A DNA stretch of 64,000 nucleotides from Atractiella rhizophila (taxonomy: Eukaryota). Shown here piece by piece: positions 1 to 64,000 of this stretch. The stretch's first letter is position 1. Each line of letters opens with the position of its first letter. The translations under genes and the position numbers were made by a program. Location of the stretch: NCBI GenBank assembly GCA_021432655.1, contig MU271231.1, forward strand, positions 1 to 64,000, written 5' to 3'. The notes beneath the pieces were generated by a model, which had not been told where the DNA came from, did no database searches, and saw only the letters and a list, made by a program, of their open reading frames with translations.

Positions 1-1159
1 GAAGTTGGAGAAAACTCAGGCATGTCGACTGGATGCTCAACGCCGCAGCGTAGAACTAGACAAATGGGCTACAGTAGACAACATATTATCCAAGGATGAT
101 CAAGGAACATATCTAATAAGCGCCGATGCGCCGTATTTGCACTTTCGGGCGTCCTTATTTGAAGAGTAAGGGGATTTTACATTTCTCGTCTGCAGACAAA
201 AAGAGGTCGTGGTTGCTACTGAGATTTGCTGGCGTTTAGGGCGGAAGCAATATTTACGGACCGAAGCAATGTCCCAGTTCTTCATCGATTTTGCAACTCC
301 GTGCTCAGGCATGTGGGAAATCAGAAGATCAGTGAGTTACAATCATGACAGAGCTGTGCCAAGAGATGCTGATGGTAGGTGACAGGTCAACATACCAGAA
401 GGATACTATTAGAAGTATAACCCTCACCACCAGAAGGGTCCAGCGAAATCGATCATCCTTTTTCTGCTTGTCACTTCCAGCTGTATCAACGCACGGGTAT
501 CAACCCAGATGAAATGGCTGAGGTCAGATACGATCGCATGCTTATCAAGGGGGAACATCAGGTATAAGTCACCATGACATGGGAAGACTACTTAACGATT
601 GTAATCTCAGATGGGCGTGTATGAGTCGCGCGAATTGCAAGAATTGAAGGCTAGGTTTAGGGCTATGGTCCAGCACCTAGAACCTTGCTGGAGTGCTGTT
701 GTCAGGAAGGTGAGCACATCACGTATTTGGTGACAAGACTTGATGGTATCATATCCATCAGCTGGAAGAACACTTCCCGGAACAAACTGAATCCATGAGG
801 GATCTATGGGATAATGTACCAGGGACCGTAGAAGGCTTAGGCCTAAGCGGCATATTCACCGGGGTGGTTCTCAACTACGGCGTCTCTACTTGGCTTCATG
901 TGGACAAAAGGATCATAAGTTGTGCGTAGTCATCCCCTTTCATGGTGGTGAACAGCTGGGAGGGTGGGAAGGTGGGGATCTTCTGCTGCCAGAGCAGCGT
1001 TTGAGATTAGAGCTGCTGGCTGGGCACCCGGTGACGTTTGCCTCGACGAAGATGCTCCACTGTAATATGGAGGTCAAGGGGTGGAGAGGATCAATTGTCC
1101 TGCAGTGTGATTCATACTTGGAAAGGGAATTGGGAGTTGATCCCCAGGTGCATGACTGA
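1..1159 (+). pseudogene. TET/JBP-like 2OG-Fe(II) dioxygenase, 5'-incomplete in window, frameshifted
   Basis: GIFTGVVLNYGVSTWLHVD (HxD at 897-905), then a 1-nt frameshift into DHKLCVVIPF..WEGGDLLLPE..LEL..GHPVTFAS..MLHCN..GWRGSIVL (distal H and R of the DSBH fold). GT-AG introns at about 562-610 and 710-761. Confidence 0.65.
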
Positions 1160-2399
1160 GGGTTATACTTTACTAGTAATGAACATTGAGTCCTTATATT
1201 CAACATCATCACCATAATCCAAAGTTACTGAACCTTTGTTGTACATGAGCAGAAACTACTTGAGACAGCTAGGAAGTGGAGACCAAGGTAGTGGGGATTG
1301 TGTGGGTACCTGACCTGCTGACCTGCAGTTGCTGTAAACAAACCTTAACCCTTCCAGATAAGATCTGGTGTCCCTAACCTGTAACATCAGCACATTTGTG
1401 GGCTAATATGTCTCTCTGGAAGCCAACTACCATGGATGCCTGAGAGTGAAAGACGATGCTCAGCTCATAGATCCACTCTGACTGCTCTAGCTAGCCTAGG
1501 TATATTCTAATTCCTTCCACCAGTGGATTGGCTCTGTCTCTTATTTGAGGTCATCTCCGATATGAAAGACCTGGTTTAGTTGGGGCATATTCAGGTACCA
1601 AGCTACGAGCCTCTGACTCACATCCATAACATAACATTTATCACAAACAAAGTTATCAAAGTTACTCCTCTTATGGCCAGCCTTGCCCTTTCCCAAGGAA
1701 ATTAAGACGATGGTGAGGAGGAACACTGGACGATTTGAAGTTTAATTGTCCGCCTCTCCCAATCCCTCCCCTCTGAATTCGCCCCAATAGTCTCCTCCAT
1801 ATACTCACTCCTCTTGTCATTTGCTTTGCGTTAGGCTTGTTGGACGGTTTTGTGAACAAACTAATGCTTTCAATGGAGATGGGGGATGGCTTCACATTGT
1901 ACCTTTCATTATGTCTTCGCAACAGCACGATCTGAACAATCTCGTCGGCAGCCCCATTTTAGTAAGAGTTGCACCCTCTCCTGCGTCAACCCCTCCCCAT
2001 GTCACAATGCGTTATACTGTCCCCATAACAGATAAAGTGCTCCTTATGTGGGGCTAATGACCACAATGCTCTATGTAAAGGCTCGGAATGCGAGATCCTA
2101 AACGAGGCAAGGACTTCTCATAGGATCCAGGTTGGCTCATCCCGCTTGCTATGAGAAATGAGTGCAGACCAGCTTTCCGAGTCATCATTTCTCCAACGAC
2201 CTAACGTCTTCAATTTCATCACCTTTTAATCTTTCTTCGAACCCTTCCTTTTCTTCTTCACCACCCTTACCTTCCCGGGCCCAATCCACCTTTTTCAACC
2301 CCTTTCTAGCCTCCTCTCTCTGGCAGACCGCAAGCCCTGACGAACTTTCTCATGTGGATAGCCCCTCTACGGACACCTCCATCCCTCCTCATCCTCCTC

Positions 2400-4648
2400 C
2401 CTCTCTATTCTGTGTGTTGCAATACAACATGCAGAAATCAGGCAGAAATTACCGGTCACCTTCCATTCTCTTCTCTCTACTACGCACTCTATCTACGATG
2501 TCCTGCTCCTCCAAGAACCCTATTTTACACCAGGCAACTCTCTCCCATGCTATCCTAATTGGTGTCGATTATCGTCCTCTCCATCGGCATGCTCCACCAT
2601 TCTAGTCAACTCAGCAACAATCGCCAGTTCCGCTGTCTCCCAGATAGTCTCCCCCACACCAGACATCTCTGCAATAAGAGTAGACCTCGCTTCACAATCC
2701 CTAATTTTCATCAATGTCTACAATGGTTCAGCACACTCCTCTGAAATCTTAATTGCCTTGTCAGATCTCATCCTTCAACAACAAAGGCTTGTCCCATATT
2801 CTTGTGGATCACTTTTCTATGTAGGCGGAGATTTCAACCTTCATCACGATCACTGGAACCAAGAAGGGTATGTCAGAAGGGATGTGAAAGCGGACGAGCT
2901 TCTTTCGTTAATGACAACTGCCGGCCTCGAGCTCAGATCAGAGCAAGGAGTAATCACATGGGCAGCAAGGGACTCAGAAACAGTAATCGTCCTGGTCTTC
3001 GTGAATCCGGAAATGGACAACTTGATAGATTGCTGCATCACCGACCACTCCAGAAAGGAACCATGGTTCTGACCACTTTCCCATTTTCACAGTACTCAAC
3101 CTAACGAAACCCAATCACCTAGAACAGAGGCTTCTCAACCTTCAAAAAGCTGACGGGAATCGAGTGAGGGAAGAGGCAGCAAGAAGACTCAAAGGGTACC
3201 GATTCAATCTTGACAGAAGATTGGAAACTGAGGAGGAAATCAACAATGCCACTGAGTTCCTGACGAAAGTGCGTCAAGAGGCGTTGGAGGTGTCAACTCC
3301 TAAAGTGAAGTTGTCAAGGTTTTCGAACAGGTGGTGGGATGCAGATCTAACAGCTCTCAATGCTCAAGCAAACAGGCACAGAAACAGATTCCAGAAGACC
3401 AAAAGAGATGAGGACTATGCTTTGTGGCAGAGTTCTCTTCAATCTTTTAGGCATGCGGTCAAAGCGTGGAAGCGCTCGCACTGGAATAATTTTCTAGCCG
3501 CCTTATGGACAGCGTCGTCGTACGCAAAGCATGAGAGCCGTGAGAGACAAATCCCGCCTCTCAAGAACCTCGAGGACGCTTTCACTCTCGACAATGAAGG
3601 CAAAGCGAGGGTATTTCATGACACCTTTAGCGCCATGCACCCCAACCCGGAGCTAGAGGACTCGGATCAAGATGGGTTAGACAACTCAATAGAAGTTGAC
3701 TTCGGAGCGATTGAGATTCAGGAGCTAGATGAATACATCAAGAGAGCAAAAAGGAAGTAGGCCCAGGGGACGATGGGATTTCAAACTGGGTCTTGAAGGA
3801 AACGTGGGAAGTAAGAAGGGAAGTCCTCTTCCATATAATAGATTCTTGCTTCTGCATAGGGTACTACCCACAGTGTTGGAAGGGCTTCTCAACAGCGATA
3901 TTGAGAAAGCCGAAGAGGCCCGACTACACAGTACCCAAAGCGTATCGTCCAATCGCACTGCTCAGGGTCCACGCTAAAGTTCCCGATGGGGCCTTAGCCG
4001 CGAAACCCGCTTACTTCACTGAGAAACACCATCTCCTTCCTGATCAACACTTTGTAGGGCGTGTGGGGAGAGGCACCACTGACGCCCTTATCCGTGGTAG
4101 AGTTCGTCATGGATGGCTGGAGGAAGGGCAAGTAACGGCTGCCGCTTTCCTAGACGTGAAAGGCGCATTTCCCTCAGTCATCCATGGTCAACTCCTCTCC
4201 AATCTCAGCAAAGCAGGAGTGGACAAACGTTTCTGCAAGATTATCCACTCTTGGCTCAACAGCCGTTCCACCTCTTATTCATTTGATGGGTTCACCTCGA
4301 AACAGCAACCAATCAGTATCGGGCTAGTTCAAGGGTCCCCTCTTTCTCCTATTCTTTATCTATTCTATAATGCTGCTCTGCTCCGATTGGCACACGCTCA
4401 TCATTCCCTTTAAGCGGGATTCATAGACGGCGTATCGTTCTTAACATGATCATCGTCAGTCACCATCGCGATTCGAGATTTAGAAGCGGTCTTGGACGAA
4501 GCGTAACTGTGGGGGAGAAGGCAGCGCCTGTTTGAGAGAGATAAAACTAAGTCTGTGCTCTTCACACGCAATCGCAATAAGATAACTACTTCACAGGCTT
4601 CGGTTCGGCGGCGAGATAATAGAGACGTCAGACAGCGCTACCCACCTT
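2400..4648 (+). mobile_element. Degenerate non-LTR retrotransposon (LINE, Tad1-like): AP endonuclease plus RT
   Basis: VLQYNMQKS and GGDFNLHHDHW (APE motifs); KPKRPDYTVPKAYRPIALL, FLDVKGAF, GLVQGSPLSPILYLFY and decayed FIDG (RT). Multiple stops and frameshifts; ends at the N gap. Confidence 0.9.
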
Positions 4649-4673
4649 NNNNNNNNNNNNNNNNNNNNNNNNN

Positions 4674-4734
4674 AGCATGTTTCCCATGTTTCCCAGGCAT
4701 TCAAACATGTTCCCGAAGTTTGCAAACATGTTTC
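4674..4734. repeat. AAACATGTTT(CC) satellite, left flank of Copia A1
   Basis: Same units as 9606-9844; adjoins the N gap at 4649-4673. Confidence 0.85.
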
Positions 4735-4934
4735 TGTTAGTTGTAGTGTGTTGTTTTGGTCATCTGCCTCTTATGACTCTTATGACTCGTATGAGTCATC
4801 ACTATATAGTTTAGTTCTGCCTAGGAGTGTTGGTGCTCATTATTGACCACCAACCACTCCTAGGTATGTCTCTCTATACTTCTCTAATGTGCTTATTATT
4901 GACCACCAACCACTCCTAGCCTTAGATCCTTACA
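4735..4934 (+). repeat. 5' LTR of Copia A1
   Basis: Direct repeat of 9406-9605; followed by the PBS. Confidence 0.97.
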
Positions 4935-4947
4935 TGGTAGCGAGAGC
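4935..4947 (+). promoter_or_regulatory. Primer-binding site, probably tRNA-iMet
   Basis: TGGTAGCGAGAGC directly after the LTR; an identical PBS follows the unrelated LTR at 36053. Confidence 0.8.
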
Positions 4948-5542
4948 TGGTGGCTAGGATTACACTTTGCCACACCCATCACCTTCCCCCTCCTCCAGAC
5001 CACATTTTCACCCTCCTGCACTCAAATTTCGCTCAATTTCGATGATCAAGACAGATCTGTGATCCTCAGACCTTCCTTTACCACCTTAGAAGGTGTCTGC
5101 TTACTCAGGAATCAAGAAATATCGAAATTTATCACCTTACCACCCATCTCCTGCTTCAAAACGCACTTTGCCACCCTGCACTCAAACTTTGACGAATTTG
5201 GACGTTATAGGGCTTATTTTGATCGTGAAACACTGCGCTACAACTTTACTAGGAACCATTTTGGTCACAATAAGCGAAAATTTCGAGATAGCCACTCCAT
5301 CACCTCCTTCATACCCCCAAAACGCATTTTTCGACTTTTTGAAGTCAGATCTGGTCTGATCTGGACATTTTATCGCCATTGGATTCACAATAGGCTATTC
5401 TACTATCCTACAACAGATCACCTTGATCAGAAGAGTCAAATTTTCGAAATTTGCCACCATCACATCATCATCACATCAGCCCCTATCACTCTTTCTGCAT
5501 CACATCAGGGGATCTTAGGACTCAACCACAGGGTCTAGGAGG

Positions 5543-8500
5543 ATGTTTGGGATGGAAATGGCTCTTAATGGGTTGGAATTTGCTGGGCTGAACAGTCTTG
5601 CTGCAGCAAATGATGTTACTATGCCTCAAGCAAGCCTTGAGTGGATAGCAGACACTGGTGCAACTTCCCACATGTCTCCCCATCGTCATTGGTTCAGAAC
5701 CTATCACAAGAAAGTTATTCCTATCAGGGTAGCAAGTGGAGAAGTAATTTGGAGTGCTGGGATTGGGAGCTTGATCTTTGAAGCCAAGTTGGGGGAGAAG
5801 AAGACCATCACCATCACCATCTCAGATGTCCTACATGTCCCCAAGCTCTACAACAACCTTTTATCAGTCTTCAAGCTTACCATCTACAAGGGAATGAGGG
5901 TCTCCATCAAGCACAACAAGGTTCTCTTCTTCCAGCATCAAAAACTCTGCCTTACTGCCACTGTGGACTACAAGAATGGAAGCATGGCTGGGATACTTGA
6001 TGGGAACACCCTTCCTGCTCCAGAATTCGCTGGGAATGCTTCTACACTGCCCATGGATGCTTCTCTATGGCATAGGAGACTTGGACACCTGAATTATGAG
6101 GACATCAAGCGTCTGAAGAGGAAGGAACTTGTGAATGGGATGATTTTGGACTTGGAGGATGATCCAGACCCTATTTGCGAGCCATGCCTAGCTGGGAAGC
6201 AGCACAGGGTCTTCAACAAGTCAGCAGAGACCAGGGAGAAGGAAGTACTGGGTAGGATCAGCTCAGACCTGCATGGACCTCTTCCAGTCACTTCCAGAGA
6301 AGGATATCGATATTGGGTCACCTTCATCGATGAAGCAACAAATCATTGCACAATTGCCTTCCTCAAGAAGAAATCAGAGGCCCCAGAACTCTTCAAGACC
6401 TTCAAGAATTGGGTAGAGAATGTTACTGGGAAGAAGATCAAGAAGTTTAGAGAGGACAAGGAAGGCGCTTATTCCTCTAAGGAATTCGATCAATACCTCA
6501 AGGCCTGTGGTATTCAGCGCGAACAGACGATCAGGAACTCTCCTCACCAGAATGGCAGGGCAGAACGAGCTAATAGGACGATTCAGGAGACTATGGTCGC
6601 CATGTTTGAAGAATCTGGGCTTCCTCTCTTTCTCTGGCCATCTATCGCTTCAGCAGTTGTCCACATTCGCAACAGATCTCCCTCAGCTTCAATCAACCAT
6701 GCTATTCCCCACACGAAACTCACTGGACTTACTCCAACCATCTCAAGATTCAGAATCATTGGATGCACTGCCTACGTTCAAGTTCAGAAGGATGAAAGGC
6801 CACACAGCTTAGGATCTCATACTCGAAAATGCGCATTTATAGGCTATTCCCTTGCAGCGAAAGGGTGGGAGTTCTGGGATCCTGTTGCAAAGAAGGTCTA
6901 CGTTCGAGATGTTGCCAGATTTGATGAGAGAGAGATGCTCTGCAAGGTCAGGAAGGAGAAGATTACGTTGGAAGAGCCACAGGGACCACTTGATGAATGG
7001 AAGGAGCGTCAGGATCAGGTGGGAGATGGACAGAATAATGCTCCAGCCGCTCCTCCAGCCAGGATTTCGCTAGACGACGATGAAGAAGAAGAAGAAGGAT
7101 GGATTCGACAGCCAGGAGCACCACCTACACCTCAGGACCAACCCAGACCACTTGGAATACATTCTCCAAATCGGTTTCAGCCCTACAGGTAAGAGAAGAA
7201 GAAGAAGAAGAAGAAGAAGAAGAAAGAGCCATCTCCAGATCCGCTACAGCTTGTGCCTGAACGCCCTAGGACACCCCACCTCGTCAGTACACCATGCAGA
7301 GAGATCCTTGGACAGGAGTTCATATGCCTACATTCTCAGAGTCTCCAGATCCACTCCAGATCCGCCCAACAACGCCAGATCAACCTCCTCCAGCAGCTTC
7401 GACACCTCCCCCTGTCAACAGGCCTTCAAGAATTTATTCTACGAGTAGAGGACGACCTGTAGACAGATTTAGGACCCCAGAAGCCCCTCAAAACAATGAA
7501 GAGTCAACAGACGAGCTTGGGATGTTGGTAAAGGAATGTGACGTACTCACTGAGCCAGAGGCGATGGAATATGGCTATATGCTTGTCACAGAGCATGCCA
7601 TGAGTGCAGCAACAGGAGTAGAGGTCCCTCAGTCATATTCAAGAGCGATGGCAAGCCCTAATGCGAAGGAATGGCATGAAGCGACAGTGAAGGAGATTCA
7701 ATCTCACTTGGACAACAAGAGTTGGATTCTGGTCAAACCGCCTAAAGGAGCAAAAATTGTTGGTTCTCGATGGGTGTTTGCGGTTAAGAAGAAGTCAGAT
7801 GGTTCTATTGAGCGCTTCAAGGCCAGATTCGTCATCAAGGGGTTCTCTCAACGCCCTGGATTCGACTACTTTGATACTTTCGCATCGACGGTCAAATGGG
7901 CGACACTTAGGACAATTCTTTCGCTCGCTTGTGTCTTGGACATGGAGTTGGAGTCAGTGGACATCTCTACGGCATTCCTTAACGGCGATATGGATGCAGA
8001 GGTCTATGCACAACAACCAGAAGGTCATCCACAGGGTCCTCCAGAGTACGTTCTCAAGCTAATCAAGGCCATCTATGGCACAAGGCAAGGAGGGCGTCAA
8101 TGGCAGAAGAAACTCGATAAGGAACTCATCGATATGGGATTTAAGAAGATCAAGAGCGACTCTAGTCTGTGGATTTACTCGAAGGGGGACATCAAAGTAC
8201 TTGTCCCGGTCTTTGTGGATGATATTACGATCGCTAGCACATCAAAGGGTGCTGTAGAGGACTTCAAGAGGGAGTTGGGGAAGCGATTCAAACTCAGAGA
8301 CCTTGGACCAACGGAATTCCTACTTGGGGTTCGTATTAGGAGGGATAGAAAGCGAAGAATGATGTGGTTGGATCAAGAACAGTATGTTAAGGACCTCCTA
8401 GAACGCCAACAGATGGACGATTGCAACCCTGTCCTCACTCCTCTCAACGTTGGACACGGTCTCAGCAAGCAGGACTGCCCTCAGACAAAGGAAGAACAAG

Positions 8501-9200
8501 AAGAAATGCGCACAATCCCTTACAGCAACGTTGTTGGCTCCATGATGTACTTGGCCATCTCCACTCGTCCAGATATCGCTCATGCAGTCTCTGTCCTTGG
8601 AAAGTACCTCTCTAACCCAGGAAAGAAGCACTGGGAAGCGGCCAAGCATCTTCTACGATACCTCAAAGGAACTCAGAACTTAGGAATTGAGTATTCTGCA
8701 GCTGGTTTTGACCTCAAGCAACCTTTTCACGCCTTCTGCGATGCAGATTTTGCTGGGTGCAAGGATACTGGACGTTCTACGGGAGGCTATCTCCTCAAGA
8801 TAGGCAACGGAGCGGTCAGTTGGAGCAGCAAACTACAATCCCTCGTTGCCCTTTCTACTACCGAAGCAGAATATGTCTCAGGAGTCTCAGCAGGTCAAGA
8901 AGTTGTCTGGCTAAGGAATCTTCTAGAAGAAATTGGCTTCGCTCCTCAAGGTCCTACAGCTCTCTTCACAGATAGCAGCAGCGCTCTACAGGTATCCAAG
9001 AACCCTGAGCACCATGGTCGAATGAAACACCTGGACCTTCGCTTTTATTGGCTCAGAGATGTTGTTGAGATGGGCAAGATCAGTCCAGTCTTCTGTCCGG
9101 GGCCAATATGCCAGCGGACCTCCTCACCAAGGCACTTCCAGTCGCCAGCGTGGACAAGTTTCGACTTATGATGGGTTTGCGCCCCTACCCAAGTGTCTGA
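5543..9200 (+). pseudogene. pol: Copia pol (protease, integrase, RT, RNase H) with a stop and frameshifts
   Basis: WIADTGATSHM; WHRRLGH..CEPC; SDLHGP..QNGRAERANRT; FKARFV..; VFVDDI; FCDADFAG..STTEAEY. Stop at 7190-7192 next to a GAA run; frameshifts near 7290 and 9100. Confidence 0.95.
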
Positions 9201-9405
9201 GGCAGTTATGGGGCGCAATAAAATTCCTTTCCTCCTCTGTGGGGTTATAAGACGCCGCTTTAAGCGGTACGAGGACTTTTCCTCTTCTTTTCATTGCAAA
9301 AAACTAATATGCTTTCTGCTTTATATCGAGTATACATTGTATGAATTCGGTGGGAGATTCTCTGGATGTGGTGGGAGCATCAAGAGACAGCTGCCCAGGT
9401 GGGAG

Positions 9406-9605
9406 TGTTAGTTGTAGTGTGTTGTTTTGGTCATCTGCCTCTTATGACTCTTATGACTCGTATGAGTCATCACTATGTAGTTTAGTTCTGCCTAGGAGTG
9501 TTGGTGCTCATTATTGACCACCAACCACTCCTAGGTATGTCTCTCTATACTTCTCTAATGTGCTTATTATTGACCACCAACCACTCCTAGCCTTAGATCC
9601 TTACA
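9406..9605 (+). repeat. 3' LTR of Copia A1
   Basis: Direct repeat of 4735-4934; followed by the GTTTC TSD. Confidence 0.97.
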
Positions 9606-10107
9606 GTTTCCCATGTTTCCCAGGATATCAAACATGTTCCCAAAGTTTGCAAACATGCTTCCGACTTTGCAAACATGTTTCCCATGTTTCCCAGGACTTC
9701 AGACACCTTCCCGAAGTTTGCAAACATGTTTCACATGTTTCCCAGGTATCCAAACGTGTTTCCCAGGATATCAAACATGTTTCCGAACTTTGCAAACATA
9801 TTTTCCACTTTGCAAATATGTATCCCACATGTCCCAGGTTTGCAGTGAGGATGGGCTAACATGTTTGGAAAGCTTGGAAACACGTTTGGAAAGATGGGAA
9901 ACACGTTTGGAAAGACAGGAAACATGTTTGCAAAGATGGGCAACGCGTTTGCAAACCTGGGAATGACGTTGCAAACGTGGGAAACATGTTGGAAACCTTG
10001 GAAACATGTTTGCAAACATGGGAAACACGTTTGCAAAGATCGGAAACTCCCGTGGAAAGTGGGAATGACGTTTCAAACCTGGGAAACACGTTTGCATAGA
10101 TTGGAAA
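9606..10107. repeat. Palindrome-core satellite (21-bp and 9-bp units around AAACATGTTT) in two opposed arrays
   Basis: Forward array 9606-9844, short spacer (GTGAGGATGGGCT), reverse-oriented and more diverged array 9858-10107. Confidence 0.9.
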
Positions 10108-11192
10108 TGAAAGCATTTGAGGCTAGAAGTAGTTGGTGGTCAATAATGAGCACCAACACTCCTAGGCAGAACCAAACTACATAGTGATAACTCATAAGAG
10201 TCTTAAGAGACAGATGACCAAAACAACACACTAAGACTAACACTCCCACCTGGGCAGCTGTGTCTTGATGCTCCCACCAAATCCAGAGAGTCTCCCACCG
10301 AATTTGTACAATTTATATTCAATATAAAGCACAAAGCATATTAGTTTTTGCCATCAAAGAAGAGGAAAAGTCCTCGTACCGCTTAAAGCGGCGTCTTGTA
10401 ACCCCACGCAGGAGGAAAGGATTTTTATTGCACCCCATAACTGCCTCATACACTTGGGTAGGGGCGCAAACCCATCATAAGTCGAAACTTATCCACGCTA
10501 GCTACTGGAAGTGCCTTGGTAAGGAGGTCTGCTGGCATATTGATACCCGGACAGAAGACTGGACTGATCTTGCCCATCTCAACAACATCCCTGAGCCAAT
10601 AAAAGCGAAGGTCCAGGTGTTTCATTCGACCATGGTGCTCAGGGTTCTTGGATACCTGTAGAGCACTGCTGCTATCTGTGAAGAGAGCTGTAGGACCTTG
10701 AGGAGCGAAGCCAATTTCTTCTTAACGAATCCGTAGCTAGACAACTTCTTGGCTAGCTGAGACTCCTGAGACGTATTCTCCTTTGGTAGTAGAAAGGGCA
10801 ACAAGTGATTGTAGTTTGCTGCTCCAACTGACTGCCCCGTTGCCTATCTTGAGGAGAGAGCCTCCCGTAGAACGTCCAGTATCCTTGCACCCAGCAAAAT
10901 CTGCATCGCAGAAGGCGTGAAAAGGTTGCTTGAGGTCGAAATCAGCTGCAGAATACTCAATTCCTAAGTTCTGAGTTCCTTTGAGGTATCATAGAAGATG
11001 CTTCGCTGCTTCCCAGTACTTCTTTCCAGGATTAGAGAGGTACTTTCCAAGTACAGAGCCTGCGTGAGCGATATCTGGACGAGTGGAGATGGCCAAGTAC
11101 ATCATAGAGCCTACTACATTGCTGTAAGGGATTGTGCACATTTCTTCCTATTCTTCCTTTGTCTGGGGGTAGTCCAGCTTGCCGAGACCATG
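10108..11192 (-). mobile_element. 5'-truncated Copia A2 (RT end, RNase H, 3' UTR, short LTR at 10108-10242)
   Basis: Reverse complement of about 8455-9605 with scattered substitutions; its LTR is 135 bp. Confidence 0.93.
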
Positions 11193-12308
11193 AGGGGCTG
11201 ATGTGATGACCTTCCAAGTCTTTCCTGATGTCAGAGTTGACAGGCTCGCCGTTGAAACAACAGCTGTACGTGTTGAAAGGTTTTACCTGGACAATTCAAT
11301 CAGCCATGATATGGAGAAACATTGTATTGGTCACATACCACACTTTCAACAGAGGTCCTTCCACGCAGAGCGGTTACTTGTGTATTTTTGGTTGGGGTTC
11401 CTGTGCATGCAGCCTGATCTCACGCATGTACACTCTTAACACTCCCTACCCCTAATCCAATTGAACAAGAAGAACAACTTACTAAAGATCCAATCTCAGG
11501 GCCGACAGGCTGTTCGCCATCGCCAGCGACAACACTGCTCCGTTGACTAGCTTCCTTCTCTGCATATTACTTTTCGAGTAGTGGAAGCTCTTGTAACCTT
11601 GACATTGCTGGAGATTTGCCGAACGTTGGCTTGCGCTGAAATGCGAGTCGAATACGAGGTGGTAGCAGGACGGGAGCGATGTCATTTGTCAAGAGGTCGT
11701 AGCTTTGAAGACGACTGGTGGCTTCTGCCGAGTGTTAAACGCTGCGAACCTCCCGAAGGTATCAAACGCAGTGGCGAGTCTGGTCCTGGACTTGACATGA
11801 GTAATGTCACAACTTGAATGAAAGAGAAATTGTGAGAGTTGAGATGGGATGGGACACACCTTTTTAAATCATTCATGAAGAATGTCACAGGAGAAGAATA
11901 TGATACTTGTGTGGCCTGCAGATTCAGAAAATTCTGTGATTGACAGATTGACGATGAGCATAGGAAGGTGGAAAAACTCTTCTTCTTGTATGAATGCGAC
12001 GAAGCATGCAGGTCTAAGCCGTAATACTGAGTCAGCGAATTTCTATGGTACTTCCGAAACTGAGCTTGTTTTAGTCCGTAAGACTGTATCGGCTAGTGTG
12101 GTCTTCTCAGTATCAGTGCGGGCTCGACAACTGTTTGTAACAGTTTTGTTAGTACAGTTTCATCCGTACCGAACTGTATTGGTGGGAGCACTGGAAACAA
12201 CCACGCTTTGCGTAAGTGGATGAAGTTTACGAATAGTATATTTAGTTGATGGATGTTGATAGCGGTTGATAGATGTCAACAAAAATTGCTGAACATAAGT
12301 GAGCAAAA

Positions 12309-12948
12309 TCCTTATATAAAAAGCACGAAGGGTCTGACCATGACTCACGCATGTACTTTGGAGCTCTTATATCACTGCCCACAACAACCCTATCAGAATT
12401 CTGAGCATACCAACAGAATGCGCGTGTTGGCGCCCTTCGAACTGTATACAGCAAAGCCCATTTGAAGGACAAAAAAAATTGTTTTCCTTACTGACTTATG
12501 TGACTTCTTGATCCACAACAACGTCGTCAAAATTCTCAGCATACCACCAGAATACACGTGACAGCACCTTTCGAACCATATACAACAAAGCTTATTTAAA
12601 AGATAAAAAGCAATTGTCCTCATAACTGAGTCAAGTGACTGGTTTTGTCACTTTGGCAAGATTTTCCTTATGTACTTAAAGTAAGTTGACAACGTAGAGA
12701 GTCTGCGCGATGGTGTGGTTGGTGTTATGTGGGATTGAAACCTAATTTTGCTTTTGACATTATTGACATTATGTCACCCTTGAAGCCATGAGTGCCTGCA
12801 TACAATTTAACAGATAATGTAGATTCCAACCAAGTGTTATGAGTACTCAATTACTGTTTATATCTCAGCCAGTATAGTCAACCAATTTTTAGTGCAAAAC
12901 AGTGGAAACTAGATGTGATCTCCCGAGGGACGAGGGGCCCCCAGCTTG
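12309..12948 (+). mobile_element. Non-autonomous Helitron, family B
   Basis: A|TCCTTATATAAA start; CCCGAGGGACGAGGG hairpin then CAGCTTG|T end; homologous to 56107-56326. Confidence 0.8.
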
Positions 12949-13238
12949 TCAGTACAAAACGCGTAATGAACAATATATTGACTATGATATTCTGCCCAAT
13001 TGATCCTTCGTAATATGGAGGTAATTGCTGTAGGGGAGAATACAACCTCGCCAAGCTTCAGCACGTTAGCGGCCAGGAGGACAGCCGACAAGCTGCTGAA
13101 ATGTCAATCCTTGTGGTTTGGTACGGAAACCCTCAGTTGAAGGCAGTGAGATACCTGTACTAATGGCATTCCCTCCTGTATGGGTCCATTGGAGCTTTCA
13201 AATTTCAAGGTCATACGCTAGGGTAACGATTCAGAAAG

Positions 13239-14811
13239 TTAAAAAGTATCGTCCCATGCGAGAACACCTGTAATGGAAAAGGGAACCTTCCGGTAAACCC
13301 ATTTCGAAAATAACCGCCCGTCCATTCGATGACTTCCGACTTTCTTGAAAAAATGGGTTTGGATTTGGCACAACGGAATGCTAGGATCGATGGTACTCGA
13401 GTCACAGCAAATAAATCTCTGAAGCTCCGAGTCCATGAGGAAGAAGGTGTCTCCATCGCTCATTTCCGTCGTCACGTTTGCATTCGAGGACGTCAAGAGA
13501 TTGAGGAGCTCCAAACCTTCCATCAAACCCCAACCATGCCCGAAAATTCGTAATCTCCTCAATCTCCTCAAGGCTTTCTTTTCTCTCTCCCCATACTGGC
13601 CCACCAATGCTTTCAGGACGACCTCCGCTTTCCATTGTTCATTATTCCCCACACGGAGTGCCATTGTTTCTAAGGTATCAGGCAGACCCTTAAGCGCACT
13701 CCTTCCGTCCAGAGCATTCCCACCAAGATCTACCAGAGCCTTAAGGCTCTTCATCTTCCCCAACAATGGACCTAAGAAGCTGGCGAAACAGTCGTCGTCC
13801 CAGGAGGCTTTCCAACACAAGGTTTCGAGGTGAGGGCAGAGAGGCTCGAGAGCCATTGGAAGATGCGAGGCGGAGTAACCGTCGGACGAGAGGTGAATGA
13901 GTGCCAAGGATCGGAGAGAGACCGTGACCCAGAGGAAGAGGGTGGAGAGATCGGACGGTCGAAGCTTGCACTCGTAGAGGGCGAGATGGGTAAGGGCAGC
14001 TAGACGCCTCACCGGAGGCTTTGAAGGGGAGGAACGAAGGTAGTGAACCGTCAGTATCTGTAGGTTCGGAGCGACTTTTGATATCCTTTCCAGATCCACC
14101 AAGCTAATCCGTCCAAGGTGAGTGTTTTCTTCTTCCCCATCGTCGGGATTCAATGTCAACTGTTTTAGGTTGTCCATCTTCCTGCCCTCGCCGTCGTCAA
14201 AGCTGAAGATTAGAGGAAGATGGAAATCCACGATATCAGCTGCGTGCCAGCTGATCCACAACCCCCTCAGGCTTGGAAAGGAAGCCAAAGTTTTTCCTAA
14301 ATCTATTGAAGCGACTTTTCCGCGAGTCGAAGTGCCTTCTTCAGTTTGTTCCTCGGAATCCTTTTCGAAAATCCAAGAAACATTTTTCACTCGCTGCCTC
14401 ATCTCCATTCCTCCGTTGATGACCCCTACTTGTGTTAACCATTCAATCGCTTTGAAACTGGGATATCCCTCCCGCGTAACCGTTGTACTAGTAGATATAC
14501 AAATAGTATGCAACCAGCATTGCAGTGCTGCCACCCGGAAGCGGCTGCAAACAAGTGAAAGTAGTCGGAATGAAGAGTACGAATAGGATCGCGGCCAGGA
14601 GGAGTACCAAATTGGAGACCTAGCCTGTACACTTTTGTTAGTAAGGTGTAAGTGATTCCACTATTGACAGCACCTCAACCTTGCCAGGGGATAGAGAGGA
14701 GGGAACTGAGGATCCTTGCGAATCATCGGGAAGCCTATGTTGAAGGTCAAGGAGGTGCAGCCCGATGATATGCATGAGGAGCTCGATGGGAAGAGACTCA
14801 ATGGAGGCCAT
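13239..14811 (-). CDS. F-box plus LRR (RNI-like) protein; N-terminus interrupted (intron or frameshift)
   Basis: MASIESLPIELLMHIIG F-box start at 14811; the 431-aa ORF has repeated LxxLxL motifs (PSLRGLWI, PNLQILTV, LTHLAL, SLRSLAL, PHLETL). Confidence 0.65.
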
Positions 14812-17421
14812 CTGTGTTTCCGGTCAGCGTGCCCCTCACGGCTGGAGGCGGCTCAACACAGGAAACTGAAGTGGAAGGCGGAAGAGGCACCACCACCCCT
14901 CAACTTTCTAAGTTGGACCACTCTGATTTCTCGCTTCTATTCTCAGAAATTATTAGAATCAGTTTCGAGGTGGTTGATGCGGCCATCAGTCAGCAAAGGG
15001 CATTTATCCAGCGCATCCGCATCAGAAATGACTTTTGATCCAAGGTGTTAGGAAACTGACCGTTTGATCCAGGTAGCCACAAGAAATGACTTTGATCCCC
15101 GTTCCCTAGAATGACTTGTTGATCCAACGCAAGTATATGACCATTGATCCAGGGCAGAGTAAACGATAACAGTCCTCTTTCAGATTCCTTATAAACTGTT
15201 GGAACGCTGAATCAACTCAGTCATCGCCATTCTGGTCCACCCGAGAGGGGAAACCTTCCTAAACCACAGGAAAAGACCGTGATCGCCGGCTGTCGTTTGT
15301 GAAGGACCATGTTTCCTTCAATATGTTCAGATGATCGCTATGGGGCCTATCCTACTTGATCGTAACCAGTTCTGTCGCGCGAGAGGAGAGTTCAGTCGCA
15401 GGGGAACCCGAATCGTGCAGGGTGGTGGCGGAGGAGTCAATGGATTCTATCGCGCGAGAGCAGACTTGGCTTGCTGGGGTTCTATCGCGCGAGAGTAGAG
15501 TTCTGTCGACGATATGTGTCTCGCGTCGCCTCTCAGTCCCCGCACATGCCTCGCCGGTTTCTCACGCTTCTTGAAAGACCATCAGCCAGTGAAGAACCCG
15601 AACTCAATTATTTATGCATTAGGCCATGTCATGAGGAAAGAGGTACTCACATGAAGGTAGAATACATGGAGGACACTCTGGGAACACAGTGCATCAGCAG
15701 TTTTTGAGCGGTGGCCATGGCCCTATCCATCTTAGGATAGCTCCGGTTCTTGTCACCTGGGCTCTATGGCAGCACCATAGAAGCCCTACTATCGCCCATC
15801 AGTTGCTCTTCACCCAAAAAATTAAAGTGTCCCAATCAGTTCATAAGGTTTCGGGCGGTCGGAAGGCGGCTCCCATCATGTGACCATGACCAACAATATG
15901 GTTGGGTTTCTCACCAAAACAACCACATCAGCCACATCCCTCCCCTTTCGTCCTCCCTCCGGATCCATGCTCGCATTCCTCCCGAAAATCGAAATCAGGT
16001 AAGTGACATATCGTCATGGGTAAACAGAAGGGGGAAGGATATGGGAAAAAAGCCGGGAGGGGTCACAGCTGACGCTACAATGTAGTCCCTATTTTGCCCG
16101 AGTTACATTGGATGGTGATTAAGACGGACTAATTGAAGGTCATCTGGTATTGTTGGCCACATTTCATTTCAATCTTGCACACAGGAAAAAAATAGTGTCA
16201 CGTTCTTTCTCATCGTCAACCTGAAAAGTTTACAAAAATCTCAGGCTGTCTCTACCTCGCTGCTCATTTACACATCCGTTTACACGAGCACATGACACAT
16301 GACACACACTTGAATTCAAACCCCCCCCCCCCCCCCCTGTGAGGAGAGACCGACCGCTTTAAGTTTCCCGATTTCCACTCATCCCTTCACCTCCTTCACC
16401 TTCTAGGTTTCAAAAATTCATCACGTCGAAGTCACCACCTTCGATAGAACAACCCGGAAAAACTCCGCATCTTCAAGTCGTTATAGTAGATGTATCTTGC
16501 TTTCCATGACTGTCAACCTATCATGGACCAAAGGGAGGTTGTGGAAGTCGTTGTCGACACAGCTATCAGTCGGAGTTTAAGCAGTAATTTCTCTTCATTA
16601 CTGTTCTCCCAAACATCAACTTGCTCTCCCAACTAGGTGGGAAGTCACCACCTCCTTCATCGAAATCGTGATTCTCTGACAGGTTTCAAAAGCGAATGCA
16701 AAACATTATTTCGAGCTTTAAGAATGCAAGGCTGACGTCTTATTTTGAGAAGGGGTTGATGGATTGAAGGGAAGACGCCCCATGCCGATTTTAGATTTCA
16801 CTTGCACCCCCTCCAATTTGTTGTCTGCAGGGCAGCCAACAGCAAATTCTCAACAAACTATCTGAATTTAAGTCCATTTAAGTCCAAATCCATTTGACAT
16901 ATATTCCGCACGCTTTGGACAAAAGGATCACACCTTACTGGACACCTCCAACAACTTGAAATCTAACTACCTTACCCCATTTGACAAGCCAGTGGTCAAG
17001 CAAAGTGGTAACGCCCGCCAATTTGCAGCCAAACTCATGATACTGTAAACGAAATGAAAGTGAATCATACTAGTAGAAAGGGCCATTGCCGCAGCGAGCA
17101 CCATTCTTATGGCCGTTGGTGAAAGTTCTTTGGTTACCAAAGTTTGAAAGAGCTGACGGGAGAGTAACAAAACTCGATTTCGTGAACAAAATTTACCCGA
17201 TTACAAAGAAAGTGGCGTTGCAACAACCGTTCTTTGCTTCCCGCAGCGTTGCTGTTGAAGTTCAGCCCGCCACCACCACTCACGGCTTACTAAGAACGAC
17301 GCGATGCCACATATTCGAGGGGATTCTATTTTCTTCTCGCTTCTTCTTGCTTACTGATTTCTTACGCGTTGGTGTACTTTCTAGAATTTGTTTGCCACAC
17401 CTTTCTCAGATATATAACCCG

Positions 17422-19400
17422 TGTTAAAGTCTGGGAGAAATAGGCAGTAATGATATCCTTGTTTCCTCTTAACTTAAACCTCGCATCATTATTCGTAGTC
17501 TTACAACAGTTGCACCAGATACGGTCAAGGGTACAGTTTGTTCCTTCGGCAAGACAACACCTCGAACTAGCAGGAATGAAATCATCCCTTCTTATTATAC
17601 CTTAACCTATGGAGGTATAGTTTACTGTTCAGCATTCATCCTGCCACCTCGCTTGAGTCGTAGCTGTTCTCGAACTATCTTTGTGTTGTCGTTATTGTTC
17701 ATCCTGATTGTTGATCTGCTCCTTGTTCAAGTGTTTTCACTTTGTTACGACTATTCTAGAATCCTCGTTTCATATGTATATAAAGTGTGTACATAGCACA
17801 GTAGTATCAATCCCATCCTACGATAACAACATGTTGTGAGTCAACGAGCTCATAACACAACTCAGTACCTGAGAACGCAAGAGACGAGTAAAGGCATCAA
17901 CAAACTAATCCTCCCCCATCGCCTAGCACAAGAGATAGTAGATCGAGGTATCGATGGGGAACGACAGTCAAAAGAATGCACAGTGGAAGGCGATTACAAT
18001 TCCAGCAGATCCACCTCCTCAGCACAACCCTCCAAATGGTGACTAACACGACACTAGGCTGGCTTCCAAGTTCAAAGACTATGGTGATGCTGTCAGGACT
18101 TTGCAAGTAGGAATGATGGAGATTAGTGTGCTGGGGCCCTGCAAGCAGTGAAAGATGTTCGGCCAGAGGTTAGTGATTGTTTGTGAATCATAGCAAGGAT
18201 GATATAACAGGCGAATGGTTTCAGCTGGAGAGGAAGGATTGGAAGTACATGACGAACAAACTGACTTCGCATACACTTCGACTCGAAGGAAGGTTAGAGG
18301 GTGTGGTGAAGAACAGCGGATTGGCCGCGAAATCAGGTTTCGAGGCATTGGTTGGATTAGGGGATTCAAGCTGCTGAATTCAGAACATGAGCAGGGCTGG
18401 AAAGGTAAAAGAACAGTGTAGGACTACTGTTATCCCTCGATAAGCGACGGGTGATGACGTGGCGATAATAGGCAAGCGATCGACATACGACGGTGTTAGG
18501 AGGACAAGGATAGGTTTGATGCTTGCTAAAGAGGTTGGAATGAAGACAAGGGAGGCGTTGTACTTTTTCTTGGTAAGTGGGAATATGGAGTCGAGGAAGG
18601 GGCTGAACTGGACGAACATAGAGCTTCCAGGCACCTTTGAAGGGCAAGAGGCTGAAGGAATGCAGGATGGGGAAAAGGAGAGGATTCAGTAGCCTTAGGG
18701 GCAATACGATTTTGGGGCATGGCAGAACATAAGGTATTGCCATGGCAGATGGCAATACGATTGGCGGAAGGGCAGAACGCTAAATTGCAGTTTCAGAGGA
18801 TTGTAGGCATATCTACCAGTCAGGCAATATCATTTATTTCAAAGAGGCATATAATAGGGATTCCCACGGCTCAAATGGTCGATTGAGACGGGCACTCTTG
18901 CTCGCGACATCTGATCCTGAATCTTCCGCTCTTCGAACCATCAGAAAGCTGCAGGAATGCTTACCACAGAAGATGACCCTCCTTCACTCCTTGAGAAGCG
19001 CTCTTCGTTGTGAGTGGATAATCTTGTTTTGGCATTCTCGCAACGGGTCGATTCGAAAAGAACAACACGAGACAAAACAATTACAATAAAAATAGAGCGC
19101 CTCAAAAGAATTCAAAGTTAAGCTCAAATTAAGCTCCCAAAACAGCATGGCAGCTAACTGATGTGGCCGCCTGCCTGGCAGAACAATAGCAGAACAAAAA
19201 AGTTGCTGTGGCAGAACGTTGGCAATACCTTTGGCAATACCTTAATGGCAGAACGGTAAGGTATTACCCCGCACGCTAGGATTCAGGATATAATCACGAA
19301 GTTGAGCAAGATAGGATAATGGTAACAGGATGAGCACTCCCTGAGAAGGAGAAAGGCATACAGCCTAGAAGGCATGGCAGTTAGCTTCGTGGAGGAACAA
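17422..19400 (+). mobile_element. Possible decayed Copia 5' LTR plus gag remnant
   Basis: TG...CA segment 17422-17831 followed by TGTTGTGAGTC (resembles a GGTTATGAGCC-type PBS) and broken gag-like peptides. No second LTR found. Confidence 0.3.
18690..19278. mobile_element. hAT-type MITE
   Basis: Imperfect TIRs TAGCCTTAGGGGCAATAC / GTATTACCCCGCACGCTA; perfect 8-bp TSD GGATTCAG (18682-18689 and 19279-19286); subterminal GGCAATAC/GGCAGAAC motifs. Confidence 0.88.
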
Positions 19401-20707
19401 TCGGCTTACGATAACATGAGTCGGGAACCCTGAAACCTCCTTTCTCCGCTTTCGTTAAGCACTCCCATTTGACCTCTGGGACAGCCCTCCTTCTTCGTTG
19501 GCACCTTTTCCCCTCCGGACTCTCGACTTCTCCCTGATCACTTACCTGCGTCCACCCTTCCCGACGTAGACGTGGGTCCATTGCCAAAATATTTTTTTTA
19601 AGTTCATGCCCCTACTGTATGGCACACACCCAATTTGCAGGCAGTCAGATATTTGCCGCAATCGGAGGGGCGGATGGTGTCGTGATTGGGTGATTGGGGG
19701 CTAGCAAAAGGCCTCGCCCCGACTGACACTGCCTGCGCACTCAGGTAGTCCGTGCCTGCGCTCTTCAGCTGCAGCTGAACAGTGGGGCAAACTGGTCACC
19801 CTGAGGGTTTTGCAATGCGGCACAAGGCCGCTCGATCGAAAAGGGTTTGCGGCTCAGTCCGGTGAAGATTTGCGTACAAAGCTGGTGCACCAGTTTTGGA
19901 GCAGTTTTTAACGCCGACATCGCAGGGGGCGACGGGTCTGCTACAAGCTGTGCTCCAGCACCTCCTTTCAGTGATTGTGGGAGACAAGACGATTGAAGGC
20001 ATAAATCTGTCAAAGGACGGTGGATTGGATACACATGAGCAGACAAGATTCAAAATTATGCCGAGTGAAGAGGAAGTCTTAACTCCAATACTCAATAATC
20101 GTTGATTGTTGGTTCGGAGCCTTACTTATTTCATCAGTGCCGTTCGTGGGCTGGAGCGGAACTAACCTTGGGTCTCAGTAGCAAACTTGCGGCCAGTCTG
20201 AACACGGAGTGCCATCTCCACAAAGTTAGGTTCAGTGGAAGTCTGGTGTGCCACCTCTGTTTCGAAATCTGGAGCCTAGAAGAAGAAAAGCATACGTTGT
20301 GCTGAATCCTATAGTTAGGGGTACCGATTGATCCATCGTCGTGAGATGACGAGCTCCATGCTCGTGCTTGGGTGATGACGGCAAGAAGTGTGAGACACTA
20401 CCGCAAAAAGCGAGTTCCTTTAGCTCGACTAGAGCGAGAACTAAGAGGCTCAATCAATAAATGAGAGCTTAAACGAAAAGGAGAGACAGGAACCAGCTTA
20501 TGCTAACCACACCGAAGTGTAGGGCCGCTTATCAAGCTATTTGGTCTCAGAATAAAGACAATGGATCTTACAGGGCTTCAACGGCCCCGGGAACTTGCCT
20601 CGATTCTTATTGCGCTTTCTGCTGTGAGTGCGAAGTAAGATGATGAGGAATAAGATGAATTTTCATTAACAAGTAAGGCCTCTTTTATAGGCCAATGAAT
20701 CGGATAA

Positions 20708-20992
20708 TGACGAGATACAGAACTGTGAGCACTGCAAATGCGAGCCACAAAAGTGATTAGAATACATTGCATTGGTACTTAAGAGAAATAACTTCACCCC
20801 CAAATGCGAGCCACAAAAGCGATGGGACTCGCACTGCAGGGATCTGGCATATTTGTGGAAAATATCACCGTAGCCCTTCGCCGTTCCTTGAGCCAATTAT
20901 TAAGCAATAGAAGAAGAAAAAGGGAAAGAGAAAAAGTCACAAGACCGAAATGACGTAGGAAGTGAGAAATGTGAATGCGCAAATGTCCATCA
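20708..20992 (-). repeat. Solo LTR (Copia family C)
   Basis: TG...CA ends with GATAA TSD (20703-20707 and 20993-20997); homologous to the LTR at 28587-28762. Confidence 0.82.
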
Positions 20993-22199
20993 GATAAAAG
21001 ATCAAACAACATCGCGAGAAAACCTGTAATACACGAATAGATAGAAATATGGAATGATCTGAAAGCGTGGAACGAAGAGGAAGCTGAAGGGAATCAACGA
21101 GTCTCGCCAGGGAATCGACGGATCTGGCCTTCCAGCTTCTGGATAAGGCTAAAATACCATGCAGTTATCTCTCCCTTTCTCCCGATCGATCGTACGCGCT
21201 TGGAGCCGACAGGAGGGTGTAGAGAGACGAGGAAGTTGTGAGGTACGCAGTGGTCAATGGGACTTCCATGTTAGGCAGGAGCCGCTTCCAGAATAGGAAG
21301 GTATTGCCGCATTTGACCATTGTGTCTCACAAGTCCATTGGAATTTGAGCGGCTGAGTTATTGACAGGAGTGACAGGATGATAATGGAAAGCTTGCCAAC
21401 ATCGAACGGATCTCGGCATCCTCCCCATCTGCCGCCACTTGAATTGAGGTCCTTCGAATCTGCTGTCATGCATGCTTTTCACTCCCATGTTGCTCCGATT
21501 CCTTTCAACCTTCCAAAAACGGCGAATTTTTGTCCGTTTCTACGTTCCAATTCAAGGAGGTCTCCCAGATCACGCTCTTTCATTCAATATCTAGCCAGGC
21601 TATTTTGCAGCTAGTCCACTCACTCTTCGATCCAAAACCTGCTCCTCAACCCTCCAGCTTCAGAGCTCTTTGACTGAAGATTGCCATTCGTGGATGTGAA
21701 TGAAGATTGAAGCAACGAAGTGACAAATGTATTAGCACTGCGAAGTGCGAGATAACAATGAGTATATGTTGCATTTAGTATGTAAGGAAACTACATTACC
21801 TGCGAAGTGCGAGATAACAATGAGTATAAGTCTCGCACTTGCAGGTTTACAAGCTTTTATAACAGAGAGATCCCTGTGGCAAAAGATTGGCCACAGTTCC
21901 AGAAAGTGCTCGAAAGAAACTAAACGCGCAAGTGGCGAAAGGAGGAGGCGCACGATTCTGTCACGAAGTGCACATCGAAAAAGCGAACGATTGATGCGAA
22001 GGCCGCTTCTTCTCACTGTCATTGTAGATCGGTTCGACCGTTCAGTCAAATGGGCAAAGCTATTTGCAGCTGCCGCGCAAGCTGAGGAACGTGTCGTACT
22101 CTGCTATTCACGGTACAGAGGACTTCATTTGCATTTTAGCGTGTGCAAATATGTAACGTGGATTAGAACCATTGACTTTGTTCCTCGCCTTCCATCTTG

Positions 22200-22665
22200 C
22201 CACCTTCCCGTCTGTCAATTCCGGGACTTGGCTTCACAATGATCACGCAAAGTCGTGTTTTTATTCACGCTGTCAAAATCGGAATGTTCTATTGTACCAG
22301 TCGTCATCCCTTTTGAGGTTAGTGGAAAACTCGCACCGGAGGACAAGGAAGGAAGTGGGGATCACGCGAGATATCGAGAAGCAATAGGATGTTTGATGTA
22401 CATCATGATTGCAACCCGTCCCGATATTGCTTTCGCTGTCACTCAAGTTGCACAGTTTAGCGAAAATCCTCTTCCGGACCATTGGCAAGCCGCAAAAAGA
22501 CTATTTCGTTACCTTCGGGGAACTAGCAATGCAAAACTCACATACCAGACGGGGGTGAAAGACCTTGTTGCTATTCCGATTCCGATTTCGCTGCCAGCCA
22601 CGATCGAAGGTCCATTTCAGGAAAGCTCTTCACACGCGCTGGAGGAGCGGTAATTTGGAACAGTA
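22200..22665 (+). pseudogene. Copia RT/RNase H fragment
   Basis: YREAIGCLMYIMIATRPDIAFAV..AAKRLFRYLRGT, YSDSDFA..RRSISG; cut by a Helitron 3' end. Confidence 0.85.
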
Positions 22666-22947
22666 CAAGTGTATCAGCGGCCTTCGTCCCTCAGGCCCCC
22701 CAACCCACTCGCAAGGGGCATGGCCCCTTGAACCCTACTGTAACTCATGTAAGGGTTCGAGTCCAGTATGGGATGCATTTTTTTACCCCCTCAGAATAAA
22801 ATTTCCTCGCAGCTTCAGAAAGGGGCAAGCATATGAGTTATGATGGTATAATTCATTTCATTCTACTGTGCATGGTGTGGGAGGTGTGAGGGCTCAAAAG
22901 TGCGTCTTATGACTCACGCCAAGAAACCCAACGCTCTTAGAAGAATA
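22666..22947 (-). mobile_element. Non-autonomous Helitron, family A (5' tip interrupted)
   Basis: Hairpin-CTTG|T end at 22666; homologous to 44522-44804. Confidence 0.82.
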
Positions 22948-25900
22948 CAAGTGTGTCAGTGCCCTCGTCCCTCGGGCATCCCCCCCCATGGGCTTCGCCC
23001 CTTGGACCCCAGCCTCCGGCGGCCACTGCGTGGAGCTCTTGCCTCTGGCAGCCACTACGTGGGGCCTCGCCTTCGGCGAGATCAGAGTTACACTTGTCCT
23101 GCAATTGTCAAGTGTGAAGAGTATTGTCAGTCTATTTGCATACGTTCTTGTAGATTCAAAACTTCTCTATATACTACATTCTCAGTTTTCTTATTATCAG
23201 TCCCTTCCACTTGATGTAAATAAACTCTAAGATTTCTTCACATTTGAAGCTCTTGACAGTCTGACATAAAGTTGTCCATGAGCAAACACAGGGGTGTCCA
23301 AGTATAGGCCGACAGTCTCAACTGACTGACCTTGTGACTTGTTGATAGTGAGGCAGAATGCTAACTTGATTGGGAATTGAAACTGGCGTAGGACAAAGGG
23401 AAATGAATTGGAGACTTTGCTATCCAAAGTGATGCGTGGAATGAGAACTGAGTTGCCTGCGAATGCACCTGTGACAATTGTTGCCTCGATGACGCGAGAG
23501 AGTAGCTGGGTAACGATCAAACGTGTACCATTACAGAGCCCAGCAGAAGGGTTGAGGTTTCGAATGAGGATGATAGGGGCTCCGACTTTGACATGCAAGC
23601 GATGAAGAGGAAGGCCTGTAACATTGAGAGTATTAAGGTACTCGACCGTAAAGCCTTGCTGAACATTCTCATTGTCATCCATCAAACGATCAGCACTGAG
23701 ATAAATTCGTTCCTGTCGGGAGATAAATCTTCGGATAAGCTGATCATTTATCAGGTCGACATCAACGTTTCGAGCAGTGAGGACCATGCGCTCTTGGAAG
23801 TACTGCCTCAGTTGATCACGATATAGGTCTTCAGTTATGGTGTTAAGCCCAGGATAGATGTCATTTAAGAGACCTTCCAGGCCACGTGAGTGTGGGATTA
23901 TTGTTCCATCCTTCATGGTCAATGGACCACAACCACAGTCATCTGGGTTGTCAGTTGCACCATTTCCAACTGGCAGCAACCAATTAGCAAAGTCAGAAGC
24001 GATAGCAAAGTCATCAGCTGCCATATCAGCCTGGTGACGGAGAAGACGCATGTTGACCGTGAGAGGAAGGATCGTAACTGCTGGCCAAAACGGACTGTTG
24101 ATGACACATGCATCAACAATCTGTGCACGTGAAGCCTTGGGAATGACAGAGAGGCATTGTCGCATGTCACCTAATCTATTTATCAGAGGTGAAGTCTTTG
24201 AATTATCCCACTTACCACCTAGAACAAAAATTACTCCGCCAAAAAGCGCATCTACTTTACGCATATCTCTCAGCATCCGATCGACTGCCTCAAAGCACCA
24301 ACGATGGCTCATACCCACTTCATCCCATATTATCAATTCTGCCTCACGGCAAAGTCGTCCATGATCACTCTGAGCCTTAACACCACAGATTGAATCTGCT
24401 TCAAGGTCCAATGGTATTCGAAAGCGTGTGTGGGCAGTTCGTCCCCCTTCCAACAGGATAGCAGCAATGCCTGAGAAGGCCACAGCGAGCGCAATCTTCC
24501 CAGTTGAATGAACTTTGGCAAGTAGTAAGTTTTCAACAAAAGTCTTTCCTGTCCCTCCTGGCCCATCAATGAAGAACAGACCTCCACTTCCCTCTTCCCA
24601 AGCCGCTATGATGGTGTCATAAGCATGACGTTGATCCTGATTAAGCAACAGCACCTCCCTGTTGAGACGCTCTTGAAGTTGCAGACAACCATATGCCAGC
24701 TCTTCACCAATTATTCTTGTCTCACCCCCCCACCTTTCTAACCTCTCTGTCGGTTGTGGTAGTCCAAAATCCGACAGAGACTTTGTGTGAGCCTGTAAGA
24801 GATCTTCAATCTCGAGGAGACAGAGACTGATGATTTGTTCTTCGTGCGGATTGGCTATACCGTACTTTTGTCTGCAGTAAACATTTGCAATCATCGCTAA
24901 GTCGTTGATGATGGTTGTCCCATAACCTTCTTGGTTCACTTGCGACACCGAAAAGAAGGATATAGACAAAAAGGGGACCGCATAGCATGACCATTCTTGA
25001 CTGAGCTGGCTTCCTCAAGGCAAAAGTCCCATTCTTCATCGCTTTCTAAAAGTCCCAGTGCCATACATGCGGCCTTAAATGTTTCATAAACCCTTCNNNN
25101 NNNNNNNNNNNNNNNNNNNNNNNNNNNNNNNNNNNNNNNNNNNNNNNNNNNNNNNNNNNNNNNNNNNNNNNNNNNNNNNNNNNNNNNNNNNNNNNNNNNN
25201 NNNNNNNNNNNNNNNNNNNNNNNNNNNNNNNNNNNNNNNNNNNNNNNNNNNNNNNNNNNNNNNNNNNNNNNNNNNNNNNNNNNNNNNNNNNNNNNNNNNN
25301 NNNNNNNNNNNNNNNNNNNNNNNNNNNNNNNNNNNNNNNNNNNNNNNNNNNNNNNNNNNNNNNNNNNNNNNNNNNNNNNNNNNNNNNNNNNNNNNNNNNN
25401 NNNNNNNNNNNNNNNNNNNNNNNNNNNNNNNNNNNNNNNNNNNNNNNNNNNNNNNNNNNNNNNNNNNNNNNNNNNNNNNNNNNNNNNNNNNNNNNNNNNN
25501 NNNNNNNNNNNNNNNNNNNNNNNNNNNNNNNNNNNNNNNNNNNNNNNNNNNNNNNNNNNNNNNNNNNNNNNNNNNNNNNNNNNNNNNNNNNNNNNNNNNN
25601 NNNNNNNNNNNNNNNNNNNNNNNNNNNNNNNNNNNNNNNNNNNNNNNNNNNNNNNNNNNNNNNNNNNNNNNNNNNNNNNNNNNNNNNNNNNNNNNNNNNN
25701 NNNNNNNNNNNNNNNNNNNNNNNNNNNNNNNNNNNNNNNNNNNNNNNNNNNNNNNNNNNNNNNNNNNNNNNNNNNNNNNNNNNNNNNNNNNNNNNNNNNN
25801 NNNNNNNNNNNNNNNNNNNNNNNNNNNNNNNNNNNNNNNNNGCTTCAGCATCCCTAATGGTATCTTGTGGATGAAGAATGATGAGAATATGAGCATGAGG

Positions 25901-27397
25901 TAGACCACGTTTCTGAAACTCAATTACCCAAACAAATCCGACTGTCCTCCCGAAGATTGCGTTCTCTTTGATCTCCCGCATATAGGCTTTAACCTTTACA
26001 CTGAAGACCCTAGAGACCAAATCTGGTCTGTCTGTAGCGGTTTGTCCAGGCAGTAAAGCTTCAGTGATTTCTGGCCAGCGAGGATTGCAGGTAAATGTTG
26101 TAAAGATAGTAGGAGAGCCTCGGTTTCCAACAATCGCCATTGCATCCTGAAACTGTTGATTCATCTGCCGAGGACCGCCACTGTGCGATGAGGGCAGAAC
26201 AGTTCGCCTGCCAACATTTACAGGGTCTCGTCCATCCTCCAAGGCATCGCCAAGCCCAGCATAAGACTCTGTTCGGAGCAATCCTTGATTGAATCGAAGG
26301 AAGTTCAATCGTCCACTTTCAATTTGTGCATATGCATCACAAACAAATTCCTGAAAGAGACGGCCGCCATGATGAATGAGAGAGAAGGTGTCCTTTTTTA
26401 AATGGAGAAGGTAAGAGTAGTAGTTCATTTGAGTAACGTGATCCTGTTCTCCCATGTTTCCAACGATTTGTCCATCATCGTTTCGATATTCCTCCCGTGG
26501 TCCAGGTCGAAGCAAATCTTTGTCCCGTAGGGGAATATAGGCATGCCATCCTTGCTCACCATAAGGAAACAAAAGTGGAAAACGCAGTGGAAGGTAGTTG
26601 GCATTCTGATCACTGACTTTATCATAATAGCGCTGACCATCAGGACGCCTAAGTTTGACTATAATGTCTCTCATAACCCCTGCTGAGGCTCCTGATTCCC
26701 CTCCAATGATTAGAACCGCTATTTCTCCTATCCCATGGCCTGTTGGCTTATTGTATCGCCGAGGGTCCTTGTCCTTGGGATCAATAGTTCGAAGGTGTAG
26801 TTGTAGTGTGGGAGCGTCTTGCATTCGCTCCTTCGCAATTTGATAGATATATGGCCAGGGATTCTCGCGCCAGATCATATCTTGAAGTCTTCTTAATATA
26901 TTCTCCTTTAACTTACTCCCCCCAACAACTCCTAACCTCTGCTGGATCTGTTCTGATGGATCGAGCATGTAGATCTGTGCAAATTTCTCCTCACCATCAG
27001 AGTCTGGTAGCAGTGTCCCAATTCGATGACAAAGCTCTCCTTGGATCCGGAAAGAATAAACTCCATGACCTGGAATAGGAGGTCGCTTGACACCAAGGGA
27101 AGTAAAGGAAAGAGCGTTGTTATAGGAATGTATATTCTCGCGGAACTGTTTCGATTCTGGTGCTTCAGGATTAAGAAGCTGGAGTAGTTCTGGAGGAGGG
27201 TCGTCATAAGCTGGCAGGACTACCTTTCCATGGAGACAGCAATAAGAAAACTCTGGTCTTCTTTTGGAGCTATCTGACGTCCTTTCCTCTAGCCAACGAA
27301 ATGCACCACAGTGTGAGCAGAAGACAGTGTTCCAACCGGAGAGTTTCAAGGTTTCAACAGTATGCGGAGAATAGTTGAATGCAGCAAAAGGATGACG
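22948..27397 (-). mobile_element. Helitron 1 with RepHel (HUH Rep plus Pif1 helicase), 5'-truncated, contains an N gap
   Basis: VIEFQKRGLPHAHILI; FFIDGPGGTGKTF, IIWDEVGM, QFPIKLAFCLTINKSQGQS, FAHGQLYV. 45-nt GT-AG intron at 24171-24215. 3' hairpin plus CTTG at 22948. Frameshifts present. Confidence 0.95.
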
Positions 27398-27818
27398 GCC
27401 CCTACCCAAGTGTCTGAGGCAGTTATGGGGCGCAATAAAATTCCTTTCCTCCTCTGTGGGGTTATAACACGCCGCTTTAAGCGGTACGAGGACTTTTCCC
27501 CTTCTTTTCATTGCAAAACTAATATGCTCTCTGCTTTATATCGAGTATACGTTGTATGAATTCGGTGGGAGATTCTCCGGATTTGGTGGGCATCAAGAGA
27601 CAGCTGCCCAGGTGGGAGTGTTAGTTGTAGTGTGTTGTTTTGGTCATCTGCCTCTTATGACTCTTATGACTCTTATGAGTCATCACTATGTAGTTTAGTT
27701 CTGCCTAGGAGTGTTGGTGCTCATTATTGACCACCAACCACTCCTAGGTATGTCTCTCTATACTTCTCTAATGTGCTCATTATTGACCACCAACCACTCC
27801 TAGCCTTAGATCCTTACA
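27398..27818 (+). mobile_element. Copia A3 remnant: pol tip, 3' UTR and LTR (27619-27818)
   Basis: Near-identical to 9181-9605; the LTR is followed by GTTTC and satellite. Confidence 0.93.
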
Positions 27819-28142
27819 GTTTCCCAGGATATCAAACATGTTCCCGAAGTTTGCAAACATGTTTCCCATGTTTCCCTCGATATCAAACATGTTCCCGAAG
27901 ATTGCAAACATGTTTCCCAGGAATTCAAACATGTTCCCGAAGTTTGCAAACATGTTTCCCGACTTTGCAAACATGTTTCCCATGTTTCCCAGGAATTCAA
28001 ACATGTTCCCGAAGTTTGCAAATGCCTTTACCATGTTTCCCAGGTATCCAAACGTGTTTCCCAGGATATTAAACATGTTCCCGAAGTTTGCAAACATTTT
28101 TCCCGTTTTTCCCTCGATATCAAACATGTTCCCGAAGATTGC
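27819..28142. repeat. AAACATGTTT satellite array
   Basis: Units AAACATGTTCCCGAAGTTTGC and CATGTTTCC, as at 9606. Confidence 0.92.
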
Positions 28143-28149
28143 TTGCCTC

Positions 28150-28762
28150 TCATCCCGTGGTGGAACATATCTTGCATTGTGTAGATCATTTTCTTCAAGC
28201 CTCTAGTTACGTTGTCATCATCAACGGAGGCCGAATAAGTTGCATTGTCGTCAGCCGCAAGACAACCTCATGGATCAGGAATCTCTTCAAGGATCTCCAA
28301 ATCCCTCTCGCTTTTCCCATCACTATCTACGGCGACAACCTTTGTTCCATCAACTTGCCAACAACCTCATCTTCAGACAACGAACCAAACATATTGATGT
28401 CCCATTCCACTATACATGCTAATGTGTCTCTAATCGAAAATCGAGCTTCAATACATGGATACGAAGGAACTTCCAGCAGATATCCTTACAAAGGAAGTAA
28501 GCAAGATGAAGTTGGAAGGAGCAATGAGTAAATTTGGGATGATGAATGAGTGAAAGATGCATGAAATATGAATGTGAGGGGGAGTTTGATGGACTTTTGC
28601 GCAGTCTCATTTCTCTTTCTTCTTCTATTGCTTGATAATTGGCTCAAGGAACGGTGACGGGCCACGGTGATATTTTCTCACAAATATGCAAGACCTCTGC
28701 AGTGCAAGTCCCATCGCTTTTTTGGCTCGCATTTGCAGCGCTTACAGCTCAGTATCTCATCA
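28150..28762 (+). mobile_element. Copia family C 3' remnant (RNase H, PPT, LTR 28587-28762)
   Basis: LSSSTEAE, WIRNLF..IYGDN, RTKHIDV, ADILTK; GAGGGGGAG PPT; LTR matches 20708-20992. Confidence 0.82.
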
Positions 28763-29633
28763 AAGCTGACTAGCGCAGTAGCTCCTTAATTGCAGAAAGC
28801 AACCAACAATTTATCATTGCAACAATCAGTCATACCATAGCTAGCCCTTTGAGGAGCACAGTATGGCAACATATTTGACGAAAGAGTTCAATCTAGGCCG
28901 ACGAGCGCGCACGATACCCTAACATTGTGTACTCATATACCATTGCACCACGAGGCCACTGGAGAGCTAAGGCAGACCAGTTAAGGTACCTGTATCAGAT
29001 CCTAAAACCTCACGCGCTCGTTCTCCTCACTATCTCTCACTACGACCTTTCGTCCGGCCTTTCTTCCCCTTCACCTGACGCAATTTCGGAACGTGACCAG
29101 CTGCTGTACGATCTTGGTGTGAAGGAACTGAATGAACGAGTCGATCCTGCGAGTTTTGTAATGGCCAGAAGGGCGCTGTTTGGGAGGGTAAATGAAGAAG
29201 AAGCGCAGAGGGGAAAGAGGAAGCTGGAGAAGGAAATTGAGAGGATGAAAATGGGAAGTGCTAAGCAGGTCCTTGCAAAGACCCTAACTCCGTGCACTTT
29301 GCCTTATTCGCGTATAGTAGAACGAGAGTATTACAGAAAAAGAAATGCGAGGCAGGGGGGAAATGCATAGCCAATAATGGTGAATAAGGCGCGGTCAAAG
29401 ACGATCGCTCCAGTTGGTAGAGCGCAATACAGTGTCGAAATGGTGGAGATGACTTCGTGGATGGAAGTGAGGAGGGTTTGAATATGGATGAAAACAGAAG
29501 AACCTGATCGATGTCGATTGTTCCATTCGTATACATAAATCGAGTTGATTCCACATTATTTGCAAATAAAGGGAAAAGGCTCGAGTGTCCTGTCGAGCGG
29601 AGTCGGGTGTGATGAAGACACCAGAGAGCAAAC

Positions 29634-29765
29634 TGTGAGAACGAGCCGGATCTGGATCCACAGCGTTTTGACCACCATCTCGTGTGGCGAGCCCCTAACC
29701 CTAACCGCAACTAGTAGAAGCACTGAAAGCATGCTGAGTGCCAAATGAGAGCCATATCTCTCACA
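29634..29765 (-). repeat. 3' LTR of Copia B
   Basis: TG...CA ends; AGGGGG PPT at 29766-29771 on the minus strand; GTTTG TSD; homologous to 35903-36052. Confidence 0.9.
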
Positions 29766-30168
29766 CCCCCTGTCAGAGTTTGGCACCGTTTTAAGCTGCA
29801 TTCGTGCCACTGTCATTTGTGGCTCTAGTTTTCTTTCCCCTTTGCCGTTTCCCTCATTTTGCCGAATTCCTTAAGGTATAAAAAGCCCATTATAACTTCA
29901 TTGTAATTCATTCCTTTCGACCCTTGCAATCAACACCCCCCCTCACTCAGCAGCCGAGGAAAGAAGGAAAGAAAACCAAAGAGAAAGAAAGAGAGAAGCA
30001 TGAACGGAACCAAGAGAAAGAGAAGGAGAGCGCGTAATTATGGAAATATTGATCAAAAGAAATCAACACTGATAAATGAACAAACAGGGAAAGATTGTTG
30101 AATACCAATACCAAATCAGTAACTCCAAGATGAAGTCGTTTCAACGAAAAATCAAGACCATAAACATC

Positions 30169-33100
30169 CTATATCAGCCCGGTAAAGGAACATGTCGCCT
30201 CCCCCTCCAACAATCCAAGCATCGAGCATAGCTTCCAGTGCTGGACATTGCCTATACCCTTCGTGAGAACGTCTGCTGCCATTTGTACCGTCGGTATCCA
30301 TGTTAGTATTATCTCACCCGATTCGACCCTCTCTCGTGTAAAATGATAGTGCACCTCAACATGTTTCGTGTGGCCATGGATCGCAGGATGCTTCGCTAAA
30401 GTAAGTGCACCCTGATTATCCCCTTTATCGTCGTCGGTCCCTGCTGAGGAAAGCCCAGTTCCGACAATAGTCCCCTCAACCACATCGCCTCCCTAGCTGT
30501 ACTTGAGAGCGCGATATATTCTGCCTCCGTCGAAGAGATGGCTACGGTTGGCTGCATCTTCGATATCCAAGAGACCGCCGATCGGCCTAGTCGAAATACT
30601 ACGCCAGAGACCGAGCGACGTGTATCTACATCCGCTGCGTAGTCAGAATCCGAAATCCTTCTACCTTGGTGGAACCTGTGTCATCCCATGTGAGTTTAAA
30701 GTCAAGAGTGCCAATAAGATATCTAAAAATCCTCTGAACACTCGCCCAATGCCTCCTGCCAGGATCAGCACTGTATCTGGCCGCCCTGTTGACCGCGAAT
30801 AAGATATCGCGGCGCGTGTTCACAGCAGCGTATATTAGAGCACCTATCGCCTCTCTGTAAGGTATTCTCTTCGTATACTCACGTTCCTCTTCCGTTTGGG
30901 GCGCCTAGGCTTTCGAAACTTTCTCGTTTATGTCTCAGGGAGTGTTCACTGAGTTCGCATCCGACATACCAAAACGTTCCAAACATTTTCGGACATAGTC
31001 CCGCTGATCCAAAGTGATATGCCCAGAACTTCTATCCCAGTTAATATGCATCCCTAGGAAATTTCCAACCTCTACCGTGGTTATCTTGAACTGAGTCCGC
31101 AACAGAGCAGATAGCTCGTCAATGAGATGTTGAGATGAAGCAATCACAAGTCCGTCGTCGTCGACATGGAGGCAGATGATCGTTGTATCTGCTCCCCTCC
31201 TCTTGATGTAAACTCCCCTGTCAGCATTCGTGCGCAAATAGCCATGTTGCGAGAGAAAGTTGTGTAACGTATCATTCCAACCCTTCCCAGCTTGTCGGAG
31301 GCCGTACAGCGTCTTTCGAAGCCTAAACACCTTTTCGGGTTGACTCTGGTCAACAAATCCTTGAGGCTGTCTGAGATATACTTCCTCTTCCAACGTGCCG
31401 TTGAGAAAACCTTTGGATACGTCGAACTGGCCGCCATACCACCTATTCGTGGTAGCGAGGGATAGAGCAGACCTCACGGACACCATTCGTACCGTAGGCG
31501 CATAAGTCTCGCCAAAATCAACCCCTTCTATTTGACGATCCCATCTGGCTACTAAGCGCGCCTTGTACTTGAGGACTTTCCCATCTAAATCCCTCTTGAT
31601 CAGCAAAACCCACTTGGAGCCTATCGCTCTTTTTCCTTGCGGAAGGTCGACTAGCTTCTCCTCCCAAGTCCCCATGACCTGAAGTACCGTGAATTCCGCT
31701 AAGATAGCTACCCACCACTTGTCAGCATCAGGCTCTACGAGTGCCTGTCGGAAGGAGGGTTCATCTAAGTTACCATTCCAGTGAGCGGCAGCCGCATATA
31801 CTTCCCATTTCGTAGTATGGGTGCCCCTAATCGCTTCCTCCTCGAATGAACAAGGCGAAATGTGAAGTGCATTCTGCATCTCGCGAGTAGCTATCGCCGG
31901 TACGTATTCCTTTGGACGAAAGTCTGCTCTGATCGTAAAGGCATTTACCCGGGATGTCGAATCGTTATCATCTGTCCCTGTGGAGATAGGTGGGGAGGTA
32001 GTCAGAATTGGTTGAGGAAGGCCATTGTCTAAAGCCTTGTAGTCAATACGAGGGAGGTTTCGAAGTGACCTGTTATGTCGTGGGTACGGGTGAGGCGAAT
32101 GGTCCGGTATCCTCTTCCTCCGCTGGCGCGTAGGAGGAATAGCAGGAACATCAGGAGGATCAGCTACATCACCTTGAGAAACGAGGGTCGCCTCCCCCCT
32201 TGAACCCTTGGTCCATCATCTATCAGCATTTCTCCACTCCCAGTCAGATGCTGCTCCACAGCTGGTGGCGTTGTTGGTGGGATTATGGCTTCAGGACCTG
32301 GAACTTGAACAGAAACATCATCAGCTAACATATCGAAATCTGAGGGCATGAATTCGTGTAGAGACCATTTGGCCAGTTTCTCGGTGTCCCCCATCGGCCT
32401 ATCCTTGTAAAACTGGTCCTCAAACCACATAACCTCCTTGGCCTGAACGAAACGTCGTGATTGAGGAACCCAGAACAACCATCCCTTCGCACCCTCCAAA
32501 TACCCAACAAAATATCCCATCAATCCCCTCGCATGTAGTTTCAAAGTCTGTTTCTCCTTTGGAATGTTGATAACACCTAGACATCCGAACATGCGTAGAT
32601 GAGAAACATCCGGACGATCCCCATCCCAGGCACCAACCGGTACCTTCCAAGACCCATGCGAGTACCTAGGCATTCGATTGAGGGTGTAGACCGCGAATTG
32701 AACCGCTTTCTCCCAGAACGATAGCGAAGTCCTGACTCGAAAAGAATAGTCCTAGCAATATTAAAAAGGGTGTACCATCTCCTCTCAATAAAACCCATCT
32801 GATTGTGAATGTAAGGAATAGAAGTGTCGTGTGAAATACCTCGGTTTTGAACAAAAGCTTTGAAATAAACAGATTGAAACTCACCGCCGTTATCGCTTCG
32901 AAGTACCTTCACTTTGATGCCATAGCGCCGCTCAACCCCCAAAATACAATTCCGTAGGACCAACGCAGCATCACCATTGCTGCGAAGGGGAATCCAACAT
33001 AACCTAGCAGAGTATTCCTCAACAATTCCAAGACCATAACGCTCACCAGTATGCATCGCCGCAACTGGGGCAGGTCCCCAAAGATCACAATCGATTCGTT

Positions 33101-33780
33101 CGCCTTTGGCATACGAATTCAACGTAGTAATCACTCGATTCGGACGAGCCTTCGACTTCCCAGCGGCACAAGATATGCATGGGTCCAACTTTGTTGAATT
33201 GCAGTCAAAGCCCGTCACCCACTTCCCAGTACACAGCTCATGCCATCTCTTAGAACCTATATGGCCGAAATGCACATGCCAGGTCTTAGCAGTCGTCGCT
33301 ACGAGTGCAGAAGCATGAGCCGTGTACTCCTTTGCAGGTAAAGAAGGGGCACTTGCCTCCAGCTCGATTTGTCGTTCTCCAAAACTGGCCATCCCAAAGT
33401 GAACACCATTTTCGCGTCGAAAAAGCAATCGATCGCGAGTGTTGGTAAATCTGATGCCACGCTTCATAAGATCCAATTGGGATATGAGCGTGACGCCGAG
33501 GCCAGGGACGTAAAGAGCAGTACCGACGTAAAGAGCAGTACCGACGTAAAGAGCAGTACCGACGTAAAGAGCAGTACCGACGTAAAGAGCAGTACCGAAA
33601 TCCGCTTGATAAACTTGGCGACCCCTGACGTCTTCGAGCAGAGGGCAGATCCGGCCAGCATGTGTCACAAAACCACCGCTCCCGAAAGCACCACCAACGA
33701 ATACTGGAGGGTGTATAAGTTGTAGGTCTTGAAAGAGATCAGGAGAGCCAGACATGGGTACGGTTGCAGCAGAATCCTCG
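30169..33780 (-). pseudogene. pol: Copia B pol (PR-IN-RT-RH), degenerate, severed from gag by inversion
   Basis: EDSAATVPM; WHVHFGH..CISC; LRSDNGGEF; YKARLVA; LHVDD; KHVEVHYHF..MAADVLTK. Confidence 0.93.
33507..33596. repeat. 5 x 18-bp perfect tandem repeat (GTALYV x5) in the Copia B protease
   Basis: GACGTAAAGAGCAGTACC repeated five times. Confidence 0.95.
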
Positions 33781-34790
33781 AAAATTCACAGTCTTTGTCA
33801 TTACAAAGCAGATATTAAAGCTCTCGGTTCAGTAAAGGATTCAGATACTAAGTGAGTGCAACCATCCTACATATCTTAAAAATTCTTATAGTGAAGGGTC
33901 ACGTCAAGATCCAGAACAACAAATTCTACAACGTGTTCATGTGCAAGATATTTTTCGTGAGAAGACACAAGACCTTATACGAAGAGGGCTCATCCCAATG
34001 GAGAATAAAGGCCCTTGTGGCCTTCGATTAAAAGGTTTTGATCTTATTGATGCTTGTATGATAGGCAAGACTACAGGTATGTATGTTATATAACCTACTA
34101 AATTTTAAAGTATTACTAACAGCTTGCTACAGCTGCTTCTGGACCAGCCTCATGATTTGAGCAAAACCTCAAACTAAAAAGATTTCAACTTGAACGATAT
34201 AAATTCCTACAACGGCTCCACTTAGGAGATTTATCTGCAGTTTTGGATGACACCATTCCTCTTCAAGATCCAGTTATTTCCAGATTTGAGACTATGACAT
34301 GCCAGGGGACTTCACTTGCTGCTCCTACAGATGAACACACTCTTTTCTGCTTCAAGGTTAAAGCTAAGGACTCCTGGACTTATGACACTCGTCAACATCT
34401 TTCTGAACGACGTGAAGATGCTATAGTTCTTATAGATCGTCGCTTTAACTCCATCCGTGACTATCAACCAGCACAGCTTCTCCTTTATTCTCTATTCGAC
34501 TGGATGATGACATCTATGACCTCACCTTTGTGCAATACTTACATTTAGTGGGAAACACGATAGACCCAGTTTATGGCTCTTGGAAAGTTCAGCCATCTGC
34601 TCTGCCTAATAGACAACGAGAAGTTGGTATTATTTGGTTAAACGATATTATTCGACCAGCTCAGCTTATTCCTGTTTAGAACAAGAACACACCTGATATG
34701 AAACCTAGCCAGATTCATTCATACTATCACACTTTGTGGTTGAATCAGTATACTGATGAAGACTCTCTGTTACGATTTGTATAAGATGTA
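33781..34790 (+). pseudogene. Plavaka transposase, C-terminal part (inverted)
   Basis: Begins KIHSLCHY; joins the minus-strand part at 39330 to give FYPPKIHSLCHY; contains introns. Confidence 0.65.
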
Positions 34791-35902
34791 ATCTATCAAC
34801 CATCTCTAGCTCTGAACGATTCTATACACCTATGCTTTAGTATCCGGTGATTATTCATGGTGGATAGGGTTTTATAGGCAATTATTGGGACTCATAGGAG
34901 ATTTGAGGAAATATGTGAATAGGTCTTTATAGGTACCAAAGGAGACAAACAGTGAATAGAGGTGATATAACTCAAGTTCTGCCTAGGGATGCTCAATGGG
35001 ACAGAAACGGGTTCGACATCGTTTTTGACGTGCGTGATCTGAACAGTGACCCGTTACTCGCCTGCTTTGTTGACAGGAGGGGGGGACGTGCGTCATGCCA
35101 AAGTTGGTGGACCCTGTCTTCGTAAGTCCTTCGGCAACAGTCCATTAGGTTCTGACCTGACAACATTACATGGAAGCTCTGCGACATTCTGCCACCCATT
35201 CCCAGTCCTTGGACCTCCAGAACATTCTTCTCCAACAATGTTACCCCGGCCTCTCCTTCTCGACCTGTCGATTCCCAACCAAAAACTCGATAAACGGAAG
35301 CAGACCTCTAGAGCTTTTGTCATTCCTGCAAACCAGTCTATCAACATGGTGTCTAAAAGGCCGGCTTGACAAATCAAGATTGTAGACATGGTGAAGAGGA
35401 ATAATGAAGAAGGAACTGCCATCAGCAAGGCAGAGCAAAAGAGGTGTGAACGAGAAGCATATGTCTATGTCCCTTGACGACTTGTCCTGTTCATTGACTA
35501 TTATTTGTGTGATAGGAACTCAGACATTCCTGGATACAAGGAGCTTGAGGTTTTGATGGCAGCTACTGCAACGATAGGACATGATGAAGATGAGGTGTGT
35601 TATTTCACTTGATCCGGGCTCAAATTTTCACACATCAAGTATAGACTACTTATAATTGCGTGATCTTGCAGGAGCTATCCAAGATTTCGAAGCAGATACG
35701 CTCGACGTGGCACTTGACTGGATCATGGTGGCAAGGGGCTTCACCCCCTTGTGCCGAAATCCTGCGCTTGTGATCTTGCAATTTGCGCGCCTGATGCTCA
35801 CCACCATCGTTCTGACCCATGCCATAGGATGCGCTGTCGCTTCCATGAAAGAGAAATGGATACTCCTCTGCGCTCTGTCGGTTGGATCGCCGCCACCGTT
35901 TG

Positions 35903-36065
35903 TATGAGAGATATGGCTCTCATTTGGCACTCAGCATGCTTTTGGTGCTTCTACAAGTTGCGGTTAGGGTTAGGGTCTCGCCTTCTGGATCCACAGCGTT
36001 TTGACCACCATCTTCGTGTACGCTGCGGATCCAGATCCGACTCGTTCTCACATGGTAGCGAGAGC
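35903..36065 (+). repeat. 5' LTR (35903-36052) and PBS of Copia B
   Basis: Preceded by the GTTTG TSD (35898-35902); followed by TGGTAGCGAGAGC. Confidence 0.9.
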
Positions 36066-36239
36066 CTGGTAATTCAACATCCACAAGTGTCAACGCTCCT
36101 CCATCAGCCTTATTAGTCACATCAGTTTTATCAGAAATTCCATCAGTCATATCAATTTTACATTTTTGACCTGTCTATGTCCAACAATTGACTACCCACC
36201 CCACTTGATGACCGAGACCCTCCCCCGCACCAACCCTCC

Positions 36240-39200
36240 TTGCATATTCCGGACACGATTACACGACAGCTCTCCCCCTCCGTCACTGAACCATTATTCT
36301 CGACTCCCTACTCCATGGATGTACCCCATTACCCGGTCGGTGAAGGAAATGGAAATCTCATCCTCGACGGCGTTCCCCAAGTGTCAGCCGGTTTCGATGC
36401 TTGGTGGAGGGCGATAGTTCTGGGTTTGAAAAGGTTGATGGTGTATCGTTTTTGTCTGGACCGGATGCCGGAGGAAAGATATACTCGCACGAAACCGGTA
36501 TATCCTGGAGATGGTGCGTCTGAACCAGCAAAAAGGGCATGGGAGGTGAATATTACGCAGTGGGATGCTGGGAATGCAAATGCAGTTGCGGTGTTGCGTG
36601 CGAACCTCAAGCGACACGAATTGAACGAAATTCCTGTGGACATGGAAATTGCGTCTGAAATCGTGGCGAAGTTGAGGTCTCTCTACGGTGAAGCCCAGTC
36701 CATTTTGTCTCATTCTGCTTGGGCCGATTTTTGTGATCTTCGTCAATCCACAAATCCGTCCCTTGACATCGCTGAATATATTTCCCTTTGGAACAGCCGT
36801 TACGCCGATCTATTGTCTTCCGGGTCTCAATACGCACTATCCGAACCTGTTCGTTTTATAATTTTTGTCAACTCTCTCGAGCCAACGTGGCGTGATATTG
36901 CTCTGGACCCGAACAAGGTCACCAGGGACAACCTCAATGAATGCTTTGAAAGGCTCAAGGATACAGGGCATGCTCGGGAAGTGAGAGGGGTCATGGAGGA
37001 TCGAATGCTCCGGGCTCAGAGTGCAGAGGTATACTCTGCGGTGATGGACAACGACGGTGGTGCTGGAGCTTATCCGGTTGTGGCGGACCGAGGCTACGAT
37101 CAGAGATTTTCTTCCAGACCTTGTTTTCGTCCCTCTGGCCCATTTCGTGAAGATTTTCGATCTCGTCCTCCACCTTCTCCGGTGCATCGTTCATATGTTC
37201 CAAGGTCTTCTCCTCAGATGTCTACAACCCCTCCAATGCCTAGGATCGATCTGGTCACTCCGTCCCGTTCTCGTACCCAGATCATCCAACACGACCTCAG
37301 GCCGGTAGGTGAACGTGCTATGGACACGTATAGTGTACGACCTCCAAAGGGGATTGTGTCTGAGCGATATCCACGTTTTACTCGCAGGGTCTTCTCCAAC
37401 CCTGATCGCACTCAAGCGACACGAATTGAACGAAATTCCTGTGGACATGGAAATTGCGTCTGAAATCGTGGCGAAGTTGAGGTCTCTCTACGGTGAAGCC
37501 CAGTCAATTTTGTCTCATTCTGCTTGGGCCGATTTTTGTGATCTTCGTCAATCCACAAATCCGTCCCTTGACATCGCTGAATACATTTCCCTTTGGAACA
37601 GCCGTTGCTCCGATCTATTGTCTTCCGGGTCTCAATACGCGCTCTCCGAACCTGTTCGTTTTATAATTTTTGTCAACTCTCTCGAGTCGACGTGGCATGA
37701 TATTGCTCTGGACCCGAACAAGGTCACCAGGGACAACCTCAATGAATGCTTTAAAAGGCTCAAGGATACAGGGCATGCTCGGGAAGTGAGAGGGGTCATG
37801 GAGGATCGAATGCTCCGGGCTCAGAGTGCAGAGGTATAACCTGCGGTGATGGACAACGACGGTGGTGCTGGAGCTTATCCAGTTGTGGCGGACCGAGGCT
37901 ACGATCAGAGATTTTCTTCCCGACCCTGTTTTCGTCCCTCTTGCCCGTTTTGTCAAGATTTCGATCTCGTCCTCCACCTTCTCCGATGCATCGTTCATAT
38001 GTTCCAAGGTCTTCTCCTCAGATGTCTACAACCCCTCCAATGCCTAGGATCGATCCGGTCACTCCGTCCCCTTCTTGTACCCAGATCATCCAACACGACC
38101 TCAGGCCGGTGGGTGAACGTGCTATGGACACGTATAGTGTACGACCTCCAAAGGGGATTGTGTCTGAGCGATATCCACGTTTTACTCGCAGGGTCTTCTC
38201 CAACCCTGATCGCAACGCTTTTGGATCACGGGCATGGGATTACGACAATGTCAAAAATTGGCCTGGTACCATTCCCCCCTCGGGACACTTTGTCGTCGCG
38301 CCTGACCAATGCATTTATTGCCTGTGGATGGGACACTTGTCTCGAGCATGCCCGGTTCCGACTATGCCGAAGGCGCGAGAAGAGGCCAGGGTAGCTGCTT
38401 TCAGGCAGATGGGCATCACGATTAGGACGAATGTGGCGCCGTTTTATTTCAGTACCACGAATCAGAGACTCGTTGCCGGGGTCGCGTCTGATACCACGGC
38501 TTCTGTTTTCCTTACCAGCACTAGACTTCCCCCATCCTCCCAGGATCCTATCAATCCTGGACCAGATGGAAGATACGATGGGGATATGGATGGCTACCCG
38601 ATTTTCGAAGGGGACAATGCTTATTGGCCGTCTTACGTTCAGGCTGCCTATGGACAACATCGATGGGATGTTCCCATCCCTTCCATCAAGCGATCTCACA
38701 TCCACCACCCCTTATACATCCCAGGCTATACCTTTGATGAACCAGTTCCGGATTCGACTCCTCACTTCCTATCCCGTGCGGTGTATGTTCAAGATGGGGA
38801 AGCTTCTCTCGAAGAGACCCTTGTGACGTATACTGACGAACAGTACATCACGTTCGAGTTCCTTCAAGATCAGCAAACTGAACCAACCCGGACCCCATCT
38901 CCCACCACTTCCTGCCATTCTGCTTTCTTTGTTTCTCCTTCCGTTTATTCTGCCGGCTCTACGTCTTCTGCATTTTCCGTTGATTCTTCTTATAAACTAC
39001 GTTCCATGCCTACGAACTTTCACGATACTTCTCTTTATCGACAAACTTTGATTCGTACAAATTGCCCACTTTCTTGCTTTCTTCTTTGGACTCGCCTGCC
39101 TGCGTTGTTGACAAGCGCCTTCCCGTTGATGTTGCGGCTAATGTCACTGCTGCTTCTTCTCCTTCTTCCTTTTCTTTCGGAAATGATTCCAACCCTCGAT

Positions 39201-39329
39201 CGACTCCTCCAGTTCCTCCTTTTACCGATTACGACACCAAAATTCCGGACGGTGCTCACCGATTCTTTAACCGTGATGTACCTGGCGTTGATACCATATC
39301 CATCTCGATCTTGTTGAAACCTTCTGGCT
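36240..39329 (+). pseudogene. gag: Copia B gag region with internal tandem duplication and a CCHC knuckle
   Basis: Follows LTR and PBS; WDAGNANAVAVL..ASEIVAKLRSLYG gag-like helices; CIYCLWMGHLSRAC; ends TFWL at the inversion breakpoint. Confidence 0.8.
36606..38214 (+). repeat. Tandem duplication of about 805 bp (36606-37410 / 37411-38214)
   Basis: Two near-identical copies with scattered substitutions. Confidence 0.95.
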
Positions 39330-41189
39330 TGGTGGGTAGAAAAGCCTCTAGTGTCCTAAAAAAATTCTGATGATTTTCAGAGAGATCATCTAAATGTTCT
39401 TGCTGAAGAAGGGGGAGTTCTGCGAGGAATGAGAATCGAAGGAGGGAAACAAGACAAATGATTGCAGGAATTGGTACTAGGCCATGAAGAGCATACAGAG
39501 AAATCCGTCGAAGATCTTCTGCATCGTTAGCTGTCCATTTGTTAAAGTCAATTCCAGTTTTGAATGCTCAGAGTCCTGTAAAATGAGGTGTTAATCGAAG
39601 TCTCTGATTGAGTTCAAGCATCCACTGTGACCACGGTATAGTTGCATAAGCAAGACTGTCCACTCTTTGAGATGCTTCAAAAAGACTCCTTTATAAAGTT
39701 GATGCATCAATTCAGATCGGGTTATTTGATGAATATCAGTTCTGGGAAGATTCGTTGTAAAAGGAAGAGGTCGAAGTCCATATTTCATTCAGAGTTGTGT
39801 TTTCATTATCCCACCATTTAATAAAGAAGCCGATGAAATTCCTCTCGTAAAGCACAATTAACGTCCTGGCTCCGTTCCTTTGTCTTGGCATAACATCAAT
39901 GGCAAAAACCATAAACAATGATGGCAAGCAGACATTGTTCTGGATAATCTGCAAATAGGCAGCAATAGCAGGAAAAGTTTTGCGAAACAATCCATCTGCT
40001 GACGGTATAAGTCTACCTTCTTGCCCCCATTGTTCTAAACTTTCAGCAATAAATCATAAGCAAGCATGAAAGTGCTCTTGCATCAAACTTCTAAATCGTT
40101 CCTTGTGTCGCTCATCATCAGAAAAATCTATTGATAAGTTAGTATATTACTGAAAAAATGTACAGAAGAAAGCTAACTTTTTGGGATAGGTGAAAATCCC
40201 AGTAAAGTAAACAACGCTTGTATTGAAGATATCGTGTCCTATGATGAATGTTCCCCAAAAGTTAGATAAATTGGCCATGCTGCATCATCTCCTTTTTGAA
40301 TGGCAAGAATGCTCAAGGAGGATAGGTATAACAGTTCCTTCTACTCCAATCAGATTCTAAACTGTACTTAGCTCAATTCTTGAAACTCAAGAAGGCATTA
40401 CCTGTTGATTTCTCCACCAGTGCCCTGATGACAATTCACCAAACATTTCATTCCCCATTTCGTCTTTCTCTTGATATGCTTGATAATCCATTTCTGTTTC
40501 TAACTCGTGAGCCAAAAAGTTTCTCAACAACCAAAGTAATATCTCGATAAAAAAAATCAAATTCTTGCCCATAGGAACTTGGTAATGTGGGATCGTTTCT
40601 GATATCCAGAGAGACTTTCTTCATCTTCCAAGGAATTGCATTGCCAGGATTGCAAAGTAAAATATCTTCAAGTTTTTGACGCTGTAGTGGATAGACATTA
40701 GCAAGTGCATCTTCAAGTTTCTTGCTGTGTGGCCCAGACATAGATATCCCTTCAGGATGAAGAACAACATCTGCCAGTTTGTAGTGTGTTTCATCTTCAA
40801 GGGGAACCAAGGGTTGCCCTGTAGTAACACATCCCGGCACTCTCTTTCTGGATCATCCTCAGGTTCATCTTGAAGTCTTGCTGTGGAACCATTAGAAAAA
40901 AAAATTGTACCTGTCAACACTTAAAATTAAATAATAAATGTAGTTATAGAATACAATACATACCACAAGGATCTGGGGAATTACGTTGTGGAAATCCACA
41001 AACAGGGTTTAAATCTTCACCAGGATTTATCACATAGCCAGGTGATGGAGGAGGCGATGACTGTGGAGTAGGATTTTCAGAGCAGACAATACGATGTTTT
41101 TGTGTATTATGACTAGAGGCTGCCTGTTGTGTCTTTAAACGCTTATGGCAACCATGATGCCAACATAGATATGGTAAATTTGTGTTCAT
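39330..41189 (-). pseudogene. Plavaka transposase, N-terminal part with C2H2 finger
   Basis: YLCWHHGCHKRL..SHNTQKH; FFYRDI; FGELSSGHWWRNQQ; PFTTNLPRTDIHQITRSELMHQLYKGVFLKHL. Confidence 0.8.
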
Positions 41190-41655
41190 GGTGAAAGTCT
41201 AATCCTATCCAAGCCAAAAGGATAGGAAACAATAGCACAAAGCCTCCAAAACTCACACATAGCATAGTATGATCACATACCTTAATGAGCCACCAATAGT
41301 ATCAAAACTCCAACAATGTTGTATAAACAAATCCAGTTGATCAGACAGATTTTGGATTATCAAAGCGTGAGCACATTTATATTCCAAAGAAACCATCAGA
41401 TTGACTCAAAATGTAATATTAATTTGTGCTTTTAATCCCCCCTAACTTGTACCTAAGCGTGAGATCTTGAGAAGCTGGGATTATCGATGGGGTGGGAGCT
41501 GATGGTGGTTAAGCTCACATCCCTTACCAGGAGCCTATAAAAGCCTATCCGATCTTTAAGTACCAATACGGCCTATACATTGGTAGGACCTTCCCAGGAA
41601 TTCTATATGAGAGTCATACATTTCCCCGAATCCCGTCACTGCCAGAACTTCAAAC

Positions 41656-43350
41656 ATGTCGACATCCGCTAGTGTCACAAAGTACCAACTTCACTTTACT
41701 TCCAAGCCTGTTCTACAACCTCCAGGGAAGAAGAAGAAGGTAACGGCGTTCGAGTATTCTGACACTGCACACACACTTGAACGACCATTGTCAATGTCTG
41801 GCTCAAGGCAGGCAACTCCTTTGGCTTCCACACCCGCTGGCCACCACTCTCGTGCAGCCTGTGGCGTTGCGAAGGGTGCTGGACTCGGAGCAAGGAACGG
41901 GAACAAGAGGTGGAGCTCTGACTGCGACACCGCAAGCGGTAAGTTCTTTTCTTTCTCTGCTTTTGGATGATAAGCTGATACACACAGTGCCAGATAGCTC
42001 GTGCTGTTTCTCCACATGAATTTGATGTATAAGTCCAACGCCTCCTCGACTCCACAGTAAGTTACCCATTAGTTTGCACATTTTTACTGATCTGATTTCA
42101 TAAAATGCTATAGCCCACACCATCTCACTACCCATTTTCTGCAAATGAAGAAGCAAATCAGATTGATTCTGATGTAAATCCAGACATCAAGCCCGTTGTT
42201 GGATCAAAGGGGACCGGTTCACACAATCGATTTGTTAGTGGTGGTATGTGTTGTACATCTTTTATGCCATTTCTGTATACTTTGCGCCTGACCATTGCAC
42301 TCTAATAGATTTCACTGAGGAACATGACAAAGCGGGAGATCTGGCGACTCGGCTCTTTATTCGACAATACATTCTCACATCAGATGACCCCTTCATCACG
42401 AGACAGAAGGGAGAAGAACTTATCAAGGCGGAGTTTCAGAAGCATAGCTTGAAGCCGCTCTCGAAAGCGGCACTAGCAATGGTAAGTTTGCTTCCAATTC
42501 ATCAGCACCACTGAAGTTACTCGGTCCATGCAGTTCGTTACCTTGTTCTCGAGCTACCACGGAGAGATCCAGACAGCAGCAAAAGCTGCCGTTCGCGAGA
42601 AATGGAAGCTGCCTGTCAACAACATCTCTTCTGCAACCAAAGCTGAGGTTGAACACTTGCTTGAACTCCTAGATTTTTGGTCAGTATGGTGGCCGTTTGC
42701 GGATGCGAAGTTTGAACACAGGCGCTTGTACAATCTTGAAGAAGCCACAGAGTCGGACATGGGTAGCAGCAGTGTACGTCTCTTCATTTCCTGACCTGAG
42801 CTGATGTCAGAGTCACTGGCAGAATCCGCAACATCAGTGGATGAGCGAACACTTGCTGGCATTTATTCATGACACATTCTTTCCAGCGGCTGCAACTGCA
42901 TGGTACAAAGCAGCCTGCTCCATTACCAACTTTCGTCAAGGTATTATTCCAGCAACGACACCCGCTTTGCTTGTTCGGCATTTTTTCCATCTGATGATTC
43001 TCAATCATGATGAAATGATTCTTTCGTTATAGATATGACACGCCTTCACCTTTTACCACCATCATTGTGAGGCAGTGGTGACTGGACAACAGCCCAGCAT
43101 AACTTTGATCGTGCGAATGCACAGACTCAAAGATTTCAAGATTATTGCAGGACTGGAAAGTGAAGGTGGCAACAAGAAACTCTTAATCGAGTTAACCAGG
43201 AAAGCAGGTATGTAATTGCTTTCTGATTACTTCCAACTGACTTTCTCCAAAGGTGGATTTCCTCTTCCCTCAACATCCGGTAGTACCAACTCTTCTGCTG
43301 TTGTCATCATTCAATCGGCTCCATCACATCCGCCTCCCCGATATAAGTGG
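41656..43350 (+). CDS. Multi-exon DUF6532-like gene divergent from the Plavaka transposase, probably decayed
   Basis: Spliceable exons giving SSYHGEIQTAAKAAVREKWKL..EVEHLL, LLAFIHDTFF, IPATTPALL. Family match by eye only; one in-frame stop near 43016. Confidence 0.45.
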
Positions 43351-43869
43351 AAATTTCAGGTTGCGGTTTGATATTGTTAGTGAAATGCTTGTTTGGAATA
43401 CTCTTCGCCTGATTTAAGATCTTTTTAATACCGTTGTCTATTGTGATTCTCAGTCTGTACTGCAATATATATCCTTTAATAGTTTTGTAAACCTGTGTCC
43501 TATTAAAAGTAAGCTGAATCTAAAAGGCATTAAAGGTCACATAGGGTCCTATACCACTTCCTTTATGGTGCATCTACGGCCTATTATGGACCTATTGAAG
43601 TCCAATCAAACATCCACTGAAAGGGTATTTGCCAATGATAACCTATTCAGAGTAGCGGTGCAAAGGTGTATTGGATGTTTCTCCCAAAGGCACCAAAGGT
43701 GACCAATGAAGCCTGTCATAGGGCGGTACCTTCCCAGGAGCCAATATGCCTGTCATGCCTGTGATAGGTTCATATTGGTTGAAAGGTACGGTTCCAGATC
43801 TTGCTGTAGTACACTCAATGGACCGCGGAGCGTGCCTGGTGCGACATCGGGTTGCAAAGATGAGCTGGT

Positions 43870-44225
43870 GGTTACGAAGGTGGACGATGTAAGGACGCCA
43901 GCAGCCCCTTCGCACCCCCCCTTCCCACTGTGTTTCTAGCTCTCCACCATGTCCTCATGCTTCGTTTTGCCTTCCACCAACCGCTTTTGCCTTCTTTAGC
44001 ATCCACGGCACGGGAATTCGTCGGTGGAGTGTGTGAAGGAGGTCGGATGGCGACAGAGATGAGTGAGCTTGCCATTGCTAGATTTGCGATGTGGCCAGCC
44101 CACCGATAGAAGTTGCATTTGATGTACATTGTATCAGCCTTATGCCCATGCTGACCATTACTATGGGCTGCGGCGTTGGGGACCTGCTTGTAGAAGAGCC
44201 AGACGGGGTTCCCTTTCCTTGACAT
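43870..44225 (-). pseudogene. BED-finger-like remnant (hAT N-terminus)
   Basis: MSRKGNPVWLFY...IKCNF; degenerate. Confidence 0.35.
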
Positions 44226-44521
44226 TGGCTAAATACTGCCAAATTAGTTGTGAAGTGTGTGGCAGCACACATCCAGCTTTTTGACGATTCGTGCCCTCTC
44301 AGGGACAAGCGCTGCGAAGAACCTTGTGTGCTCCGCCCGTTCAATTTGGCAAGCGAACCCGTCTTAATAGTTCAATCCAATTCTGAGACTCCTGTATTGT
44401 TCAAAAAGTCGTTATATTCGATTCTATACATTGCACGATTCAACAGCTTTGAACTATGGATGGTTGGTGAGGGGTACGACGAATGACTATACAAGCACAG
44501 AACGCATAGATTTAGACAAGA

Positions 44522-44804
44522 CAAGTGTGTCAACGGCCTTCGTCCCTCAGGCCCCTCACCCCACTTGCAAGGGGCATGGCCCCTTGAACCCTACTCTGAC
44601 CGTTGTAAGGGTTCGAGTCCAGTACAAAACACATTTTTCAACCCTTTCAGAATAAAATTTCCTTCCAGGTTCAGAAAGGGGCAAGCATATGGGATATGAT
44701 GGTATAATAAATTTCATTCTATTGTGTATGGTGAGGGAGGTGTGAGGGCTCAAAAGTGCGTCTTATGACTCATGCCAAGAACTGATGAATCTTAGAGTAT
44801 AGGA
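44522..44804 (-). mobile_element. Complete non-autonomous Helitron, family A (283 bp)
   Basis: Minus strand reads A|TCCTATACTC...GGCCTGAGGGACGAAGGCC hairpin...CTTG|T; its 5' 200 bp match 55898-56096. Confidence 0.9.
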
Positions 44805-46154
44805 TACTCAGAGCGAGAATGAAGACGTGTTGGTAGACCGAATTCTATGAGGAGATTGTATTCTCGATGGGAGTAATGACAGGCATTTCCCTTTTCTGTA
44901 GAATGTTTGACCATCCTACCACCTCATCTATCCTTGCCTTAGGCGCTGGATATGGAAGATGATGAGTGGGCTGCATCAGTTTGCAGGAGGTAGGTACTCG
45001 CCTTTCTTCATTGTCTTCGACTTTGAGATCCTTTTTCAGTTCTTGTGCGATGAACATGTACTCCCATCTTTCCGTCACTTCATCCTCCGCCTCCTTGTCC
45101 CTTTCCCATTCCACCGACCTCCGCTCACCATCTTGAATCAGGAAGAACTTCCCGCTCCTGTAGCTCCATCAAAATTGCTTTTCAATTTGGAGGACCAGCG
45201 GCACATACAACGGTGGCTTCTACTTCCCCATTCCATACCGCAAATGTTGCAGTTGTTCCAGTTGGCTGGAAGGGTTCCTGGCGAGAGGGGGAACAGATTT
45301 TGGGGAGATGCTGCTATGCCCCTGTCAACGAATCGTTTGAACACGGCATTGTATGCTGCTCGCTCATTCGAAAAGTAGGTTCTCCATGCTCCGTGTTCAA
45401 TTCTGGTTGGAATTAAGGGCGAGGATAGTCATGGTTCGATGATTGTTTGGTACGTTGTGAGGGGGACGTTGTTAAAATGATGGGTTCGGACGGTTCTACG
45501 TAAAGGGTTGCTGGAAGTGTTGCTGTGTCGTTGAAGGCTTGAATGACATCTTACTGCTTTCCCATATCACGAACATCTCGTCCTTCTCCCTTGCCCTCTC
45601 GTCCTTCTCTTTCAATCGTTCCTAAAACCTTCTTGTCAACATTAGCCAGCTGACTCACCATCGTGAGCATTTCGAAAGAAGATTATTGAGGCTGGTACCT
45701 ACCCACTACATCTTTCTTGTGGATCGGAATCTTTGCCTGGAAGAAATTTCAAGCCAGCCTAAACTGCTGGACATCTTTTCGAAGCACAAGTTTGGATCGG
45801 TTAAGCATAAAAAGCAGTATGTTTTCTGTAGGACAAATTTGGGACCTCCTCCAAAAACTCACAAAACCTCCCAAACTCCCAAAATGAAGTTGACAGGGGA
45901 TGGGTCTGCTCGTCATCTCGTGTCAGATATCTGCAAGATATCTGGTGGCAAAACCTGGATTTAAGCTTTTTTAAGGTTTCAACCTGGCTTTTCCCCAAAA
46001 AATGGGCCATGGCTCAAATTGGGATGTGAATGAGCTATGAAGGGTATTCTGTGAGTCACCTACGCATTTTCCATCTGCAACACATGGCTGCAACTTATCC
46101 AACCGAACATCGAACATCGTGGGACAACCAACGCTGCAATAAGGCTTGGTAACG

Positions 46155-48346
46155 ATGTTTCACAGTGTCCCAGCTACTCCGCCACCTACTCACCTAGACC
46201 CCAATGTCTCCGTTTCCGCATCGACACTCCACACCCCGGCGTCTGGTTCGCGAACTTCTGGTGTTCGAGGTGCCCCAGTCACTCCACAAACGGACAACAA
46301 GGATGCGTTCCCGATTGCTTGCGATGACATGGCAGGGAAATATGTCACGCTAGCCGTGGAGCAATTCATCGAGAGGCTACCGCAAGCGCCGAAAGCGTTA
46401 CCCCAGTTACAAATGCCGCCACCGGAAATGTCAGGGTCTGAAAAAGAGCATTACGGCCAATTTGTGAGTGCATTATTCTTGTGAGGAAGCATTTCTTTGA
46501 TAACATCGTCAAAATTTTGCTTAGACAACATATATGGCTCCTTTCATTAACCCGCGATGGAAATTTCATATTACGAGCGCGGAGGTTGACAGGGACTTCG
46601 ACGAAGTTGGCGGGGTCCAAGGGGTCAAGCCAGATGTGATCCTCTATGATGATCTAGGCGAGAACCGTACTGTTATGAAGAAGGCCGTGATGGTCAGCGA
46701 GTTCAAAACTGCCGATTTGCCGTTTCTCGATAAGGACGGGAAGGTGGTAGAGAACCATTCGGACAAAGGGAAGTTGACGCGGGGTCAACTCATCCTCTAT
46801 AGCACCATTGTTCTCTCCGCCCAACAACGAACCCGATCGTATTCCTTCTTCATCCGAAAACATACAGCTCGCATCATTTGTCACTCGCGCGCAGGTATGG
46901 AAGTGAGCCCGTTGTTCAACTACGTGGAAACCAGCCAACTCCGAGAGTTCTTTTGGCGTTATACGCACGCTTCCGCCGAGGATCAAGGCTTCGACACGAC
47001 GATGATCTCGGACTTTCAGCCGGAAGACGAGAAGCTTGTCGAAGAAGCGAGGGTGAAGCTGAAGATCACCAAAGACAAGCCACTCTTCAAAGTCTTTGTG
47101 CAAGGGACAACATTCTACATTTCTGAGCCTTTCATCTTTCGCCACAACAACCCTACTGGACGAGGAACGCGATGCTTCGAGGCATATTACCCTGCTAAGC
47201 AACGCCTCGTCCTCCTCAAAGATACTTGGCGGCATGTGGAGTACGTTCCAGAAGGGGAAATCTACGAAAAGCTGCACGCGGCGGGGCTCCCAAATATCCT
47301 CCCAGTTGTCGCGCACGGTGACGTCGATGGAAAGTATCAAAGTGCAGAAGTACTGACTGAAGGCGGCTTAAGGAAATTCGTACACTATCGCCTCGTTCTG
47401 GGGAAAGTTGGACGCCCGATTGGCGAGTTTCGATCCAGCTATGAGCTTGTGAAAGGATGTGCTGATGCGTTTGAGGGTAAGTCACTCCGCCGTCTTCGTC
47501 CACGATGGAACTGAACCATCACCACTGGCTGGTAGCTCATTTTTGCGCCTGGAAGGAGCTGAAAATGCTGCACCGAGATGTTTCTTCAGGGAACATTATT
47601 CTTGGTCCTATCGACGAAGAGCCGCAGGGATATTTGATCGATTGGGAATTCGCGAAGGAGCAAAGCGCGGGAATGAAGTCCCGTGAGCGAACGGTTTGTA
47701 ATTTTTTTTGATGATCAAGCCAGCACTGACTGTGGATCAGGGGACCTACGAGTTCATGTCTGTGCGACTCTTACAAGGACTTTCGTCCGACGAGAAGATC
47801 CAACACGAGCCCAGCGACGACATCGAATCATTCATTTACGTTCTCGCTTGGACAGCTATCCAACATGCTGTTAGCGGAATGGACGTGGCGACCCGCCAGA
47901 GCTATCTCAATGACTTCATGAGACAACCTTGGAACGACGTGCGAGACACAATCAAGCGACGAAATGCGGTCATAACGGGCGGAGCAGCAGCACTCCGCTT
48001 AAGTACCGCCAAACTTTCAGAATTGCTCAAGGCTCTCTTCCTCAATCTTTCTTATCGTTTACGTTCACGCGAAGAGCTGATAGCGGAACTTTTCGATGCT
48101 TCTGGGGACCTACAGCAGGCTCAAAAGATGGCTGACGTGTGGATTGGTCGAACGGCTAGTCATCATTTTATATCTGAAAAGTTGAAAAAGGTTGTTAGTG
48201 ATGAGGAGTGGCGAAAATTGCCCCAGGATGCCGCTCAGCCCTTACGACTGAGTTCCAAGAGGAAGCTTGAAGGAGGAGCAGTGAGCTCAGGGACCAAGAA
48301 GCAGAGGAGTTCTCAGTCAGGTTCTCAGTCTCTAAATGTTCAATAA
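46155..48346 (+). CDS. Fungal-specific protein kinase (FunK1 / Pkinase_fungal), 4 exons
   Basis: RGQLILY, GRGTRCF, LLKDTWR, LHRDVSSGNI, LIDWEFA, GTYEFMS, DDIESF. Introns 46464-46524, 47477-47535 and 47694-47740 restore one open frame. Confidence 0.9.
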
Positions 48347-48666
48347 CTTTCATGAATATCAGCCTTTTCGTGCTTGCTGAACAATTATTTTACTATGTTT
48401 ATCTGTAAGGGAATGCCATTAACTTATGTAACGTATCAAGAGAGTGTAAGACGAATTATACTCAACCAGGCCGAGCGCTTGCTGCGCATGTCCTCCAATG
48501 AGCAGAGTTCTCCATATTCAGACGTTTCTCCTTACCGTTGATCGAAGTATGCACAAAATGGTGCTGATGTTGGTAACCCACAATTCGAAGTAGCTTCCCA
48601 GTCCCGCAAGCGTCTGAAGGCCAGTGAAGGCAGCTCAAGGTTTCCACTAATTCTTTTGTTCTCGAC

Positions 48667-49957
48667 TTGCTTGAAAGTCGCATGCTTTATGCAAATGATA
48701 GGGTCTCGCGGTTCCATAGCGAGCATGAGCTGGATTTCCTGATTCGGAACGCAGTGGCTGACCCGGTGGTAACGGTAACTCAGTTTGCAAGCTTGTTGAT
48801 TCTGTCGTTAATGTTCTTTGGTGTCGAGCGCGGACCCGCGACCCGCTGAGGCTCGGCACTGGACACCTGATGAATCTCTTGCATGGTGCTACGTGGGCAG
48901 TGGAGGACAATTGAACGTTGCGTAGATTCGCACCCACCACGCATTCGTGCCGGTACAGAGAGGTGTTATTGGTTGGTATTTAAGCTCGCGGACTGGGAGA
49001 TTAATGTGAGTGGCGAAGGCGGCAAATTGAAGCATGAGTGGCTCACATATTTCGCACCAGCCATGGTCTCCATCGACTGAATTCGGTACACGTTCCAGGA
49101 GACGTCAGGTTCAGGGAGCTGTTTAGCAAGGCAACAGGGAACGGACTATTTTGGCTTGCTACATCTACGCCAGTCAACAGCTGTGTGGTATCAATGGTCT
49201 GTCGACATTCTTCCGTATGCGCTGTTCACTGATAGGATTCCATTCCAGTCGTACTGTACTACGCCCCACGTCTACCTCATCCCTCCTCGCTTCCGGTGTG
49301 ACAGGAATCGTCCTCCTTCTCGTGGTCGTCTTCGTCGCGCCGTTTATGGACCGTTTGGGTCGTTGAAAGCTCACCATCTACGGTGGTATCACCCTCGCCT
49401 TTTCTGATCATGCAGGGCATCCTCTACGCTTCGGAGGCAACGAATACGGCTGGTGCTCGTTGGGCAGTCATTGCCACGATTGAGTTGTTTATTATTGCCT
49501 TCTCCTCGTCATGGGTGTGTGTCTGAGGATGCATATCTCTGAGATTCAGAGTGGGAGGACGCGGGCAGCGGCCACAAGTTTAGCCACGTTCAGTTCCTCC
49601 TTTTCGTCTCCATTCATACCTCCTCAACTGATGGAAGGAATGCAGGCGACCAATCAAGGAGTCAACTTCTTGATTGCTTTGACGACTCCGCTCTTCCTTG
49701 CGGCTTCCTCCTCTGGTCCATACCTCCTTTTCGGCAGTAAGTTCACAGCCCCCTCTACTCACAGACTGGGAGAGCTGATGCCGTGCCGGTAGGTACGACG
49801 ATACTGGTCGTCGTTGTCTGCCTGCTTTAGATGCCCGAAAGTCGCGGCGTTTCGCTCGAGAAGATCGACAGGGATTTTCAGGATGACGTTAATCTCAAAC
49901 GCTGGAAAGCGCGTCTGCACAGTCTCTCTTGTCTTCGGAGTAGCAACAAGGATTAAA
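48667..49957 (+). pseudogene. MFS sugar-porter pseudogene
   Basis: SQQLCGING, FMDRLGR*K, SEIQSGRTRAAATSL, NFLIALTTPLF, MPESRGVSLEKID; stops and frameshifts. Confidence 0.8.
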
Positions 49958-50133
49958 TAGTGTTCAAAGTCTCCGGCTATCTTTATAGATCTTTAAACTG
50001 ACTGTAACTTCGACTCTTGTTCATATAATGCATTATATTGTCAGCAATGTCATTTCCATTGTTGGGCAACAGCAGCTTTTTGTAAATAATGGCATTAGCA
50101 TTAACTAGCAAAAACAACACTTTTTGGCATTAA

Positions 50134-50610
50134 GAGCGCGTTTGGATACCATAATCAGCATAATCACCCAAATCATGGTTATGCTGATTTCGAATCAATA
50201 GGGAAGTCAAAGTTGCCAAAATTCCATCTTGTGAAACGGCGTAACTTCGCTTAATGGAGTTGATGATGACAAACTTAAACGTCCACGCAGGCTTATATGC
50301 GGCCCAAAAGACAAGCAGATCAGGGAGCTGCATAACACACTCGTGAAAAGCTTATAAGCCTGCTTGTAAGCGACAAAGGTGTGCCATGGCGTCCGATGTC
50401 CGTCAAAGCCCTCGCTACGGCTAGTGGGGGGACCATCCGGGAATGCCATAGCCAGCTCCTCCTTTGCTCACCCTTCTGAAGCTTTTGGAAGGTGATCGGA
50501 TCGCCTTCTGAAGCTTTTGGAAGGTGATCGGATCAATGCGAACAACTTTGTAAAACTTTTCTGGCTTCTCAATATATAGTAAGAGCCAAATGCTTGGTGA
50601 CATAAAAACG
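50134..50610 (-). mobile_element. Possible PIF/Harbinger remnant
   Basis: TAA|GAGCGCGTTTGGAT TIR-like end; PEKFYKVVRIDPITFQKL peptide; 31-bp tandem duplication at 50473-50534. No second TIR found. Confidence 0.4.
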
Positions 50611-51483
50611 CCATTTCATGGTAAACACATTTTTGGCACCTCAGGTGCCTGTGAGGTTGAGGATATTGAGATCTTCGGTAACAGGGTCTAAATCCAATCA
50701 CCTGAGTTGGAGATGATGCACTGAACAGTTGGCCGGAGCCCACTGCTGTGAGCCAAGCCTGCCTCTGATCTGCTTGTGCGCTGACAATAAAGCAGCTTGA
50801 AAACCAGGGTTTTGACCGGGTTTTCAAAGCTCAGCAAGCTGTTTAGTTTTTATTCAAGATTAGGGGGTGTCAAAGTTGTCATAAATCCCACTTGTCAAGC
50901 GGCATGCATTCGCTTAATTGAGGTTGATGATGATAAACTTAAGTGCCCACGCAAGCCATATGCGACTCAGAAGCCACACGACTCAGGGAGCCGCGTAACA
51001 CACGCGAAAGGCGTCTATAAGCAAAAATGTCCCGGTGCGGTCACGAACGGTGCAGATCACTGGATATCCAGGAAAGCTGCAGCCAACTGCAGCTCCTTGC
51101 AGGAGGATGAACGGTATCTTCGCTCACCAAGTTAGTCGCAAGAAGAATGGTCAGCGCTCCCCTTTTCTCCCAGCTCTTCCAGCTCTATTAGCATCAACAT
51201 GTCACCAAAGCAGCAGCCGGAAAGTGTAGTCGACCAGCCAAAAGGAGAGCACTCCCATCTTCTCCAGCTGTCAATACAGTACAGGCTGTTGAGTTCATGC
51301 CGATGGAGTAAGTTCTTTCCTCCGTTGCTCTCTTGGTACTTAGGAAGTGGTTTGGTGGTTTTGTAGGTGGACTCACGGCCTCATCACGACGATGCTCGAC
51401 TTTGCGAAAGACGATGATTATACTCGTCAAGGTCTCTACCCCGAAAATGGTGCCCGTTCCACATACATCAAGAGGGTGGAGCA

Positions 51484-54400
51484 TCCTTATATAAACAAGT
51501 GTGTCAGTGCCCTCGTCCCTCGGGCATCCCCCCCTGCCAGGGGCTTTGCCCCTTGGACCCCAGCCTCCGGCGGCCACTGCGTGGGGCCTCGCCTTCGGCG
51601 AGCACATATGGACATGGGTTTTGGTATGAATCTATATGATTTCATTATAGGTCTACATGCATCCGATTGTGAAAATTCAAAACTTCTCTATACACTATAT
51701 TTTCCGTCCTCTTATTCTCTATCCCTTGCACTTGGTGTAAATAAACTCGAAGATTCTTAGCGTTCGAAACTCTAGAAAGTCCTACGTAAAGTTGTCCATG
51801 CGCAAAAACTGGTGTGTCCAAATACAATCCAACAGTCTCCACCGACTGGCCTTGTGACTTGTTGATGGTGAGACAGAAAGCCAATTTGACAGGGAATTGA
51901 AACCGCCGTAAGGTAAACGGGAATGAATTGGAGACCTTGCTATCCAATGCAATGCGTGGGATGAGGACTGAGGTGCCTGTGAATCCGCCTGTAATGATGG
52001 TAGCCTCAATGATACGGGAGAGCAGCTGGGTGATGATCAACCGTGTACCGTTACAGAGCCCAGCTGAAGGACTGAGGTTTCGTATTAGAATGATAGGGGC
52101 TCCAACTTTGAGATGAAGACGATGAAGAGGGAGACCCATCATATTGAGAGTATTGAGGTATTCAACTGTGAAGCCTTGTTGAATGTTCTCACTGTCGTCC
52201 ATCAATCGGTCAGCACTAAGGTAGATACGTTCCTGTCGGGAGACAAATTGTTGAATAAGCTGATCATTTATCATGTCAACATCAACATTCCCGGCAGTAA
52301 GAACCATGCGCTCTTGAAAGTATTGCCTCAACTCGACTGGGTTGACATCTTGTGTTATGGTGCTCAGTCCAGGGTATATGTCAGTCAGGAGACCGTCCAG
52401 ACCACGGGGTCGCCGGACTATTGTTTGGTCCTTCATAGTCAATGGACCACAGCCACAGTCATCTGGGTTATCTGTTGCGCCATTACCAACTGACAACAAC
52501 CATTCAGCAAAGCCAGAGGCAATAGCAAAGTCTCGGCTACTCATTTCGGCCCGGCAACGGAGCAGGTGCATATTTACTGTGAGAGGGAGGACTTGAACTG
52601 CTGGCCAAAAGGGACTGTTGATGACACACGCATCAACGATCTGTGCACGTGAAGCTTTGGGGATAACTGAGAGGCATTGTCGCATGTCGCCTAATTATTT
52701 ATCAGACATGAACTCTTTAACTTGATGCACTTACCACTAAGAACTAAAATAACTCCATCAAAAGGCACATCCACCTTACGTATATCTCTCAGCATCCGGT
52801 CAACTGCTTCAAAGCACCATTGATGACTCATTCCCACTTTGTCCCAAATTATCAATTCTGCCTCTCGGCAAAGTCGACCGTGATCACTTTGAGCCATAAC
52901 ACTGCAGACGGAATCAGCTTCAATGTCTAATGGGATCCGGAAGCGAGTATGGGCTGTTCGTCCACCTTCCAGCAGAATAGCAGCAATACCCGAAGAGGCC
53001 ACTGCCAGCGCAATTTTCCCCGCTGAACGCACCCTGGCAAGTAATAGGTTTTCAACAAACGTCTTTCCAGTCCCTCCTGGCCCATCAATACACCATTTCC
53101 ATTTTGCCATGCTTCTACAACCGTGTCATAAGCATGACATTGGTCCAGATTTAATGACGGTAACTCTGTCTAAATACGTGTGTGAAGTAGTGGTTGATCA
53201 TATGCAAGTTGTTCTCCAATAATCCTTGTCTCCCCTCCCCATCTTTCTAGTCGCTCTGCGGGTTGTGGTAGTCCAAAGTTACTTAGGGATTTACCATGAG
53301 CTTGGAGGAGATCTTCAATTTCGAGGAGACAGCGGCTGATAATTTGCTCATTCGTTGGATTGTCTACACCATATTTTGTCCGTAGAAGGTGTCTACAATC
53401 GTCACTGAGTTGCTCATGATGGCTGTCCCATAATCTTCTGGGTTCGCTGGCGACTCCAAATAGCAGGATGTAGACAAACAGAGATCGCATCGCAAAGCCA
53501 TTCTTGACTGTGCTGGCTTCATTGAGACAATAATCCCATTCTTCGTTACTTTCTAAGAGCCCAAGAGCCACACATGTAGCCTTGAAAGTCTCATGGACAG
53601 TTCCCTCGACTGTTTGGATATCCTCAAAAGATTTTGGGCTGGTGACCTGATGCAGAAGCATTCGGAGATAGAATAACTCCCCTTGCGATGGCGCAACATA
53701 GTAGATACGGCCAATGGCTTCTTGTCTCTTCCGGATTTTCCAAGAGCGTGAGCCTGACTTCCAGGTAAGGAATTGAGGAGCCTTAGGATAGGTAAGGTCT
53801 TCAGTAATGTTGGGGTTTTCCCGACAGTAAGTGAAGAACTCTGTCAACATTGTTTTAGCAATGTTGTTCCGGCCAAGAATGTCACCCAGGGACTCATCCT
53901 GAGGATTAAAGGTCACAGAATGCTAATCAGGGAGCTGTACTGCCAATCGAATAACCACAGGAAAATGCTGGTGTAAAGTAAAATGGAAAATCCTATAACA
54001 GGCTGTAAATTGTATCAAATAAGCCCTAACATCATCTCAGGAGTAGTTATTAACACTTACCTTCAGAAGATCCGATGAATCTAGCATCCAAGTACTCTTG
54101 AATCTCATCCACTACCCTAACATCACCTCGGGCGTTATGAAGGACAGCTTGTGCCCGATCATTTCCTTTGTAGATGTATTTGAAGAGGTACTTGATTGAT
54201 ATGATGGAGATGCAAAGTTCCACATTGATATGAGCTATAAAGCGCCGAAGGACATAACGATTGTCGTAAATAAATCCATTCCGTGATTTCTGAAAGGTAC
54301 GTCCATTGTTACAGCGACGGTAGGTGGGATAGCCATCCTCGTTAATGCCTGTCTCTTCCAGTTCGGAAACCCTTTGCCACAGATCTTTCTTCCAGGATTT

Positions 54401-56326
54401 TTAGGATCATCTATCATGCATGGAGCATCTGGGTTAATATCTCCACATGGTCCATGAAGCATATGATTGCAGACAATCTCAAACAATACAGGGTCGGTAT
54501 CCTTGTCAGGCAATTCGGCAGACACTATGCGGTCGATTGCCTCAACATCCCTGATGGTATCTTCAGGATTGAGGATGATAAGGATGTGAGCATGAGGAAG
54601 ACCATGTTTCTGAAATTCAATGGCCCAGACGAAGTCGACTAACTGTCCGAAGATTGAGTTATCCTTGATGTCGTGCATATAAGCCTTCACCTTTGCGTTG
54701 AAAACTCTCTGGTCGATCGGCAGCTGTTTGCCCTGGAAGTAGAGCTTCTATGATTTCTGGCCACCTTGGATCGCAAGTGAAAGTTGTGAAGATAGCAGGT
54801 GAACCTCGGTTCCCGACAATCGCCATAGCATCTTGGAATTGCTGGTTCATCTGGCGGGGACTTCCTGTGTGTGATGATGGTAGAATGGTCCGCTTCCCTC
54901 CTCCCCTTGAATCCGGAAAGAGTAGACTCCTTGCCCAGGAATAGGTGGCCACTTGACTCCAAGAGAAGTAAAGGAAAGAGCGTTATTGTAGGAGCGGATA
55001 TTTTCTCGAAACTGCTTTGATTCTTGGGTATCTGGGTTGATTAATAGCTGATGTAATTCTGCTGGTGGTTCTTCATAAGCAGGAAGAATAATCTTTCCCA
55101 GAGAACAACAGTTGTAAAACATTGGATTCCGCTTAGAGCTCCTTGCTATCCGTTCCTCGAGCCAATGTAAGCACCACATTCTGAGCAAAAGGCTTCATTC
55201 CATCCCGAAAGTCGGATGGCCTCCACTGTGTGTGGTAAGTAGTTGAATGAGGAAAAAGGATGCTGATCTTGTCTTGCATCCCGAGAAGCTATCACCGTTT
55301 GGTTAGGAAGATTGGGAATCTCAAATCCACTCTCCAGCTGTCCATCTGAGAGACTGTCATCGATTTCTTCACGTAAAGGTGGAGGGTCTGGCTGATGTCG
55401 GCGTCGGCATCCTCTAGGAGGTTCACACTGCTGCTGCTGCATATGAATTTGACGGGTCAAATGTTGAGGAGGTGTGGGTTGTGTAAGCTAAAAGCGCTGA
55501 GGCAGTCCTGCAGTATGTCTCTCTGAACGGCGGGGGAGATCAACAGGGCTATCTTCTTGCCTCTGCTGTTGGGCCCGAATTCGTGTCTCAGCACCTTTTT
55601 TTTGCTTGGGACGGGGCATAATGAGTCTACTTGGCCATCAGAAGCATATAAGAGGCTATATTTCACTTACATGTTAGTCCTTTCCTTCCCTTATGAATGG
55701 CAAAAGCCAACTTTTGGCACACAACTGAGAAATGATCAAACCACACTATATAAACAAATCACATGTACGCAGGGCAATTCTGGGCAAGGCTGCAAATGCA
55801 GGGCAACTCTGTGTAAGCCTGCTGCGGCGGAATTTGGTTCATTGCGGGCCTGCTGCGGCGGAATTGCAGGGACAGAGTTGGCTATTTTCTTGCTTTCAAG
55901 GGTTCAAGTCCGGTACAAAACGCATTTTTTCAACCCTTTCAGAATAAAATTTCCTTGTAGGTTCAGAAAGGGGCAAACATATGGGATATGATGGTATAAT
56001 ACATTTCATTCTATTCTGTATGGTGAGGGAGGTGTAAGGGCTCAAAAGTGCGTCTTATGACTCATGCCAAGAACTGATGAATCTTAGAGTATAGGATAGG
56101 ATAGGATAGCACGACAGGTTTGACCATGACTCACGTATGTACTTTTGAGCGCTTATATCACCGCCCACAACAACCCTTTCAGAATTCTGAGTATACCACC
56201 AGAATACGCGTGTCAGCGCCTTTCGAAGCGTATACAGCAAAGACCATTTTGAGACACGAAAACAAATTGTTTTCATGACTGAGTCAGGTGACTTCTCCCC
56301 GAGGGATGAGGGGGCCGCTCAGCTTG
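51484..56326 (+). mobile_element. Non-autonomous Helitron B split into 51484-51495 and 56107-56326 by Helitron 2
   Basis: Rejoining gives TCCTTATATAAA+TAGCACGACAGG, matching the 12309 start TCCTTATATAAAAAGCACGAAGGG; ends in hairpin-CTTG|T. Confidence 0.82.
51496..56096 (-). mobile_element. Helitron 2 (family A), both termini present, RepHel degenerate
   Basis: 5' TCCTATACTC at 56096; 3' hairpin-CTTG at 51496. IEFQKHGLPHAHILI, HMLHGPCG, IDGPGGTGKTF, TINKSQGQS. Intron 52691-52735; internal deletion near 54900. Confidence 0.95.
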
Positions 56327-57829
56327 TTACCAAAATGTTGCACAGAAAGTCTTTGAGCGATTTCCGACCGACAGCCAATGGCTTTCTTACCCAGATGAGA
56401 ATATAGCAGAACAAGCTCGTATTTACTACAGAGCTTTGATTAAGAGCAAACTGGAGTAGTATGTATTCTCATTTCTATCTTTGTGTTGGATTTTACAGTC
56501 TAGTTTTGTGCCACTCAGTAGCAAAGTTCTTTAGTTTCTGGAATGTTCTACTACTTTCTGCTATATAAACACATAGAATTCCATTTCCTGGTGCTCATGT
56601 GTTTGCAAGAGCTCAGCCAAACGTAACCAAGTCGTACTTAGCTCCGCTCCTCAGCCCATTGATTTCCAACATTTTGGTTGGCACTGGGCTTATATGACTC
56701 TAAGTCATTGGAGTGCTCTTCTACCAGCATCGTGTCTCGGGCCTCAATGTCTGTTTGCATGCATGTGTGCTACATTCCGCTCTGTCTCACAGGCTTCTTC
56801 TTGTCTGTACTGCTTGACTGATACATTGGTATGGGGACAGCTTGGATAAGCGATATGAGCAGCTCAAGAGTAACATGTCCAGCACTAGAATGGGTCTAAC
56901 GGAGGAGGGGGCACAAGAGGATCTGGAAGCATGGAACAAGCTTGGTTTATGGTTTCCAACTATCTCAGAGTGTTTCTATTTATGTTGGTCTACATAAGAC
57001 ACTGAAGAAGTTCCCATACTGGTGGCACATGTGCGAGCTGAAGGGACAATGCCACAACATCATCATACCTTCGAAGGGCAACTCTGCCACCCCAATTGAC
57101 ATCGCCAGCCTTCAGCAGAAGGATCCTCGAGCCATGATTGTGGAGGAAGAGGGAGGCAGGGTGAATGAGCTTGTTGCTGAAATACCAAGCTTTGTTGAGG
57201 TTCCAGTGGAGGAGGTTTTGTCCGGCAATGAAGAGTGAGAGCAAGATTCAGAGCACATGAAGAATGAATTTGTTGGTATGCACCTTTTCTATCTCCTAGT
57301 ATCATTAGTGAGAACAGCAAATGTGTCTGATCAGCTTGCACCTGGCCACATTGATAATGGTCTGTATTTTCTTCTGGCTCTCTTCCAACTGGCTAAGCTA
57401 ACGGGGGAACAGATGTGGATGTGGAAGAACACCCATTCAGTCCTAAAATCAACACTGACTGTGTGGGTATCAACCTCACTGCTGATGCTCCTGTTCCTCC
57501 TGCTGTGCTGTCCGATGAGAGTGAGTCGGAGGAAGTGTCGACATAGAAGCAGTGAAAAAAATATTTTGTCCTACTCATCTCGAAGGTTCCGAGGTCAAGT
57601 GGCCGGACATGCCCATGTTCTCAATCCACCACTGTCCCATTTCGAAATTTCGCTCTCTGACTGGGATATAATATGGAATATTGGAGTGTTGGTAAGTCTC
57701 GAAGTTAGCATTAACGTCAACGGGACCTGACTGATGTGCCTGTAGCGCACCAGCCATCAGTTGCTCCTGTGACTAGAAGCCCTTAGAATATCTTGATTAC
57801 ATTCTTTAGAGCAGTAATGTTATTGCCTT

Positions 57830-60800
57830 TGTAAAGACTTGCCTACTCCTCCTACTCATCATCATCAATTACAAACACCTTCAAAGGCCTATCACCCTCC
57901 ACATCCTCATCTGCTTCCACCCGACAAGTCCTCTTCCGTCCAGCTTTACCAACCCTCTCCCACCCCTCCTTCAAGAATGCTTCAGACTCTTCTTAGCGAG
58001 AAACTCTCCATCTTCGAACCGACTCCATGCTCTGAGGACAACAGCAGCATGAGAACTTTCAGGAGATAGTCGGTTTCGATGAGGAGTTATTGTATTACCG
58101 GCAATGGAGAAGACACGTTCGACATCAACAGATGTAACTAGCAGGATAGATATCAGTTTACTATTTAGAAATTTGAAAGGAGAAACTTACTGGGCATAGA
58201 CAGTGTATCAATGCCCCACTGCGTGAGATAGTCAATTTTCCCCTTCTTTACTGCTGTCCTCAAGCGATTTTCCCAATACAGCAATGGATTCGCAAGGTTC
58301 TCGATGACCGGCTCAGCTTGGTATTGGTCCCACAGGCTCAGCGTCGGATTCACCGTTGTGGATGTGTCGTCGAGGAGGTCGTCGAAGATATCTGAGGAAG
58401 TGGGGCTGGCGGATGGCTAAAGGCAATAACATGGTTAGTTATACATATACAAGACAGCACCAATCAAAGAGGAGAAACCTTACCTCTGATCCCTTCTTTT
58501 TGAGCGGGACCTCAAAGCTTCGGGATAGTACTTGTGAAGATGCTCAGTGATGAGGTGTTTGACCTCAACAATCCAATCTGCTGGCCATTCATGATTCTTG
58601 AAGTACTGAAGCTTGTAATTTGGAGCCGTATCTGAACAGGTACAAATTAGTTAATCACAGAGCCGCTGAGGAATATGAAAGAAAGTTGCTCACACATGGC
58701 CATTCGATAAAATGGAGAGTCATCCGTAAGGGAGTAATATTTGTTAAGAACCTTCGAAGCAGCCATTGCACGTGACGGACAACCTTTGACACCGTTGCAT
58801 TTGTTCGCACTTCGTCGAGATGCTCTTGAAGCTTGTCGATAATGGGGATCACTTTGTTAGCAAGGGGGATTCCCTTTTGGGAGATAAGGAGCGTAGCGTT
58901 GTAAAACGGCTGGATAACAACGTAAGAATATGAAGAAAATGAGTTAGCAAGAAAGCATGCCTTCCCCAGCTCCCATAAGTCTTTTAAAACAACCCACTCC
59001 TCCTCCGAAATTTCCCATTTCGCTAGACCGTACTCCTTGTTGTACTTTTGCGCAGTAATGTCGTTGATGAGCTCGCGGAGGCAGAGAACACTGGCGATAC
59101 ACAAATGGTAGGCATTCCAACGGTGCCTATCTCATTGTTAATAACAAAGTGGAGGTAGATTGAGGAAGACGAACCGTACAGCTCCCGATACTCTACCTTA
59201 TTGGCTTTCGCAAGTTTCTTGAGGAGCTCTGCCTTGGGTGTAGAGAAATGTATCACTTTGGCTAACCGTACCACCTGCACAAAGCAACCGGTAAGCATCA
59301 GGTCGATAGGTTGCAGAGACTTTGACTGACCTTGGTAACAAGATATTTCGCCGCCTTCCTCTCCTCTTCCGTCAGCTCCTCCAAATCCAACTCCGCATAT
59401 TGTTCTCACAATAGCTCATCTTCATCCATCTCTTGTCAGCAAGTTCCCCATCTCGTGGATCAACGCTTCCACCTCAGGATCGTCCTCATCTTTGTTTTTA
59501 GGGACGGCACCAAAAATCTCTTCTTCCTCATCCATACCATCTGCGCCCTTCTTTCTGGCATACAAGAACAGATGGCAGAGAGTCTAATCCAGTGTATCAT
59601 GTCAGATAATCCAAGAAATAAACGAAATGACTAACCAGCATCACTCTATTGAGAGCGTGAGCAAGGCATCGAACATAAGCATTCTTTCCAAGAAATGTGT
59701 CCTTCGAGGTGATACGAAGTACCTTGTTGGCGAGCTTTTCAGCAGCAGCGAGGTTATTAGAGGCGCTGTCGCCGCCGAAAGAGATAACCTAGAGTGTGTT
59801 TAGTTATCTTCGGACTTGGAATGAGTAAAACAAAGGAGTTGGAGCCTACCTTGTTGGCGATGCTGAAGTTGTCCCACATCTGAGCAATCGTCGCAGCAAT
59901 AAGATCACCTGTGTGTCGACCATACAATCTACATACGAGTATAAACAACCGAGAGCTACTAGGAGCAGGGAACTTACAGAATTAAGTCGAGGAGGACTTG
60001 ACGGAGTGCACCGTCCACGAAATAATGGACAGTGACCGTGAGGAGATTCGTGTGGTTAGATGCGGTCCAAATGTTGGTTGTTGAATGAAGGGACCCTCGA
60101 TGTGTCTAACGGATACAAAATATCAGCAGATATTACGAAGTAACAGAACATGTACCTGAAGATGCTTCGAGACCTTGTCTTTTGAAAAATCGAAATACTT
60201 CTTAATATCTGTCGATACTGTAGGCGCGCTTTGAATCTCCACTCCGCTGTAAAGCATCCGAAATACCTTCTGCAACTTGCGATCTTGAAGAATAGCGAAC
60301 GGCCTTCTGCTTTCGACGATCCATTCGGTCGAGAGGATGCGAAACGCCGCGCGTGAGTAGGTGCAAGCCATTGCTGTTTGAATGTTCGGCGTCGTTTCAA
60401 TCTTACAGGCGCGAAGATGTTTGCGCAGATTTGTTGTAGTGGCGTCGTTGATCGCATGGATAAGCGGGTCATTTTCAGGATTACTAGAACAGGCAAAGGT
60501 CAAATGAGAATAAAATAAGTGAGGGGTGCACACGTACATCATGCAATAGTAATGCAGATACAACTCCCCCTCACGGTTCCCCATCTTCTTTCCTCTCTTA
60601 TCAGTCGCAATTTCTACACGAAAATGCGCGTACAGCTCCTTTGTCTTTGCTGACACCCAGCTCCATTTCTTGCGCCCTGTATCCTAATGTTAGATCAATG
60701 AATTATGTCCAATGGGCAAACACTTACAGAATAAATTTTCATCTTCTGAAAGCTCAGGATCCGTTTCGAGCTCAGGGTCCTGAGCTTCCTTCCTCTTCTT

Positions 60801-60986
60801 CTTTCTCTTTTGAAGGCGCTTCTTCTTTGCACCCCGTTCCTCACTCCCAGAATCTGATTCAGCAGCAGCGGCAGATGCTGGTCTCGAGTCCTGTGCCTTC
60901 AAAGCCTTGTTTCTGGAAACGACGGCAGCGGAGCTAGACCATGGAGGAGATGGAGACGACGGAGTTGACCCGGTTGTGCTTGACAT
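57830..60986 (-). pseudogene. hAT transposase with introns, decayed
   Basis: TTTNLRKHLRAC, RRPFAILQD, IWTASN, HTGDLIA, DSASNN, VRCLAHALN, ISEEEW, PLLYW..LSMP, TSVDVERVFS (dimerisation domain). Confidence 0.88.
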
Positions 60987-61309
60987 GGTGAATGAAATGA
61001 AGAGTGTTGCCTATATGCATGTTGCATTCTGATGGGTGATAACACTTTTATACGAGAGAATAAGCTTACCAACATCTTCCAAACACTGCACCAAAGGGAG
61101 AAGAGAGTCGAGCTAGGATATCTGGATGCGTCACACGAGGATGAAAGTTGTCGAAGTCCTGGCCGTAAAATCATTGAGGTGTTGATTTCGAGTTTCGATC
61201 GCAGGCAGGATACCCGCGAATACTGAAATTCGTATTATTGTCTAAAACAGTTGTCCACAATTCATCTCTTGAATCCGAGCTCCATTAGAGCTTTATTAAG
61301 GCGAACATT

Positions 61310-62650
61310 TCAGATTGGCCCTGACTGTTTCAGTCCATAAAGACCTTTGACGAGCTTGAAGACTTTTCCTGAGCCATCATCAAAACCAAGAGGTGGCTTC
61401 ATATAGAGGTTAAGCTCCTCCTCTAAATCTCCATTCAGGTAAGCTCCTACTACATCCATAAGATGTATCTTCCAGCCATTGGCTGCCGCAAGCATGATGA
61501 TGATTGCTCGCAAAGACTCCATTCGAGTGACTGGGGCAAATGTTTAAAGTCTTGCCCAGGGATCTGACTGAATCCCTGTGCTACTAATCTTGCTTTGCAA
61601 CGCTTTACTCTTCCTTCCTCATCCCTCTTTCGTCAAAAAACCCACTTAGATCCAATCGCTTTATGATCCTTTGGTAACTTCACCAAAGTTCTTTCCCAGG
61701 TTGGATACTTCTCTAACAGCTTAATTTCCTTGTCCATGGCTTCTTCCCAACTCTCAGATTCGTTGGATTGTATTTCTTCCTCATAACTAGTGGGGTCGTC
61801 GTTTGAGGTGATCGACGTTGCGAAAGCAAATGCGAAGTTGGCAGCCGCACCTGCTGGGGGTAAGTTTGTTGGTTCTGGTACAGTCAATGACAAAGTAGTT
61901 TCTTTTGTTCGAGGTTTGGGTCGTGCTTTGACGTAGTGTAAGGTATAGTTGTCTACTTCAGGCCTTGCTTGTTTTCCTAATCCTGATTCATAGGTCTCGT
62001 TCCTGGTCTTGGTTTTTTGGTTTGAGTCTCTGGTTTGGAAGTTTGGAGTGGTATTGTTTTTGCAGGGGTTTCCTCTGTTGGTGTGTCCTTGTCCTTGCTT
62101 TCTACATTTGAGGGAGTGGGGTCCATGTTGATTTCAACTTCTTTTGGTTCTTCTTTGGTGAAGATGTAGTTTCACAACACAAGCACCTTTCTACTTTTTG
62201 GATTGAAGTATCATATTGCCTTTTGCCCATCTTCATATCCTATGAAGATCACTTTAACTGACTTTGGGCCTAGTTTGGACCAGTTCATTTCTTTCCTCAA
62301 AGACCTACATGTCTGTGCCAAACTCTTAGAGATGCTCGACTGTTGGTCTCTGGGTGGTCCATGCTTGGTGTGGGGTTTCGTCCTTTAGGGCTCATGTGAT
62401 GGAGCGATTTCTAAAGGTAAGCAGCATGTCTCACTGCTTTAGCCCACAGTTTAGGACTGTGATTTTTCGCAATTAGCATTGCCTGTGCGAGTTCAATTAG
62501 AGTGCGGTTCATGCGTTCTGCCACTCCGAGTTGTTGATGCGAGTGTGGTGCGGTGAGTTCTAGCTTTATTTCTTTCTCTCTTTCTAGCCAGTCTTTGACT
62601 TTTTCATTTAGGTATTCTGTTCCCCTATCAACTCAAATGCACTTTGGGGT
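61310..62650 (-). pseudogene. Copia integrase/RT fragment
   Basis: DRGTEY..GVAERMNRTL; KAIGSKWVF; MDVVGAYLNGDL..KGLYGLKQSG. Confidence 0.88.
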
Positions 62651-64000
62651 ACGCTCATACTTTCGTTCAACGGGGTTGATATATGATTGGATGTGCTTTT
62701 GGAAGCAGGCACAATTCACTTGGCTGCTGATTCGAGAGTATATGATCCTGTTAAGCAGAAGGATTGGCAAAACAAAGAACCTCTTTAGAGGAGACAAGAG
62801 GGTACGGGAATGGTGCCGTTGAACTTGAAATTAGCGGGGAACTGTGGGTTGTGCTAGCTTCGACAGGGTAACAATTCACCAGTCCTTCCACTCTCAATTC
62901 CGAGACTTCATCAAAAATGAGAAATGGACCGACCACCATTTTGCGGAGAACTAAACGATAAGCAAGGTCAGTGAAGAAAGTGGGCAGTATTGTTGCCAGT
63001 TGGACCATGCTCAAGCGAAGTTCGTCTGCTCCGCGTGTTGCGACTCCGCATCTCTCCTATGCCCTTCCCAGGTTGTCTCATGAAGTTGCCAAGGTGTCTC
63101 CTGCGCGTCGCTACGTCCATACCGCTATTAGTTCTATCCATCTCCACGGTGCTCACCTTCAATGTTTCTCATTTCTGGCTTCGTAGCGGCAACTCGGGGG
63201 ATACATTCGCCATTACTTTCATACGGTTGCATCTTGTCTAAAAGCCTGTGTTGGCCCGGTGCTTTATTGTGCTCAACATCTTTGGAGCAAGAAACATCGA
63301 AGCTGAATGATGTTCTCGTCAGACCACGCTGTCTCAATGTCGGACGGGGCCTGTTTCTGCCTCTCCCGCTGTTTCGACAGACTTGTTCTCTTGTGTTTTA
63401 ACAGAAGGTAAGTTTTGCTCTTTCTTCTTATTTCCTCATTCTGTTTCGAACTGTATATATTGCATTAGCAATACATTCAGGTTTGATATTTGATGATGAC
63501 AATATATAAGGGTCACACATTTCCTTATGGAATGCATGTATCCTCGTTCCTCTCCCGCTTAGTTCTACCGTCTAGATTGTAAGACGCCAAGTTAAATTTA
63601 AGGGCTATACCAGTGAAGGGATTGTGAGACTTGGTTCAAACTTGTTAAGCATGAAAACTTGCTTGGATTTCTGCTTAAACGACAATATTGCCACTCTTCA
63701 TAAAAGCTGAATTGGTTACACATTTCGTCTTGTATTTCAACATATTGCTTCTCGACTTCCTCAAAGTAAGCAGCTCAGTAGCAACGAAGATATTTCACCG
63801 ACTCCTTCCAAATGTTCTCGCTATTTCTTCTTTGCCTGCTTCATCATACGGTAAACCAAGATCGAAAGCTGGCACTTCAACATCTAGCGCGAGGAGTTAC
63901 TGAAAGGATGTGTTTTGCATAGTTGGTTCTGCAAAAAATCAACGGTATTTTCATTGAGATGCATGCTACTTATGCTGTTCTCCTGAAGATGCCTCAGAAG

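Follow-up and report, generated by a model that had tools for sequence, protein, structure and literature searches.

The closest described counterpart of the system reported here is Tal1, an ALE4 Ty1/copia element of Arabidopsis lyrata that enters CENH3-covered satellite via the C-terminus of its integrase (PMC11735389; meeting report PMC12859917). According to the accessible sections of that paper, the targeting was demonstrated by de novo insertions and CENH3 overexpression, the local bias of Tal1 is separate from its regional chromatin targeting (PMC11735389), and its binding partner is still to be found (Supplementary file 1 of PMC11735389); the searched parts of the paper and its supplements contain no mention of CENP-C. 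The earlier note on this DNA, which listed Copia targeting to chromatin or Pol III regions (Ty1 and Ty5), left out Tal1 and hence a Copia element that enters centromeric satellite through CENH3 chromatin. In transposon-cluster ('omega-state') centromeres, nested piles of one LTR lineage are found; the accessible part of a centromere atlas so classes 34 of 49 fungi, includes a moss with Copia clusters, and gives no satellite architecture among the 49 fungi, for which the supplements may list repeats (bioRxiv 10.64898/2026.09.17.752431). The CENP-C motif, in turn, has a precedent for use by a second protein on CENP-A nucleosomes, M18BP1/KNL2, in the part of the source available (PMC13021935). 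Neither the accessible part of a Microbotryum paper nor searches under the organism name gave anything usable on karyotype or centromeric Copia.

The window, that is, the whole stretch of 64,000 bp analysed here (C52:1-64000), belongs to an assembly of 51.5 Mb in 1,998 contigs, and consists mostly of transposons (LINE, Copia A, another Copia, and two Helitrons). The copies of Copia A, the satellite arrays that they adjoin and one neighbouring element are as follows.

4674-4734, + strand: 21-bp satellite, left flank of A1 (61 bp), preceded by a 25-N gap; its final GTTTC is the target-site duplication (TSD)
4735-9605, + strand: Copia A1, whole element, with GTTTC and satellite on both sides
4735-4934, + strand: 5' LTR of A1, TG..CA, 200 bp
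4935-4947, + strand: putative primer-binding site, common to A and its sister family B
5519-7192, + strand: first part of pol (protease, GAG-pre-integrase, integrase core, SH3), with no gag upstream
7270-9171, + strand: second part of pol, in a different frame (integrase C-terminal linker, RT, RNase H-like end)
7429-7473, + strand: degenerate A1 counterpart of the CENP-C-like motif of family B (8/13), without the anchor arginine and the tryptophan
9396-9405, + strand: polypurine tract, common to A and family B
9406-9605, + strand: 3' LTR of A1, 200 bp
9606-9845, + strand: satellite, forward array, whose opening five bases are the second TSD copy GTTTC
9846-10107, - strand: satellite, inverted and more diverged array, whose outer end is the A2 junction (TTTCC)
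10108-11192, - strand: Copia A2, a 135-bp LTR (10108-10242) and a 3' internal remnant, 86-92% identical to A1
22665-27397, - strand: Helitron (Rep, PIF1), truncated at the A3 remnant; a neighbour outside the targeting system
27398-27818, + strand: Copia A3, a 421-bp 3' remnant comprising an internal part and an LTR (27619-27818)
27819-28142, + strand: satellite array, 324 bp, starting with GTTTC

Like Tal1, as far as the accessible account of the latter goes, Copia A resides in a tandem repeat, makes a 5-bp TSD and has a weak symmetric local bias apart from a probable regional targeting; the Tal1 determinant lies in the integrase's basic C-terminal region, and the candidate motif described below lies in the integrase C-terminal linker. 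Unlike Tal1, the present system offers old insertions only, and its arrays are sub-kilobase in size and hold 7% of the sites, the rest being in nested piles. A and B share such nested piles with omega-state centromeres, from which they differ, within what the atlas text covers, in having a short satellite as a second substrate, in pile fragments of 5-25 kb and in that the centromere here is putative.

The two LTRs of A1 differ at 1 of 200 bases. Its protein domains follow the order protease-integrase-RT, with RVT_2 (Pfam on A1), and the pol frame is broken at an AGA run (7194-7224). The earlier note had described all three copies as ending directly in the satellite, and these junctions are real: A1 has satellite and the TSD GTTTC on both sides, A3 reads LTR|GTTTCCCAGG, and A2, whose diverged and shorter LTR had also been remarked upon, reads LTR|TTTCCAATC in the register TTTCC. 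The 5' junction of A3 is lost, so that the CAT preceding its cut is deduced rather than observed. A read-derived contig of 400 bp at single-copy depth covers 9758-10157 with both arrays and the A2 junction; the inverted arrays and this junction are thus present in the reads, which may come from the source sample. No joint of 4734 to 9611, as expected of an empty A1 site, was found in the contigs of two runs, an absence that proves nothing about such an allele.

The 135-bp LTR of A2 is without one 9-bp unit and without a 56-nt GT..AG block. This block is flanked by direct repeats, occurs in the A LTR at 4864-4919 and 9535-9590, repeats at its end the stretch that precedes it, and is missing from the short A LTR variants, including that of A2. 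Elsewhere in the window, long open frames (473, 423 and 520 aa) with no Pfam match are located at 13239-14660 (-) and 36192-39317 (+), and 36606-38214 is a tandem duplication of ~805 bp (97%).

The satellite unit is 21 bp long and has a degenerate 9+12-bp structure. The palindrome AAACATGTTT, which the earlier note took to characterize the whole satellite, is indeed present (10 exact copies in the window), but as one variant only of this unit; AAACGTGTTT is the predominant reading in the older arrays. Pattern searches throughout the genome located the satellite on C52, C161, C58, C1282 and C1270 only, with a total of 5,051 bp (~5 kb of 51.5 Mb) when array boundaries are drawn by eye. Both satellite orientations occur at all three main loci (window 9606-10107, where the arrays are arranged head to head; C161 18.7-19.9 kb; C58 99.9 and 128 kb), and the arrays abut gaps or contig ends at C52, C161, C58 and C1270. 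Within the C161 arrays there are also a hAT-like element with an 8-bp TSD, an inverted-repeat element flanked by TA and a high-copy insert of 73 bp; the arrays are therefore an old sink as well. A short element with an 8-bp TSD in the window (18690-19278) matches both ends of this hAT-like element. The satellite there is adjoined by another 21-bp tandem repeat, related to it and 1.5 kb long (C161:32566-34057; L053), into which neither A nor B has inserted.

A coding repeat was considered and rejected: the units in the window are multiples of three, but stop codons interrupt every frame of most arrays, and units of 22 bp occur in the older arrays. An origin of the satellite from A or B was likewise discarded, with no similarity to either reference at E 0.05, as was the notion that C52, C161 and C58 are alleles of one locus, the sequence common to the parts examined being repeats only. 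We also rejected an estimate of satellite copy number from summed contig depth, as such depth is no copy number; by this measure the satellite bin is 6-20 times lower than the Copia internal bins.

The LTR ends of A were collected genome-wide by pattern search (130 3' ends and 108 5' ends, of which 128 and 108 are within the 747 kb examined, so that the census is almost complete). The 173 outer ends in the first 567 kb resolve into 126 distinct sites (19 two-ended, 47 with a 5' end only, and 60 with a 3' end only); three ends that were short, next to Ns or similar to a primer site were removed before the count, as were 22 junctions that duplicated others, and two doubtful extra ends were also left out. 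Addition of A2 gives 127 A sites, which is an upper bound, the lower bound being ~80 insertions. In accordance with a Ty1/Copia element, the LTRs run from TG to CA and 23 end pairs share a 5-bp TSD, which become the 19 two-ended sites once duplicates are removed.

Nine of the 127 A sites are in the 5,051 bp of satellite, where uniform insertion would place 0.012, so that the satellite link seen in the window holds genome-wide with an enrichment of ~720-fold over uniform and of 4-8-fold over the density in the piles (P 5e-4 to 5e-6 for zones of 271-500 kb). These nine insertions are inside the repeat, in both orientations and in three satellite subtypes. In addition, one solo LTR of family B is found in a C161 array (TSD TTTAC). 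The five contigs with satellite carry 11 A/B sites, of which 10 are inside it, the sole exception being a solo LTR ~1.5 kb from a C58 array. The DNA between the arrays on C52 and C161 contains no A/B insertion, and hence the target there is the array itself at sub-kilobase scale; two C58 arrays (1,037 bp) also contain none. The A copies have a CpG decay of 14.7%, versus 2-3% in other contexts.

At L020 (C665:1586, -) and C119:102571-102761, LTRs are bordered to the left and right by internal sequence, which makes these arrangements tandem or shared-LTR ones; on C665 the primer site continues into a short tRNA-like stretch; and an old A LTR at C782:12797 (L006) terminates in a different short tandem repeat.

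The earlier note had suggested that A homes into the palindromic satellite, with CAT|GTTTC as the core. In its strict form, such homing would have the integrase itself recognize this sequence. The cut of A1, and probably that of A3, is at this point, and the copy on C1282 is cut at the equivalent CTTTC. However, the TSDs of the nine satellite sites, read in the satellite orientation, fall into five classes: GTTTC (A1 and A3), TTTCC (A2 and three on C161), CTTTC (C1282), and CAAAT and AAAAC (C161). Registers other than GTTTC and its CTTTC equivalent are used by six of the nine, and only 2 of the 127 sites are in the GTTTC register, at odds with a fixed target. When TSDs and 50-nt flanks were tabulated for the 118 sites outside the satellite, none had the TSD GTTTC or GAAAC, and none had the CAT|GTTTC motif or satellite-like sequence within 50 nt. 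The census thus refutes sequence homing, which is almost certainly wrong.

What the 118 sites do reveal is a weak palindromic bias, with no position above 0.33 bit: G/C at -3 and +7, T at -10 with A at +14, A at -5 with T at +9, and A/T in the centre of the TSD. The combination of A/G at -5/-3 with C/T at +7/+9 recalls the target consensus of Tos17. The matrix built from these 118 sites gives the nine satellite sites an average rank at the 75th percentile among satellite positions (P 0.0035), and yet rates the satellite below the DNA of the zones (0.78 versus 1.11). By the matrix the satellite is no more attractive than zone DNA, so sequence alone is not what draws A there. The local register is tighter than this bias: two adjacent registers hold 7 of the 9 A satellite sites versus 17% expected (P 1e-4, class chosen post hoc), and AAA or TTT occurs in 10 of 10 A/B satellite TSDs versus 46% expected after weighting (P 4e-4, class likewise chosen post hoc). 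The residue may reflect phasing on positioned nucleosomes.

The satellite insertions of A are independent and non-random. In a tree of 35 copies (3' UTR and LTR), the six satellite copies in which this region is present require six changes (shuffled-label mean 5.7), and 0% of 200 bootstraps give a single change for these six; well-supported inner branches are few (6 of 32) and by themselves force at least two origins. The earlier note's claim of separate insertions therefore stands, and the satellite flanks do not derive from a single ancestral flank. One might suppose instead that one or two ancestral insertions were copied along with the adjoining DNA, through duplication, inversion or exchange between arrays, as the inverted arrangements and rearranged blocks at C52 and C161 would suggest, along with the 22 duplicated junctions elsewhere in the genome, some of which are probably allelic. 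The A3 junction equals that of A1 less one 9-bp unit, and the A3 site ranks low on the matrix (8th percentile). Against copying, the satellite sites have their five TSD classes and both orientations, and the six copies differ by 2-16%; over 425 positions A3 differs from A1 at 8 bases and in 4 gap columns, compared with 1 in 200 between the LTRs of A1, and their arrays are far more different. For the satellite set as a whole we regard copying as refuted and very improbable. The divergence clock between A1 and A3 is weak, so that A3, taken by itself, might yet be a (slipped) derivative. On C161, one element with unlike TSDs and LTR types at its two ends is a recombinant or a mis-join, and its junctions were counted separately. 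Two oppositely oriented A copies (C161:19187 and 23637) are cut at the same near-palindrome of the 3' UTR (A1 positions 4521-4525) and flank a rearranged block.

Outside the satellite, A is found mainly in repeats (102 of 118 sites) rather than in unique DNA. Neither of the two outcomes that the earlier note would have taken as a refutation, random sites in unique DNA or one flank common to all satellite copies, therefore applies as it was worded. Seventy-six of these 118 junctions are inside copies of A (27) or of B and B-like elements (49), spread along them and in both orientations; 26 are in other repeats and 16 have no other copy in the DNA examined. The association is specific to the two families: 50 of 53 LTR 5' ends of B lie 10 kb or less from an A end. 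For the RT hits of other Copia the figure is 8 of 106 at most, and some of these 8 are probably A/B copies outside the sequence examined (143 RT rows were used, from 150 listed among 151 matches, with 37 of A/B and 106 of other Copia). The merged A/B zones sum to 271 kb and many reach contig ends, with pile fragments of 5-25 kb; zones that run into contig ends fit centromeres, and equally any repeat pile. Such clustering resembles that of Ty5-like elements, Ty5 having a Sir4-binding domain, and that of the Tcn elements in the centromere clusters of Cryptococcus.

On balance we consider it probable that a pile-forming Copia pair is directed by chromatin rather than by sequence. The A/B integration complex would favour a single type of chromatin, most probably the CENP-A chromatin of centromeres. 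Such chromatin would here consist mostly of earlier A and B copies, which would account for the shared nested piles that the two families build. The rare 21-bp satellite is a second substrate: A has entered it nine times or more, spread over a long time, and B once. It probably carries or carried the same chromatin as the piles; a tether or centromeric-chromatin link to the satellite, as the earlier note had supposed, is plausible. The cut inside an array would be set by the weak palindromic preference of the integrase together with phased T/A tracts, which the register data bear out in part. Several observations count against the chromatin reading. The sub-kilobase target on C52 and C161 is finer than a regional domain would suggest, the C58 arrays and the related 1.5-kb repeat of C161 are unhit, and the cut positions are more concentrated than the matrix would give (7 of 9 versus 17%). 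In addition, DNA transposons are also present inside the C161 arrays.

The near-confinement of A/B sites on the satellite contigs to the arrays (10 of 11), with none in the DNA between them, and the sharp register, with 8 of 10 TSDs in two adjacent positions, would also suit a satellite-specific tether, in which a host protein binds the palindrome of the repeat and recruits the A integrase, separately from whatever builds the piles. Such a tether leaves 118 of 127 sites to another cause, the A/B reference and the 50 nt around those sites having no satellite-like sequence; moreover, the C58 arrays are unhit, and the insertions are inside the repeat, in both orientations and across three subtypes. 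We consider it unlikely. A passive sink is rather unlikely as well. Old dispensable arrays would retain any insertion, and short-read assembly would keep mainly the array pieces anchored by a junction, in line with the hAT-like, TA-flanked inverted-repeat and 73-bp high-copy elements of the C161 arrays and with the gaps or contig ends that border arrays at C52, C161, C58 and C1270. Yet persistence alone fails to explain why A and B, and not other Copia clades, pile together; neighbouring repeat DNA is without A; and the depth of the satellite, 6-20 times below that of the Copia internal bins, is a weak sign against a large collapsed array.

The two families are likely to act as a dependent pair, judging from their sequences. 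A and B have a common primer site and purine tract, and their pol is 70-77% identical. B carries gag (Pfam PF14223), upstream of pol as in autonomous Ty1/Copia elements, whereas A has no gag: tblastn of the B gag against A1 gave no hit at E 10, and the stretch between LTR and protease aligns collinearly with that of A1 in 15 further A copies, so that the absence is family-wide. A would have to borrow gag, most simply from B. Barley BARE-2 is likewise a gag-defective Copia element.

Within the diverged integrase linker, B reads RYPERQRRPPVEFWK; five of seven full-length linker hits preserve this stretch, and the remaining two each carry a single change. The motif in these 15 residues is spaced like that of CENP-C (R, anchor R, R, P, aliphatic, E, aromatic, W, and K), and CENP-C/Mif2 and M18BP1/KNL2 show this spacing in alignments with PDB 4x23, 7bxt, 7xhn and 7on1, which were found with the host motif. 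Unlike CENP-C, the B motif is in a retrotransposon integrase and has no downstream G-E..Y part, and the A version has neither the anchor R nor the W; the anchor arginine, proline and aromatic pair stand at canonical spacing in B and not in A. As the fungal CENP-C alignment gave one homologue only, a 13-point score was made by hand; it was made after B had been seen and is therefore post hoc. On this scale B scores 13/13, A1 8, the host CENP-C 8 and the 21 other Copia of the genome 5-8; the best shuffle reached 11, once in 20,000, and among 1.49 million translated residues a score of at least 11 is attained by B copies alone. Ten of 152 distant homologues (64 with a delimited linker) score at least 10, and many others have the basic-proline half only; this half being common, what B carries is a version of a feature general to Copia, with a CENP-C-type aromatic pair. 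One motif-bearing homologue is labelled a bacterial MAG protein.

An inspection of the integrase C-terminus for a targeting domain, which the earlier note had recommended, therefore yielded a CENP-C-like motif in B, by a post hoc score, and a degenerate one in A; a Pfam search of both linkers found no targeting domain, and a PDB search with the B peptide did not return CENP-C. The motif is present in clustered B, absent from the 21 other Copia and degenerate in clustered A, a pattern within one clade. We found no proposal of a CENP-C-like or acidic-patch motif in retrotransposon integrases in the full-text literature, from which subscription journals are largely absent. By its resemblance, this basic-proline-aromatic motif is the candidate targeting element of the A/B complex. 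A bolder version, which we think doubtful, has the B integrase mimicking the CENP-C motif and docking on CENP-A nucleosomes, with gag-less A riding in B particles and the arrays being a CENP-A satellite in the course of being overrun. Satellite sites number 9 of 127 for A and 1 of ~70 for B (Fisher P 0.10, not significant), and the motif of A is the degenerate one; that A, with such a motif, is more often in the satellite than B, and that the host motif also scores only 8, count against chromatin-directed targeting.

Arrays that carry CENP-A would be an exception to the fungi without satellite centromere architecture, whereas arrays without it would make this an ordinary transposon pile with a minor satellite preference. 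For recognition by centromere-seeking retrotransposons, the 15-residue CENP-C-like integrase motif offers a direct peptide-binding test.

The host CENP-C gene is present on two contigs (C351 and C289) at 98.8% identity, which suggests two haplotypes. One exon is 100% identical to a protein listed by NCBI under Atractiella rhizophila. Its motif (L201:1861-2211, -) keeps the arginines, the proline and G-E..Y; the usual Y-W pair is absent, and a splice-donor-like word stands there. We note that the linkers of A and B (window 7270-7530; L144:2000-2250) also conserve the islands QRDPWTG and ESPDPLQ and an acidic DEL block, which are further candidate targeting motifs.
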